DNA of 61,914 nt, the filler included, from Basidiobolus ranarum (Eukaryota), in NCBI GenBank assembly GCA_040143965.1. It is 22 parts of 22 records of this genome, joined end to end, with 100 filler letters (N's around TTAATTAATTAA, not from the genome) between each part and the next. Parts side by side here need not be neighbours in the genome. Positions count along the whole stretch, not along the records: positions 1 to 2,729 come from JASJQH010003027.1; 21 more parts are not named here. One strand, given 5' to 3'. Positions 1 to 61,914 of this stretch are shown here, in pieces. Both the position numbers and the translations under genes were made by a program. Within the stretch, counting starts at the first letter, position 1. Each line of letters begins with the position of its first letter. The notes below the pieces were generated by a model, which had not been told where the DNA came from, did not search any database, and saw nothing but the letters and a program-made list of their open reading frames with translations.

Positions 1-1106
1 GTAAACACAGGTACTTTTTGAAAGGTGACCAAGAGTGGGAATATATAGTAAATGATCAGGAACGACGAGAAGCATGATTTTACTCATGGAATCTTCGGGG
101 ATTTCTATCCTCGGAATTCGATTTTAGGATATTTATTTGAATTTGTATTAGATTGAACTCAAAACTACGGATCAAAATCAATGGAAGAAACAAAGAAATG
201 AGTGATTTTGGATTATCTAACTAAAAAGAGCTAAAACTTCGATAGTGTTTACCCAAGTTAAACGTTCTTTTAACTCGGGTCCAATCACATATAGTTTGAG
301 TGTTTTCTAAATACGATTAATTGAAGAGAGAGAAAAGTGAGAAAAGACAAGTAGAATGAATAACATTGCTGAATACGGAAAATTTTCATTTGGGCAAATA
401 TTCATAATCATTCCCATTTGGAAATGCTCAGGCTTTCTATGATGCCTAATGGGGGACGAAAACTCCGATCACTTGCCTTTATCTAAGCTACATTGGAATC
501 GAATCTTGCTTAAGCTCGAAAACATACAAATTCTAATGAAACGTTACTGGTTAAACTGTCTTCTATGTGGCAACCTAACACAGTATAGATGATCGATAGT
601 AAAAGCTTGGTGCCAGCATCTCGGTACAGATGATTCTCGTTTCTTCTCTAGGATTAAAATAGTAATAAATATGTAGCAATCTAATTTATGCCAAGAAATT
701 TTCAGATAGTCTGAGATAAATATTAATCGTTGCATGATAATACTGTAATGGAGATTCAGGTAACATGATTGGTTTCTGCTTTCTACAGGAAACCCAAAGT
801 ACGTTACAATTCCAGGGATAAAAATATCCGAGGAATTCATTAGCAACAACATGCTTCTTGACATTTCTGATCATTTACCATATTATCGCACTCTCAGTCA
901 CCTTGAATAGTATGTTCGTCCGAATGCGTAACTCATTTTTGTGGCTTATTGGTCAAAATTGCAAGATTTATAGGCCTTTGGCAACTCTAACGTTGCTGCT
1001 CTGCATTTTAACTTGTTCAAGGAAGACATAATTATTGAACGATCATTATGGCTTCATCTTGATTGAATCCCTATGCCATTCGCTAACTTTCGATAGGCCT
1101 TGAGTA

Positions 1107-1798
1107 TTACCCCTTTAAGACCATGAAGGGAGTCAAGTTGGTGTACAGGGATTTAAGTTGTTTAGTGATTTGGTTGTCAAGAGAGGTGATTAACTCGTTG
1201 ATATGGGTTAGGCCATCGAAAGTAATTTTGATAGTGGATGTGTCAGAATTAAAGATAATATTGTCATCAGAGATATATTTTTTGGAGAGGACAGATTTAA
1301 GTTTGGTAGAGAAGGTATCTTCGGTGAAGAGATAACATCTTGAGTGGGGTGAGGAGTCTATTTTGATGGGAATGTGTTTTTTGTCAAATGAATTGGAGTG
1401 TTTCTTTACTGAATTTAAGATCACACCAAAGGCGAGGTCGATTTTTTACATTTTGTCGAGGCCCAGAGCTCGTAAGTTGGAGGTGGTATCAAGTACGTGG
1501 AAAACACCTGTGCGTAAGACGGAGACGTTTAAGTTGCCAAAGGTGGAGATGTTATCGATGATAATGTTATAGTTTATGTCGTTGACAAGTTTTTAGAGGA
1601 AAGGGATTTCGGTAGAGGAGAGGAGTAGATGTTTGAACGGTAAATTGTTGAGTAAGAGGGGGTTGGGAATGTGAGGAGAAAGTATGAGATCAGACACAAC
1701 GTCGAGAGGGGAGAGATGTGTTGGAGGTTTGGGGAAAAGGAGTTACAGAGGTCGAGGATAGCATTATAAGAGGAGTAAAGACGGGCAGGTTCGTGTAA
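1107..1798 (-). pseudogene. mutS: Internal fragment of a MutS7-type (giant-virus-like) mismatch-repair gene, lever/clamp region, pseudogenised
   Basis: Hand translation gives LHEPARLYSSYNAILDLCN (1798-1742), a frameshift, then HLLLSSTEIPFL*KLVNDINYNIIIDN. These match the MutS at 39515-41140 at 15/19 and 15/27 residues. The frame continues (NLNVSVLRTGVFHVLD...IKIDSSPHSRCYLFT...TIKITFDGLTHINELI) into ORF 1107-1424. In-frame TAA at 1593-1595 and 1446-1448. Same C-rich/G-poor coding strand as contig 39515-42230. The downstream end of homology is approximate. Confidence 0.85.
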
Positions 1799-2587
1799 TT
1801 TAGCCCACCTACCAACTAGCAGCTTTTCAACTGATCCATAATTAATCTAATCAAGACAAACATACTTTCATTTCAACATAAACTATGTTCTTGTGTTTAA
1901 GAGCATAACCACATACTTTTTAAGGCATAAAAAGCATTGAAGTATGAACGGGGGTTCGAAGTACCAACTAAAGAAGTCTATATGAATAAACGATAATTTT
2001 ACTTCTTTGAAAGCAATCTTCAACCAATTGAATTACTTGAGTGCTAGATACAAATTTTTTGATTATATACGTATGATAACGATTGATGTACTAAATTTTC
2101 ACCACTTCAATTCCTTACATGCAAAAATAGAAATGGGAAGTGTTTGAAACCTTTACGCAGACTGCCATATACCGGTCGTGAATGGGAATCAAAAGTCATT
2201 ATAATAGTATTGCTGTAAGAAAAGAAGAAAATCATCGATCTAAAGCTTCTGAATGTATTTACTGCTTATCACTAAGATATCTCACATACGATTATTAGAG
2301 GTAATCAGAATCATCTTAGATATTAGGCGTGCGGGCTAAATGATCGAGTTAACTAACAAAGAGGTTACAAATGACTCCAATACCACAAGTAGTAACCTTA
2401 ATGTAAAAATATAGATCCGAACTGGGTAAGCTAAATATTTTTTATTAAATCCATGAGCATTAATTAACTATCAATAATCGTAATTTCTAGGCGTTGGATA
2501 TCTTTATGTACGCAGTAATTCTCGTATATATATATATATGTATAATTCAAGTGATCAGCATTACAAACATGATCCTTGACAAGGGGT

Positions 2588-2729
2588 TTAGTTGCACTCG
2601 GCAATGACTGACTTCATGGCAGTAATGGCCATATCCATCTTCTTCTCTTCAGCAGCATTGAGCTTAATATCCATGATTTGCTCAACTCCATTAGCTCCCA
2701 AGACAGCGGGCATGGAGGCATAGACACCA
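2588..2729 (-). CDS. L-lactate/malate dehydrogenase, C-terminal fragment (5' part beyond the contig end)
   Basis: Translates as GVYASMPAVLGANGVEQIMDIKLNAAEEKKMDMAITAMKSVIAECN*. The SxPxVLGxNGVE...L...E pattern is the LDH/MDH C-terminus. Stop TAA at 2590-2588. Codon usage resembles RPL16. Confidence 0.75.
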
Positions 2730-2829
2730 NNNNNNNNNNNNNNNNNNNNNNNNNNNNNNNNNNNNNNNNNNNNTTAATTAATTAANNNNNNNNNNNNNNN
2801 NNNNNNNNNNNNNNNNNNNNNNNNNNNNN
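2730..2829. other. Artificial contig linker (N44-TTAATTAATTAA-N44), first of 21
   Basis: Identical 100-bp linkers also start at 5559, 8387, 11214, 14037, 16860, 19683, 22505, 25325, 28145, 30964, 33782, 36599, 39415, 42231, 45045, 47859, 50672, 53484, 56295 and 59105. The core has stops in all six frames, and contig lengths never increase along the window. Confidence 0.99.
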
Positions 2830-3590
2830 GATGAGGAAGGAGAGACAACAGGAGCCATATTACTTTGTTGTAGTCTTTCCAACAACTGGTTGTCACACTT
2901 AACTGCCAGATGGATTGCATCAGTCAAGGTCACTGGGTCAGCCATATTGAGTAAAAGATCCTTAATATCTTCTTGGAGTCCATATTGAAATTGGTTGATC
3001 AGCGCAGATTCTCCCCAATTGATAGCACAAGCAAGAAGGTGGAATTCTACAGTATAAGTTGATGCAGTCTTTGATCCTTGTTTGAGTGGATGGAGCTTGG
3101 TGGCTGAAGTTCTTTCCTTACCTGCATTTCCAAATGTGGCTTTGAGTTCAGCAAGAAAAGCAAGGAAGGTTGAAGGAAGTGGAGACTTACTCTCCATGAA
3201 AGAACCAAACAAAACTAGAGCTGTTCCTGATAATAGTGTTCCCACTATGCCTACTTTTTTTTGGTCAGTGGAGTAGTCATAGGGATGTTCCTGGATGATC
3301 AGTTTACTTAATTCATAAAAACACCATAGTGTTGGCAAGTGCCATCAAACTTATTTAGTAAGAAGATCTTGTGTTCAGGAGTTGGATTTGCAGGATAGTT
3401 GCATGGAGCTGGATTCAGTACATGAGCAAGAGAACCACAAAGTTCTTTATTTTCTTGCTGAAGCTGAGTAAGAACTTGCATGATATTGCCCATGGTGGGG
3501 GCTGGTGTAGATATAATACTTACTATGATGGGAGCTTTAACAAAAATAAAATTGATTTGATCCAGATTGGATCCACTCTTCGGAATCACA
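2830..3590 (-). mobile_element. Ty3/Gypsy gag remnant (retrotransposon gag, PEG10-like), frameshifted
   Basis: ORFs 3308-3589 and 2778-3338 join into PEHKIFLLNKFDGT.../KVGIVGTLLSGTAL...LKQGSKTASTYTVEF...QFQYGLQEDIKD, which are typical Gypsy capsid motifs. Confidence 0.85.
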
Positions 3591-3594
3591 ATAT

Positions 3595-4775
3595 TGTCAG
3601 AGCACCATCAAATTATTGATGGCTTGCATGTGGCCAGGGATTTTGATGGTGTGGTGATGGCTTCTTGACAGTATTATGATGGTATTCAGACATGTCAAAT
3701 TATTGATCCTCATGTTTGGACTGCATTATTTTATTTCTGGCTATTTTTGCAAAAATCTAATTTTTGACTGGCAAATTACTGGGTTTACTGCTGTAGGTTC
3801 TCAAATTAATATGCATACCTTGATTTAGATATTTTTGGATTTGTATTCCAGCCATAATGAGAATGTAAAAATAAAAGAATTTTGTTGTGTTTATTGTCTA
3901 CATATGGACATACTTGACTGATTGGAAATAACTCAGCAACATTGTCATGCTTTACCAGCAAACTAATGGTGGAAAAATTGCTAAGCATCTGAAATTTCGA
4001 GTAGCACTGACACTTGCCAAATAGCTGACTTTTCTTACCATTCACAATGAGAATAAGGTCTTGGATTTGGGTAAATTTCTGTAAAGAATTCAGCCAATGT
4101 ATCCATAACTTGCAGTCAACAAATGTGCAGCCACAAGTAGATGTGTTGTTGCTTGAACAGATTACCCCATGGCTAAAATGATAATACTATGTATCTCAAT
4201 CCATCTCACCAAGAAGTCTGTCTTGCAACTTTCCTTGAAATACCATCTTATAATTGCACAAACAAATTAGTCCAAATTATAGGGGTGCTTACTCTGTGTC
4301 CATGGATTAGGCTTTGTTGCTGTTATTGTGCTCAGACACTGTGAAAACGCATGAGCACATTGAAAAGAGCCCTTGTTGGAAGGTAAATATACTCTAGAGT
4401 ATTGTTGATCCATTGCATTACATGCATTACTAATTTTGCTGATACAATGTTAATAAGATTAGCATATGGTGATACTGACAATTTCACATGGAGCATCATT
4501 TCACCATAGGAGCACTCCATTAAGAACTCTCAGTATGTATAGCAAGGGCCAATAATCTCTAAGCATTGTGAAAGATGCAGCAGGGAATGTATTGAATACC
4601 AGCATAGATTCAGTCTATCATCTTTAAGCCTGTAATAAAGTTATTTGTATCCAGCTACAAATTCTTTGTACAGCTGCTGTATCTGCCTGAGATCTGCCAA
4701 AGTGAGTTAATGCCATCAGAATATATTAACAATATCCACAATCAACTCCCCATGCTGCCAATACTTTTTGCAGTC
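3595..4775 (-). mobile_element. CACTA/En-Spm-type transposase 3' remnant and subterminal region
   Basis: Reverse-complement homolog of about 10040-11200. Motifs GPCYT.WEF.ME...GEMM and SPYANL.N. Many stops. Confidence 0.75.
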
Positions 4776-4974
4776 CCCATGAAAAATATGGGGATGAATA
4801 CCAGAGAAAAACCAGGAACACACAAATATAGAGGTAGGAATACCATAAGAAATTAAAAGGAAAAAAAGACTGGTAGGGAAACCATAAGAAGATTGTAGCA
4901 ATACCAGCATAATACCATTATAAAACAGTAAGAAAATAGTATGAAATGCAAATCTAAATTTTTTTTGTTAGGGG
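4776..4974. repeat. Possible second terminus of the CCCTAACA-ended element, with ACCAT subrepeats
   Basis: Ends in AAATTTTTTTTGTTAGGG, like the termini at 46534, 51266 and 21696 (reverse), but the interior differs. Internal duplication GGTAGGAATACCATAAGAA / GGTAGGGAAACCATAAGAA. Confidence 0.4.
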
Positions 4975-5558
4975 TAGTATTACCAAAACTTTCAGGCACA
5001 GCACAACCAGTTGACTTAGTGGGCAAAACTAAAGTTGATTTTGTGAGCTTGTTACAATTGATACTCACAAGGCTCTATGCAGCTGGTGGCTTAGTTCAGT
5101 GACTGTGCTTGTGATTATTTCTATAAAACCTCCAGCCTTCATAGCACAAGAATTTCTGACAATAATAGCAGGGCTTCTGTAAGTGTTTGTACTGTGGCAT
5201 GATAACGTTATTATGGAAAACAGAACACCTCCTACATAAGGGTGGTACTTTAGGCATAGCCCATCAATATCACCAGCTGATTCTGAGATGGAGTGACAGA
5301 TAAGTCATCAGGGGACTTACAAAATATTCCTGCTAATTAATGGCAATTTTTGTTTATTATAAGCTGTTTCTAAGCAATTTCATTACACCAAACCTACCAT
5401 CTGAAAATTTTGATGCCATTCCAAAAGCATTCAAAATCTTCACAAAAATGGACTTCCAAGCCTAAGCCTGCTGGCACAAAAGGAAAAAAACCAGAAGTAA
5501 TAGAGGACTCTATTGATGAGCAGTCTAGCAATCTAATGTTAGACTTGTTCCATCGGAC
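4975..5558 (+). repeat. Dispersed CpG-depleted repeat with a decayed unknown ORF (family X)
   Basis: Homologous to about 20100-20725 (reverse) and 43150-43420. Shared GCACAGCCAGTGGACTCAGTGGGCAAA and GCAGCTGGTGGCTT blocks. Confidence 0.65.
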
Positions 5559-5771
5559 NNNNNNNNNNNNNNNNNNNNNNNNNNNNNNNNNNNNNNNNNN
5601 NNTTAATTAATTAANNNNNNNNNNNNNNNNNNNNNNNNNNNNNNNNNNNNNNNNNNNNAGCACCATCTCATGCTTGAAATAATCATCAGTTAATAAAGTC
5701 TGTGCATTGATGTTCAGCCATTGCAACCATTAGTTAAAAGTAATGTTATTATTATGAAGCAACACATGCGA

Positions 5772-5816
5772 TTAGGGTTATGATAGTCAGATTAACATTG
5801 CAAAACCTAACCCTAA
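5772..5816. promoter_or_regulatory. Inverted pair of telomere-like boxes upstream of RPL16 (candidate Tbf1/telo-box sites)
   Basis: TTAGGGTTA at 5772-5780 and its exact reverse complement TAACCCTAA at 5808-5816, 27 bp apart and 210-255 bp before the ATG. Confidence 0.55.
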
Positions 5817-6025
5817 ATCATAGCTAGCAAATGGATTTTTCACAGATTGGTGAAAACGATCACTACTCGGGGTAATCAGATATTCTAATTTTTTGCTTGG
5901 GCCAGAGTGTGTATAAGACTTTTTTCGATGGGTACTGGGATTTCTTTCTCTTTTAACTTCCCGTTGGAAACGCAGCTTAGATCCTTCTCACCCTATCCTA
6001 GAGGAAGAGAATTGATTGTATCATA

Positions 6026-6731
6026 ATGAGCACTTTCGAAAAGGTTAATATACTATTCTGATTTATTGGAAATGTTAATGCGATGGATGGCACATCATTC
6101 ATTTAGGATATAATGAGCTGACAATTTCCATTTTTATTAGGTTGTTGTTATCGATGCCAGAGGTCATCTCCTCGGTCGTCTTGCTTCTATCATCTCCAAG
6201 CAAATTCTTACCGGTCAAAAGGTTGTCGTTGTCCGTTGCGAGGAATTGAACGTTACTGGTTCTTTCTTCAGAAACAAGATTAAGTACCACGCTTTCCTCC
6301 GCAAGCGTTGTCTTGTTAACCCTTCCAAGGGTCCCTATCATTTCCGTGCTCCTTCCCGTATCCTCTGGCGTACTATCCGCGGTATGATTCCCCACAAGAC
6401 TGCTCGTGGTAATGCCGCCATGGAACGCCTCAAGCTCTTCGAAGGTATTCCTCCTCCTTATGATACCATGAAGCGTATGGTTGTTCCTTCCGCTCTCCGT
6501 GTCCTCCGTCTCAAGCCTGGTCGCAAGTTCACCACCTTGAACCGTTTGAGTCGCGAAGTCGGCTGGAAGTACGACGATGTTGTCAAGACTCTCGAAGAGA
6601 AGCGCAAGGTCAAGTCCAAGGCTTACTACGAACGCAAGAAGGCCATTCTCAACTTGAAGAACAAGGCCTCTGCCGCCAAGGCCGAAGAATTGAAGAGCAT
6701 CAACGAGTCTATGGCTGCTTATGGTTACTAA
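6026..6731 (+). CDS. RPL16: 60S ribosomal protein L16 (uL13/L13a); exons 6026-6043 and 6141-6731
   Basis: ATG AGC ACT TTC GAA AAG, then a 97-nt GT..AG intron (6044-6140) with a CTGAC branch-point-like motif, then [16 protein letters not shown]...[21 protein letters not shown]...AYGY*. 202 aa. Confidence 0.98.
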
Positions 6732-7373
6732 GTTTTCCGCACTTGTCTTCAATAATAAATAATAAATTAAATCCGTTTCAATCAACAATCACTGACCATA
6801 TAACTCACAACTAATATTGAATATTTGCTATGGTAGCATGAATAGAGTACTGTATACTGAATAAGATTCTTCAGGTACTCATTCCCATCCTCTAGATTTA
6901 CTTCGTTTCCAGATAGACAGTGATAGCTTACTGTTTCTCAGTAGTCGCTCTCCAAAATCTCTTGATATTTATAGCAAAAAAGTGAGCAGAGTTGTGCATT
7001 TTTGGTATCTACTCAGCTTTCCTCTCACTATATGCGTCTGGTACATCTTCTTGTAGACCTTTGGAGGCATGTCAATATAGTGCTCCCTCCAAAACAGATT
7101 TAAAAGTTTTCTCCGTCTAAGCATTTCCGGCTTCATTTCATTTATCTTTCTATTGTATTCACTAGTATATACCATTTATAATCACCATAATTGATGCAAA
7201 TAGGATTATCAATAGTTCAATTAGGTTTCTTAAATTTATAACCAGATGCAAAATCTATATTATGTTAGGCTGTCGCAAATCACTTGGATTTTTTCATCCT
7301 CATTAGAACGATTCCTTGTCTTATTTCCTTCAGTCTAATAATAAGCTCAAGTAAACAAATGTTTTGGACTTGA

Positions 7374-7720
7374 TGTTGAAATAAGCATAGCCGCAACACC
7401 TATATAGTCATATATGTTAGTATTTAGTTATTCCATATTGAACTAAGATATCACAGACTATTAGAAATCGGTATTTACTTAAAATACTTCTACCAACTTA
7501 GAAGTTCTCAGATATATAGATTTTTCAAACTTATGATAGAAGTTCCAAACTTTGCACACATGTTTCTGGGATTTTTCTTAACACATTCTACACGTTTGTT
7601 TATTTACCTCTTGACAAAACTATAGATGTCAATTGAATACTCAATAGATCAATAAGTGAAATCCACCCATATTCCTAGTTCAAAAAACCACCTCCAACAA
7701 ACTCCCAAAACACTTGAACA
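7374..7720 (+). mobile_element. Solo Copia LTR, family B, with 5-bp target-site duplication
   Basis: TGTTGAAAT...TTGAACA, homologous to the other family-B LTRs. Flanks CTTGA and CTTGC (4/5 match). Confidence 0.8.
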
Positions 7721-8027
7721 CTTGCAAGTGTAATTTAGGGAGACTTTTACACCAACATCAGATGAGTGAATTATAACATATATTTCAAATCAAAAATTGC
7801 AATAAGTTTGGGGTCCATCCACTGTTTGACCCTAACTCTAACTATTGTTATGGAACAAAAAAAATATGAAATTACTCATTAACAAAGTGACAAATTCTTA
7901 GAATATAGAACTAACTAACACTATACTTTATACTTCAACCAGTTATTGAACTGGGTTCCTGAGTACGGTTTCCAAAATTAGTTGTATGATCTGTTGACTG
8001 ATAGCTCAGGAACACAGCACAATATAG

Positions 8028-8318
8028 TGTTATAGGTTAAAGAGTATGGCTCCCTAAGGTGTATACAAATAGAAAACTTTGAGAGTTAACTTGCAGATTC
8101 GAGGTAGTAGTATAAGAAAATTCTTCCCGTAGCTCTTCTTTCATAATCCTAATTCCTTCCTTTTATTATATTGCAATGACAGGTATTTATATGTGCTTGT
8201 GGGTATATGCATTCTGACTTGTTGGTACTAATTCCTAATTTCGTTGCTATCTTAGTGGACAGCACTTAAGTCTTTGTTACGTTATGCTTTACTCATGTTT
8301 TCCGTTTACTTTGTAACA
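8028..8318. mobile_element. Possible solo LTR of another family
   Basis: TGTTAT...GTAACA termini, 291 bp. No second copy in the window and no clean TSD. Confidence 0.3.
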
Positions 8319-8486
8319 ATAACCATATTGAGCCTGGTTCCTGAGGTGAGTGCAATTTCGGGACTTGATTCACTGATAAATTGACTNNNNNNNNNNNNNN
8401 NNNNNNNNNNNNNNNNNNNNNNNNNNNNNNTTAATTAATTAANNNNNNNNNNNNNNNNNNNNNNNNNNNNNNNNNNNNNNNNNNNN

Positions 8487-8891
8487 CAGGATAGTTGTGG
8501 AACACTTCCAATGATGATATATATGCATATGCAGCATTCTGCAAAAAGCCGCAGACTCTCAGTCAAGCCCTTGTATGTCAAGAATCAAAATTATGGGAAA
8601 AAGCAATGTCTGATGTGTTTTCTTCACTTCAGGACAATAAAACATGGCTTTTAAGCCCTCTACCATCAGTGAGAAACCCAATGGTTACAAATGAGTCTAC
8701 AAAGGCAAAAACTGAGCTGATAGAACTATAGAAAGAAACACAGCAAAATTAGTTGCAAAAGGTTGTTCCCAGACACCAGGAGTTGATTTTGATGAAACTT
8801 TTGCACCAGTAGCTAAGTTTAGCTCCATTTGATCAATCTTGGCACTCTCAGCCATCCATAACCTTGACTTCCTTCAAAAGGATGTAAAAAC
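8487..8891 (+). mobile_element. Copia reverse transcriptase N-terminal remnant
   Basis: PQTLSQAL..WEKAM..SLQDNKTW.L..LP, then LVAKGCSQ.PGVDFDETFAPVAKFSSI*...DVKT. Confidence 0.9.
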
Positions 8892-9240
8892 TGTTGAAAT
8901 TAGGAAAATAGCAACTCATTATTTAGTAGTTAGTTTACTCATATTCTGATTGTTTAGCACTCAAAGTCATTCAAAAATGTGTGTTTATTGCTCTAATTGA
9001 TAGAAATATCAATTAGATCACTTTTACCAATTTTTATTATTTTCTCAAATCTTCTCCAAATCACCTCAAATTTTCACCCATGCTTGACATGCATGTTTGT
9101 TATGATCTAAACATGTCTGATAGTTCTATTTAATAGTAAGCTACAAATACAACATATTCAATTCAATAAAATTGAAGTGTCTCTTTCACAAATTCAAATC
9201 TGGTTGAAATCACTTCCAAATCCTCTAAACACTTTTGACA
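8892..9240 (+). mobile_element. Copia LTR, family A (about 350 bp), no TSD
   Basis: TGTTGAAATTAGG...AACACTTTTGACA. Homologous to 23081, 27040, 36745, 44654 and the reverse copies. Confidence 0.85.
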
Positions 9241-11200
9241 ACTCCTGCCATCAGTAAACTTGGAGGTTTTTGTAGGCGCAATGCACTATCTTGCAGTAGG
9301 TTTTGTCAAATTGATGGAGTTTACTCTATCAGGCATATGCATTACTACTATCCAAATACAAAACTAAACTCCATGACTTCATCATCAGGAGCCCAGTCAG
9401 ATTTCAACATGATCACTGATATCAATTCACCAAATAGTCAGTCTAACAACCAATATGGTATTAGCTGGCCAAACCTAAGATGCTTTATTAGAGATTGGTG
9501 ACACTCCTGTCATCAGTAAACTTGGAGGTTTTTGTTGACACAATGTACTATCTTGTTGTAGATTTTATCAAATGAATAAAGTGTACTCTATGAGGCAGAA
9601 GCATTACTACCATCTAAATACAACACTAAAATCAATGATTTTACTGTTAAGAACCCAGTCAGATTTCAACTTGCTCACTGATATCAATTCACCAAACAGT
9701 CAGGCTAACATCAAACTTGGGATTGGCCATAAGCCCAAGATTATATTGCTCAAGGAGATCAGCTGGAGCCAGAGCTTTCCATTAGGCACTATGCACTTAA
9801 TATTCAACAACATTCCAATACTACTTATTTGGCTATATAGTAGAAAATTCAATATGAATGAGCCATTTGAGATAGGATCAAAGATTGAATCATTTGGGAA
9901 ACTGCTTGATAATGTCAAGATACCTTGATTTTTACCAGAACTCCCATAAATATCCACTCATCTAGGTGTTTATTCCAATGCAAACACTGGAAGTATTGGA
10001 TTTGTTGATACTCAAGTGGAATCTTGAGAAGATGTCTGCCTGATAAGTATTGGCAAGTTGGCAGTTTTTGTCAATATTGTGAATATATTCTTATGGCGTC
10101 AACTCACATTGCAGATATCAGGCAGAGATAGCAACTGTGCAACAAGCTTGTAACTTGATATGAAAAACTCTATTACAGATTTAAAGAGATAGACTGAATC
10201 TATGCTGGTATTCAATACATTCCCAGCTGCATCATTCTCATTGCTTGGAAAATTGTAGGCCCTTGCTATACATTCTGGGAGTTCTCAATGGAGCACACCT
10301 GTGGTGAAATGATGCTTCATGTGAAATTGTCAGTATTACTGTAGGCTAATCTGATTAACAATGTACCAGCAAAATCAGTGATGGATGTAATGCACTGAAT
10401 TAAGGTGACTCCAGAGTATATTGACCTTTCAACAAGGGGCTCTTTTCAATGTGCTCACAGGTTTTTGCATTGTGTATGGACAATAACAGCAACAAAGTCC
10501 AATCCATGCACACAAAGTCAGTACCTGTAAAATTTGGACAAATTTGTTTGTGTTATTATCCAATGGAATTTCTAGGAAAGCTGCAAGATAGACTTCTTGG
10601 TGAGATAGATCAAGATACACAGCATTATTGTTTTAGCCATGTCGTGATCTATGACACATCCACTTATGGCAGGAAATCTGTTGACTTGAAGGCAGAGATA
10701 TATTGGCAGAATTCTTAATGGAAATTTGCCAAATCCAAGCCCTTATTCTCTTTGTGAATGGTAACAAGATTCAGCCCTTTGCCAAGAGTCAGTGCTATTC
10801 AAATTTTCAGATGTTTAGCAACATGGCCACCATTAGCTAGCTTGTAAATCATCTTGATGTTGTTGAGTTATGTGTGATCAGTTCAGTATGTGCATATGTT
10901 GAAACTTAACATGACAAGATTCTTGCATTTTTTGATTCTCATTATGGCTTGAATACATAGCCAAAAATATCCAAATAAAGGCATGAATACAATTTTATAT
11001 TCCTACAGCAGTAAACCCAGTAATTTGCCATTTGAAAATTAGATTCTTGCACAGATTGCCTGAAATTACATAAAACATGCCAAACATAAGGATCAATGTC
11101 TAACATGTGCAAATACCATCAAGATACCATCAAAAAACCACCATCACACCATAAAAATCCCTGGCAGAATGCAAGCCACCAATATTGTGATAGTTCTCAC
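9241..11200 (+). mobile_element. CACTA/En-Spm-type transposase remnant (central to 3') with subterminal ACCATCA-like repeats
   Basis: PAISKLGGF..NALSC.RFCQI.G, FPLGTMHL.FNNIP, GPCYTFWEFSME..CGEMM. About 260-bp internal duplication (9241/9503). Repeated ACCAT(C/A)A at 11110-11185. Confidence 0.8.
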
Positions 11201-11313
11201 ACAGTTTTGCAATNNNNNNNNNNNNNNNNNNNNNNNNNNNNNNNNNNNNNNNNNNNNTTAATTAATTAANNNNNNNNNNNNNNNNNNNNNNNNNNNNNNN
11301 NNNNNNNNNNNNN

Positions 11314-12122
11314 CTCAGCTCCAGTAAATTTTAAGCATTCTTCTACATCTTCATGGTAGAGAATATTTCCATTGGCAAAGATGGGAACTGATACAGCCTT
11401 CCGAACGCATTTTATCTGCTCCCAATCAGCCAACCCGGTATTATGCCCTCTTTGTTCACGAAAACGCCCATGTACGGTTAAAAGCTGCGCGCCAGCATCC
11501 ACTAACATCTTGGCATATTCAATAGTCTTATCAACGTCGGGGAAAATCCGGATTTTGCAAGTGACTGGAACCGAGAGTTCCTTGTGTAGCAAAGAAACTA
11601 AAGTTTAAATGGATTAGTAGAATGACACGATAAATAATACATTATTGTTTCTTACCCATTTTCTTCAAAAGTTCCCAATCTTCCATTAAGAAGGATCCGT
11701 AGTATCCTCGTTTAGCAATTTGTTGCGGGCAACCGATATTCAAATCAACCGCATCACATTTATCCTGAACTAGAAGTGCTGCTTTTAATAAAGTTTCTGG
11801 ATCATTGGCACAAAATTGAGCAATTAAAGGACGATCCTCGGGATTTGTGGTGAATTGTTCCTCGCGATAATGTTGATTTTCAAGAAAGAGTCGAGCGTGA
11901 AACATAGGAGTGTAGCAGAGTTGAGCCCCATAGCGACGACTTAGCATACGCCAGGCCTATCGTTCGAAACAGGGATATTAGAATAAATAGGAAATAGAAA
12001 CATTCTGACAAAATAGTTAAAGCTACCTCTTCAGATTGATCAACCATTGGAGCAACAACATATTTGGCACCCTTTAAAGATTTCTCCCAAAAATCAAAGC
12101 CTGTTAACTTCTGGTTGGTCAT
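11314..12122 (-). CDS. DUS1: tRNA-dihydrouridine(16/17) synthase, 3' truncated; exons 12122-12027, 11956-11656, 11597-11314
   Basis: [23 protein letters not shown] / [24 protein letters not shown]...[12 protein letters not shown]...[20 protein letters not shown] / VPVTCKIR...LLTVHGR. GT-AG introns of 70 and 58 nt restore the frame. Confidence 0.96.
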
Positions 12123-12859
12123 TTTGGGGGCCAAGATTTTACTTAGAGGAAGTCGAAAAATCTTAAGTATAACCTCGTAGGTCAAGAACGTCTTCGGGAG
12201 GGAAAAGCCAAGAAAAAAATTCTTACTAGTTTGCATATAAAGTAGTCTTTTGGTTTAGAATTTCTATTCTAGAATCATGAAAACCTCCCCAAGAGTAGTC
12301 GGTTTGAACCAATTGCTGTTGTTACGAAATGCAATCAGATTCTTATAATGGTTTAATCTACTTGCTCAGCAATCTTGGCATTCAGTTCCGTATATCTTTG
12401 ATTTAATCATAATTGAGTTGCGAATAGTCACTTCATTGGTGCTGCTAAGGCCGAGCAGAATCGCTATGGCATAGAAGTACAAGATTTAGGTATAGCTACT
12501 CCTTGATTTGTTGACAATTTGGGTCTTTTTTAGCGTTGACACTTTTATGAGTGAGACCATGCTGTGAAACGGATCCTGACCCGTTGATTCGTCAGGTGTG
12601 AGCCTGGTGATAATGTAAAGATGATCGAAGAGAATACACTGGTCAGTTTATTCTATAGTCACACATTATTTGTATTAAGAGGCGAGTACGCTCAAGGAAC
12701 AATACTCGATTGGAAATATATCTAGTAAGCTTCTCCAACATGAACAGCCAGCTGGAATTTTTCCTTCAGTGTGCATATTGCCAATATATATTCCCTTTTC
12801 TGACACCTTACAACTGGCTCCTTGAATGAAACGTTCGTAACTTCTATCTTACAAATACC

Positions 12860-13486
12860 ATGGCTTATATACTTCGAGGCTACCCCATCCCCATCGTTGT
12901 GATTATTCTTCAGTGTATACTCTATGGATACATCTCATTTGTTTACTACAACAAGCTCCCAGACCCTGTACCATTACGCTTTGAGAAGCAGCAGGCTGTT
13001 AGCTTTCAGACGAAACAAAAGTTTTTCACAATACACTTAGTTACCTTTTACCTGATCACCCTGGTTTTTACCCTCACTGGGATATTAGTTGCTACCCGCT
13101 TACCTGCTAGACATCTCAGAGTTCCTGGGAAGGAAAATTGGCTTGGTGTTCAAGAAAAAGAAAAACTTGTCAAGGTTCTTTCTTCTAAATACTGCTTATG
13201 GATCACCGTATTTACAGCACAGTTTCTTTTGGAACTCAATACTTTATTATATGAGGTAAGAGGGATTTTTTTTTTAACTCAAATGGTCTTGCACTTTAGT
13301 CTTGAATTAACATTTATATCCTAGTTGTCACTTAGAAAAAATCGAGAACTCTTCTGGTTTTTATGGGTATTCCTATGTATATATATTATTGAGGTAATAA
13401 TTACCACTTTAATCGGATACTTTAAAATTCGTTCTATTGGAAGTTTACAAGAAGTTGAGGATTTTCAACCATCTTTCTTCATTTGA
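12860..13486 (+). CDS. Four-TM membrane protein, DUF1648-like; exons 12860-13255 and 13325-13486 (185 aa)
   Basis: YNKLPDPVPLRF motif after TM1 and an LPARHLRVPGKENWL loop. A 69-nt GTAAG..CTAG intron gives an in-frame second exon with a fourth hydrophobic helix, ending TGA at 13484-13486. Divergent from DUS1. Confidence 0.7.
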
Positions 13487-14136
13487 TGCCGAGTTTTCAG
13501 AGTTTAGTTTTTACATAATATTTTTGTACATTTTACATCTGTAAGACATTTTTCTTACTTGTTAATGATTACAATGTATTTCTCCCCTTTTCAACATAAT
13601 TATGTACATCAAAAAAAATATGATCTTTTTACGTCTTAAATTATTCCTCTTAACATTTCTTCAGGCAGGTTGACTTTGAGGGCCGACTAAATCTTATTTA
13701 CAGTGTTTTAATCTAAAATGAGAGGAATTAAAAAAATCAATTAGACATTTCATAAAATCAATGGGACGATCGCAACAAATTGGAAATAAGTGAACAAACC
13801 AAATTAGACAATGCCGATTCTTTTTGTAGACACTTGCCCAAAGAAAAAGTGTTCAAAGACTTACTCTGTATCAAATGTTTAGTGTTGCGATAACAACACA
13901 GGATTGTTTGCTTTTTTCGTTGGTCGACTGCTGCTAGCTGACGAGACACCCTTTCTTTTATACCCGAAGGAGAGAGGTTCCTTCAATCTGCAAAAACCTT
14001 CTGATCTTTCCCCAGTTGAGCGCAAGTTAAAAAGGANNNNNNNNNNNNNNNNNNNNNNNNNNNNNNNNNNNNNNNNNNNNTTAATTAATTAANNNNNNNN
14101 NNNNNNNNNNNNNNNNNNNNNNNNNNNNNNNNNNNN

Positions 14137-15590
14137 ACTTTGGTTAATGCAGTACTGCTGGTAGATATCAGAAGTTGAAGAAGATGATGGTTTTGTCATT
14201 GGCTCTTTGTTATTGGCAAGCATTAGTCCACTCATAACACTTACAGTAAAGGAAGCAGTTTTGATTGTTGAAGAGAGGAGAGTTCAATCCAATCTTAGCA
14301 AATGAGTGTTTATTGATTTTGTTACAATTTTACCAGAGTTGATTGGCAACTGTTGCTTGTCACAGACCCGGTCCTAGTGGGGAACACTTGTCAGTTGTAT
14401 GACTTATAATTCTTCAAAAATTAAATTACCTTCATGTCCAAATGGTTGTTTGGCTTTTGCTGGTGATCTGAAAAACCTGAAGTCATGTACTCTTTGCACA
14501 CAGTTGTCAATCACTGAATCAGGTAAATATTGTTCTTGCTTGGCTTATATTTCATTGATTCTGCATCTTAAAGCTTTGATGAAATCACCGAAATATAGAT
14601 CAAGGATCCAATTCCAAAGTACTCACCATAAAGCTGAAGGTATTTCCTATATGCTTAATGGATATCACCACCACAACCTGAAAAGTCAAGGTTTCTTTGA
14701 GAGCATATATGAACATGCATTTGCATTGGCTCTGGATGGCTTCTTACTAAACCAATATACTGTTGGAAAGGCTTGCTGACCAATAATTCTAATTCTTTTA
14801 AATCTTCCTCCTTCTTAATGGTATAAGAGTCATGATATTTTGATACTATCCTTCATATCTGGCCCTAAATTACCAGTGTTTATAGATAGCTTCTTGGAGC
14901 CTTTGATTGTGGTGTTTTAATGGTTATCCAATGGAGTTCAGACAGGTGAAGATTTTATTAAAGCTAAAATCATTGTATGTATTGGTGGCACTCCAGCCAA
15001 TCAGTAAGTTTGGAGGTTATCATGAGCATAATGCACTATCATGCTGTAAATTTTGTCAAATCAACAGAGTTTACTCAATCCGGCATGCACATTGCTACCA
15101 TCCAAGCACAACTCTAAACTCTATGAATTTACCATCAGGAGCCTGGTCAGATATCTACATGGTCACTGATAACAATTTATCAAATAGTTACTCTTGCATA
15201 ATTCTTGGTATTAGCCATAAGCCTAGGATTGTATTGCTCTAGGGGATCAGCTGGAGCCAGAGCTCCCATTAGGCACTATGCACTTACTATTTCACAACAT
15301 TCCAATACTACTTACTCAGCTATGTAGTGGAAAAATCAATTTAAATGAGCCATTTGAGATAGGATCAAAGTTTGAATTGATTGGGAAAATATTTGAAAAC
15401 ACTGTGATACCATCATATTTTACCAGGACTCCCATCAATATCTACTCACCTAGGCATTTATTCAAATGCAAAGACTGGAAGTATAGGATTTGCTTGTATT
15501 TGAGTGGAATCTTGAAAAGATTTCTGCCTGATACATATTGCAACATTGAGAGTAGTTTGTGGATATTGTTAATATATTCTTATGGTGTAC
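14137..15590 (+). mobile_element. CACTA/En-Spm-type (Transposase_21-like) transposase remnant, N-terminal to central
   Basis: CPNGC.AF.G....SC..C zinc motif, FALALDGF, PIILILLNLPP, ISGPK.P..IDSFLEPL, HNALSCCKFC, FKCKDWK. Stops and frameshifts. Confidence 0.85.
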
Positions 15591-16505
15591 TTGTTTCAGG
15601 GTGTAAGCAGCAACAGTAACTGCAATATCCAAGGGTTTTGTGCGGTGTTCAAAGGGTGCAATAACCACGGTTGAATAACTCTGGGATGTACTGTAATATT
15701 GGTCTGTCTCTTGCCTCTTGGGTCTTTGTGAAAGGGAATAAAGCCTCTAGAATTGTCTAAGGACTGATAAACTACAATGCAATGTCCAGCTTTCTGTTGA
15801 ATAAAATGCTGGTGCCTGACAAAAGAATACACTGGCTTCAATGTCCTTTGAAGATGCGCAGATAAACAGGGTATATCCAATCAAAAACAACTGTAAACTC
15901 AGCCAGCAGGGTCTTGAACAAGGAAGCACTAGTAGTGATTTATCCAAGTATATGAAAAGTTCCTTGCCTATGCAGACAAAGCAAGGGAGTAAAATAAAAG
16001 TATCAGAAATATAACACCTACCTGTCAGTACTTCCTTTGAGCCATTTAAGTTTTTTCCAGTCACACAGTATCCTGTAACTGTCTCTAGTAGTCTCTCTTG
16101 AGCTTCCTCTTCAAAGATCTTGTAAGCAATGATGAAAATAAGGGGTGATCACCAGAAGTAATTGTTAGTTGAAAACCTGGATGATTTTCATTTGAAAAGC
16201 TATGGCTCCTATTTATACTTTTCTGAAGGTAGAAATGATTACTAATGAGAATTTCTGGAGAGTTCCAGAGAATTCTATTGCTGGGGATCTAGGGTTATAA
16301 TACCATCATAAATCATAAGATTGGTAATCCATGGAATGTACTGGACAATTGTAGAATGATCCAAAGAGTGATGGAATGTTCCGGCAAAATCAAGTTTTGA
16401 TTGTTCAAAATTCAATCAATTGGCAAGTATTCCAAGAATCTTGTTGAATGTTCCGGAAGATTGTAGAATTTTCCAGGAAATAATGGGGCTAATGTGGGTT
16501 ATGGC

Positions 16506-16670
16506 TGATAAATCTGAAATAATAGGCAATAATACTACTGGCATGATATAATTGGATAGGAAATATTTTAAGACAAATATGTATAATAAGATAGAAATTA
16601 TGCAATAGCAATGCTATAAGCTTGGAGTGGAAATAAGTCAACCTGCCAGTAGGTAGCAATGCTGCCCCTC
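16506..16670 (+). repeat. Dispersed repeat family D (possible LTR or terminal segment)
   Basis: TGATAAATCTGAAATAATAGG...GGAGTGGAAATAAGTCAACCTGCCAG..GGTAGCAATGCTGCCC also occurs at about 49625-49792 and reversed at about 25768-25890. The adjacent 25425-25700 matches about 53940-54220 in reverse. Confidence 0.6.
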
Positions 16671-16959
16671 TAAAATGACATCAACTCATAATGGTAGATC
16701 TCAGGCAGGTACAGCAACTGGTGAAGATTTGTAATTGGATATGAAGAACTTTATTACAGGTTTAGAGAAGATGGACTAAATACATGCTAGAATTCAATAC
16801 ATTCCCTGCTGCATCTTTCATAACACTTAGAAATTATGGGTCTTTGTTATACATTCTGCNNNNNNNNNNNNNNNNNNNNNNNNNNNNNNNNNNNNNNNNN
16901 NNNTTAATTAATTAANNNNNNNNNNNNNNNNNNNNNNNNNNNNNNNNNNNNNNNNNNNN

Positions 16960-18586
16960 TCCTTAACATATTCTACATGTTAGTTTGCTTACATCTTGAC
17001 AAAACTATAAATGTCAACTTTCTACTCAATAAATCAATAAGTGAAAACCACCAATTCCTCTAATTCTCCAGGCTCACACAAATCTGAATGAATTAGATCC
17101 AATTTTTTGAGAGACTTGATTAAGCCAGAGCTCTTGAACAGTTGCCTGGCTTGTTTTCCACCTATACAACCCTTCCAAATTTCTTTTTTGTTTGGGGGGC
17201 CAATTTGAATTCCAGAAATTAGGCAATTTTTGATCATTTTTCTCAATTAATCAAATTCAAATATGACCACATCTCTTATATCATAATTGAACAGTTTTTT
17301 GATTGGAATAACTTATGTTTAGGCATAAAACTCTTTTATTATATGTAAGTTTATACAACTTCTGACTCTTTTCTCCCAAAGCTAAATAATTCCCATATTT
17401 ATTAGTGATTGGGAATCCTGATTTATCAAAATCAAATTTTGCCCTTCTGAGGTGGCCTTGTACACAGATATTAAATTATTATTCTTGGCAATATCTGGAA
17501 CACATAGTACATCCTTAAGAGTATACACTTTCTCTTTGGAAGCACCAGTTACACTGACTTGAATTATTCCAATTCCAATGGCATCCAGTATGTGGGCATC
17601 TCCTGTGTAAATCTTTCTAAATGGGATCTCTTCATAATCCACAAACAAATGTAACCTATTTGTGAAGTGTTGGAGGCTCCAGAATAAATATACCACTTCT
17701 GCAAATCCTTGTTGGCAGTTATAGATAGACCAGATATGAACAAGTGAACTTCTGTTGCAATCACATTTCCAGATTCAATATGTACTTCTCCTTTTGAAAC
17801 TCTTTTAAAGCAAACTTTGCCTAAATAGCCAGTTCTTTTACAGTAATTGTTAAAGTACTTGGGAGCCTATTGGAATTGGTTTGGAGAATTGGAGAAATTG
17901 GTGGTTTTCACTTATTGATTTATTGAGCAGAAAGTTGACATTTATAATTTTGTCAAGATGTAAATAAACTAACATGTATAATGTGTTAAGGAGGTCCCAG
18001 GATGATGTGTACATAGTTTGGGCCTTCTAGCACAAGTTTCAAATATCTGTATATCTGAGAACTTCTAAGTTGGTAGATATATTCTAAGTAAGTTCCAATT
18101 GACCATAATGGATAATATGTTAGTGAAATATAAGATAACTAAGTACTAGGCTGTATATGCCTATATAGATGTTTAGGCAATGTTAATGTCAATGGTAAAT
18201 AGGGGGCAGTAGTTTCTTGCTTAATTCCATGAACTTTGCAAAAGTGCTCAAATATTGTTGAAGTATATTCTTCATTATTATCAGTATTTATACTCTTGAT
18301 TTTAGTGCCAGTTATGGTGTCCACAGATGTTACAAAATCTTTAAAGATAGAGAGAACTTGTTCTTTTCTTTCCATAAAGTAGACCCAAGTGTATCTTGTG
18401 TGATCATCAACAAATGTGATTAAATGTCTTTTTCTGCCTGAAGATAAATTTTGCATATGTCCACTCAAATTTGAATGAAGTAGATCCAATTTTTTTACAG
18501 ATTTGATTAAACCAGAGCTCTTGAATGGTTACCGGGCTTGTTTTCCATATATAAAACCCTTATAAATTTCCATTTTGGTTGAGGGG
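16960..18586 (-). mobile_element. Copia mosaic: partial LTR-B, zinc knuckle/protease/pre-integrase (17060-17847), LTR-B (17848-18194), integrase core (18195-18586)
   Basis: WYIYSGAS.H, LKDVLCVPDIAKNNNLISV, LDLIHSDLC, ITFVDDHTRYTWVYF, IKSINTDNNEEY. Confidence 0.85.
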
Positions 18587-18864
18587 TGTTGGATAATTAA
18601 TCTTTATTCAACATCATAGTTAACTTTAGTTATGATACATATATCAGAAACAGAAAGCAACATGTCTATAGCCCCTATATTCTAAATAGGAATATCTCAA
18701 TATCTATATAACAAGTCTGTCTTATTACCCCCACTTATCTATTATATCTTACTACACAAACTCCTGAATATATCAAACAATTGATTTACTTTTCTACTAT
18801 ATAAGTCACCATATACTCTCAAGAATAAAGTAACTAAAACACACTATCATAAGTTGCTTCTAAT
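18587..18864 (+). mobile_element. Putative LTR, family C
   Basis: Starts TGTTGGATAATTAATC and is nearly identical to 36492-36598. Right end uncertain. Confidence 0.55.
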
Positions 18865-19782
18865 AGTCAAAGTCTACCCCCATTATGTCAAGATCCTCCA
18901 ACTGACAAAAGTCAGCATGCAGATGAAACAAAACCTACAAGAGCATGTTGTTCTCAAAATGGCCAATCAGAAAAGAGTATATTGAAATGTTACAAAGGTG
19001 GAAAAATGGGACATTATTGCAAATCAAAAAAGAAATGGGTTTCAAAGAAAACAGAAGCATAAAACACCATTAATAGAAGAAATTGAAGCTATATACTTAG
19101 GTCAACCTTTGCATTAGGAATTGACTCTGCTGATATATGGAATTAGGTGTCATGAATCTGATCTTGGCATACTGATCCACTGCAAATGGAACTCTTCTAT
19201 TATAAGATTATGACATCATATCTGCTGTGCCATCCTTTTGCAGCAATCTTGTGCTAGTTCATCCAGGTTACCTTATATGGAAGTCATGTTCTTAGGAACA
19301 TTTCATGAAACCTAACCAATCATGTCATCCCACATATAGTATATACCTGCCAAGATCTTTCATGGAAGGTGACCTGATCATCCTTACATCATCCCTCTTT
19401 GCATTGGTCTTTATGGTCCCCAACACCCCAACAGTTGAACTTGCCACAGTATATTCCCTATTCAGCATATTATGTTTCACCCTGCAATATCTATATAAGC
19501 TCCCTGCTTCCCTTGATCAGACTGCAGTCTGATCAACACCAGTTGTCAATAAAGATTCTTGACAAAGTATCTTCCCTGTTCAGTCTTGTCATGCCTTGCC
19601 TTGTGGTCTACAGCCTAGTACCCTCCTGCTTTCTAGCCTCTTGTCTCTGTTTCCAGTCCTTTTCTAGTTTCTCATAGTGACANNNNNNNNNNNNNNNNNN
19701 NNNNNNNNNNNNNNNNNNNNNNNNNNTTAATTAATTAANNNNNNNNNNNNNNNNNNNNNNNNNNNNNNNNNNNNNNNNNNNN

Positions 19783-21695
19783 TCAAATGCAGCATCATTT
19801 CACCACAGGTATGCTCCATTGAGAACTCCCAGAATATATAGCAAGGGCCTATAATCACTAAGCATTGTGAAAGATGCAGCAGGGAATATTTTGAATACTA
19901 GCATAGATTCAGTCTATCATCTTTACACCTGTAATAAAGATTTTCATATCCAATTACAAAATCTTTGCACCGCCATTTTGGAAGTAGATGGCCATGACAG
20001 TGTGGCTGCTGAACTTTTCTCAACTATTGATTTCTATGTAATTGGGGGATTACTATCTCTCTACTTGCAGAATTGCTGGAAACGAACACATCTGGTAAAC
20101 TGATCAATGCCCCATAATTATTTGAGTTAGATTCTAGCTTGTTAATACCTTTCAAAGTGGATAGTTCATTTGTAGGCTGCACATCAATTAAGTCCTCTTT
20201 TCTTACTGTTTTTTTCCTTTTGTGCCTACAGGCTTTTGCTTGAAAACCAATTTTGATTTACATTTTGAATGCTTTTGAAAGGCATTAAAATATTCAGGTG
20301 GTAAACTTGGTGTAAAGAAATTGGCTAGAAACAGCTTAAAATAAACCAAAATTGCCATCCATTACTGGTAATATCTCGTAAAACCCATGATAACTCCTCT
20401 GTGACATCATCTCAGAAACAGCCTAAAAGATTGATGGAATTTACCTAAAATACCATCCTGATGTAGAAGATGTTCTTTTTTCTGCAATATCCATGTCATG
20501 CTGCAACACAAATGTCGAAAGAAACCCCACTATTATTGTCACCAATTTTTGTGCAATGAACACCAGAGGCTTCATAGAAAAATAATCACAAGCATGGTAA
20601 CTGTACAAAGCCACTAGCTGCACAAAACCTGGTGAATATCAAGAGTAATAAGTGCATCAAATCAACTTTAGTTTTGCCCATTGAGTCCACTGGCTGTGCT
20701 TTGCCTTAGAGTTTTTTCAACACTGCCAAAAGTCAAGATAGCTTGAAGTTACCAAAGTATATAACCAGAATAATGTAGGTAGAAATGCAACTTTAGTCAA
20801 ACCAGCAAGGCCAGACAACTTTGATGACATGCTGTTAGATGTTGACCTTGGTTATTCCAGTACCAATGGTTATATATCAGAAGTTAAAGAAGAAAAAAAC
20901 AGTTTGTTACAGATTCTTTGTTATCAGCAAGCATTTGTCCACTCATAACACTCACAGTAAAGGAAGCAGTTTTTATTATTGAGGAGTGGAGAGTTCAATC
21001 CAATCTTAGCAACCAGGTATTTATTGGTTTTCTTACACTTTTACCCCAGTTGATTGGCAAATATTGCTTGCTACAGACCTGGCAAAAGTGGCAAACACTT
21101 GTGAGTGGTATGACTTGACATCCTCCCGCAATAAACTGCCTTGATGCCCAAATTGTTGTTTGGCTTTCACTGGTGATGTGAAAAGCCTGAAGTCATGTAC
21201 TGTTTGCACACAATTGGCAATCACTGAATCAGGTAGACATTGTTGATATTTGGCTCACATACTGTTGATTCCCCATTTTAAAGTTTTGATGTAATCACCC
21301 AAATATAGATCATTGTTATAATACCAAAGTACTCACCATAAAGTTGCTGGTATTATCAATATATATGATGGATATGACTACCAAAATCTGAAAAGTCAAG
21401 GTTTCTTGGAGAACATGTATGATGATGCATTTGCATTGGCTCTGGATGGTTTCTCACTAACAAATATACGGTTGGAATGGCTTGCAGGCCAATATTTTTA
21501 TTTAACTTAAACCTTCCTCCTTCTAAATAGGATAAGAGTCATAATATTTTGATACTATCCATCATATCTGGACCTACATCACCAGTTCTTATAGATAGAT
21601 TCTTGGAGCATTTGATTGTGGAATTTGAATAGTTATGCAATGGGGTTTAGATGGGTATATATTCTGTTACAGCTAAAATCATTTTATGTTTTGGT
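19783..21695. mobile_element. CACTA remnants: transposase 3' piece (19783-19975, -), family-X repeat (20100-20725, -), transposase 5' part (20740-21695, +)
   Basis: 20820-21695 is homologous to 14137-14990, and 19783-19975 to about 4490-4680. Confidence 0.75.
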
Positions 21696-22504
21696 CCCTA
21701 ACAAAAATTTGAGGATTGTAATTGTAGGAAGACCATTACAATTTTAATCCATTTGGTAGTGATTATTTCTCACCATCATCAAATTGTCAAGACAGATTTG
21801 ATTTAAATCAATGTTTTAGGGTTTCTGGAGTGAAATGTCAGGAACTTGTAAAATTGTTAAACATTATCATAGAGTTCTTTATACCCAAAGCTTTGCTCAG
21901 ATCCAACACAAGTTTGTATCAATATCTCCATCAAAGCCCACCATTGTATTAACATTGCTGAATCAGCATTCTTCCAGCTATCTGGTGGATACCCTGAAAT
22001 ATTGTGCCACTCTGTATTAAGTTTTTCCAAGATATCTGCATGGTCAACACCAGACTCAATTTCAAGTTGATTTTTCTTTTTGTGAAGCCACTTTCAGCAT
22101 ACTTGCACTGCATTTTACCTTAATACATTTGAAACTACTCCTGAAGCACCTTTATGATCTTCATATGTCCTTGAAGTGTGACATTACTATGGGTGCTTTG
22201 TGGTGGTTGTGTAGCTTTTTGCTTGCCTTTAACTTTGAGGCTAATTCCAACACTTTGAAAAGTACCAGTTTAGGTTGGAGAGCTGTGAGTTTTCTTTTCT
22301 GATGTTTTGGCTTGCAGAGAGGTGGCAGGAGTTGGATAAACTTCCCAATTTAGCACTTTTGCAACTGGCATGCCTGGTTCCATGGTAAAATCAAGCTTTT
22401 TTGCAGTATATCTGACTCTGGAAAGGCAGATCTGTGTAATGGTGTGATCAATTTGGTAAGTGAACAGTAGAGCCTAAACTCACTGGCACTGTTGCTTTGC
22501 CCTT
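21696..22504 (-). mobile_element. Copy of the unclassified orphan-ORF element (terminus CCCTAACAAAAATTTGAGG)
   Basis: Reverse homolog of about 45590-46534, with an internal deletion. Confidence 0.75.
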
Positions 22505-22604
22505 NNNNNNNNNNNNNNNNNNNNNNNNNNNNNNNNNNNNNNNNNNNNTTAATTAATTAANNNNNNNNNNNNNNNNNNNNNNNNNNNNNNNNNNNNNNNN
22601 NNNN

Positions 22605-23432
22605 ACAGTGATGCAGACTGGGGAAGAAACCTTGATGATAGATGATCACCAACTGGATACTCTTTTCTCTAAGATAATGAAGCCATAACTTGGAATAGTA
22701 AGAAGCAACTAACCATAGAACTTTTCACTAGAGAAGCAGAGTATATGGCTGCCTCTGCTAATAAACAAGATGCTATGTGGTTGAGTAAGTAATTTACAGA
22801 CTTAGGATACATGCAAAATTGTGCCATTACTGTATTTCAAGATAATTAAAGTTGAATTTCATTAGCTTAAAACCCTACATTTCATGCTAGAACAAAAATA
22901 TAGATAGTAGGCATCATTTGTTAGAGAAACAATAAAGAATGACATAATTAAGCTTGTCTATTGCCCTACTGAAGTAATGATAGCTGATATCTTAAACAAA
23001 CCTTTAGCTACAGCACAGTTTGAATTATTAAGATATAAGTTAGGTTTAAGAGAAATACAAAATAATTAGTTGAGTGGTAATGTTGAAATTACGCAAATAG
23101 CAACTCATCATTTGGTAGTTAGTTTGTTCATATTCTGATTATTTAGCATGCAATTCTAACATTCAAAGACATGTGTTTATTGCTCTAATTGATGGAAATA
23201 TCAATTGGATCACTTCTACCAATTTTCACTATTTTCTCAAAACTTCTCCAAATCATCTCACATTTTCACCAATACTTAACAGGCATGTTTGTTATGATCT
23301 AAGCACATCCAATAGTTGTATTCCATAGTAAGCTGTAAATAGGACATCATCTATTCAATAATACTTAAGTGTCTAAGTTACAAATCCAAATCTTGTCTAA
23401 AGCACTTCTAAATCACCTAAACACTTTTATTA
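22605..23432 (+). mobile_element. Copia family A 3' end: RNase H, polypurine tract, 3' LTR (23081-23432)
   Basis: SDADWGRNLDDR*SPTGY...WNSKKQ...EAEYMA...MIADIL.KPL, then GTTGAGTGGTAA and TGTTGAAATT. Confidence 0.9.
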
Positions 23433-25160
23433 ATTTAGACCCAAATTCAGCTACTCCATCTGCAAAATTGGATGATGTACCTCAAGTTCCAAATATAGCA
23501 AAGAAACTACACTCTATAAGCCTAGCAACAGATCATGGACTAAATTTTGAGTCCAGCAAGACTGGATGCACCTTCAGAGATCAGAACCCTACCAAATAGC
23601 TACTGCAAAGGAAACTCAAACTTATGTAAGCTAAAAATCAACTAAATGTGTTCTAAGCATGCAAACATGGCTAAAACCAGGGAAATAAGCGGTCAAACAT
23701 GGCAAAGAAAATTAGGCCACATTGGGGAACAAACATTGACCAAATCAAACAAAATCTGCTTGTTTCAGTCTTTGACAGTGAGAATATCACCAAATTGGAT
23801 ATTGTTGAAAGATTGCTATGATGGTAAACCCCTCTTAGAGCTATTTTCAAATTTGGGGGAGATATAAGCCACTCAGAACTTTGCCCTGACTCATTCTGAC
23901 CTACATGGGCTCACAAAAAATGTCTCACTAGATGGCAAAAATTATTTCATGACCTTTGCTGTTGGCAAAACAAGATATACTTGTGTATCTATCTCAAATC
24001 ATAATCTGAAGCAATAATTGCATTTTAGCATTGCAAAGCAATGGTAGGGAAAATTCAGCACAAAAATTAGGGTATGCAGGAGTAATTATGGTAGAGAATA
24101 CTACTTCAAAGACTTTGCTAGTTTTTGATCTAAACATGGAATTAGGCAACAATCCACTATACCTTATATTGCACAACAAAATGGAGCTTCAGATCATTAT
24201 AATAGGACAATAGTGGAGATGGCAACTACAATGTCACATGATCACAAGAGAGATTACCAATATTTTGCTGAATCTCTCTCCACTGGAGCCTTCTCAAAAA
24301 CAGATGCCCAACCAGAGGGCTACAAATTTCTACTCCATTTGAAATCCTGTATGGGGCAAAGACAGTTGTAGATCATCTCTGTATCTTTGGTTGCACAATA
24401 TATTGCCAAATTCTGGCACAATGTGGTCAAAATTTGGACACAAAGGAATAACCGTAGAAACTAGATATATAGCAAATCATCATCTAGGAGTTATTTAATT
24501 CATATTGCAATTATATAGCACTTAATTTGGCCACTCAAAAAATTTGCATTTATTGCTACAAAGGATAGCAGTATCAATTAGATCACTTTTACCAATTTTT
24601 ACTATTTTCTCAAAAGATCTCCAAATCATCTCAAACTTTCACCCATGCTAAACAAGCATGTTTTCATGATTTAAGCACATCTAATAGTTCTTTTTCATAG
24701 TAACCTTTAAATAGGTCATATTTAAATCAATATTGAAAGTTCAGGATGCAATTAGTTCTAGAAGACAAAGATCTCTGGGGATTCGTTACAGGAGAAGGAA
24801 TAGTGCCAAAAGGGCCAGGAGAAGCTAACCTTGCCTTTTTCAAGAAGCAGAGGTAAACATTCTCTACACTTTTTCCACAACTCAAAGACCCTCAATTGCG
24901 GCACATACACTCAGCCAAAAATGTCTATACACTTGAGATAATACTAGAGGGACTATATGAGACTCTTAGTGTAGAAAATAGGCTATATCAAGGGTAAAAA
25001 TTAATCGCAATTCAGATGAGTTCTGGTAATTCTATGGTTAGTTGTATAATCTGAAAAAACTATTGCAGATCAGCTCTGACCTATCACAGCATCTCTAACT
25101 GAAGATGACTTGTTCATAACCTTACTTGGGAGCCTGCCAGACAAGTTCAGATGCAGCTGG
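23433..25160 (+). mobile_element. Copia protease/integrase remnant (23433-24445), partial LTR-A (24450-24735), gag remnant (24735-25160)
   Basis: AKLDDV..VPNIAKKL.S, WQRKLGH, THSDL.G, QNGAS, MQLVLEDKDLWGFVTG. Confidence 0.85.
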
Positions 25161-25889
25161 ATCTTGTCAGACACTTCCTGAATAGTACTGATTGTGTTTT
25201 CTGCATCAAGAACTGTGAATTGAGATGAAAATTTGCTTATCATCAAAAACAACATCTCTGCACTTAATTAACTTCTGAATTTTGGTATCAAACAGTCTGT
25301 AGGCCTTAGATCCATTGCAGTAATNNNNNNNNNNNNNNNNNNNNNNNNNNNNNNNNNNNNNNNNNNNNTTAATTAATTAANNNNNNNNNNNNNNNNNNNN
25401 NNNNNNNNNNNNNNNNNNNNNNNNAGCATAAATTGCTTTAGTTAGATCACAATTGCCTATGTGTTTATGAAACACTGATAGCGTGAAATTGTCATATATC
25501 AAAAAAATCAATGCTAGCCTATTAATACAAGCAATTTCACTACAATTAAATGAAAAATATCTGTAAATAAAAAGCTTGTGCAGCCATATTGGCTTGATAT
25601 GGCTCAATCTGCTCACATTCTCTCCCAATCAGAGGCCTACTTGATTTAATGAATAATTTGCTGATCTAAGAATGATGAATCAAACAATCCTGATCATTAC
25701 CATCATACTGCAGATCAATCCATCATCAAGTGCTGTGTTTTATCACAGGTGTGCCGAAACTACCGGTGTAGTGGGGCAGCATTGCTACCCACTGGCAGGT
25801 TGACTTATTTCCACTCCAAACACATATCATTACTATTGCACAATTTCTATATTATTATCCTTATTTGACTTACCCATATTTTCTATCCA

Positions 25890-27390
25890 AATGGGTCTAT
25901 AAAGTCAAAAACTAAGCAGATGGACCTGTAGAGAGGCACAAAGCAAGATTGGTTGCAAAAGCTTAATCCTAGATTACAGGAGTTAATTTTAGTGAAACTC
26001 TGGCTCCAGTAGTTAGGTTTAGCTCTGTTAGATTAATCTGGACATTATATGCGGATTACTTGATCATAGCAACAACCAATCTAGAAGTTCCTATTCAGAC
26101 AAAAAGCAGCTTATCAAACCAATTTCTGATGACCAATATGGGTGAATTAAGTTACTTACTTGAAATTCAAATCAAGAGTGACAAACCCCATCCATTAATA
26201 ATGCTGAATCAGTCTAAATACATCCTAGACATCCAAAAATGCTTCAACATGGATAACAGCAAGTCTGCATCAATACCAATGGATCCCAATGTGAAATCAA
26301 TCAAAATTTCATCCAATTTGGCCCAAAATGACTCAAATCAAAGCTGAGAGTTCCCTCATCAATCCGTGGTAGATAGTTTAATGTATAGAATGGTTGGTAT
26401 GCCTCCAAACATTGCTGTGGCTTTGGGAACTGTCAGCCAATTTCTCAAAAATCCAGGATCTGAGTACAAAACTGCAGTAAAACAAATACTCAAGTTTATG
26501 AGAGGGACTATAGATCTAGTTCTGGAATACTCTGCCACTCTTGATGCACAAATTTTGGGGCTATATTGATGCAGACTGGAGAAGAAAACATGATGATCGC
26601 TGATTGACAAGTGGGTACACTTTACTCTATGGTATTGGAGCCATAACTTGGAATTGTAAGAAGCAACCAACCATAGCACCTTCTACTACAGAAGCAGAGT
26701 ATATGGCTGCGTCTGCTACTACACATGAAGCTAAGTCAATAAGGATTTATTTACAGACTCAGGAAACATGCAGAAATGTGCTATTATTGTATTTGAAGAT
26801 AATCAAAGTTGTATTTCATTAGCTCAAAACCCAACATTTCATGTTGGAACAAAACATATATGTATTAGGCATCATTTTGCTGGAGAAGCAACAGAGAGTG
26901 ATATGATTGAACTTCTCTATTACCCTACTGAAGACATGCTTGCTGACAGCTTAACCAAACCATTGGCTGAAGCACAATTTGAATTATTGAGATATAAGTC
27001 AGGGTTAAGAGAAATAAAAAATATTTAGTTGAGTGAGGATGTTGAGATTTGGTAAAAAGCAACTGATGATTTAGTAATTAGCTTATTCATATTCTGATTA
27101 CTTAGCACTCAATTCAGCCATTCAAAAACGTGTGTTTATTGCTCTAATTGATGGAAATATTGATTAAATATTTTTACCAATTTTCACTGTTTTCTCTAAA
27201 CTTCTCCAAATCATTTGAAATTTTCACCCATGCTCAACAGGCATGTTTTTTGTGATCTAAGTATGTCCAACAGTCCTAATTTATAGGAAGCTATAAATAG
27301 GACATATTCAATTCAACAAAATTTAAGTGTCTAATTTACAAATCCTAGTCTTGTCCAAATAACTTCCAAATTTTCAGAACAATTTTATCA
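25890..27390 (+). mobile_element. Copia family A RT (internally deleted), RNase H, PPT and 3' LTR (27040-27390)
   Basis: KARLVAK, MTNMGELSYLL, SLMY.MVG..PNIA.A, STTEAEYMA, EDNQSCI, MLADSLTKPL, then GTTGAGTGAGGA and TGTTGAG...TTATCA. Confidence 0.9.
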
Positions 27391-28144
27391 AAGAGCCCAG
27401 TCAGATTTTAACATGTGCACCAATATTAATTCACCCAATAGTCAGTCTAACGGCAAAAGTGGTATTAGCTTTAAGGCTCAGAATCTATTGCTAATGGGAA
27501 CAGCTGGATTCAGAGCTTTCCATCAGGAACTATGCACTTACTATTCAACAACATTCCATTAATACTTACTCAGCTATATAGTGGAAAATTCAATATTGAT
27601 GAGCCATTGGAGATAGGACCAAAGTTTGAATCAATTGGCAAAATGCTTGAGAAAGTCACAATACCATCCTATTGGACCAGCACTCCCATTGATATCCACT
27701 CATCTGGGAATTTTTCAAATGCAAAGACTGGAGGTATTGGATTTGTGTAATTTCAGTGGAATGCAGAAAAGATTTCTGCCTGATATGTATTGGCAACATT
27801 GGGAGTTGTTTATGGATATTGGTAATATATTCTTATGGCATCAACTCAGATTGGTTGATCTCAGGCAGCTGCTGCAACTATGCAGAGATTTTGTATATGG
27901 ACACAAAAAACTTTATTACAGGTTTGAAGAAGATAGACTGAATCTTGCAAATGTTCATTATATTCCCTGCTGCATCTTTCAAAACTTAGAGTTTATAGGC
28001 CCTTGCTGTACTATCTGGGAGTTCCCAATGAAGCACACCCATGGTGAAATGATGCTCTGTATCATATTGTCAATATTAACATATGCTAATTTGATTAACA
28101 ATGTATCAACAAAATCCATGAAGGATGTAATGCAATGGGTTAAG
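27391..28144 (+). mobile_element. CACTA/En-Spm-type transposase remnant
   Basis: Homologous to 9650-10400. MHLLFNNIP, YWQHWELFMDI, GPCCTIWEFPM. Confidence 0.8.
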
Positions 28145-28244
28145 NNNNNNNNNNNNNNNNNNNNNNNNNNNNNNNNNNNNNNNNNNNNTTAATTAATTAA
28201 NNNNNNNNNNNNNNNNNNNNNNNNNNNNNNNNNNNNNNNNNNNN

Positions 28245-30820
28245 GTGGTCCCTTGGTCGAGTTCCATGGTTCCAATACCATCGAAGGCAAGACTTGGGCT
28301 ATTACTGAAATAGATAATCCATTTGAACAAGTTGGAAGTGATGATGAACGAGTCCTTAACGAGTTAGCTACTCAGCTAGCATATCCACCAAGACGTTTCC
28401 TTGTCTTGACCAATTCTGGTATCAATATGTTTGTTAAGCAGCGCCCTATCGACATCTTAAACCAGCTTTTGACTAGTCCTTCCACACAAGAAACCGATAT
28501 ATTGGCTTTCATTGAAAACTACGGCAGAGCACAAGTTTGTGCTATGTGCTTGGCTATTATTTGTGGACACCCCTCAGTAAACAGCTCTGGTTTCGATAGC
28601 CTGATGAGTTCCCAGATTGGTAAGAATCAGAGTAGCATTTCGAGTGCACAGAAAGTTTTCTTTGAATACGGTGGAAAGCCAATTTTAGTTGATTATCAAT
28701 CAAACATTGTTTCCAGCAATGATGTAGGCAGACCCTTGTTCACCCCCGAGCCTATATACAGTGGCCGTCACGATGGCTTGGCTCTATTCCTAGCTCGCCT
28801 CGTCAACCCCATCTGGAAAAAGCCTTTCATCGTCAAAGTTGGGAATGAGTATGATACTGCAGTCTCTGTTTCAGTATTGTCCTCGATTCAGCAGAACCTT
28901 GCTTCTCTTAGAGAATTCTTAGAAGCAAATCCTCATTTCACCTCCCGACCAGATTCATCACAGTTCATGTTTTCAGATCTACAGACTGGACGTAGAGAGG
29001 CTGAAGCATGGCAAATGGAGCAACAGTCTTTATACACCATGCAGGAGTTATTGACTCAGTGCTTTGAGGCTATTTCGTTTATCTCTCTTTTATTGGATTA
29101 CAGATTGTCCGATATCATTCACAACGTAACTACCTCCACTCAGGATCAACTATTGGAGCTCACTTTTGAGAATTTCTTGATTTCCGTCAAAGGACGCGAA
29201 CTCCGTAGAGATCTGGTCGCTGCTGTAATCGACAAGCAAGCCAACCAACATATTAGCGTAGAGGCAGTTAGTGATCTATTGCAAAAGCGTTGTGGGTCTT
29301 TCTGCACTGTTGACGACGTCACTCTTTTCAAGGCCATCGAGCATTTGAGACATGCCAAGGCCACCAATGAGCCAGAAGAGCGATCTGCTCTGTTGAGGGA
29401 GTCGCTCAGACTTTTCAATAGAGTGGCTAAGCATCTTCCACTTATCAAACTTCAAGAAATTTGTGAAGAATTCAAGCGTCTAAGATTCCATATGGGAGCA
29501 GTTGAACTTGGATTGACATGTGCTAAAGAGCAGGACCCAGCAGGTTACGCAATCTCCTTTTTCCAAGATAACGCCCCCTCATCTGATTTCCGAGTAGAAT
29601 TCTATAAGAAGCGCATCAGATGTTATGAATGTGTTTTCTCCACCTTACTTGCTGCCAATTCTCTCTATCAACAAACCAAGCTTTCAGCTGAGGATTCAGA
29701 AGTAGCTCTCGAAGATAATGAGATATTTAGAAACCAAGTTTTCCACAAAGCTCTCTCATCAGACGATGTTCTATTTCATTTCCAGCTTTACGACTGGTAT
29801 ATTGCCCAAGGACTTGTCCAACAATTATTGGAAGTGCAGACACCATACTTGGAGGACTATCTTCAAAGAGAGCCACTTACACTCGAGAAATTGGATTTAC
29901 TTTGGCAGTATTATGTCAGAGCTGGCCATTATGGGCTTGCGGCCAGAGTTCAGAGTAGATTGGCGGATTCGACCGAGTTTGAATTGACCCTTGCTGGACG
30001 TATTGAATATCTTTCACGTGCAGTGGGAAATGCCAAGAGTTTTGCACCTGGCATTAGCAGAGAGGATGGAATTCAATTCTTGCATGAACTTGAAGAGAAG
30101 TTGGAGGTAGCTCAGGTTCAAATGGACATTTACCATGGGATCAAACGCAGTGGTGCACACCTCGATGCTCTCGCGGAGTTGGATACTAAATTGTTCGATG
30201 TCACCCAGTTGTATAATCAATTCGCATTCCCTCTCAGACTTTACGAGTCGATGCTTCTTATCTTTTATACTTCGAATTACTACGATCAGGAATATATCGG
30301 ACAAATATGGTTAGAAATCATTCAGCAAACACATGACAATGCTCTAGCAGAGGGTCGCGTTCAGCCCAACCAAGCCATGAGCCAGAAGGTCAAAGATATT
30401 GGCAAGAAATATTATCCATCCTCCAACGTATTTCCACTTGCGAAGATTTGTGATCTTCTTGAGAAATACAATCTTCAACACAACGCTGAAGCGGAGCCTG
30501 GGTGGGTGGTTCGTACTCTCCATGACATCGGAGTTCCTTACGGATCTATGCTTGAGATTTTCCACTCAATGTTCGAAACCAAACTTCCACCTTGGCAATC
30601 ACCAAGCTCCATGGAATTTCTACTTGAAGAGATCTACATATTGATGAATGAATGGATCACCTTGGATAAGCAAAGGAACTTCTCGGAAGACAACGAGTCA
30701 CTTCCAGCTAAATTTATCGATGAATCGATTAGTAAATATTTGGTAACCTTAGCCACTACCAACTCCACATTGGTAAACAAATTCCATGAACTTCAAAGAC
30801 GTATTCGTCAACTCTATTAG
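28245..30820 (+). CDS. NUP170: Nucleoporin Nup170/Nup157 (Nup155 family), 5' truncated
   Basis: 855-aa open frame with NELATQ..PPRRFLVLTNSG....KQRPID, YSGRHDGLALFLARL..PIW, LQKRCGSFC, FHFQLYDWY, DLLWQYY, RIEYLSRA, LEEKLEVAQVQ. Frame is open to the contig start; stop TAG at 30818-30820. Confidence 0.95.
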
Positions 30821-31169
30821 ACTTCACTTTCTCATAAGAATCCCTACCTCACATAAAGTCCTTTTTTCAATTCTCTGTTTTCCTAAATCTCCGATCAATT
30901 TCTTTATTATTTTAATCCCCTTTCTTTCTCTAGTGATTTTGGTTTTGTTGTAAATTCGATCAANNNNNNNNNNNNNNNNNNNNNNNNNNNNNNNNNNNNN
31001 NNNNNNNTTAATTAATTAANNNNNNNNNNNNNNNNNNNNNNNNNNNNNNNNNNNNNNNNNNNNGTTTTAATTTAACGATGCAAAAATATTTTTTTAAAAA
31101 CTTTTTTTCGCCCAAGATAAAAAATTTGTCAACGATTTGGGTTTTTAAATTGCCAAAGGTGTGTCGTCC

Positions 31170-32660
31170 AACTCCTATCATGAAAACCTTTGCAATTGGG
31201 ATCTCTTCATAATCCACCAACCACAATATTGCATTTGTGTAATGTTAAGAAGCTGCAGAATTAATATATCAGGTCTGAAAATCCTTGTTGGTAGTCATAA
31301 AAAGAGCAGATATGAACTAGTGATCTTCTAGTTTAACCACATTTCCAGATTTGGCACATTTTTCTTCTTTTGCAATTCTTTTGGTGCAATCTTGGCTTAA
31401 ATGGCTAGTTCTGTTCTGGTAATCACAGAATGGGTCACTTTTCTTCTCAAAGTGCTTTTGACCTTCATAAGATGATTTCCTGGTTCCTCATCACCTATTA
31501 GAGCATTTTCTGCACTCTTTTGGTTAGGTCCCATTTTGCATAAATCTTCATCCAGAAGTCTGCAAATACTTAATGAACTTGTTCTCTGAGCTAGTGCCAG
31601 ATTGTCCTGTTTATACCATATTGGATAAAGCATTGCAAAATTTATGCAGCACAATTTGACATTATCTAGTACCCTCTGGTATGATCAATTTCAATCACAT
31701 TTACTCAAATATATTGATCCAAGGTCCAATAAATCCAGGCACAAAGGAAGAAGCCCAACAAGGCCAAATTTTCAGTTCTTGATTCTAGAGCCATTACTAG
31801 GCTCTGAAACTTGTGTGGCATGCTACTCAGAACTGTAACAATGATATCTTGTTTAGTGGTAGGAGCTCCAATGCATTCCATTTCTTCCAATGAAATAGTG
31901 ACTCTATTAATCAGTCATTCAGTTTCTTCTGCTGGCTTCATCTTGAAGTTAAGGGATTGTGTTCCTAGAAACATTGTGTTGGCAGCAGAACTTGTTTCAT
32001 AGGTGTCTTCTAAGGCTTTCCATATCTTCTTGGCAGTTTTGGCTCTTGAACATTGAAATAGCAATTTGTCTTCAACATTAAGACAAATTGTGTTACAGTC
32101 ACTTTGTTCTTTTTTAACCTGGATTAAAACTTTGGTTTCAGATAGTTTTGCATTGTTTTCTTCTCCTACAACAGTGCCTCAAAGTACTGTTTCTTGCAGC
32201 ATCATTTTCATCCAACTTGATAATTGGTTCCATGCAATTTTCAAAAGAGGGAAAAGTTTCAGAAGTTTGGGAAGTAAACATTATAGAGAGTGCAAGCTTG
32301 GGGCTCCTAACATGGTAAAGTGCTTTGGAGTCTGTGAGGAATGGTTTGGAAAATTGGAGAAATTGGTGGTTTTCACTTATTGATTTATTGAGTAGAACAT
32401 TGACATTTGTGGTTTTGTCAAAATGTAAGCACAATAACATGTAAAATGTGTTATGGAAGGTCCCAGGAACATATGTGCAGAGTTTGGGGCTTCTAACACA
32501 AGTTTGAAAAATCTATATATCTGAGAGCTTCAAAGTTGGTAAAATATTTCTAGAAAATTCCAATTGAGAAGAGAAGATAATATCTTAATCAATTGTAAGA
32601 TAACTGAGTACTAAGCTATACATGACTATATAGGTGCTTAGGCAATGCTGATTTTGAAAA
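31170..32660 (-). mobile_element. Copia family B 5' end: LTR (32313-32660), PBS, gag and start of protease, decayed
   Basis: LTR-B is followed by a GTTAGGAGCCCCAAGCT PBS variant, then ENFSPFENCMEP / AKKIWKALEDTYET / IGAPTTKQDIIVTVLSSMP. Confidence 0.85.
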
Positions 32661-32699
32661 TAATAATTATATAATAATAATATATATATAATGATAAAA

Positions 32700-33781
32700 T
32701 AAATGGGGGACAAAAAAAAAGAAGAAAGATGGAAGAGGAGATACAAGCCCACACCAGATAGTACATTATTAGTTAATGCTTGATGGCTTTATGAACAGCA
32801 TGGTTGGAACATGGCCATGTTTGGCTTAACCAGTGGTGGCTATGCCAATACCTTCAAGATTGGATCAAATTATTGTAGTCAAGTGTTGTTTCATATATTT
32901 GAAAATCATCAAGATTATGTGCTTAAAATACAATTAGTCTGCATGATACTTTCATCTGAAGGAATATTTGGATGCAAATTGGGATATTCTTTTGATGACA
33001 GGATATCTTCAATAACATGCTTATTCCTTTGCTATCATGGTGCAATTTCCTGAAATTCAAAGAAATAACCTACCAAAGCATTTTAAGCAACAGAAAAAGA
33101 ATACACATCTACTTGCAAAGTAACAAAAGAAGTAATGTGAATAAAAAGACTCATAAGAGTTTTGATCACTTTTGAAATTTCATCAACTACAATAATTCAA
33201 GATAATCAAAATTTAATCAAGTCAGTCAGAAACTCCTGTTTCATACTAGTTGCAAACATATAGATGTTGAACATCATTTTATTAGGTAAACAATAGAGTC
33301 AAGCTTGTTCACACATCTTATATATCTGCCAAAAAGATGATTGCTGATATATAAAACCAAAATTAGCTAGGCAGGAATTGGTGGACTATAAATCTTCCTT
33401 AGGATAAAATTCAATAGCTCTTTAGTTGAGGGAGAATGTAACAATTAGCATTGCCTAAATGCCTATATATTCACATATAGTTTAGTAGTTAGTTACCCTT
33501 GGTTGAATTATGGTAAAACCCTTTATTCTCAATTGGAACTCAATAAGAATAGCTTACTAACCTTGAAGTGCACAGATATGTAGTGTTTTCAAACTTGAGT
33601 TAGAAGCACCACACTTTGGATATATGTACCTGGGACCTTCCTAAGCATATTATATATGCCAGTTTGTTTACAGCCCAATAAATATACAAATGCTAACTTT
33701 CTACCCTAAAAATTAAGAAGTGGCAACCATAAATTTCTCAAATTCTTCAGATCACATCCAGCAGGCACCTAAAATACTTTG
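32700..33781 (+). mobile_element. Old Copia RT/RNase H remnant, PPT and diverged 3' LTR-B (from about 33437)
   Basis: GYSFD, ISWNSK, IIQDNQ, KHIDV.HHFIR, MIADI, then GTTGAGGGAGAA and TGTAACAATTAGCATTGCC. Confidence 0.75.
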
Positions 33782-36151
33782 NNNNNNNNNNNNNNNNNNN
33801 NNNNNNNNNNNNNNNNNNNNNNNNNTTAATTAATTAANNNNNNNNNNNNNNNNNNNNNNNNNNNNNNNNNNNNNNNNNNNNCAGATGCAAATGTAATATA
33901 TAAGTATAATCGGCCAACATGCATTCCAGCAAGGGGTAAAACCTGGTAATCGCAAATGGGCTTCGTCACAGGTCACTCTTCATGGTCATGCCAATCTTGA
34001 CGAAGTGACTTTGGCGCGGTACTGCGTGATTTCAATCTCACCATTGAATGGTTTACTGCCGCAGACAATGTCGTACAATAGGAGTCTCTTATGAAACGCT
34101 TTGATATGGCACCATCTATTCCTCTCAGGGGGCCTTTTGCTGTACATACAGATCTAGTTCCATGGCTGCTTTACTGTTTCTAAGGCCAAGTCTATTAGAT
34201 ATCAGCCAGCACCCCTGAAATTAGTTGCGTTGTGCCTGTAAAGGACTCTGTGTTTTACTATATCCTGAATATTTGTCAGACGATAGTCTTCAAGTTTCTT
34301 GCTTACCTATCTCTCACTCGAGATTGTTGATATGCCAGTTCAGCTGTTCAGTCTAGAGGAACGATCGAAGTCTCTGTCCTCAGGCTAAACGCCTAGAATT
34401 TTGCCATGAAGCTGATGCAGTGCAATTTATTGGTGTTATTAAGAATACCAGTTTAGCCCGGCTCTGGTAGAACCAAATATTGGTAGCGAACATTCGATCG
34501 ATATCAGATATGTATATAATGTAAATTTCGATCAGACCTGAACAAGTTGGTGATGAGAATTGCCTTAGTGATATCCAGGTTTATTACGTATCTGAAAAGC
34601 AAAGCATGAGCTTCCCCATTAAGATCTAGTGGTTTGTGATCAAAGCTAAGGGTGGTTACCATTGGTTGCTGTATTTTTGTTTCAGTCATAGAATCGAGTA
34701 ATTAGTAGGATCGTAGGCTGATCGCCTGCGGGACACCTTATGGAGCACCTGAGAAATATAAGGAAGCCTCTCCATCAATTCGAGTCTGGGCTTCGTGTAT
34801 TATCAATTATACACACCTCACTTTTGGGATACAAAGAAACAAGTTCGACAGCCATGTCTTTGCTCGCAATATCTGTTTACAAATCAAAATCAGTGGTAAC
34901 TAAGCGTACCGATTTCTTTTAATGATGCCGCAGGAACCTATTGAATCATCTAGTAATGGCTAAAAATTGAGGTTCGCCCAAATAATTACCGGTACTATAT
35001 GCGCAGTTCTCCCACTCCTTCCCATTCTCTACACCACCATGTCATCTCCTTGATACCTTCTGGTTTTAACCCCTTTTATCAGCATCATAATGATTGCCTG
35101 GCGCTTATCGGTCTTGGTTTTAGCACAACCTCAGCCATCCATTGAAGTATACCCAAAAGTCTCATTTGTGTAACAAGGATTGTCACTGTTTGTGGCCATT
35201 ACTCATTATTGGTGAGTATTTTTTTACGGTGACTGATGTGAAGGGCTTAGCTTTTTTGTTCTTGTGAAGTACGTATTCAGAGTTACCCACTTTATGTACA
35301 GCGGAGCTGCTATTTCAACATATTATAAGGCCATTCAGCGAGTTCTTTACAATACTTCATAGTTATACATGCCAGGTATCGTAGGTGTTAAGAGTATCTT
35401 TACAGTTTATTAAGCAATTCTCACGAAGTTGCTTTTAGCGACTATTTTAGAATACTCACTGCACTATTTCTATTTTGTGCGATCATCTTGTTACCGATGT
35501 ATTACTCCTGTAGTACCATTTGGGTACAAAGTGGCATCCCAAGCTATTTGAGTAATCATATAACCGTTTTAGATTACATATTGATTTGTGAACAGTCAAA
35601 GTGTTTTTAAGTAACTAGTAATGTCACTTAACTTCGCTGAAAAAGGGGTTCAGTAGCTTCTTGTCTAAGGGCCAGATTGTTCGGAAATTCTGGTAAACAG
35701 AATACATTCAAACTATAGCGACATACTTGGTGTAAGAGAGAGGCAAAAGTTGGTGTTGTTCATTGAACTTGAGTATATTCAACCGAATCTATGATCGTTT
35801 TGTATTTAAACAATATTTCTTACTTTCAGAGCGGTTGCACTTACCACTGCTCTAAATAAAACATTATCTGGGCTCTTTTTGGATATACTGTTAAAACAGA
35901 TTGATCACCTTCATTGATTCAAGTTCAGTCTCTGATTAGATTTAGAGGAAGGCGTTTGTAGGTGTAGAAATGAGCAAACCTGATGGATTGTGTAGGCAAT
36001 CTCAATAGGAGGCCAGTATGTATAATCCATTTTTGACTACAATGGTGAAGGTAGAAAAAACACAGAAGCATTTAATCTTTGGGGGAAACTGATGATGCAA
36101 TATATGCCAGCCCATGTTGAGTGATAAGAATAGTAGTGTGTATGTTAAAGC

Positions 36152-36598
36152 TGTTGAAGTATTTGAGAGCCTGTTGGAAGTGGTTTGGAGAATTAGAGAA
36201 AATGGTGGTTTTCACTTGTTGATTCATTGAGTAGAAAGTTGACATTTATAGTTTTGTCAAGATGTAAACAAACTAACGTGTAGAATTTGTTAAGGAAGGT
36301 CTCAGGAACATATGTGCAAAGTTTGGGCTTCTAGCACAAGTTTGAAAAATCTATATATCTGAGAAATTGAAAGTTGGTAAAAATATTCTAAGTAAATTCC
36401 AGTGGAGAATAATGGATAATATCTTAGTGAAATGTAACATAATTAAGTACTAAGCTATATATGACTATATAGGTGTTTCAACAATACTAATTGTTGGATA
36501 ATTAATCTTTATTCAACATCATAGTTAACTTTAGTTATGATACATATATCAGAAACAGAAAGCAACGTATCTATAGCCCCTATATTCTAAATAGGAAT
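36152..36598. mobile_element. LTR-B (36152-36491, -) cut by LTR-C (36492-36598, +)
   Basis: Direct homology to 52682-53029 and 18587-18693. Confidence 0.8.
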
Positions 36599-36698
36599 NN
36601 NNNNNNNNNNNNNNNNNNNNNNNNNNNNNNNNNNNNNNNNNNTTAATTAATTAANNNNNNNNNNNNNNNNNNNNNNNNNNNNNNNNNNNNNNNNNNNN

Positions 36699-37760
36699 TA
36701 CAAGTTAGGTTTAAGAGAAATACAAAATAATTAGTTGAGTGGAATGTTGAAATTAGGTAAATAGCAACTCATTGTATTGTAGTTAGTTTATTCATATTCT
36801 GAATATTAAGCACTCAATTCTGTCATTCATAAACATATGGTTATTGCTCTAATAGATAGAAATATCAATTAAATCACTTTTACCAATTTTCACTATTTTC
36901 TCAAAACTTCTTCAAATCACCTCAAATTTTCACCCATGCTTAAAAGGCATGTTTGTTACAATCTAAGCACAAGCAATGGTCCTATTTTATAGTAAACTAT
37001 AAATAGGACATATTCAATTCATTAAAACTTAAGTGTCTAATTTACAAATTCAAATCTTGTCCAAAACACTTCCAAATCCCCTAAACACTATTATCATTCC
37101 TTTGGCTCTATGTTGTCTCCTGTAACAAATCCCCAAGGGTCATTGTCTTCTAGCTCCATTTGCATCTTGAACTTCCAAAGGTGAAATTCTTCACCATCAA
37201 ACTTCTCTGTGGATGCAAAAACTTTGGTAATAGTACTGGTAGACATTCCTTTAACAGCCAGCTTGGGGCTCATAACCCAATAAAAGTGTTAAGGGGATTT
37301 TGAAGTGTATTGGACAAGATTTAAATTTGAGAATTAGACACTTGTGTTTTATTGAATTGAATATGTCCTATTTAGAGTTTACTATGAAGTAGGACTATTT
37401 GACCAGCTTAGATCATAATAAACATGCCTGTTAAGCATGGGTGAATATTTGAGGTGATTTGGAGAAGATTTGAGAAAATAGTGTATTGGTAAAAGTGATC
37501 TAATTGACATTTCTATCAATTAGAGCAATAAACACATGTTTTTGAATGGCAGAATTGAGTGCTAAATAATCAGAGTATGAATAAACCAACTACTGAACAA
37601 TGAGTTGCTATTCACTTATTTTCTACACTAAGCATGTCCAATAGTACTACTTCATAGTGAGCTATAATAGGATGTATTCAAATCAATAAAACTTAAGTGG
37701 CCAATTCACAAATCCAAATCTTGTCTAAAACACTTCCAAATTCCATAAGCACTTTTGTCA
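36699..37760. mobile_element. Family A LTR cluster: 3' LTR (36745-37096, +), gag start plus PBS (37097-37277, -), 5' LTR (37278-37627, -), partial LTR (37628-37760, +)
   Basis: PPT GTTGAGTGGAA precedes 36745. The reverse strand reads GGTTATGAGCCCCAAGCT and MSPKLAVKGMSTSTITKVFASTEKFDGEEFHLWKFKM. Confidence 0.85.
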
Positions 37761-38359
37761 GTATTGTAATACTTTACCAATTTCAAAAACAATCCTGAAG
37801 TTGCAATATGAACCTTTATTACCTTTCAGTTCAGACAAGATGAATATCTTGATTTTAAAGGAAGGCAAGTGTTTTCGGAAGAAGTTTTCTGGAGCCCAAA
37901 AGGAGGATCAGATATATATATGAAAGCTTAATCACTTTCCATTAAACAGATTATGTTCACTAGTCAGAGATAGCTTAGGAGTAAAGAATCAGTGATCTAT
38001 TCAAACTACATCAGCCTTTGCCTAGAAATTTTGTTTACATGAGCAGGATTTCAAAATTAAGGCATGTGCAAATACTCAGCTCTTCTCATTTGCTAGATCC
38101 AAAGATGTTGCCAATCTAAACAGCTGTTAGTTAGCTGTTTTCTTTAATCTTAGGTCAGAGATATTACTTGCTTTGAGTTTGATTCTAACTTGCCCAATCA
38201 ATGTCCAATCTGAGTGATTCTGGCTTCTTAGGAAAGCTGTGGCTTAGTTGTTTTCAAATTTTGTACTTCCATGCTTGCTGGGATAGTAACAGTGCTGATC
38301 TTATTGATTGAAAAACTTTGTTTCTCTGGTTGAAACTAGTTAAACAGCATCTCATTACT

Positions 38360-39414
38360 TAGTAGTTAGTTTGTCGCAGATCACGGAAAACAAATATTTG
38401 CCAAAAGCAAAAATTGAGATAAGTAAATCAAGTAACCACTAATGAGGATCATCTAGTTATGTTAGCCCTATTAGTAGCCACTAAGAAAGACTCAGAAACA
38501 TGGTACATTGCTTAAGATGCTTCCTAGCATATGTCAAACAAGAAAGATTAGTTTTCCAGCTTAAAGCCCATCCAAACAAGGTCAGTCCACTTAGGCGCTG
38601 ACTATGCACTGGATGCAATTAGTAAGGGCACAGATATGTTCCACTTAGACCAATATTTAGCATAAAATATAGCCATAAATCAACTCTCAGCAAGCCAAGC
38701 AAAAGCTCAGGGACTAGTTTTTGTGTTCAGCAATGCTGAATACTTTATCACATAGCATAATAATAACAAATTAGCTACAAGGATGACAATTCAAAACTGT
38801 GACAAGCTGCAAATCAACAAATTTCATTGGAGGTATGCAAACCTGGCTAAAACCTGTAAAACACGCTGTTGAATGTGGTTTGGAAGATTAGGCCACATTG
38901 GGGGAAAAAACTGACCCAAATGGTCCAAAATCAGCTTGTTTCAGGCTTAGACATTGATTTATCACCAATTTGGATCTGTGTGAAGGTTACATATATGGCA
39001 GAAATCCCACAAAATTGTTTTCAAGCTCCAGAGAGATCAAATCCACCAAGAAATTTGCCCTGATTCACACTGACCTATGTGGGCTCATGAAAAAAGCCTC
39101 ACTAGGTGTTAAAAGATACATAGAGACCTTTGTTGATGACAAAACAAGATCTTTATGTATGATTTTCTCAAATTGGATCCTGAAGCCATAACTAGATTTA
39201 AGAACTATAAAACAATGGTAGAGAAAGAATCAGCACAAAAAATAAGGGTACTAAGGAGTGAAAATGGTGGAGAATACTGTTCAAATGATTTTGCTAGTTT
39301 TTGTTCTAAACTTGGAATTAAGTGATAGACTGCTGTGCCTTGCTATCCACAGCAAGACAGAGTTGCAGAATGTGTTAATTTGACCATAGTGGAGATGGCA
39401 AGATTGTTTTTTAT
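38360..39414 (+). mobile_element. Copia protease/integrase remnant
   Basis: SETWYI...AS.HM, RLGH, CEGYIYG, LIHTDLCG, TFVDDKTR, LRSENGGEYCS, PQQD.VAE. Confidence 0.88.
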
Positions 39415-39514
39415 NNNNNNNNNNNNNNNNNNNNNNNNNNNNNNNNNNNNNNNNNNNNTTAATTAATTAANNNNNNNNNNNNNNNNNNNNNNNNNNNNNN
39501 NNNNNNNNNNNNNN

Positions 39515-41140
39515 ATTATCGATAATAAAGGTATGATTTATGTCGGCAACGAATTTTTTGAGAAGGGATATTTTGTGGGGGGATAATAGGATATGTTGTA
39601 GAGAAGATTTTTTGCGAGGAGGGGGGTTGGAAGTTTCGTCAGACGAAAAAGATTTAGGATTGGGAGTTTCATCAAACGAAAAAATTTTGGGATTGGAAGT
39701 TTCATCAAACGAAAAAGTTTTAGAATCGGAAGGTTCATCAAGTGACAAAGATTGTAAATTAAGAATGGCATCAGATGAAAAAGATTTAGAATTGGAAGTT
39801 TCATCAAGTGAAGAAAAGGTTGGGATAAGAAGATTGCATAGATCTAATATAGCTACGTAAGAAGTATACAGACGAACGAGTTCGTGCAAAGTTAAAACTT
39901 CTAAAAGGAGTCTGCGGTGGAGTCGTTCTAAGTCGGCGATATTGGCTAAAAGGCGTTCGAAGGTTTTAACAGAGGAGTCGAAAAGGGAACCGAATTCATC
40001 TAATTGGCGAAAGCGGTGTTCTAATTTATGAGGATTGGTGATGGGGGAGAGCAATCGTTTCTTAAGGAGTCGTTTACCCATTTTGGTGGAACAAAGATCT
40101 ATAATGTCGAGTAAACATTGGGTTGGATTGGATTTAAAAGTTTTGTTGGCAGATCTGGGTTTGGAGAAATGGACGAGATCTAGTTGGTCTATGGTATTGG
40201 TAGCTAAGATGAGGTGATCAGAGGGGAGGAAGATTTCTGGGCGAGATATTTTGCGGACAAGCATGGGATTGTGGAGATAAAGGAATTCTATAAGAAGGAC
40301 GTAACTGGTGAGGGAATAAGGTTGGCGTTCAAGATCTAAGAGTTCTATATTGGAGAGCATGGTTTTGTTGGGGAAGATGTTGCCTAAGATTTCGTTCTGG
40401 TAGTTGAGTTGGAGAGCTTTAGGGGTAGCGTCTATGTAATGGGAGAGGATATCATTGGAATATAATTCTAAGTAGGAGATAAGATCCATAGATTTGAGAA
40501 GATCCAAGGATTTGGGGGCAGAACAGAAGACGACTTCACGTGGGTGATATTGCTTGAGGAAGGAGAGGATATGATCGAGAGATAGGCGATTATCTTCAGG
40601 GGTAGAGTAAGATTCGAAGACAACATTTTTGCCGGTGACGACATCGATGGCACTAATACCGATGTGGAGATAGGAGTTGTCGGTATCAGAGAGGGATTTT
40701 TTATTGGTGTCAAAGAATAGGAGGGCGAGATAATTTCGGGAGACGAGGGGTTCTTCAAGGTCGACATAGGTGGAGGGGCTGATAATATTGGAGACTTCAC
40801 GGGTAATATTGGGAGGGGTACCTTTTTGGTCGATGATGACGAGGGTATAGTTGTGTTCGAGTAGGAAGGGGATGTATTTTTTAAGGGCGACACAGGGGAA
40901 ACCGACGAGCAAGGGGTTAGTACGATTATTCGAGGAAATTTTTTTATTTTTTTTGGTGAGGACAATGTTTAGGATGTCGGAGATATCGGCTGGGTTGCCA
41001 ATTTTTTCGGTATTATTGTCGACGCCGTAAATTTCGTAGAAGCTGCCGACTTGGATAAGAACAACGAGTTGTTTGCCATATTGTTGTTCATAGATTTTAA
41101 TAAAATTAAAATAGTCGTTGACAACGGATTCTTTACTCAT
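39515..41140 (-). CDS. mutS: MutS7-type DNA mismatch repair protein (giant-virus/NCLDV-like), domains I-III, 3' truncated by the contig end
   Basis: ATG at 41140 (the ORF track starts at an upstream TTG). Intronless open frame. Domain I: LIQVGSFYEIYG (Phe-X-Glu kept), LNIVLTKKNK, PLLVGFP, REVSNIISPST. Connector: IGISAIDVVTG..PREVV. Core: CSTKMGKRLLKKRLLSP, IADLERLHRRL. The LNIxLTKKNK...GFP pattern is what I recognise from MutS7 rather than eukaryotic MSH1-6. ATPase and HNH domains are not in the contig. Confidence 0.9.
39617..39814 (-). repeat. Coding minisatellite, six 33-bp (11-aa) units inside MutS
   Basis: SSLDETSNSKS / FSSDAILNLQS / LSLDEPSDSKT / FSFDETSNPKI / FSFDETPNPKS / FSSDETSNPPP. 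Confidence 0.9.
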
Positions 41141-41365
41141 GTTCAATATATAAGGGCGAGGATTGGTAGAGAACCAATTTAATCTGGATGGGAGGGGGAG
41201 AGGTTTAAGAATGCAGGGGATATGTTGTGGGTAAATGGGGGTGGAATGATTAAGTTTTAAAAAGTTTGGGTGTAGGGTTGTTGCGGATGGGGTGTGTAGG
41301 GAGGGGTGATACGATGGGGAGGTAAGAGGAGCGAATTTGTATTGGTTTGGGGAAATGATAAAGTA

Positions 41366-42076
41366 TTACGGGGGAGTATTTGGGCGAGTTTCACATTCAA
41401 GTACGAATTTGGCACTATAAGAGAAGACTTCTAGGCAGGTACAGACTTTATGTTTGACGCCAATAGATCGGAGGGTGGGTGCATTTTCGCGTGAGACATA
41501 AGCGACGTGGTTGTTATCGACTAGGACTTGGATTGCGTTAGGGTCATGAGGGTTATTATTTTCTTCTAGGAGTGTAATTTTATCGCCGACAGAAAAGGAG
41601 TGGTTGCCACGGTATTTCATGCCGACAACGATAAATGTATATTTGTCGGAGTTAAGTTTGGAATTTCTGAGGTTAATTATTTGACCACTATTATCGACGA
41701 TATTTTGCGAGATAAGTGTTTGGAAAGATTTCCAATAAGATTTGGGATCAAACGTTGTCATGTTGTCGAGACAGGTGTTATAGTCAGTGAACCATTTGCT
41801 AGTATAGGAGGTGGGATTGTCGGAGTTGTTGTTTAGGACTTGAATTATAAATTTGTATATAGTGCCATCTACGTATTTGGGATCAAAGTCTAGGTTGTTA
41901 TTTATAAGGAAATTAATGTCGTTGGGGCTTAGTATTTTACTTTCGGAGTGGTTAACAAGACCAACGACAAGATTGGAATCGTTGTTTTTGAGGACGTGCC
42001 AACCGTTTAGGACTAAGTTTGTACAATAGGAATAGTCTTTAGAGTTGGGATGAGGTTTCCATTTTTTGGCAAGCAT
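41366..42076 (-). CDS. HIRAN-domain protein (C-terminal HIRAN, unknown N-terminus), virus-like, 236 aa
   Basis: FIVVGMKYRG....GDKITLLEENNNPHDPNAIQVLV....VAYVSRE is the HIRAN pattern (NxxDxNAIxV, G/AYV). Intronless, complete ATG to TAA, co-oriented with MutS and 225 bp from it. Confidence 0.85.
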   Translation of the reverse strand: MLAKKWKPHPNSKDYSYCTNLVLNGWHVLKNNDSNLVVGLVNHSESKILSPNDINFLINNNLDFDPKYVDGTIYKFIIQVLNNNSDNPTSYTSKWFTDYNTCLDNMTTFDPKSYWKSFQTLISQNIVDNSGQIINLRNSKLNSDKYTFIVVGMKYRGNHSFSVGDKITLLEENNNPHDPNAIQVLVDNNHVAYVSRENAPTLRSIGVKHKVCTCLEVFSYSAKFVLECETRPNTPP

Positions 42077-42330
42077 AATAAAATAATATTATTTCGAATA
42101 AATAGGGGGGTGAAATTAGGATGAATCAAAACTTTATTGGTTGCGAAGGTTTAGGGGGGGGTGATGTACAAAAGGATGGTATTGTGAGGGAAATATTTAA
42201 AAATGGTTGTAGATAAGATTTAAAGTAAGANNNNNNNNNNNNNNNNNNNNNNNNNNNNNNNNNNNNNNNNNNNNTTAATTAATTAANNNNNNNNNNNNNN
42301 NNNNNNNNNNNNNNNNNNNNNNNNNNNNNN

Positions 42331-43040
42331 TTATTGAATTGAATATGTCCTATTTATAGCTTACTATGAAATAGGACTATTAGCTATGCTTAGATCATAA
42401 CAAATGCACCTGTTAAGCTTGGGTGACAATTTGCAAAGATGTGTAGAGGTTCTGAGAAAATAGTGAAAATTGGTTAAAGTGATCTAATTTTATTTCTATC
42501 AATTAGGGTAATAAACACTTGTTTTTGAATGGCAGAATTGAGAGCTAAATAATTGGAATATGAATAAGCTAACTGCAAAGTAAACAATTGCTATTTACCT
42601 AGTTTCACCATTCCTACCTAGCTAATTATATTGTATACCTCTTAAACCTAACTAATATCTTAATACTTCAAGTTGAGCTTTAGCTACAGGTTGGGGTAGA
42701 TGTCAGCAATCATTTCTTCAGTAGGGCAATAGACAAGTTCAATTTTATCACTCATTATTGCTTCTCTAACAAAATGATGTCTAATATGTATATGTTTTGG
42801 TCTAGCATGGAATATCGGGTTTTTAGCTTATGAAATACAACTTTGATGATTTTCACATACCATAATAGCATGTTTTGCACATGTCCTAAGTTTGTAAATT
42901 ACTTCCTTAGCCACATTGCTTTTTGCGTAATAGTAGAGGCAGCCATATACTCTGCTTCTGCATTGGAAAGTGCTATGGTTGGTTGCTTCTTAATATTCCA
43001 AGTTATGGCTCCATTAGCATGGAGAGAAGTGTACCTAGTT
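42331..43040 (-). mobile_element. Copia family A RNase H plus partial 3' LTR
   Basis: Reverse homolog of 22650-23360. Confidence 0.85.
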
Positions 43041-43425
43041 GTTGATATTCTACCACTAGACTTACTGGCTGAGCCAAACTTGCAGTCCCACCTGCATTAT
43101 TTAGCTCATACAACTGTAGTCACTTGGTGGTTTCTTCACTTTCACCAGTGACACCAAAACATTGCTGTAAAGCACAGCCAATGGACTCAGTGGGCAAAGC
43201 TATAGTGATTTCTGCACACTTATTACCACCATTGCTCACCTGGTTTTGGGTAGCTGGTGGCTTTGTATCGAGACCATGCTTATGATATTTGTTTCATAAG
43301 GCCTCTGGCTTTGATAGCACAAGAATTTGTGACAGTAATTGCAAGGCTTCTTCGAATATTTGTGCTGCAGCATGTGAATGATCATGCGGTAGAAAAACAA
43401 CACCAACTGAGTGGGTATCATATAT

Positions 43426-44653
43426 TGTTATGATTTTCTAAACATAAGAGCCTAAGTATTAATTAAGTTATGCAATATTCAGTCTTATCAGTGTATTGAT
43501 ACTAATGGTATATTGCTATTACCCCCAAATCAATATTATCAGTATCATCAGTTATCAGCTATCTGGAGATCAATCAGTTTTAGTCAGTAATCATAGGATG
43601 TTCCGGTAGTTTGCCATAATAGGTCTCAGCATAGTCTCTTGATCATATTCTATGGAAGGCCACATGAATATATCCCTTTTCTTTTGCTAGATCACATGAG
43701 CATATTGACTGTGCCACCCTAACATTCATCAGCTGATTGCTGTGCTGGCCCAGGTTGCCTTATCCAATTACTTCATTATCCAATCAAGATGTAGCCATAT
43801 CCGGATAAATTTAGTTAGAGTAGTGATAAGCGTATGAGTTGTTCATATCTGAGCTACCAGCTTAAGTCTAAATAAAGGAATATCTCCCTCAACAAGCTTC
43901 AGACCAGGTTTAGTGAATTCAATACTAGCTTATGTAACCCCCTATAATACTTAGCTACTTCAAAATTATGACATTTGTAGCAGCCACAATCTATCTGCCA
44001 CCCTGAAATAAAACCTTGCCATGCCAGAAACACCTATATGGCAATCTGTTTTAGAAAAGATTGTGACACAGCAGTCTCAACTTACGCAGATTTTGAGCCA
44101 GCCACAGTATAGAATAGCTAAAGCTAACAAGAACTTACCAGGCCCAAACATATCAGCCAATACTCTGAGCATCAAAATAGACCAGCACCATGGTAAAGTT
44201 GATAAGAATTTTGAAACTTAGATCTTTCAGCTAGAAGAAGCCTTTGAAGCCAGAGGAGCTCAAGATGCTCCCAACCTACACCATGCAGCTGCCTATTTGA
44301 TCAATGCAGCCATTCAGTGGTATCATAACAGAGCTACAGCAGCATCCACAGGAAAGTTATCACTGTTTACTACTTGGGAACAGTTTATTGTGGAGATTCA
44401 AGATGCCTTTGAACTACAACATCAGTTGAAACAACTTGAAAGAAAATCAGCGCAGTTGAAGCAAGCATAGACTGTACAAGAGTATATCTACAGGTTCTCA
44501 AGCTCACTGGGTTAGTTCCACTATACATATCAGCATGACCAAGTGCAACACTTTGTCAAGGGATTAAACAGAACAACTAAGATGAAAGTATACTATCAAG
44601 CCACAGACACTGTAGAACAGGCAATCAAGATTTCAATCACCTATGATAGCATC
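43426..44653 (+). mobile_element. Ty3/Gypsy 5' end: putative LTR (43426-43973), degenerate PBS, gag with stops
   Basis: TGTTATG...TATGACA, then TTTGTAGCAGCC (TGGTAGCAG-like). gag reads FET*IFQLEEAF...AAAYL..AAIQWY...TWEQFI.EI..AF...LKQA*TVQEYI.RF...HFVKGL. Cut by LTR-A. Confidence 0.75.
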
Positions 44654-45044
44654 TGTTGAAATAGGTAGATAGCAACTTGATATTTAGTAGTTGGTTTATT
44701 CATATTCTGATTATTTAGCACTCAATTCTGTCATTCAAAAACGTGTGTTATTGCTTTAATTGATCAAAATATCAATTAGTTCACTTTTACCAATTTTCAT
44801 TATTTTCTCAAAACTTCTCCTTATCACCTCAAATTTTCACCCATGCTTGACAGGCATGTTTGTTATGATCTGAGCATGTCCAATAGCCTATTTCATAGTA
44901 AACTAGTAATAGGACATATTTAATTCAATAAAACTTAAGTGTCTAATTCACAAATCCAAATCTTGTCCAAAACACTTCCAAATCCCCTAAACACTGTTAT
45001 CAGGTTATGAGCCCCAAGCTAGCTGTTAAAGGAATGTCTACCAG
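44654..45044 (+). mobile_element. Copia family A 5' LTR (44654-45002), PBS and gag start, nested in Gypsy gag
   Basis: TGTTGAAAT...TGTTATCA is immediately followed by GGTTATGAGCCCCAAGCT. Confidence 0.9.
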
Positions 45045-45623
45045 NNNNNNNNNNNNNNNNNNNNNNNNNNNNNNNNNNNNNNNNNNNNTTAATTAATTAA
45101 NNNNNNNNNNNNNNNNNNNNNNNNNNNNNNNNNNNNNNNNNNNNATTTATACATTTTGGTGGAAATACAGAAAACTAACACTGGGGTTGTGTTCAGAACA
45201 TCTGTGGGAGTAAAATGAGCTATATTTGGGGCAATTTGGACAAGTTTGAAATTTCTAATAAGGAATTGCTAATTCTCACATTATTCACATATGTATATAA
45301 TATATGTTCCGATTTTCAGCTAAGTGATATTTGACTAAGTAAAGTTAACTAACTCATATATGATATATGAAATAATTAGGTGTATAAAGATAGAGATAAT
45401 AAATATGATAAAGACAATAAACTTCAACAATTTCATGTGGCTTATCCTGGGTTTTTGCAAGTAAATGGCAATTTGGCTAGTATAGGCCTGTTCATGAAAC
45501 ATCTCAAAAATGTATGCAATTATTGACTTGTAAAAGAAAGAAAAGCAGCTAAAGAAGTACTGCAGGAGCAGGAAGTTACTAAACCCAAGGGAAAAGCAAA
45601 GGAGCCAGTGATTTTAGGCCCTA

Positions 45624-46268
45624 TTGCCCCACTTACCAAGTTCTTCACACCATTACAAAGATCTGCAATTCCAGATTCAAAATATATTAGAAACAAAGCT
45701 TAATTTCACCATGGAACTGGGTACACCAGTTGGAAGAGTGCTAAATTTGGAAGTTTATCCAACACCTGGCATCTCTCAACAAGCTAAAACACCAGCAAAT
45801 ACAACTAATGGCTCTCCAACCTCAACTGGTACTTTTCATAGTGTTGAAATTAGCCCCAAAGGTAAAGGCAAGCAAAAAGCCACACAAACATCACAAAGCA
45901 CCCTCAGTAGTGTCACACTACAAGGACATACAAAAATAGTAAAAGTTCTTGAGGAGTATTTTCAAAAGTATGAAGGGAAAAACATGGTGCAAGTATGCAG
46001 AAAGTGGCTTCAGAAGAAGAACATTCAACTTGACATTCAGTCTGGTGTTGACTATGCAGATATCAGGGAAGAACTTAATACAGAGTGGCATAATATCATA
46101 GGGTATCTGCCAGATAGCTGGAAGAATGTTGATTCAGCAATGTTAATACAATGGTGGGCTTTGATGGAGATATTGATACAAACTTGTGTTGGGTATGAGC
46201 TAAACCTTGGGTATGAAGAACTCTATAAAAATATTCAGGAGAATATATCAAAGAGACTAGGAATTTGA
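45624..46268 (+). CDS. Orphan ORF of a multicopy unclassified element (first ATG 45711); element terminus at 46534
   Basis: Longest open copy. S/T/K-rich disordered N-half, then a helical-looking Trp-rich domain (KVLEEYFQKYEGK..VCRKWL...EWHNI.GYLPDSWKNVDS..LIQWWALME). Further copies at 21696, 48590, 48960, 49793 and 50772. CpG-depleted, so probably not expressed. Confidence 0.55.
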   Translation: MPHLPSSSHHYKDLQFQIQNILETKLNFTMELGTPVGRVLNLEVYPTPGISQQAKTPANTTNGSPTSTGTFHSVEISPKGKGKQKATQTSQSTLSSVTLQGHTKIVKVLEEYFQKYEGKNMVQVCRKWLQKKNIQLDIQSGVDYADIREELNTEWHNIIGYLPDSWKNVDSAMLIQWWALMEILIQTCVGYELNLGYEELYKNIQENISKRLGI

Positions 46269-46534
46269 AGGTGACCAATTAGTGTTCAAGTGGTAATTGT
46301 GTAAAGTTTGAGTTATGTTTTTTGCACATGTGTTGATCCATAGTTCTCTGAGATTGTAGCTAATCATGTGCAACTATTTTGCAAGATCTTGAAATTTTAC
46401 TCCTGAAACTGAAAAAATTGATTAAAATCAAATCTAACTTGACAATTTTATGATGGTAAGTAAACAAGCAATCCCAAATGTATTAAAATTGTGATGGTTT
46501 TCCTACAATAACAATCCTCAAATTTCTGTTAGGG

Positions 46535-46955
46535 TATAGTTCACTAAGATAATATCCATTATTCTTAATTGGAATTTATTTACAATATAGACACCTATTT
46601 TGAAGTTCTCAGATCTATAGATTTTTCAAACTTGAGCTAGAAGCCCCAAACTATGCACACCTATTTCTGGGACCTTCCTTAGCACATTCTACTTGTTTGT
46701 TTGTTTACATCCTGACAAAACTATAAGTGTCAACTCATTAAGTGAAAACCACCAATTTCTCTGATTCACCAAATCACTTCCAACAGGCTCCCTAATGCTT
46801 TAACAAAAACTATCTTTAAGCTAATTTCTTATGAGAATTATGGATAATATTATAGTGAAATAAAAGACAACTTAGTACTAAGCTATATATGACTATATAG
46901 GTGTTTAGGCAAAGCAATTTCAACAAATAGATGTATAGGCAATGTTGATTTCAAC
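46535..46955. mobile_element. Partial LTR-B pieces (+ 46535-46805; - about 46835-46955)
   Basis: Homology to 7374-7720. Confidence 0.7.
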
Positions 46956-47958
46956 ATATTCATACTTGGATTTTGATGTTTGAGACTTATGGCAAATGGC
47001 CAAGTCCAAGTTTTTTATTTAGGATTGGTATTTTCACACTTCTCCTTCACTTTCACTATTTAATCTTACTTGACTATATATCTTTAACCCTATACTCTTG
47101 ATTGGCATGCTTATTCAAAGCCTTTTATTAAACTTATTTCGCGAATATTCCACTCTTTGGTGCTTTTCGTTCCCCCCAACCCAACCCCTAAAATATTGTT
47201 ATCACCGTTATTGTAGATATTATTCTTATTATTTTTATTATTACTATTACTATTGTTACACGCTATAGCAACCCAAAATGCACATGTTTGCAAGAGCCCT
47301 TACCGCGATAGTATAAAGAGAAAGTACTGCTTTAAAAGTCACACTCAATGCATTGGTTGCTTAAAAGCAGTATTTACTTTAAATATTATGTCATACGAAT
47401 TGTCTATTAGAAACATCTAATATTCTTAGTATTTGATTATTTGGTAGCTGTCTTTCAAATATTTAGCAACTGTGCAAGATTTGATTAATGTTAACAAACA
47501 CGATTTATATGAAACACATAATGACAATAGCTAAAGCCATCATGTAAAATTTGAATAATTTGTAAGAATGCATTTAGAAGTATAGCGAAAAGTATATAGT
47601 TTTCGTGGCAGTTTCAAATGTATGTGATAGCGGCAATATCTGGCATGTATTTTCCAGAGTAAGGCATCAATTAATCCGCAGATACCCCTGCCTCACTTCG
47701 CAATTTGTGGTATTGTATTCGGAATGGAAGTTTGATGACCCACAGTTGTATATGACCAATTGAAGAGTAAGCAATAATTTTTTTAAAATCTACTTGTCTT
47801 AAAGTTGCCAATGAAGAATAAACTATTGATATTACACTTATTGAATATACTAAAGGAGNNNNNNNNNNNNNNNNNNNNNNNNNNNNNNNNNNNNNNNNNN
47901 NNTTAATTAATTAANNNNNNNNNNNNNNNNNNNNNNNNNNNNNNNNNNNNNNNNNNNN

Positions 47959-48590
47959 ATTTGCTAATATTTGGATCTGTGATCATGCATCCAGCCATGT
48001 AGAACATGAAATATAGTCCATGAGTTGTTGCTTGGCATACTGAGAGTAGATTCTTGGCTATATTTGGTACAGAGAGTACATCATCCAGTTTTGCAGATGG
48101 TGTGGCTGAATCTCAGACTCAATTGAGTACAACTGTGCCCTTACCAAGAGCATCTAGTGCATAGTTATTACCTAAGTTGGCTTTCATTGATTGGATTGGA
48201 TTTAAGCTAGAAAACCAATCTTCCTTGTTTTACATATGCAGGTAAGCTCCTGTCTCATTGTACCAAGTTTCTGAGTCTTCTTTAGCAGTCACTGATAGGG
48301 CAGACACAAATAGATGATCCCTATCTGTGCTTACTTGATTTGCTTGCTCAGATTTTAGCTTTTTTGCAAAAATCTGTTTTCTGCAATCTTTGATAATATG
48401 ACCTGGTTTCTTGCAATACTTGTAAATGATTGATTTCCTATTAGGGGCACTATTATTGAAGCATCTGCACATTTTACAGCTCCAAAAAATGCCTGTTATG
48501 CATTATTTTGCTGAAAAATAGATCACCTTAATTCCTCATTCAAAAGCCTAGCACCAACATATTCCATTGCTAATGGCTCTGATATTGAAT
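47959..48590 (-). mobile_element. Copia family A gag zinc knuckle and protease remnant
   Basis: YKYCKKPGHIIKDC, HLFVSALSV...SETWY.ETGA..HM. Homologous to 60420-61060. Confidence 0.88.
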
Positions 48591-50481
48591 TGTAGATTGT
48601 AAAAGTGCTTGAGGAGTATTTAGAAAAGTATGAAAGGAAAAATGCAGTTAATGTATGCAGCAAGTTGCTTCAACAGAAGAACATTCAACTTGACATTCAG
48701 GCTGATGTTGACTGTGCTAATATCTGGGAAGAACTTAACACAGACTGACACAATATTGCAAGGTATCTGCCATATTGCTGGAAATTGTTTATTTGGGAAT
48801 GTTAATACAATGGTGGGCTTTGATGGATAGATGAATATAAACTTGCATTAGATATGAGCCAAACCATGGGCATGAAGAACTCTATAAAAATATTCAGGAG
48901 AATATATCAAAGAAACCAGGGATTTTGAAGGTGACAAGTTGGTGTTCATGTGGTAAATGTGGACCAGGTACACCAGTTGGAAGAGTCCATATTTGGAAGT
49001 TTATCCAATACCCGGCTTCTCTCAACAAGCCCAAACACTAACAAATCAAACTGATGGCTCTCCAACCTCAACTGATACTTTTCACAGGGTTGATATTAGC
49101 TGCAAACTTAAAGACAAGCAAAAAGCCATATAACTACCACAAGGCATGCTCAGTAGTGTCACACTACAAGGAGGTATAAAAATTGTAAAAGTGCTTGAGG
49201 AGTATTTTCAAAAGTAGGAAGGGAAAAATGAAGTGCAAGAATGCAGTAAGTGGCTTTGACAGAAGAACATTCAACCTGACATTCAGTCTGGTGTTGACCA
49301 TGCAGATATCTGGGAAGAACTTAGTACATAGTGACACAATGTTGCAGGGTATCCACCAGATAGCTGGAAGTTATAAAAGTGTTTAGGGTATTTGGAAGTG
49401 TTTTGGACAAGATTTGGATTAGTGAATTAGACACTTGAGCTTTATTAAATTGAAAATGTCCCATTTGCAATTTACCATAAATAGGACTATTGGACATGCT
49501 TGGATCATAACAAACATGCCTGTTAAGTATGGGTGAAAATTTGAGATGGTTTGGAGAAGTTTCAAGAAGATAGTGAAATTGATAATAGTGTTCTGATTGA
49601 TGTTTCTACATATTAGAGTATATTGATAAATCTGAAATAATAGGGGATAAGAATAATAGTGTGAAATGATTGGCTTGAAAATATGGGTAAGTTAAGTATG
49701 GATAACAAAATAGAAATTGTGCAATAGTAATGATATGAGCTTGGAGTGGAAATAAGTCAACCTGCCAGAGGGTAGCAATGCTGCCCTACTACAATGGCTC
49801 TCCAACCTCAACTGGTACTTTTGAAAGTGTTGCAATTAGCCCCAAAGGTAAAGGCAAGCAAAAAGCCACACAAACACCATAAAGCACCCTCAGTAGTGTC
49901 ACACTTCACAAACAAACAAAAATAGTCAAAGTGCTTGAGGAGTATTTTGAAAAGTATGAGGGGAAAAAAGCAGCGCAAGTATGCAGAATGTGGCTTAAGA
50001 AGAAGAACATTCAACTTGACATTCAGTCTGGTGTTGACCATGCAGATATCTGGAAGAACTTAATACAGAGTGCCACAATATTGCAGGGTATCTGCCAGAT
50101 TGCTGGAAGAATGTTGATTCAGCAACATTAATACAATGGTGGGCTTTGATGGAGATATTGATACAAACTTCTGTTGGGTATGGACTAAACCTTAGGTACA
50201 AAGAGCTCTATAAAAACACTCAGGAGAATATATCAAAGAGACTAGGGATTTCAAAGGTGACAAAGTAGCTTTCTAGTGGTAATTGTGTAAAATTTGAGTT
50301 ATGTTTTTTGCACAGGTGTTGATCCATAGTTCTCTGAGATTGTAGCCATTCATGTGCAACTATTTTGCAGGATCAAATCTAACTTGAAAATTGTATAACA
50401 GTAAGTAAATGGTCAATCCCAAATGGATTAAAATTGTGACAGTTTTCCTACAATAATAATCCTTAAATTTTTGTTAGAGGG
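48591..50481 (+). mobile_element. Three partial orphan-ORF element copies, interrupted by partial LTR-A (about 49372-49620, -) and family D (49625-49792)
   Basis: Direct homology to 45715-46534. The last copy ends AAATTTTTGTTAGAGGG. Confidence 0.75.
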
Positions 50482-50771
50482 TAATCTATTCATTCAATGA
50501 CACATCTACTTGTGGCAGGACATTTGTTGACTGCAAGTTAGGGATATATTGGCCGAATTCTTTTCAGAAATTTGCCAAAATCCAAGAGCTTATTCTCATT
50601 GTGAATGGTAACAAGAGTCAGCTATTTGCCAAATGTCAGTGCTGTTTGAAATTTCAGATTTTTAGCAATTTNNNNNNNNNNNNNNNNNNNNNNNNNNNNN
50701 NNNNNNNNNNNNNNNTTAATTAATTAANNNNNNNNNNNNNNNNNNNNNNNNNNNNNNNNNNNNNNNNNNNN

Positions 50772-51266
50772 TCTGGTGTTGACCATGCAGATATCTGGGA
50801 AGAACTTAATACAGAGTGGCACAATATTGCAGGGTATCCACCAGATAGCTGGAAGAATGTTGATTGAGCAACATCAATACAATGGTGGGCTTTGATGGAG
50901 ATATTGATACAAACTCATGTTGGATATGAGTTAAACCTTGAGTATGAAGAACTCTATTAAAATATTCAGGAGAATATATCAAGGAAACCAGTGATTTCAA
51001 AGGTGACAAATTAACATCCAAGTGGTAAATGTGTAAAATTTGAGTTATGTTTTTTGCACATGTGTTGATCCATAGTTCTCTGGGATTGTAGCCAATCATG
51101 TCCAACTATTTTGCAAGATCTTGAAATTTCACTCCTTAAACTGAAAAAATTGATTAAAGTCAAATCTAACTTGATGATTTTACAACAATAAGTAAATGGT
51201 CAATCCCAAATGGATTAAAGTTGTGACGGCTTTCCTGCAATAACAATCCTCCAATTTCTGTTAGGG
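50772..51266 (+). mobile_element. Orphan-ORF element 3' part with terminus
   Basis: Homologous to 46040-46534. Ends CAATTTCTGTTAGGG. Confidence 0.8.
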
Positions 51267-52332
51267 CAAGTGATGCCAAGGATTTGTGGTGATCTGAATA
51301 TAACTCATATTATCTTGATGTATTGGGGTATGATTAACTTGGTAATATTCTAGTTCCTTGAGAAGACTCCTTCGCAATTTAACTTTGGGAACAGCCATAG
51401 AGCTTACCATATAGTCTGCTTCTCTAGTTGAAAATACAACAGTTTGTTGTTTCTTAAACACATATCTAGTTCTGGACTTAGAGTCTTCTGTATCTTTAGC
51501 CCAGTCCGCATCAGCATATCTTTCCAAAATAAGTGACATGTTGTACTGCTTACTAAATTGAATTCCATGATGTATTGTTCCTTTCAGATAGCATATTATC
51601 TGTTTTGCAGCTATCCAATGTTACATTGCAAGATTTTTCATATATTTGCTTACTATGCTTACTGCTATGGCAATATCAAGTCTAGTCCTAGTTGCTGCAT
51701 ATATGAGACTTCCAACTGCACTACAGTTGAGGATGTGTCTCATGATTTCAATATCTTCAGGGGTCTATGGTTCCATATTCTTAGTGAGTTTCAGCATAAT
51801 AAGTGGATTTAAAGCAGCTTTACATTCTGACACATTGAATTTGTTTAAAATATCTCCAATATATTCTTCTTATGTAATAAAGAGTGCCCAATATTGAAGT
51901 TTGAAATATCTGCACTGCAAGACAATATGCTAGTGATCCAAGATCTTGCATTTCAAACTGGGTAGATAGCCAGGTCTTAGTGTATTTCATCAGATTTGAG
52001 CAATTACTAACTATTATGATATCATCAACATAAAGAGCAATTATGACCTTGGTAGCTTTGATAGTCTTGAAGTGTATGCAGTGATCAGCTATGCTACAAT
52101 GGAAAAGATGTTTCATGAAGATCTGTTTGATTTTGGTATTCCATGCACAAGGAGCCTGTTTTAAACCATATAGACTTCTCTGTAGTTTGCATACTTGATG
52201 TTCTTTTCCTTTTGGAATATATCCCTCTGGTAGATCCATATATATATCTTCATCAATTTCTCCATTAAGAAATGCTGTGTTGACATCCATTTGTTCAATC
52301 AGCATTCCTTGGTGGGTAGCATGGTCAGACAT
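51267..52332 (-). mobile_element. Copia RT and RNase H remnant
   Basis: QMDVNTAFLNG.IDEDIYM, KLQRSLYGLKQA, ALYVDDI, FEMQDLG, YADADWA. Confidence 0.92.
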
Positions 52333-52681
52333 TTCACTTACAGAATGTTTTTAATTTCCACTTGGTAGGATTTCTGAGTCCTGATTGCCTGAATTTTGTG
52401 ATTGATTAAATATTGATTGCAATTGATTGCATACTTCCAATAATTGATTGCATCCAGTTTCAGCCAATTTGAGGTAGAATATTTCTTAGGTATATATCAG
52501 TATGATTGGTCAAAAAACTATTGCCTTGGTCTAAGCCCAAACTCCTGATTCCAGATTGGCTGGAGAGATATCCATTTTCTGTTTACTATATTTTTCATTA
52601 GCAACAATAATATGCTAATTTCCAGAAGCAGGTTCCAAATTATTTGTATCCTCAGAGATATTATCAGGTTTCTGGTATAAA

Positions 52682-53483
52682 TGTTAAAGTATTTGGGAGC
52701 CTGTTGGAAGTGGTTTGGAGAATTAGAGGTATTGGTGGTATTCACCTATTGATTTATTGAGTTGATAGTTAACATTGACAGTTTTGTCAAGATGTAAACA
52801 AACTAACATGTACAATGTGTTAAGGAAGGTTCCAGGAACATGTGTGCAAAGTTTGGTGCTTTTAGCACAAGGCTGAAAAATCTAAATATCTGAGAACTTC
52901 TAAATTGGTAGAAATATTCTGAGTAGATTCCAATTGGGAATAATTGATAATATCATAGCAAGTTATAATATAATTAAGAACTAAGATATATATGACTACA
53001 TAGATTTTTAGGCAATGCTAATGACAACACTCTCTCACAACTGATTAGTCATGTAAACTAATCCTAATAAAGGTCTAAATTTCTCAAATTTCTGTCTAGC
53101 TAAAGTCTTGGTTAAAATATCAGCAATCATGTCTTCTGTAGAGCAATAATTTAGTCAATAAACTTAATCTCTATAGTCTCTCTAATCAAGTGGTGCCTAA
53201 TATCTAGATGTTTGCTTTTGTTAAGAAATGTGGGATGTTTAGCTAATTTGATACAACTTTGATTATCTTAATATATTGTAGTTGGTAAATTTTGGGAATA
53301 ACCCAAATCTGTAAAGAGTTTTGTTAACCATGTTGCACTTTTGTTGCTTCACAGGCAGCCATTAAATCAGCTTCTGTTGTTGAAGGTGCTAAGGTAGGTT
53401 GTTTCTTTGAATTCCAAGAAATAGCTCCATTACAGCCAAGAAATAAGTACCCTATTGTAGATCTCCTGACTTCAATATTTCTT
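52682..53483 (-). mobile_element. Copia family B RNase H, PPT and 3' LTR (52682-53029)
   Basis: Homologous to 54653-55450. Reverse strand reads GTTGTGAGAGAG, then TGTTGTCATTAGCATTGCC. Confidence 0.88.
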
Positions 53484-54652
53484 NNNNNNNNNNNNNNNNN
53501 NNNNNNNNNNNNNNNNNNNNNNNNNNNTTAATTAATTAANNNNNNNNNNNNNNNNNNNNNNNNNNNNNNNNNNNNNNNNNNNNAATATGGCACCATCCCA
53601 CTGCAATTGGACATGATGATATTTGTGGAGATATTTTGCCAGCTTGTACCAAGCTACCCCATTTAGTATTGCCAATTTAGGATTTTGGATAACTGACAAT
53701 GCAAGTTCATCCCCCAATTTGTAACTTCCCAATTATAGAATGTGTAACAAGAAACAATTTATACTGTAACTTAAACAATCAAATATATAACCAAGACTTT
53801 CACATGTTTTTAGGTCAATCATTTGTCTCTCACTCACACATTATTCCGATCTTGAAATTGGCCCAATGGGTCCTGCATTATGAAACACCATTAGTTTTGG
53901 CACACAACTGACAAATCACTGCACTGAATGAAGGATTGCTCTGCAGTATGCCAGTAATGATTGAGATTGCTTGATTCATCATATTTAGATTGGCAAATTA
54001 TTTATTCCACCATGTAAGCTTCTAATTGGGTGAGAATGTGAACAAATTGAGCCACTGCAGCTGCACAAGCTTTTTATTGGTGGACATTTTTCATTTAACT
54101 GTAGTGAAATTACTTGTATTAATAGGTTAACATTGGTTTTTTGATATATGAAGATTTCATGCCATCAGTGTTCCATAAAGACATAAGCAATTTTGATCTA
54201 ACAAAAGCAATTTATGCTATACTTGACTGCAATCCATATTGCTTATGCATGATGCATTAAACTGTAGAGATGGGATGTTGCTAGTAAAAACAAGAGCATT
54301 GAGCAGTTGCCCAGGTTTGAAGCACTACATGCTGATTCATTTTTATTATTTTTGTTTCCTCCTTGATATTCCATGGAAGGAAATTGGCTTGAACCTCTGC
54401 ACTTGGTTGGTTGGTTTGATCCTGCTGAGGTTCTCTAACCTTGGCCAGCATGAGTTGTGACTTCAGGTCAATCTACTGTGGTGTGTGTTGGCTTGTCCAG
54501 TCTAGTTTGTGGTTTGTTTGTATCTATAGTCTCTTCTTCAGATGTGGAGCCTTCACTTAATGGATCAACCAGAAATTTCATCTCTTTTGACTGGCTGCCA
54601 TGATCTCTGTTGCATGGTGGAATGTCAACAAACATATTTTCTACCTTGAGTT

Positions 54653-56294
54653 TGTTAACATATTTGGGAGCCTGTAGGAAGTGGTTTGGAGAATTAGAGG
54701 AATTGGTGGTGTTTACTTGTTCATTTATTGAGTTGAAAGTTAACATTTATAGTTTTGTCAAGATGTAGACAAACTAGCATGTAGAATGCATTAAGGAAGG
54801 TCCCAGCAACATGTCTGCAAATTTGGGACTTCAAGCACAAGTTTAAAAAACTTCTATCACTGAGAATGTCAAAGTTGGAAAAATATTCTAAGTAAATTGC
54901 AATTGAGAATAAGAGATAACATCTTGGTGGAATATAAGATAACTAAGTACTAAGCTATATTAGACTATATAGGTGCTTAGGCAATTCTAATATCAGCACT
55001 CACACTCAACTAAATAGTCATAAAATTAATTCTAAAAAAGGTCTAAATTTCTCAAATTTCTTTCTAGCTAATGGTTTGGTTAATTTATCAGCAATAATGG
55101 CTTCTGTAGTACAATAAGTTAAAACAATAAACTTGTTCCATACAGTCTCTCTAATGAAGTGATGCTTATTAACTACTTGTTTGCTTCTATTATGAAACAT
55201 GGGATTTCTAGCTAATTTGATGCAACTATTATTATCCTGTAATATTGTAGTTGGTGAGTTTTGGGAATAACCTAATTCTGTTAAGAGTTTTATTAACCAT
55301 ATTGCTTCTCTTGTTGCTTCACAGGCAGCTATGTATTCTGCCTCTGTTGTTGAAAGTCCTATGGTGCGTTGTTTCTTTGAATTCCAAGATATAGCTTCAA
55401 TACAGCAAAGAAATGAGTATCCTGTTGTAGATCTCCTGTTGTTGATATTTCTTCCCCAATTTGCATCTGAATATCCATCCAATCAAAGTTTGACCCAGAA
55501 TTTGAGTAATTAAGCACACATCCACAGTATGTTTCAAATATATGAAATCAACTTAACTGCTATGATTTGCTCAGATCCATAATATTGCAGATATTGACAC
55601 ATAACTCCTGCAGAATATGCAAGATCTGGCCATGTTCCAACCATTATATACATCAAACTACCAACCATCTGTTAGTAAGGAAATTTCTGGCTTGTAGTTG
55701 AATCTAAAAGCATCTGATAATAGCCATTTTTGGTCAAGTTATGTTTTGTCTCCATCAGGATAGATACTTAATTACATACTTACATTTTAAACTTCTTTAG
55801 TGTATCTAGGATATAATTTGACAGGCTTGAAGTTATAGTTTTGGTAGTTTCATCTGTCTTGATTTGGATTCCATGATAGTGTGTCAGTTCACCAAGAGCA
55901 GTCATTTTTAATTTGGCAGATAAGCTGGATTTTGTTTTCTCCAAAGTCTTTAAGTCATAGGTTTCTTAAATCAGATCATCTACATAGAAGGTTAATAAAA
56001 CCAAGTTTGGCTTATCTCTCCCAAAGTAGAAACTAAAATCAGCACTATTCTTTTGGAATTTGGGTGTTTCCCAAAAAGTGTCCTTCTTGCTGTTCCAAGT
56101 TCTTGAAGATTGTTTTATGCCATATAGTGTTTTCTGGAGTTGGCAAACTTTTTTAGGGCTTTTTGGGTCTACAAATTCATCTGGCTGGCACATATAGATC
56201 TCCTCTGCAAGCTTGTCATTGAAAAAAACTGTTTTAACTTCCATTTGATATGTAATAAACTGATATATAGCTGAAATTGCTAAAATCAATCTAA
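54653..56294 (-). mobile_element. Copia family B RT, RNase H, PPT and 3' LTR (54653-54998)
   Basis: QMEVKTVF, LQKTLYGIKQS, FYVDDL, GYSDANWG..RRSTTGY, STTEAEYIA, ADKLTKPL. Confidence 0.92.
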
Positions 56295-56394
56295 NNNNNN
56301 NNNNNNNNNNNNNNNNNNNNNNNNNNNNNNNNNNNNNNTTAATTAATTAANNNNNNNNNNNNNNNNNNNNNNNNNNNNNNNNNNNNNNNNNNNN

Positions 56395-56510
56395 ACGGCA
56401 CAGATATACGAGTTACCATCAACTAGAGTGGATATACGAGTTACCAACAACTAGAGTGGAAGTTGTCGAGAAGTTCTCTTTATATCATTGGAGAACGAGG
56501 TTGGAGGTGA
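56395..56510 (-). pseudogene. Decayed paralogous fragment of the neighbouring alpha/beta hydrolase
   Basis: 56460-56508 aligns to about 57252-57308 (GTCGAGAAG..CTCTTTATATCATTGGAGA..GAGGTT). Reads LLDNF/TLVVGNSYICAV versus LLDDFTGPTLLVGHSYGCAV. Contains a 28-bp tandem duplication (56403-56430, 56431-56458). Confidence 0.7.
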
Positions 56511-56729
56511 TGGCAAATATTAGCTGACTTCAAACTGTTGAGATTGGAACGTCTTGGTCAGCACGGGTTGGGTATATCAGAATTGGATATGTCAGTCGCA
56601 TTCAAGTTCTAAGATTTTAAATTCCGATTTCAGTTCCGATCACGAATCACTGCTCATACCCATTTAAAGGAGGAGCAATAACGGGATCAATGATCAGACA
56701 TAGATTAGATATGTTTATTTATATTGACT

Positions 56730-57476
56730 TCATTCTTTTTTACCCTTAGTGGCTAATAAAATAAAGTTTGCAACCTGCTTCCAATGGCTAACCAACGATG
56801 CATGACTGGAATTCAACGAGATTGTGGTGGCATTGGCACGTTTGGCCATCATACGTTCAGCTGCTGGTGGGATCATCATATCATCGTTAGAAACTTGATA
56901 CCAAGATGGTAGTTTTTTCCAAGCAGGAGGTCCACTCTTCTCCGAAAATCCTAGTCCAGCAATCGGATTTTGAACTACAGCCATGGTTTTTGCCGTTTTA
57001 AGATCTACATCAGCCGCGAAATATTTGGGGAAATATTTAGGCTCCACCCAAAGATAGCCATGTGCATCAGGCTTGATATACTTGCCACTGGGCAATGGTG
57101 GATACTTGGAAAATATATCAGCCAATGACTCACCTTCATCAAGGGCAAAACCAGCAATGTAGACAACACCAACTACCTGCTTTGCATCGGTTCCGGCACC
57201 AGTAACAACAGCACAGCCATACGAGTGGCCAACTAGTAAAGTAGGCCCAGTGAAGTCGTCGAGAAGCTCTTGAACTCTCTTTATATCATTGGAGAGTGAG
57301 GTTAAAGGTAACTGAGCAGCTGTTACGTTATGACCGGCGTTCAGAAGTTTTGGAATCACTCTACTCCAACTGGATCCATCGGCCCAAGCCCCATGCACCA
57401 GAATGATGTTCATTGCGTAAGTCACCATCAGAGATGACTGAATTATAATCACAATTAAGAGCAATTGGAAATTCAT
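56730..57476 (-). CDS. Secreted alpha/beta hydrolase (Abhydrolase_6/esterase-like), bacterial-like, intronless
   Basis: Signal-peptide-like MNFQLLLIVIIIQSSLMVTYA, then IILVHGAWADGSSW, nucleophile elbow GHSYG, VYIAGFA.DEGES, PAWK.LPSWY...DxMIPP, SSHASLVSH. Ser/Asp/His triad candidates are present. Confidence 0.92.
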   Translation of the reverse strand: MNFQLLLIVIIIQSSLMVTYAMNIILVHGAWADGSSWSRVIPKLLNAGHNVTAAQLPLTSLSNDIKRVQELLDDFTGPTLLVGHSYGCAVVTGAGTDAKQVVGVVYIAGFALDEGESLADIFSKYPPLPSGKYIKPDAHGYLWVEPKYFPKYFAADVDLKTAKTMAVVQNPIAGLGFSEKSGPPAWKKLPSWYQVSNDDMMIPPAAERMMAKRANATTISLNSSHASLVSHWKQVANFILLATKGKKE

Positions 57477-57529
57477 TGTCAGAGAAGTCGGAATTGTAGT
57501 TTGTATTTTGATGTTGCTTCAAGCTTAGC

Positions 57530-57536
57530 TTTTATA
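57530..57536 (-). promoter_or_regulatory. TATA box of the hydrolase gene
   Basis: TATAAAA on the minus strand, about 55 nt before the ATG. Confidence 0.45.
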
Positions 57537-57893
57537 CTAGTCTGCTCTCCAGAAATGTTGATCCTTAATGATTTGCTTTAGATCTTGGTTAGTAAGGATC
57601 ACTTCGAGTATGCACTTTGGCCACTGATAGACGGTACATGCTTGGCACTGAATGTGCCATCAATAACTCTGGACAGTTGGAGAAAGAGAGTCACCTAATT
57701 GGCCAAGTAAATTCTTCATCAGCCGATTTGATACACTGACGCTAAGTCACTTGAGATGAATGTTGATCTTTAGCAAACCGATTTGTCCTAGTGCCAATAC
57801 CCATTCTACCCGAATTAGTACAACAGTTACGCCTAAGACGAAAAATGGATTTTTTGGCAGTGGAAATCACACATGGTATATTTCTCTTCTTCT

Positions 57894-57911
57894 TTAGGGC
57901 TAGGGTTAGGG
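57894..57911 (+). repeat. Three tandem telomere-like hexamers
   Basis: TTAGGG CTAGGG TTAGGG, about 420 bp upstream of the hydrolase ATG. Confidence 0.6.
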
Positions 57912-58661
57912 TAACAGATGAGTAATGGATGAGCAAAAGATGACTATTCATGTAATGCTTTTTCATCAACGTTGTGGCACTAACCGCCAATAATCCAAGT
58001 TATGCTCACCCAAAGCGTTCACGATAAACATTCACCCTTACTTACCATGTTTCATTCGCATTTTTGGTTTCACTTTCGAGCATATCACTTAAAGTTAGAC
58101 TTGCGGATCAAAACGCACTTGCTCTTAATACAGCATGTGCAGACCTTATTAAGCTCTGCTATTGGCCTAAAGGAATCGTTACGCATCTTGACGATGATGA
58201 ATGTTCTCTATCCTTGAAGTAGGGATTTTTCCGAGCTGACTAAGCGAGGTTTGAATTCTGTTTAATTAATGGAACACTAACCAATGAGATAGATTTGTGA
58301 TAGCTTGCATCGTTCACCAGGTAATAGGAATCAGATTTTGGCCAGAGTGTGAATACTAGCAAATTATATGACCTAAGTGATCAGGGAATCATGCAGCTTT
58401 AATAAAACCCGGTATTTATCGAAACTAATTAGAGCATTGTGTATAGGTATTCATGGCGGTGGTTAGGTCAGCTAGGGTGATGGTATGTTTACTAATACTA
58501 TTTGAAACTCATTAGTGTACCCAGAGCTCGAATCCTGGTATAATTTTAGGTTTAAATATGGCTTGAGCTTATTCTTGGCAACACCAACTAATCAAACTCA
58601 AATTTATTCTCTATTGGTTGATTAAGGAAATGTAATACCCTAAAAATGAAATATTCTTAAT

Positions 58662-59104
58662 TTAGTACTTGGGTAACGCTTGTAAAGCAGTTTCTAAGTT
58701 AATCACACTCGCTTGCTGGGGGAAGATATCATCAAGGAGTGCTTGACTAAGTGAGTAGCTTGGATCGATCACATTCTCTCGAATGATATAGATTTGATAG
58801 TCCATATCGCTGCAAATTCGCATCGTAGCAAGGATAACTCTGGAAGTGTATGCTCCAGACAGAACTACCGTGTTAATCAGGTTTGCGCGCAAAAGAAGTA
58901 AGTAGTAATGTTGATTGAAACATGGCGTCAAATCAGTACTTTTGGACAATGAAGTCTCCTTTCTTAGGTGCTACGTTGGAGAGAATGTCGCACTGTGTAG
59001 AATTGGTGAGTAGTTCGTTAGTACTGACATAAGGGTAGAAGGCCTTGTTCGCCTTGTCGGGTGAGAGTTCGGCAAACCCAGGAGTGAATTGAACTTATGA
59101 GTAT
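58662..59104 (-). pseudogene. Isochorismatase/cysteine-hydrolase family pseudogene, 5' truncated
   Basis: VQFTPGFAELS...NKAF...VAPKKGDFIVQKY*FDAMF, a frameshift, then LLRANLINTVVLSGAYTSRVILATMR..SDMDYQIYII.ENVID...LLDDIFPQQA. TGA at 58935-58933 falls where the family usually has Arg. Confidence 0.8.
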
Positions 59105-59204
59105 NNNNNNNNNNNNNNNNNNNNNNNNNNNNNNNNNNNNNNNNNNNNTTAATTAATTAANNNNNNNNNNNNNNNNNNNNNNNNNNNNNNNNNNNNNNNN
59201 NNNN

Positions 59205-61914
59205 CCAGTTTTATTGTCCTGAAGTGTGGAAAACTTGTCAGACATTGTTTTTTGAATAACTGTAATTAGGTATATATATGCCTCATCATTGGAAGTGTCT
59301 TGCCTGTTCCCTGACTTATTTCTTCTGTTAGATGATGTTCTAGGTCCTGAATCAGCATCTGCTATGATTGAGGCTGAAATTTTGGCTGAATTGGGCTCAT
59401 ATAGAGCTGGATTCTTATCAGACACTTTGTGCATAGTGCTGATTTTGTCCTCTGGATTAAGAACTGTGATTGCAGGTGCTTTTAATCATAAATCATATCT
59501 CTGCCCTCAAGTAACTTGTGATTTTTGGTATCAAACAGTCTGTAAGCCTCAGATCCATCACAATAACCAGGAAAGATGCATTTACAGCTTTTGAATTCCA
59601 ATTTAGAGCATATTTGAGCTAGAATTAGGCAATATGCTGTGCAATCAAAGATCCTCAAATGATCCACACTTGGTTTTGCTCCATTGACACTTGAAATGGA
59701 GTAGAATTTTAGAGTAATCATGTTAAGCATTAGATTTTGAAATAGATTGCAGTGGAGCAACATCCAGCACAATATTGGTAATTTAACTTTTGATTATGTA
59801 ACATTGATCTTGCTTTCTCCACTATGGTCCTATTAGCATGTTTTGAAACTCCATTTGCTGTGAACTATAAGGTACAATAGTTTGTTGTTTAATTTAATGT
59901 TCAGAACAGAAACTAGCAAAGTATTTAAAGCAGTATTATTCTACACTATCACTCCTCAGTACCATTAATGTTTGTTACAGTTCTTTTTCCTACCATTGCT
60001 TTGCAATGCTAGAACAGAGCTCAAGCTTCAGCTTTTGATTTGAGAAAGAAAACCCAAGCATCTCTTGTTTTGGCATCAATGAAGATTGCAGTGTATCTTT
60101 TGCCTTCTAGTGTGCTGTTTTTCATTGGGCCACATAAGTCAGATTGAATTGGGTCAAGTTTCTTAGTGGATTCAATCTCTCCAAATCTTGAAAATGGCTC
60201 TCTGTGGTGTTTTCCATATATGCAACCTTCATACATATTCAATATAGTGGTATGTTGAATTTACAAGCCTGAAACAAGCTGATTTTAGATCATTTGGGTA
60301 AGTCTTTGTTCCCCAATCTGACCTAATCTTCTATACCACAATTGACAGCTTTTTCACCAGATTTGGCCAAGTTTGAGAATTTTAGCATGTATAAGTTTTG
60401 TTTTTTGATCCAAGTAGCTAACTTGGTATTATTCTGATCTGCAACGGTGCATCCAGCCTTGCTGAAGATGAAATGTGGTCCTTGAGTTGTAGCTTGGCTT
60501 ACTGAGAGTAGCTTCTTGGCTATATTTGGTATATAGAGTACAGCATCCAATTTTGCAGATGGGGTAGCTGAATTTTGGTCTACAATGAGCACAGAAGTCC
60601 CCTTACCAGCTGCATCCAGTGCATAGTCATCATCTAAGTAGACTCCTCTTACTTAGATATGTTTTAACCTTGAAGGCCAACCCTTCTTGTTTAACATTTA
60701 CTTGCAGGCTCCTGAATCAATGAACTATGCATCTGAGTCTTCCTTTGTGGTTACTTATAGGGCAGACACAAATATATGATCCCTATCAGTGCCTACTTGA
60801 TTTGCTTGTTCTGATTTTGTTGTTTTGGCAAAAATCCTTTTTCTGCAATCATGGAGTAAAAAGCCTGGTTTCTTGCAATACTTGCAGATGATTGATTTCC
60901 TATTACTGTCACCATCAATGAAACTTATCAGTCAGCTTCCAGCTCCAAAAAAAGCCTGAGCTGCATTATTTTGCAGTGAATTAGAACTCCTTCACACCTT
61001 ATTCAAAAGCCTAACCCCAACATATTCTGTTGCAAATGGTTCTGATCTTAATTCAGAGGCAATTATGAGGTTCCCCAAATCATCAGGCAAGCTCCCAAGT
61101 ACTGTCAAGACTAAGTTATTCTCATTTGGGGCTCCAATGGATGAGAGCTGATCTGCCATAGTCTTTATCAGATTTATATGAATTGCCATTGAATCATCAG
61201 AATTTACTGGATTGAGAGCAAATTGACTTTTATAGCCTGGTAGTAGACTTCTAGTCTCATATAGTCACTTGAGTGTTTCCCAAGCAGCTTGGATGTTTTG
61301 GCTGAGTGCATAGGCCTCAATTGAGAGTCTCTGAGATGTAAACGAGTGTAGAGAGTGCTTTTCTCTGCTTCTTGTTAAAGGCAGAGCTTTCTTCTGGTAG
61401 CCCCTTTGGATCTGTTTCTTTTTCTGTAATAAATCCCCAAAGGCCTTTGTCTTCTAGCACCATTTCCATCTTGTACTTCCAAGGGTAAAAGTCTTCACCA
61501 TCAAACTTCTCTGTGGAAATGAAAATGTTGATAATACTACCTATAGACATTTCTTTAACAACTAGCTTGGGGCTCATGATCTGATAAAACTTTTTAGGTG
61601 ATTTGGAAGTGTTTTGGACAAGATTTCAATTTGTGAATTAGGCACTTAAGTATTATTGAATTGCATATGTCCCATTTTTAGCTAACTATGAAATACAACT
61701 ATAGGATGTGCTTAGATCACAACAAACATGCCTGTTAAGCATGGGTGAAAATATGAGATGATTTGGACCAGTCTTGAGAAAATAGCGACAGTTGGTAAAA
61801 GTGATCTAATTGATTATTTCTATCAGTTTGAACAATAAACATACATTTTTGAATGGAACAATTGAGTGCTAAATAATCATAGTATGAATAAACTAACTAC
61901 TAAATAATGAGTTG
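59205..61914 (-). mobile_element. Copia family A 5' half: LTR (61582-61914), PBS, gag, protease, integrase; decayed
   Basis: MSPKL..STEKFDGEDFYPWKYKMEMVLEDKGLWGFI, LGSLPD, CKYCKKPG, DSGA, YEGCIYGKHHREPF, SDLCGPM, HLRIFDC, in canonical Copia order. Confidence 0.93.

Follow-up and report, generated by a model that had tools for sequence, protein, structure and literature searches.

The question raised by this locus was whether a short stretch of unusual DNA in a Basidiobolus ranarum assembly was the remnant of a giant-virus-type MutS gene and, if so, how it came to lie beside what looked like host sequence. The window analyzed here was the whole stretch of 61,914 nucleotides, which consisted of 22 contigs (2729-2710 bp each) and 21 linkers (N runs plus TTAATTAATTAA). 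Positions 1-2729 were a single contig (contig 1), and it was this contig that carried the unusual DNA. The source organism was shown by sequence matches to be a fungus of the Basidiobolus group: a Nup155-type ORF in the window was 67% identical to a B. ranarum protein and 62% identical to a B. meristosporus protein, and a protein encoded on contig 15 also matched Basidiobolus proteins, as described below. No tRNA genes or Rfam families were found in the window.

The earlier note on this DNA had claimed a compositional island on contig 1, and our analysis recovered it. Specifically, a two-change-point fit placed DNA of foreign base composition at positions 1125-1795 (support intervals of 1114-1137 and 1775-1806 for the two limits; 2*dlnL = 76.9), which we interpreted as inserted MutS7-derived DNA in minus-strand orientation. 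The GC skew of the plus strand was +0.4 to +0.76 over positions 1101-1800 and about 0 in the flanks, where 100-nt windows ranged from -0.5 to +0.45. On the same strand, the island was 31% G and 9% C, while the flanks were 16-19% G and 16-17% C (Fisher p = 8e-14 for G versus C, island against flanks). A Markov-model log-likelihood ratio was +6.8 to +27.3 within the island and ran from +1.8 down to -38.9 in the flanks, where all windows but one were below 0; across the 20 other host contigs, the top-scoring 150-nt window reached 10.7. Based on skew, composition, a Pfam scan, and the Markov model, the left flank (positions 1-1106) was classified as host-type, AT-rich DNA without recognizable coding sequence, and the right flank (positions 1807-2584), which extended from the island to the stop codon of a lactate/malate dehydrogenase (LDH/MDH)-family gene, was classified as host-type and noncoding. 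Further GC-skew islands in the window, at 18601, 32251, 35951, 36801, and 49351, were considered as extra viral pieces and rejected, as they belonged to host repeat families and had no similarity to MutS.

The minus strand of the island contained a main reading frame of 198 codons at positions 1107-1700, including two internal TAA codons and a terminal TAA. This frame, which was delimited with a family profile and third-position bias, showed homology to MutS7 proteins over their lever/clamp region (MutS domain III-IV). The profile HMM, built from 107 full-length MutS7-like homologues and 1009 positions long, matched the frame at positions 432-591 (29.7 bits, E = 1e-11), and no score better than E = 0.15 was obtained with the other five frames of contig 1. 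The match was collinear with the MutS gene of contig 15 and, as the earlier note had proposed, extended beyond the point at which that gene was cut. The best match to the fragment was P0163, a full-length MutS7-HNH protein of B. meristosporus; in tblastn searches, 59/132 residues were identical (E = 1e-24), and the match was 58% over 81 aa (E = 5e-21) when composition-based statistics were applied. The aligned core covered positions 1143-1523 (minus strand) and residues 406-535 of P0163. Among the 41 other proteins that were queried, the best reached E = 0.093.

The contig-15 MutS protein itself matched the fragment in two minus-strand frames in tblastn searches (30/87 identical, E = 6e-7; 18/43 identical, E = 5e-5). 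Both minus-strand blocks that had been reported previously were reproduced: an upstream block in the other frame (LHELVRLY...LCN; 1798-1742), in which 15/19 residues were identical to residues 420-438 of contig-15 MutS, and a block (1631-1551) that aligned with the final 27 residues of the contig-15 MutS ORF, with 15/27 identities and its end exactly at residue 544. At the nucleotide level, a blastn match to contig 15 covered 56 nt with 76.8% identity (positions 1552-1607). Because the fragment was far from identical to contig-15 MutS where the two overlapped, the contig-15 copy was not the immediate source of the fragment. The third codon positions of the fragment had G and C fractions of 0.06 and 0.45, values that were close to those of contig-15 MutS (0.03 and 0.41) and its neighboring HIRAN ORF (0.04 and 0.40); the G fraction in host genes was 0.19-0.28. 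Judged by similarity and by a common G-poor sense strand, the fragment and the contig-15 gene are members of the same Basidiobolus-associated MutS7 lineage.

A profile was needed because single distant homologues missed the fragment; when the 107 full-length homologues were searched against contig 1 with tblastn, one (P0038, E = 0.007) gave a match at E ≤ 0.01. Pfam returned no families for the fragment at E ≤ 1, no solved MutS or MSH structure matched it at E ≤ 10, and a match to a DENN-domain structure (E = 0.35) was dismissed as spurious. The identification of the fragment, as made from these searches, depends on the family-specific profile and one Basidiobolus protein.

The lesions described in the earlier note, which were one frameshift, two in-frame TAA stops, and the loss of both gene ends, were all found. 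The stops were at positions 1593-1595 and 1446-1448 in the main frame (minus strand), and the frameshift fell within the interval 1632-1741, which separated frames anchored at 1828 and 1829, one base apart. This interval corresponded to a 33-bp tandem repeat array of contig 15. The fragment had a length of about 0.67 to 0.69 kb and spanned only the lever/clamp part of the gene (approximately codons 415-540 of about 920-990); domain I, domain V, HNH, or any other MutS part was not found in the six frames of contig 1. Since two stops and a frameshift were present and domain I, the ATPase domain V, and HNH were missing, the fragment cannot act as a MutS. It is, on sequence grounds, a MutS7 derivative by descent and not a MutS7 protein.

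A fragment that cannot act as a MutS might still have some other function, such as that of a spliced exon, a small clamp-domain protein, or a 3' regulatory RNA of the LDH/MDH gene. The last 105 codons were open and the codon-position pattern was kept, as this idea would predict. As the earlier note had stated, a 105-aa ORF (1107-1424) was the only one listed for the homologous frame of the island, but this ORF began at a GTG codon inside the homologous region, two stops and a frameshift occurred in 240 codons, the other MutS domains were not on the contig, and there were no Rfam matches. We consider continued function extremely improbable. The homologous frame had two stops in 197 codons, versus 10 and 13 stops in the two remaining minus-strand frames, and we infer from this count and from the uneroded codon-position pattern that the fragment is young.

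The gene next to the island was read from its last 46-47 codons (positions 2588-2729, minus strand; stop codon at 2585-2587), as it ran off the end of the contig. Pfam family Ldh_1_C matched at positions 2588-2728 (E = 1.9e-7; profile positions 126-169 of 174); when all six frames of contig 1 were scanned, no other Pfam match appeared. The closest solved relatives were L-lactate dehydrogenases (1oc4_A and others) and bacterial malate dehydrogenases (E = 5e-7), and an Atlas search with this piece returned generic bacterial LDH/MDH clusters only. With 46 residues, the gene is assigned to the superfamily level, as a putative lactate or malate dehydrogenase. Its third positions carried G in 13/47 codons (P = 2.6e-8 under the contig-15 rate). 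A search against 1.84 billion representatives yielded 17 weak matches, all of which were short fragments with no more than 52% identity; of the 10 that were looked up, two had names, the best match, at 52%, which came from the fungus Coemansia sp., and another called malate dehydrogenase. The host-like third positions and the Coemansia relative suggest that this piece is a host gene, as judged on 47 codons. The earlier description of a host-type gene held with regard to codon usage; the host assignment drew on 47 codons, and the best named relative was only 52% identical.

The island lay about 760-810 bp downstream of the LDH/MDH stop codon, with no linker in between, in agreement with the previous estimate of about 800 bp on the same contig. 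The two may be physically linked in a nuclear chromosome. The alternative is that contig 1 was an assembly chimera or a contaminant and that the MutS7 piece came from free viral or virus-like DNA. The assembly was highly fragmented (contigs of about 2.7 kb), contig 15 broke within its MutS gene beside a tandem repeat, and the Nup155-type ORF, with only 67% identity to the B. ranarum protein, might reflect diverged paralogues or the presence of multiple genomes in the assembly. However, a chimeric contig would require the assembly to have made two wrong joins, about 680 bp from each other, on either side of a piece with its own stops and frameshift, and a gene truncated at both ends would not be expected in an intact virus. 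In addition, the junctions were not low in complexity, no repeats common to contig 1 and the other 21 contigs were found, and the same gene family was present on a 33-kb contig of a second Basidiobolus species. Taken together, we regard a chimeric or contaminant contig as quite unlikely.

The anatomy of the island also bore on how it might have arrived. The change from island to host-type composition was completed within about 30 bp on either side, and no target-site duplication or direct or inverted repeats were found at the island boundaries. Because the flanks became host-type over such a short distance, capture of a small fragment fits this site better than decay of a whole provirus.

On contig 15, the first 544 codons of a MutS7 gene were intact (positions 39515-41146, minus strand; Pfam MutS_I and MutS_III), and the contig end cut off the remainder. 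The protein was 100% identical to a B. ranarum protein and 77% identical to P0163, and its domain I kept the Phe-x-Glu motif (F36, E38). It scored 382 bits against MutS7-like proteins versus no more than 37 bits (26-37) against solved MutS and MSH6 proteins; the score against human MSH6 was 25.8 bits. P0163 had Pfam domains I, III, and V, as well as the HNH columns C844, C847, H862, H863, N886, H895, and H899, and HNH was above the Pfam threshold in the related proteins P0002, P0003, L161, and L162. MutS7 has been defined by the domain order I-III-V followed by a C-terminal HNH endonuclease (PMC3166940), and the parent lineage represented by contig 15 and P0163 is predicted from its domains to have this architecture.

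The ORF directly upstream of the contig-15 MutS7 gene contained a HIRAN domain (positions 41366-42076, minus strand; Pfam HIRAN, E = 1.7e-8) and shared the strand and codon bias of that gene. The two genes were 219 bp apart, and the genes of contig 15 lay close together and showed no evidence of introns. A pattern scan found no relatives of the HIRAN ORF in IMG/VR; its Atlas scores were 0.85, which we treated as a lead only. The sense strand of contig 15 was 3-4% G in intergenic stretches and 3% G at third positions, and C made up 30-40% of its unconstrained sites. Judged against the properties of fungal mitochondrial DNA, a mitochondrial origin of contig 15 was set aside based on its 40% GC content (above the host average), the fact that each of the four tryptophans in the HIRAN ORF was encoded by TGG, and the location of the orthologue on a 33-kb contig. 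The window was also scanned for the Mimivirus-type early promoter octamer, which was rejected as a signal; there were eight matches in the window compared to 10.6 expected, and none on contig 15.

The two intact MutS7 copies differed in an informative pattern. Identity between contig-15 MutS and P0163 was 69/71 at conserved columns of the family versus 129/174 at variable columns (p = 9e-6), and the family residue was kept at 26/28 and 83/86 of the columns with at least 90% conservation in the two copies. That the differences avoided family-conserved columns indicates purifying selection on the pair. The 77% identity of the pair was about equal to the 75.8% identity of the Nup155-type host orthologue pair. 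One explanation for these data is that MutS7 came from a giant virus, was domesticated, and was passed on vertically, with the acquisition predating the divergence of B. ranarum and B. meristosporus. The contig-1 fragment would then be a partial, dead copy of the resident gene that reached its site by ectopic recombination or repair and not directly from viral DNA. Host-like divergence, purifying selection on both copies, the location of the P0163 gene on a 33-kb contig, and the fact that the Basidiobolus proteins were the closest to the fragment of all those tested would fit this explanation. On the other hand, long nuclear residence should pull the composition toward the host state, in which G is about equal to C, and the 3-4% G of contig 15 is far from that state; the dense gene packing and lack of any sign of introns also argue against it. 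We consider this origin of the fragment unlikely.

To place the family, we used a tree with a sampling without eukaryotic MSH, epsilonproteobacterial, or octocoral reference sequences. In this tree, the fragment joined P0163 (SH-aLRT 98) and then contig 15 (SH-aLRT 100), and the Basidiobolus lineage was inside a clade with all of the IMG/VR giant-virus sequences. The longest branch divided this giant-virus MutS7 clade from the 4-7 bacterial MutS1 proteins. Within this sampling, the assignment of the fragment to MutS7 and not to MSH was supported, as it grouped with Basidiobolus MutS7, far from MutS1, and matched no solved MutS or MSH protein; in addition, P0163 had an HNH, a domain absent from eukaryotic MSH1-6. 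The sister of the Basidiobolus group was an 11-row clade that contained L161, an IMG/VR contig that encoded a MutS7 with domains I-III-IV-V-HNH, a ResIII/DEAD helicase, and the RNA polymerase subunit Rpb1. A second contig of the sister clade, L162, encoded MutS7 and a family B DNA polymerase (PolB) with an intein. In both contigs, the marker genes sat among ORFans. Most members of the sister clade were environmental proteins, and the gene context came from these two contigs; this context (PolB, Rpb1, and helicase) points to a large-DNA-virus origin. In the tree, the Basidiobolus clade and its sister clade did not group with L036 and L039, which were viral records of megabase size. Thus, the viral source that had been claimed for the fragment gained support from the sister contigs, but the placement of the clade did not favor a donor within Imitervirales.

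Relatives of the Basidiobolus MutS7 were encoded by 462/598 candidate stretches in IMG/VR, and many of the 80 that were kept were GVMAG records. The identity of viral and environmental contigs to Basidiobolus MutS7 was 46-50%. The third positions of the viral relatives were A/T-rich, while the Basidiobolus MutS7 coding strand was C-rich and G-poor, a bias that was not seen in related environmental viruses. Basidiobolus is known for many bacterial gene transfers, and one could propose that its MutS7 family, including the fragment, was bacterial and not giant-viral in origin. MutS7 is common to epsilonproteobacteria, NCLDVs, and octocoral mitochondria (PMC3166940, PMC6163669), a member of the wider clade (P0046) was labeled as a bacterial MAG, and the LDH/MDH piece on contig 1 also resembled bacterial-type enzymes. 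Prokaryotic relatives were sought in one genome for each of 185,579 species with patterns that may miss epsilonproteobacterial MutS7; the scan gave 575 pattern matches, 573 of which were confirmed, and the best 80 of these were 23-31% identical (best E = 4e-47), well below the viral and environmental contigs. Given these values and the PolB with its intein, Rpb1, and helicase genes on L161 and L162, a bacterial origin seems very unlikely.

The reading that we prefer, with a probability of about 0.58, is that contig 1 carries a nonfunctional, internal MutS7 fragment of a viral-type lineage that was captured into host DNA. Under this reading, the donor DNA would have been a Basidiobolus-associated giant virus or provirus, a small piece of which would have been captured in an intergenic region, as may occur at repaired double-strand breaks, and would since have drifted slightly, as expected if the capture was recent. 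Because an intact MutS7-HNH is present in two species and is under purifying selection, the fragment may stem from a long-associated virus, a provirus, or a resident gene. A more specific proposal, which we advance tentatively and judge to be less probable, is that a persistent giant-virus-like replicon or provirus co-diverges with Basidiobolus and sheds pieces into the nuclear genome, including the contig-1 fragment. This proposal was made because MutS7-HNH and HIRAN are intact, divergence is host-like, selection is purifying, and the composition is extremely unlike that of the host.

If our preferred reading of capture from a viral-type lineage is correct, then the fragment is a genuine viral fossil but not a very unusual one, since others of giant-virus origin had been reported from Basidiobolus in 2020 (PMC7017919). 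Its value is as in silico evidence that the giant-virus-type genes here are not just contamination, because a broken copy is enclosed by host-type DNA. The fragment would also add MutS7 to the virus-derived genes seen in fungi, and it suggests that MutS7 matches in fungal or soil data need not imply a free Imitervirales virus. The intact MutS7, with its conservation in two Basidiobolus species, its signature of purifying selection, and its nonhost composition, is more interesting than the fragment. Specifically, an intact, selected MutS7-HNH could be the sign of a virus that persists in a terrestrial, nonflagellated fungus, or else of a captured repair enzyme.

The contig-1 fragment resembles several known systems in part. 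In NUMT-like capture, foreign DNA fragments are taken in at chromosome breaks. Like NUMTs, the contig-1 piece was a short internal fragment in an intergenic region, with abrupt boundaries and without terminal repeats or a target-site duplication. Unlike NUMTs, its donor DNA was of the viral type, and the proposed mechanism was read from anatomy alone. A published parallel is the endogenous NCLDV "fundsalphavirus" described in B. meristosporus and B. heterosporus by Gong et al. in 2020 (PMC7017919). As in those elements, virus-derived genes with stops and frameshifts were found here in fungal assemblies of the same genus, and the neighbors of the "fundsalphavirus" PolB (an SNF2-type helicase and RNA polymerase subunits) resemble the gene set of L161 and L162. 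That work screened with DNA polymerase, and the word MutS did not occur in the main text of the paper. Giant-virus DNA has also been associated with other early-diverging fungi, as in the 1.5-Mb integrated region in Rhizophagus irregularis (PMC10640383) and the Mycodnaviridae of zoosporic fungi (PMC13533422). Those cases were long, multigene regions or active infections, whereas contig 1 had a single, host-bounded piece of 0.7 kb; the word MutS was absent from the main texts of both papers.

MutS7 is a gene type characteristic of large DNA viruses (Nucleocytoviricota) and has been used to mark Mimiviridae-like viruses (PMC6163669). The parent family of the fragment shared domains I, III, and V and a C-terminal HNH with the MutS7 of Mimiviridae and other Nucleocytoviricota (as in P0163, P0001-3, L161, and L162). 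It differed from giant-virus MutS7 in that the Basidiobolus clade and its sister clade formed a separate, deep branch that was not nested among L036 and L039, and the contig-1 copy differed further in being a broken clamp/lever piece. The octocoral mtMutS is mitochondrial and demonstrably expressed (PMC3166940), whereas the Basidiobolus MutS7 is known here from its sequence. The two are alike in that a noneukaryotic MutS7-HNH was kept intact and conserved in a eukaryote, in this case in two Basidiobolus species. By this analogy, the intact gene may be a domesticated, self-contained mismatch-repair enzyme, that is, a fungal parallel to octocoral mtMutS.

Contig 1 (positions 1 to 2729) carried a degraded MutS-like reading frame on its minus strand. 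Two blocks of similarity to the contig-15 MutS ORF (39515 to 41146), described in the earlier note, were reproduced: 15 of 19 residues were identical at 1798 to 1742 and 15 of 27 at 1631 to 1551, and the second block stopped at the final residue of the truncated contig-15 ORF. When the contig-15 MutS was searched against contig 1 via tblastn, matches of 30/87 (E = 6e-7) and 18/43 residues (E = 5e-5) were found in two different minus frames. The single frameshift and the two in-frame TAA codons reported previously were also recovered. Specifically, the frame moved by one base between 1742 and 1631, and the stops were located at 1595 to 1593 and 1448 to 1446 in the main frame, which ran from 1700 down to 1107. 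This frame contained 2 stops in 197 codons, compared to 10 and 13 stops in the other two minus frames, and thus it had been open until recently.

The claim that the frame lies in a compositional island held as well. On the plus strand, G and C accounted for 31% and 9% of positions 1107 to 1800, compared to 16 to 19% and 16 to 17% in the flanks (Fisher p = 8e-14). A two-change-point fit placed the island at 1125 to 1795 (support intervals 1114 to 1137 and 1775 to 1806; twice the log-likelihood difference, 76.9), and the boundaries based on homology (1143 and 1798) and on composition agreed within about 30 bp. We also classified the DNA with second-order Markov models derived from contig 15 and from the 20 other host contigs. 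The log-likelihood ratio was +6.8 to +27.3 inside the island and ranged from +1.8 down to -38.9 in the flanks of contig 1, where all windows but one were negative; in the 20 other contigs, no 150-nt window exceeded 10.7. The island edges showed no terminal repeats, no target-site duplication and no further viral-type sequence, and the adjacent DNA was host-like at once. The left flank contained an imperfect inverted repeat (22 to 118 and 808 to 904; 97-nt arms, 77% complementary, 689 nt between them), a possible foldback or small MITE-like element with no copy on the other 21 contigs. Five further GC-skew islands (absolute skew, 0.4 to 0.48) were found at 18601 to 18950, 32251 to 32550, 35951 to 36450, 36801 to 37200 and 49351 to 49800. 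These were rejected as MutS pieces; they were abundant host repeats found on many contigs at 70 to 88% identity, and they lacked long ORFs and did not resemble MutS.

At third codon positions, the frequency of G was 0.03, 0.04 and 0.06 in the contig-15 MutS gene, the contig-15 HIRAN gene and the contig-1 fragment, respectively, and that of C was 0.41, 0.40 and 0.45; host genes had a third-position G of 0.19 to 0.28. The G-poor bias was a property of the DNA and not of codon choice, because it was stronger still where contig 15 (39515 to 42230) is non-coding (G of 3.7% and 3.2%, and C of 41% and 28%, on the sense strand; stretches 41147 to 41365 and 42077 to 42230). This fingerprint tied the fragment to the class of DNA found on contig 15, and both were distinct from the host. 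Related environmental viral MutS genes did not share the bias; their third positions were rich in A and T, and G and C were about equally frequent there. We know of no nameable mutational process that accounts for both C enrichment and G loss on one strand.

The contig-15 ORF itself matched Pfam MutS_I and MutS_III, and its best solved structures were Thermus MutS (37 bits), E. coli MutS (29 bits) and human MSH6 (26 bits). Its homologues included 107 longer proteins of about 950 to 1270 aa (most 950 to 1100 aa), with scores of up to 382 bits. The closest relatives contained MutS_I, III and V, an HNH domain was above threshold in two of them (P0002 and P0003), and the consensus closed with a Cys/His HNH motif. 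Together, these features make up the MutS7 architecture in the definition given by PMC3166940. Located between domain III and the clamp region of the contig-15 ORF was a 33-bp in-frame tandem array (39627 to 39807; 5.5 copies, 76% matches, SFDETSNPK-like units), which was missing from contig 1 and from P0163, a homologue described below. MutS7 was directly preceded on its own strand, at a distance of 219 bp, by an ORF of 236 aa (41366 to 42076) with a HIRAN domain at its C-terminal end, and the two genes may form a DNA-damage module. A pattern scan of IMG/VR yielded no relatives of the HIRAN ORF.

The identity of the fragment was less apparent in standard searches, as it matched no Pfam family and no MutS or MSH among solved structures. 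Only 1 of the 107 homologues matched it at E <= 0.01 when used as a single query; distant single queries missed the fragment because it was too diverged. A profile of the 107 homologues matched it at positions 432 to 591 of 1009 (29.7 bits, E = 1e-11), compared to a best E of 0.15 in the remaining five frames of contig 1. This match took up exactly where contig 15 is cut, which bore out the proposal that the fragment runs on past that point. In the same columns, the intact homologues were 18% identical to one another (5 to 95% range, 12 to 28%) and the fragment had a median identity of 16% to them, so it was within the usual range of the family for the variable lever/clamp region. A second homologue search that allowed shorter lengths yielded P0163, a full-length protein of 921 aa named B. 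meristosporus CBS 931.73, which had 77% identity to contig 15. P0163 matched contig 1 from 1523 to 1143 with 59 of 132 residues identical (E = 1e-24), and 81 of these positions formed a core with 58% identity; the best E among the other 41 proteins queried alongside it was 0.093. We consider the P0163 alignment the decisive comparison for the identity of the fragment. MutS domain I binds mismatches, and domain V is responsible for ATPase activity and dimerisation. The fragment contained only the lever/clamp part of MutS7, and with domains I and V and the HNH nuclease missing and three interruptions in the frame, it is, judged from its sequence, a dead relic, as had been suggested.

The only Pfam match in a six-frame scan of contig 1 was Ldh_1_C (positions 126 to 169 of 174), in a minus-strand LDH/MDH exon at 2588 to 2728. 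Of its 47 third positions, 13 were G (P = 2.6e-8 under the contig-15 rate). The best solved relatives were L-lactate dehydrogenases (1oc4_A and others) and bacterial malate dehydrogenases, which we take to be the LDH-like MDH group, the best LDH entries presumably being from Plasmodium. A search of 1.84 billion representatives returned only 17 weak matches, the best of which (52% identity) was an incomplete protein that carries the name of Coemansia sp., a fungus of the zoopagomycetes. Based on these 47 codons, the gene appeared host-like in composition, and its nearest named relative pointed weakly to a fungus.

The window of 61,914 bases consisted of 22 contigs in size order (2729 to 2710 bp) separated by 21 N-flanked TTAATTAATTAA linkers; it is a slice of a strongly fragmented assembly and represents several molecules. 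Other contigs carried ordinary eukaryotic genes and retrotransposon relics, and repeats were common to most of the 22. The relics, at 2830 to 3338, 51820 to 52350 and 55018 to 55482, included a Ty3-type gag (Pfam Retrotrans_gag and Ty3_capsid) and two ORFs resembling, by eye, copia-type RT and RNase H pieces. Antisense to a ribosomal-protein-like ORF (6141 to 6731) was a 229-aa stop-free frame (6099 to 6788), which probably results from the codon bias of that gene. Over 415 residues, the contig-15 MutS had 100% identity with "hypothetical protein K7432_016808 [Basidiobolus ranarum]." An 857-codon nucleoporin ORF (Nup155/170-type) on contig 11 (28247 to 30820) was 67% identical to a B. ranarum-named protein and 62% identical to a B. 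meristosporus-named one, and its next relatives were from chytrids and Mucorales (32 to 36%). These protein matches place the organism among fungi of the Basidiobolus group. The B. ranarum-named nucleoporin was 76% identical to that of B. meristosporus, yet 67% identical to the contig-11 ORF; therefore, either an old paralogue, another subgenome or another organism is present in the assembly.

Relatives were encoded in 462 of 598 candidate IMG/VR stretches; many of the 80 retained were named GVMAG, and two records exceeded 1 Mb. Trees were generated with FastTree (73 rows) and an IQ-TREE quick search (35 rows), both with bacterial MutS1 as the outgroup and without reference sequences for MSH or for epsilonproteobacterial or octocoral MutS. 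The fragment joined P0163 (support 98), and the two formed one clade with contig 15 (100); the relative order of contig 15 and the fragment means little, since the two overlap in very few columns of the alignment. The sister clade consisted of environmental proteins (16 rows in FastTree, 11 in IQ-TREE), and both clades were inside a group with all giant-virus sequences, far from the outgroup. Two sister-clade contigs were examined. In the case of L161 (IMG/VR, 51.7 kb), a MutS7 with domains I-III-IV-V-HNH adjoined a ResIII/DEAD helicase, an RNA polymerase Rpb1 ORF and a DUF5757 protein. In the case of L162 (metagenome, 15.6 kb), a family B DNA polymerase with an intein-splicing domain (9980 to 13120) was located 7 kb from MutS7 among ORFs without Pfam matches. 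Among prokaryotes (one genome for each of 185,579 species), the best 80 of 573 matches showed 23 to 31% identity, in a search whose patterns may miss epsilonproteobacterial MutS7. A large-DNA-virus origin of the family was thus well supported. The data did not establish an Imitervirales origin, as the Basidiobolus clade branched apart from the megabase-sized records. The interpretation in the earlier note, viral DNA that entered the fungal nuclear genome and decayed, was partly supported; its core, a dead, virus-derived fragment in host-type fungal DNA, is well supported in silico.

The intact MutS7 proteins named for B. ranarum and B. meristosporus were 77% identical, close to the 75.8% found between the nucleoporin orthologues of both named species. 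Contig 15 and P0163 were identical at 69 of 71 conserved columns and at 129 of 174 variable ones (p = 9e-6), and family residues at columns at least 90% conserved were kept at 26/28 and 83/86 in the two copies. Because the differences avoided conserved positions, these data indicated that a giant-virus-type repair gene has been under purifying selection in two fungal species. Unconstrained sites of the gene were far from host composition, and nuclear residence since before speciation should have allowed that composition to drift to the host's. Both the selection and the non-host composition would be accounted for by a persistent virus or provirus that co-diverges with the fungus, and likewise by one that re-integrated recently. 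A domesticated gene with a local mutational bias is an alternative. The interest of the fragment is mainly as a pointer to this conserved, compositionally odd Basidiobolus MutS7-HIRAN module.

The contig-15 copy was rejected as the immediate source of the fragment; where the two overlap, identity was limited to 30/87 and 18/43 residues and one 56-nt stretch at 77%, and its 33-bp array was not found on contig 1. The low identity and the array difference therefore indicated that the assembly contains two or more diverged MutS7 sequences belonging to one compositional class. The retained codon-position pattern and the few lesions suggest that the insertion is young, and 2 stops in about 240 codons would correspond, as a very rough estimate, to a few per cent neutral change.

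A 2020 study (PMC7017919) reported endogenous NCLDV sequences in 15 genomes of fungi, B. meristosporus and B. heterosporus among them. It used PolB as a probe, found helicase and RNA polymerase genes nearby and took stops and frameshifts as evidence against contamination. The novelty originally claimed for the fragment was therefore overstated; it is an NCLDV-derived pseudogene fragment in a genus whose NCLDV fossils were already known. Later papers describe a viral region of 1.5 Mb in Rhizophagus (PMC10640383) and, in zoosporic fungi, Mycodnaviridae (PMC13533422). MutS was not mentioned in the main texts of these three papers, and among the listed papers on MutS7 and on NCLDV in Basidiobolus, titles and abstracts contained no report of MutS7 in a fungus. 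The anatomy of the fragment fit small-fragment capture better than a large provirus that was inserted here and then eroded to this remnant. We propose that a small DNA fragment was captured in an intergenic region, and this anatomy resembles that of organellar DNA inserted at repaired breaks.

Follow-up and report, generated by a model that had tools for sequence, protein, structure and literature searches.

A single contig in the assembly of a Basidiobolus-like fungus is probably Nucleocytoviricota DNA that resides in the host's nuclear genome, where it would form a piece of an endogenous viral region. The contig occupies positions 39515-42230 of the 61,914-nucleotide stretch of DNA that we analysed (hereafter the window; length includes filler) and encodes the 5' part of a MutS7-type mismatch-repair gene together with a complete HIRAN gene. 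Its unusual strand composition recurs in a decayed second MutS7 fragment, which lies on another contig of the window beside a host-like gene end.

Layout and composition of the contig

The window is made up of 22 contigs of ~2.7 kb, with spacers of the form N44-TTAATTAATTAA-N44 between them, and positions 39515-42230 correspond to exactly one whole contig of 2716 bp (Table 1). An earlier, sequence-only reading had described two closely spaced, co-oriented, intronless and uninterrupted ORFs on this contig and no transposon debris, and both the ORF calls and a Pfam scan agree with that description. The two ORFs lie on the minus strand, neither has an internal stop or frame break, there are no introns, and no transposon domain was detected on the contig in the Pfam scan; a tRNA scan of the contig returned none. 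In the spacer that separates the two genes, a short AT-rich tract stands immediately ahead of the MutS ATG, and the region upstream of the HIRAN gene includes two C7-8 runs.

The remainder of the window is fungal. Its other contigs include copia RT/integrase/gag, uL13 and Dus sequences, and the host is evidently a relative of Basidiobolus because the NUP170 ORF in the window is 67% identical to that of B. ranarum and 61% identical to that of B. meristosporus, the latter two being 76% identical to each other.

Table 1 Coordinates of features in the window
Feature	Position	Strand	Details
Decayed, diverged second MutS7 fragment	1107..1846	-	Three collinear pieces, ~ residues 402-640 of full protein
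Lactate/malate dehydrogenase 3' end	2588..2729	-	Last 46 codons + stop; Pfam Ldh_1_C 1.9e-7
Contig with uniform extreme strand bias	39515..42230	.	+ strand G-rich; minus (coding) strand C-rich, G-poor
5' part of MutS7-type mismatch-repair gene	39515..41140	-	542 codons from ATG at 41140
33-bp tandem repeat, in frame	39623..39826	-	~5.5 copies, 76% matches
Spacer, HIRAN stop to MutS ATG	41141..41365	-	225 bp, C-rich, CACCCC-like runs
HIRAN gene, complete	41366..42076	-	236 aa; ATG at 42076 end, stop at 41366 end
Region upstream of HIRAN gene	42077..42230	-	154 bp, same C-rich composition, reaches contig end

Strand bias sets the contig apart. GC skew on the plus strand ranged from +0.37 to +0.61 in all nine 300-bp bins, intergenic DNA included, and the coding strand consists of ~30% C and ~10% G, with A and T about equal. 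By comparison, an absolute skew of 0.366 was reached in only 4 of 121 300-bp bins of contigs 2-14 and never in two consecutive bins, which bears out the earlier observation that this contig, with its C-rich and G-poor coding strand, is unlike the rest. When the whole window was divided into 1-kb bins, absolute skew exceeded 0.3 in 4 of 61, and all four were on the two MutS-bearing contigs. Two other strongly skewed stretches (32230-32829 and 36130-36429) were considered as viral and rejected, as they are two copies of a host repeat. RIP-like or deaminase hypermutation was also set aside as a cause of the bias, given that the ORFs are intact and that A is about equal to T on the coding strand.

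Abundant CpG had been noted earlier. Positions 40040-40639 contain 16 CpG versus ~19.5 expected, and none occurs in 215 nt and 170 nt of two neighbouring contigs; CpG on the contig (hand counts, approximate) is near expectation. The neighbouring contigs that lacked CpG in this count are transposon contigs.

A truncated gene of the giant-virus MutS7 kind

In large DNA viruses, MutS7 is a self-contained mismatch-repair enzyme: mismatches are recognised by its domain I, next comes an ATPase clamp, and the DNA is nicked by an HNH nuclease at the C terminus. The MutS ORF was called from a TTG at 41146, with its first ATG at 41140, and remains open for 544 codons through the last base of the contig at 39515, so the gene is truncated by the contig end. 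Pfam MutS_I (4.3e-11) and MutS_III (1.1e-16) matched above their curated cut-offs and in the expected order of domains I and III, with the domain IV region at or beyond the contig end and the ATPase domain V and HNH nuclease parts falling past it (codon 544). MutS_II reached 15.7 bits, under the 25-bit cut-off; in the predicted model, residues 139-240 form an alpha/beta block at the place where domain II would be. Residues F36 and E38 of domain I, which we take to be the counterparts of the E. coli mismatch-binding residues, are invariant in an alignment of 17 MutS7 sequences, as are 28 other columns. Downstream of domain III, the 33-bp repeat encodes a SFDETSNPK-like low-complexity linker, at a position where length also varies among MutS relatives in the alignment.

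Judged by similarity, the protein is a giant-virus type of MutS7 (family as defined in PMC3166940 and PMC6163669) and not MutS1 or MSH. Its best relatives, at 45-47% identity, are 917-989 aa long and have domains I, III and V plus a C-terminal HNH, and the CxxC...HH...N...CxxCH columns are present in alignments of the nearest ones. We identified 105 relatives among 8000 scored, and PF00488 (ATPase domain V) was present in 105 of 105; the best three of these (45-46% identity, 954-989 aa) have MutS_I, MutS_III and domain V, with HNH motifs seen in their alignments. In IMG/VR, where a four-sequence alignment served as the query, relatives were encoded by 215 of 275 pattern matches, and 44 among the best 80 of these 215 have 'GVMAG' in their name; a scan with the single MutS protein gave 6 pattern matches and 0 relatives. 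The closest DNA locus (L001) encodes a MutS that is 47% identical and has a Pfam HNH match (2.1e-6), along with an SF2 helicase and a fragment of RNA polymerase Rpb1; among the best relatives, P0004 is the only one from an NCBI assembly. The nearest Atlas clusters were Nucleocytoviricota (score 0.98), and the top six matches in a BFVD fold search were giant-virus MutS proteins. NCBIfam MutS1 models scored 135.7 and 90.4 bits, with cut-offs of 480 and 641.7, PDB MutS/MSH proteins matched weakly (1.4e-8 or worse) and a tblastn search of a phage collection with the MutS gave no match. The MutS7-type assignment made in the sequence-only reading is thus sustained by the relatives, by the fold matches and by the MutS1 models, which fall far under cut-off.

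Within MutS7 the protein belongs to a deep sub-group. The members compared (the target with P0003, P0004, P0005 and L001, and L001 with P0004) share 45-50% identity, and relatives outside the sub-group are at most 40% identical to the target. This kind of MutS is not limited to Imitervirales: Pithovirus LCPAC404 and LCPAC101 MutS proteins ranked 2 and 4 in the BFVD search, showing that pithovirus-like MAGs carry a similar gene. MutS7 alone therefore cannot fix the viral order, and the label 'Imitervirales-type' that had been applied to the contig was not established.

Several MutS relatives come from MAG records labelled as bacterial (Magasanikbacteria 33%, uncultured bacterium 30% and Pacebacteria 28%), which raises the question of whether the contig is a contaminant, be it from a bacterium that has a MutS7-like gene or from a giant virus infecting some protist in the culture or sample. 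The composition of the contig, unlike that of every other contig in the window, would also suit a foreign source. We nonetheless regard contamination as highly improbable. The bacterial-labelled matches, at 28-33%, are far below the 45-47% of the giant-virus proteins, and a prokaryote genome scan gave no match >30%, although that scan used two short peptide patterns and could miss Campylobacterota MutS7. In addition, a homologous fragment of the same composition is embedded near the dehydrogenase gene end on another contig, and the closest named relative of the HIRAN gene is from Basidiobolus.

A two-part HIRAN protein with a counterpart in Basidiobolus

At stalled forks, HIRAN domains bind DNA at its free 3' ends. 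In the protein encoded here, the Pfam HIRAN domain (PF08797; 1.7e-8, 34.6 bits vs a 24.7 cut-off) is C-terminal, at residues ~145-227, and is preceded by a beta-rich N-terminal module of ~140 residues with the motif W-x2-HPNS-x-Y-x-Y...NGWH. Foldseek searches with the predicted model (pLDDT 80) placed HLTF HIRAN chains at ranks 1-11, with a probability of 1.0 and a TM-score by target of ~0.5, in agreement with a HIRAN beta-barrel fold. Small viral HIRAN proteins in BFVD also matched, including one from Mimiviridae sp. ChoanoV1, in line with the earlier remark that stand-alone HIRAN proteins occur in large DNA viruses. The N-terminal module had no match in Pfam, NCBIfam, PHROGs, PDB or BFVD; two weak NCBIfam matches of the protein sit over residues 155-233, outside this module. 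Its likeness to a NUMOD4-type motif was a mere impression and was dropped.

The combination of N-terminal module and HIRAN domain was present in 5 of 213 profile matches (P0002, P0118, P0119, P0196 and P0197). It was not found in IMG/VR, in which the 44 relatives among 112 pattern matches all aligned over the HIRAN part alone, or in JGI metagenomes, in which 255 of 584 were relatives and the best 80 all covered the HIRAN part only. Likewise, tblastn detected no HIRAN relative beside MutS7 in 80 giant-virus loci (best E 0.84). The viral origin of the HIRAN gene is therefore argued from its shared composition and its adjacency to the MutS gene.

The only close relatives of the HIRAN protein were P0119 (58% identity), its closest named relative, which is annotated on a 33-kb scaffold of B. 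meristosporus, and P0118 (55%); these two are 67% identical to each other. Set against the NUP170 identities given above (61, 67 and 76%), the HIRAN values of 58, 55 and 67% indicate a branching order that agrees with that of the hosts. That the HIRAN protein follows the host in branching order and diverges to much the same extent would be expected if the genes had been domesticated, that is, if they were old viral acquisitions kept by the Basidiobolus lineage and transmitted vertically under purifying selection, and it is consistent with this explanation that the ORFs are still intact at such divergence and that F36, E38 and the 28 other MutS7 columns are invariant. Co-divergence of a virus with its hosts, however, accounts for the HIRAN pattern equally well. 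The extreme bias also persists in the spacers and in the pseudogene, from which host mutation pressure should have erased it over so long a period, introns are absent, and no fungal orthologue of the MutS was shown among its best relatives, which reach only 45-47%. Taken together, we consider domestication rather improbable.

A decayed MutS7 copy and the case for integration

The fossil that had been reported at 1107-1798 is real and extends to ~1846; it is homologous to the MutS on contig 39515-42230, shares its odd composition and has a host-like gene end as its neighbour. It carries a single frame change, located from 1574 to 1592, and a single in-frame TAA at 1446-1448, and it lacks the ~400 codons at the start of the gene as well as the ATPase/HNH part. 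The pieces match MutS7 at 16 of 23 residues (E 1e-7), at 9 of 14 residues and with 28% identity over 72 residues. On the fossil's contig the skew rises to +0.31 to +0.72 only at ~1200-1800 and stops sharply inside the contig, with unskewed DNA around it. The dehydrogenase gene end, which is on the same contig and strand ~740 bp upstream of the fossil, has an unskewed composition and provides a host-like context. A fossil with the same C-rich strand beside a host-like gene favours integration. The fossil's contig could itself be a chimeric assembly.

Contig 39515-42230 does not contain a host-virus junction and both of its ends are viral-like, so we infer its integration from the fossil contig. 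The same uniformity of viral-type composition to both contig ends would be seen in a free or episomal giant virus that persistently infects its fungal host and was sequenced along with it at low copy, with the fossil then being an older, unrelated insertion of the same lineage. In favour of such a virus, neither ORF is broken and the contig shows no depletion of CpG, in contrast to the neighbouring transposon contigs (hand count). The fossil also differs from the MutS of contig 39515-42230 by ~30% in conserved patches, which implies separate events, and persistent or latent giant viruses are documented in zoosporic fungi in the consulted part of PMC13533422. On the other hand, a replicating virus usually yields long and deep contigs, whereas the present contig measures 2.7 kb and breaks off within a gene, and no other viral-type contig is present among the 22 in the window. 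Moreover, the 33-kb scaffold of B. meristosporus carries the annotated HIRAN homologue, and according to the same part of PMC13533422 none of the non-zoosporic fungi searched there has capsid genes, apart from Dimargaris. On balance, we judge a free virus to be unlikely, while recognizing that the intact ORFs and near-expected CpG fit it as well as they fit a young insertion. The small size of the contig would be unlike the usual yield of a virus replicating at high copy.

The earlier statement that no capsid or polymerase gene is visible in the window stands for the ORFs that were scanned: capsid, PolB, A32, D5 and VLTF3 were absent from the 22 scanned of 31 ORFs of at least 110 aa, which says little given 22 short contigs. 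In a larger record (G001; 190 kb), a capsid family match was weak and sub-threshold (20.7 vs 34.8 bits).

Under the preferred reading of endogenous giant-virus DNA, the donor would be a virus lineage long associated with Basidiobolus that inserted more than once, and the intact copy would have been inserted fairly recently or else retained by selection. Based on the functions of their families, the MutS7 and HIRAN genes would in the virus serve replication fidelity and fork repair. Two observations on timing are opposed: the bias survives in the fossil and outside coding regions, which speaks against a long stay in the host, whereas the divergence of the HIRAN protein suggests an old association. 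A more specific scenario, which we put forward as doubtful, is a MutS7-bearing giant-virus lineage specific to Basidiobolus (a non-zoosporic fungus of gut and soil), still active or latent, that co-diverged with its hosts, inserted repeatedly and had a genome of extreme strand asymmetry. Such asymmetry could point to strand-specific DNA-editing pressure or to replication by an unusual mode. The G-poor coding strand provides a simple compositional handle for retrieving the remainder of the element from the assembly.

Comparison with known systems

To our knowledge, the first demonstrations of giant viruses in fungi are very recent and concern zoosporic fungi, and the evidence from non-zoosporic fungi consists of polymerase relics and one capsid hit. 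The intact MutS7/HIRAN pair and the decayed second copy widen the gene content known for such fungal relics, and the parallel divergence of HIRAN and host hints at a long virus-fungus association. An undescribed fungus-infecting lineage, as proposed from the sequence earlier, is possible, with the provisos that relics in this genus are already in print and that the HIRAN counterpart in B. meristosporus is 58% identical. The main texts of PMC7017919, PMC10640383 and PMC13533422, in their consulted parts, do not mention MutS, and those of the latter two do not mention HIRAN; their supplements may list such genes.

Compared with the MutS7 of giant viruses (Mimiviridae/Imitervirales), the target likewise has domains I and III in order, and its named fold matches include those of Moumouvirus, Harvfovirus, AaV and TetV ('MutS subfamily 7'). 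In the part of the gene on the contig, neither domain II nor domain IV passed the Pfam cut-off. It differs from other MutS7 in its lineage-specific 33-bp repeat linker and in the skew of its coding strand, which is -0.37 to -0.61 versus -0.04 to +0.19 in four other giant-virus MutS7 genes. MutS7 also includes octocoral mtMutS and Campylobacterota MutS. Comparison of the target with the family covers its first 542 codons, as the ATPase/HNH part is off-contig. The HIRAN protein shares its fold with the HIRAN domain of HLTF/Rad5 but has no helicase or RING part and, in contrast to stand-alone viral HIRAN proteins, its HIRAN domain is fused to the 140-residue N-terminal module.

At the level of the whole element, the closest parallels are the endogenous NCLDV of early-diverging fungi ('fundsalphaviruses', Gong et al. 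2020; the Rhizophagus 1.5-Mb viral region; Mycodnaviridae of zoosporic fungi), which are alike in that viral DNA is found in a non-Dikarya assembly and that broken copies accompany intact ones. The 'fundsalphaviruses' share the host genus as well: according to the consulted part of PMC7017919, pithovirus-like NCLDV polymerase relics are present in B. meristosporus and B. heterosporus. The Pithovirus LCPAC MAGs carry a similar MutS, and the contig may belong to the same pithovirus-like lineage as these polymerase relics. Whereas PolB or capsid genes are the basis of the earlier reports, the contig described here offers MutS7 and HIRAN genes, and it extends a class of viral relics in Basidiobolus that, as far as that source goes, is already published.

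Gene content of the target contig

The window (61,914 nt) is no continuous piece of chromosome; it consists of 22 contigs of ~2.7 kb each, linked by N44-TTAATTAATTAA-N44 spacers (for example, 39415-39514 and 42231-42330); because these are concatenated separate contigs, their adjacency is without biological meaning. Positions 39515-42230 are exactly one contig (2716 bp), so that 'the rest of the window', from which it was said to differ, amounts to the 21 further short contigs from this assembly. As the sequence-only reading had described, this target contig carries two closely spaced, co-oriented, uninterrupted open frames; they lie on the minus strand with 225 bp between them (Table). All three Pfam matches (MutS_I, MutS_III and HIRAN) exceed curated cut-offs, and the remaining frames there (for example, 40468-40965) are of low complexity and merely reflect the skewed composition.

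Table. Features of the target contig and of the first contig
Feature	Position	Strand	Description
HIRAN gene	42076-41366	-	Complete, 236 codons; Pfam HIRAN 1.7e-8
MutS frame	From 41146 (first ATG 41140), open to the contig's last base	-	544 codons; MutS_I 4.3e-11, MutS_III 1.1e-16
Second MutS7 copy, piece 1	1846-1730	-	Target residues 402-442; tblastn 49%, E 2.5e-4; BLASTP 16/23 residues, E 1e-7
Second MutS7 copy, piece 2	1592-1551	-	Target residues 531-544, 9/14 residues
Second MutS7 copy, piece 3	1377-1162	-	Residues 470-533 of full-length relative P0004; 28% identity, E 0.006
Lactate/malate dehydrogenase 3' end	End of first contig, ~740 bp upstream of second copy	- (same as second copy)	Last 46 codons; Ldh_1_C 1.9e-7

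The regions upstream of the two genes (41141-41365 and 42077-42230, minus strand) contain runs like CACCCCCC(C)TA and a short AT-rich tract immediately before the ATG, and may have a promoter element in common; the Mimivirus-type motif AAAATTGA was not clearly seen in either region.

MutS7 is defined by domains I, III and V plus an HNH nuclease (PMC3166940); all Mimiviridae are described as having it, and it is held to be distinctive of them (PMC6163669). Among longer proteins, 105 out of 8000 scored candidates were relatives of the target MutS, the top three of which (45-46% identity, 954-989 aa) have MutS_I, MutS_III and MutS_V. Alignments place an HNH motif at the C-terminal end of these relatives, and Pfam HNH reaches 2.1e-6 in the closest DNA locus, L001 (47% identity), which comes from a 51.7-kb contig; genes for an SF2 helicase and for a fragment of RNA polymerase Rpb1 lie in this locus too. 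In a pattern scan of IMG/VR, 215 of 275 hits encoded MutS relatives, and of the 80 matches listed, 44 had 'GVMAG' in the name, a label for giant-virus metagenome bins. The nearest ESM-Atlas clusters were Nucleocytoviricota (score 0.98). For the predicted structure (mean pLDDT 68.9; first 300 residues mostly >80), the best six BFVD matches were all MutS proteins: Moumouvirus (29% identity), Pithovirus LCPAC404 (25%), Harvfovirus (32%), Pithovirus LCPAC101 (22%), an Aureococcus virus (20%) and a Tetraselmis virus 'MutS subfamily 7' (17%).

NCBIfam MutS1 models scored 135.7 and 90.4 bits versus cut-offs of 480 and 641.7, and PDB MutS/MSH chains matched at 1.4e-8 or weaker. A scan of 185,579 prokaryote genomes returned five relatives in 43 hits, at ≤30% identity, with a pattern of two short peptides that Campylobacterota MutS7 could escape. 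Similarity, fold and domain evidence thus support the proposed MutS7-type assignment: on this evidence, the frame is the 5' half of such a gene, with the two defining C-terminal parts beyond the contig end. The target is 45-47% identical to each of L001 and the full-length proteins P0003, P0004 and P0005 (L001 versus P0004, 49%) and ≤40% identical to the remaining relatives, and on these identities the five look like a deep sub-group. Domain-I motif residues F36 and E38 are invariant in a 17-sequence alignment, and an in-frame 33-bp repeat (~5.5 copies) follows domain III, where the relatives also vary in length.

P0004 and P0005 have several in-frame inserts of ~20-30 residues at different places with common motifs (…ALRVP…, …ALGSS…), a pattern that would fit the spread of a small mobile insert inside the gene. 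A further MutS7-bearing record, from IMG/VR (G001, 190,684 bp; 37% identical to the target), is listed by that database as a 'provirus', and its capsid match is sub-threshold (20.7 bits versus a cut-off of 34.8).

The HIRAN protein, modeled from a five-sequence alignment (mean pLDDT 80), has two parts. In the model, residues ~145-227 match HLTF HIRAN structures (ranks 1-11, probability 1.0) and, in viruses, small HIRAN proteins such as that of Mimiviridae sp. ChoanoV1, in line with the claim that stand-alone HIRAN proteins occur in large DNA viruses. The first 140 residues are a beta-rich module with the motif W-x2-HPNS-x-Y-x-Y...NGWH, for which no match was found in Pfam, NCBIfam, PHROGs, PDB or BFVD. 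When 1.84 billion representatives were searched with a profile, 213 proteins came out at E ≤0.001, with one cluster alone below 1e-30. The two-part form was seen in five proteins. Besides the one in the window these are P0118 (55%), P0119 (58%), which is annotated on a 33-kb scaffold of Basidiobolus meristosporus, and two less closely related ones, P0196 and P0197. That form was not found in IMG/VR (44 relatives in 112 hits) or JGI metagenomes (255 relatives in 584 hits, 80 of them listed), where the matches listed were to the HIRAN domain only, and no relative of the protein was found in 80 MutS7 loci. The viral origin of the HIRAN gene therefore rests on its position beside MutS7 and identical odd composition, not on whole-protein viral homologues. 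A 772-aa protein from a 5-kb contig (P0307) has three copies of the N-terminal W…HP…Y.Y…NG.H module and no HIRAN domain, so the module is a separable unit.

Strand composition

The contig had been singled out as unlike the rest of the window and as strongly C-rich and G-poor on its coding strand, and both descriptions hold. Plus-strand GC skew was +0.37 to +0.61 in nine of nine 300-bp bins, spacers included, and the coding strand therefore has ~3x as much C as G. Skew of that level occurred in 4 of 121 bins of contigs 2-14, never in two consecutive ones; at 1-kb resolution, |skew| exceeded 0.3 in 4 of 61 bins, all on the target contig or the first contig. Coding-strand G-avoidance is no general property of MutS7 genes: skew was -0.37 to -0.61 in the target versus -0.04 to +0.19 in four other giant-virus MutS7 loci. 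Deaminase- or RIP-type decay was set aside as its cause, as the ORFs are intact and A ~ T.

Skewed spots at ~32230-32830 and ~36130-36430 were rejected as viral, being copies of a host repeat. This repeat, on two contigs (32138-32512 and 36193-36330, minus strand), encodes similar peptides (…SPKLCTYVPGTFHNTFYMLLCLHFDKTTNVNVLLNKS… and …KPKLCTYVPETFLNKFYTLVCLHLDKTINVNFLLNES…), has local GC skew ≤0.49 and represents a repeat family of the host.

By approximate hand counts, CpG numbered 16 per 600 nt at 40040-40639 of the viral-type contig versus ~19.5 expected, and zero in 39200-39414 (215 nt) and 42331-42500 (170 nt) of the neighboring transposon-bearing contigs, of which one carries part of a copia-type integrase. 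This suggests that a CpG-eroding process, such as methylation, acts on host repeats and has not marked the viral block.

A second, decayed copy and the host

On the first contig, three collinear minus-strand pieces match MutS7 (Table). Pieces 1 and 2 lie in different frames, an in-frame TAA (1446-1448) separates pieces 2 and 3, and the first ~400 codons and anything past ~codon 640 are missing. Strand bias here (+0.31 to +0.72) is limited to ~1200-1800, with background level on either side. Where alignable, the DNA is ~65-75% identical to the target, so this is a separate, diverged copy. The sequence-only reading had seen a related fossil tying the virus to its host, and the dehydrogenase gene end upstream agrees with this; integration of DNA from the viral lineage into the fungal genome finds its strongest support in this copy, although the first contig may be chimeric.

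Elsewhere in the window, contigs encode a hydrolase, a dihydrouridine synthase and the ribosomal protein uL13, as well as gag, integrase and reverse transcriptase of copia type. An 855-codon ORF (28253-30817) is the C-terminal part of NUP170/155, 67% identical to B. ranarum, 61% to B. meristosporus and 45% to the next relative. Because the NUP170 proteins of these two species are closer to each other (76%) than to the window's, the host is, on this protein, a relative branching outside both.

Origin of the contig

Viral-type genes, a decayed sister copy in a host-like context and a HIRAN gene associated with Basidiobolus are present here. We infer that giant viruses of one lineage have accompanied Basidiobolus for a long time and would have inserted more than once, the target contig being part of an insertion that is either younger or preserved by selection. 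HIRAN identities (58%, 55% and 67%) stand in the same order as host NUP170 identities (61%, 67% and 76%), a parallel that points to co-divergence or to vertical descent. Viral composition persisting in spacers and pseudogene speaks against a long time under the mutation pressure of the host. The two observations pull in opposite ways, and repeated insertion by a co-diverging virus would reconcile both; the viral genes may instead have been domesticated by the fungus, or may sit on a low-copy episome.

As a family, MutS7 proteins unite the recognition of mismatches with an ATPase clamp and a built-in HNH nickase, a one-protein repair system, and HIRAN domains attach to free 3' ends where forks have stalled. 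Together, the two would keep replication accurate in a large DNA virus.

Comparison with known viral elements in fungi

Searches on MutS7 and fungi found nothing on fungal viral elements, and for Basidiobolus and giant viruses a 2020 paper alone was relevant, which describes endogenous pithovirus-like NCLDV polymerase genes and counts B. meristosporus and B. heterosporus among the 14 fungi that have them (PMC7017919). Rhizophagus has a 1.5-Mb viral region (PMC10640383); Mycodnaviridae infect zoosporic fungi, and a search of non-zoosporic fungi for capsid genes found none except in Dimargaris (PMC13533422). The main texts of these three papers do not mention MutS, nor those of PMC13533422 and PMC10640383 HIRAN; their supplements may list such genes. 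A MutS7 of the giant-virus kind and a host-tied second copy stand from the original interpretation, which is supported in part; the Imitervirales-type order is one possibility. Because pithovirus-like MAGs also carry target-type MutS, the contig may belong to the already reported pithovirus-like lineage or to an Imitervirales-like one. Viral relics in Basidiobolus were already known; the target contig would be one more, with an odd feature, its strand composition.
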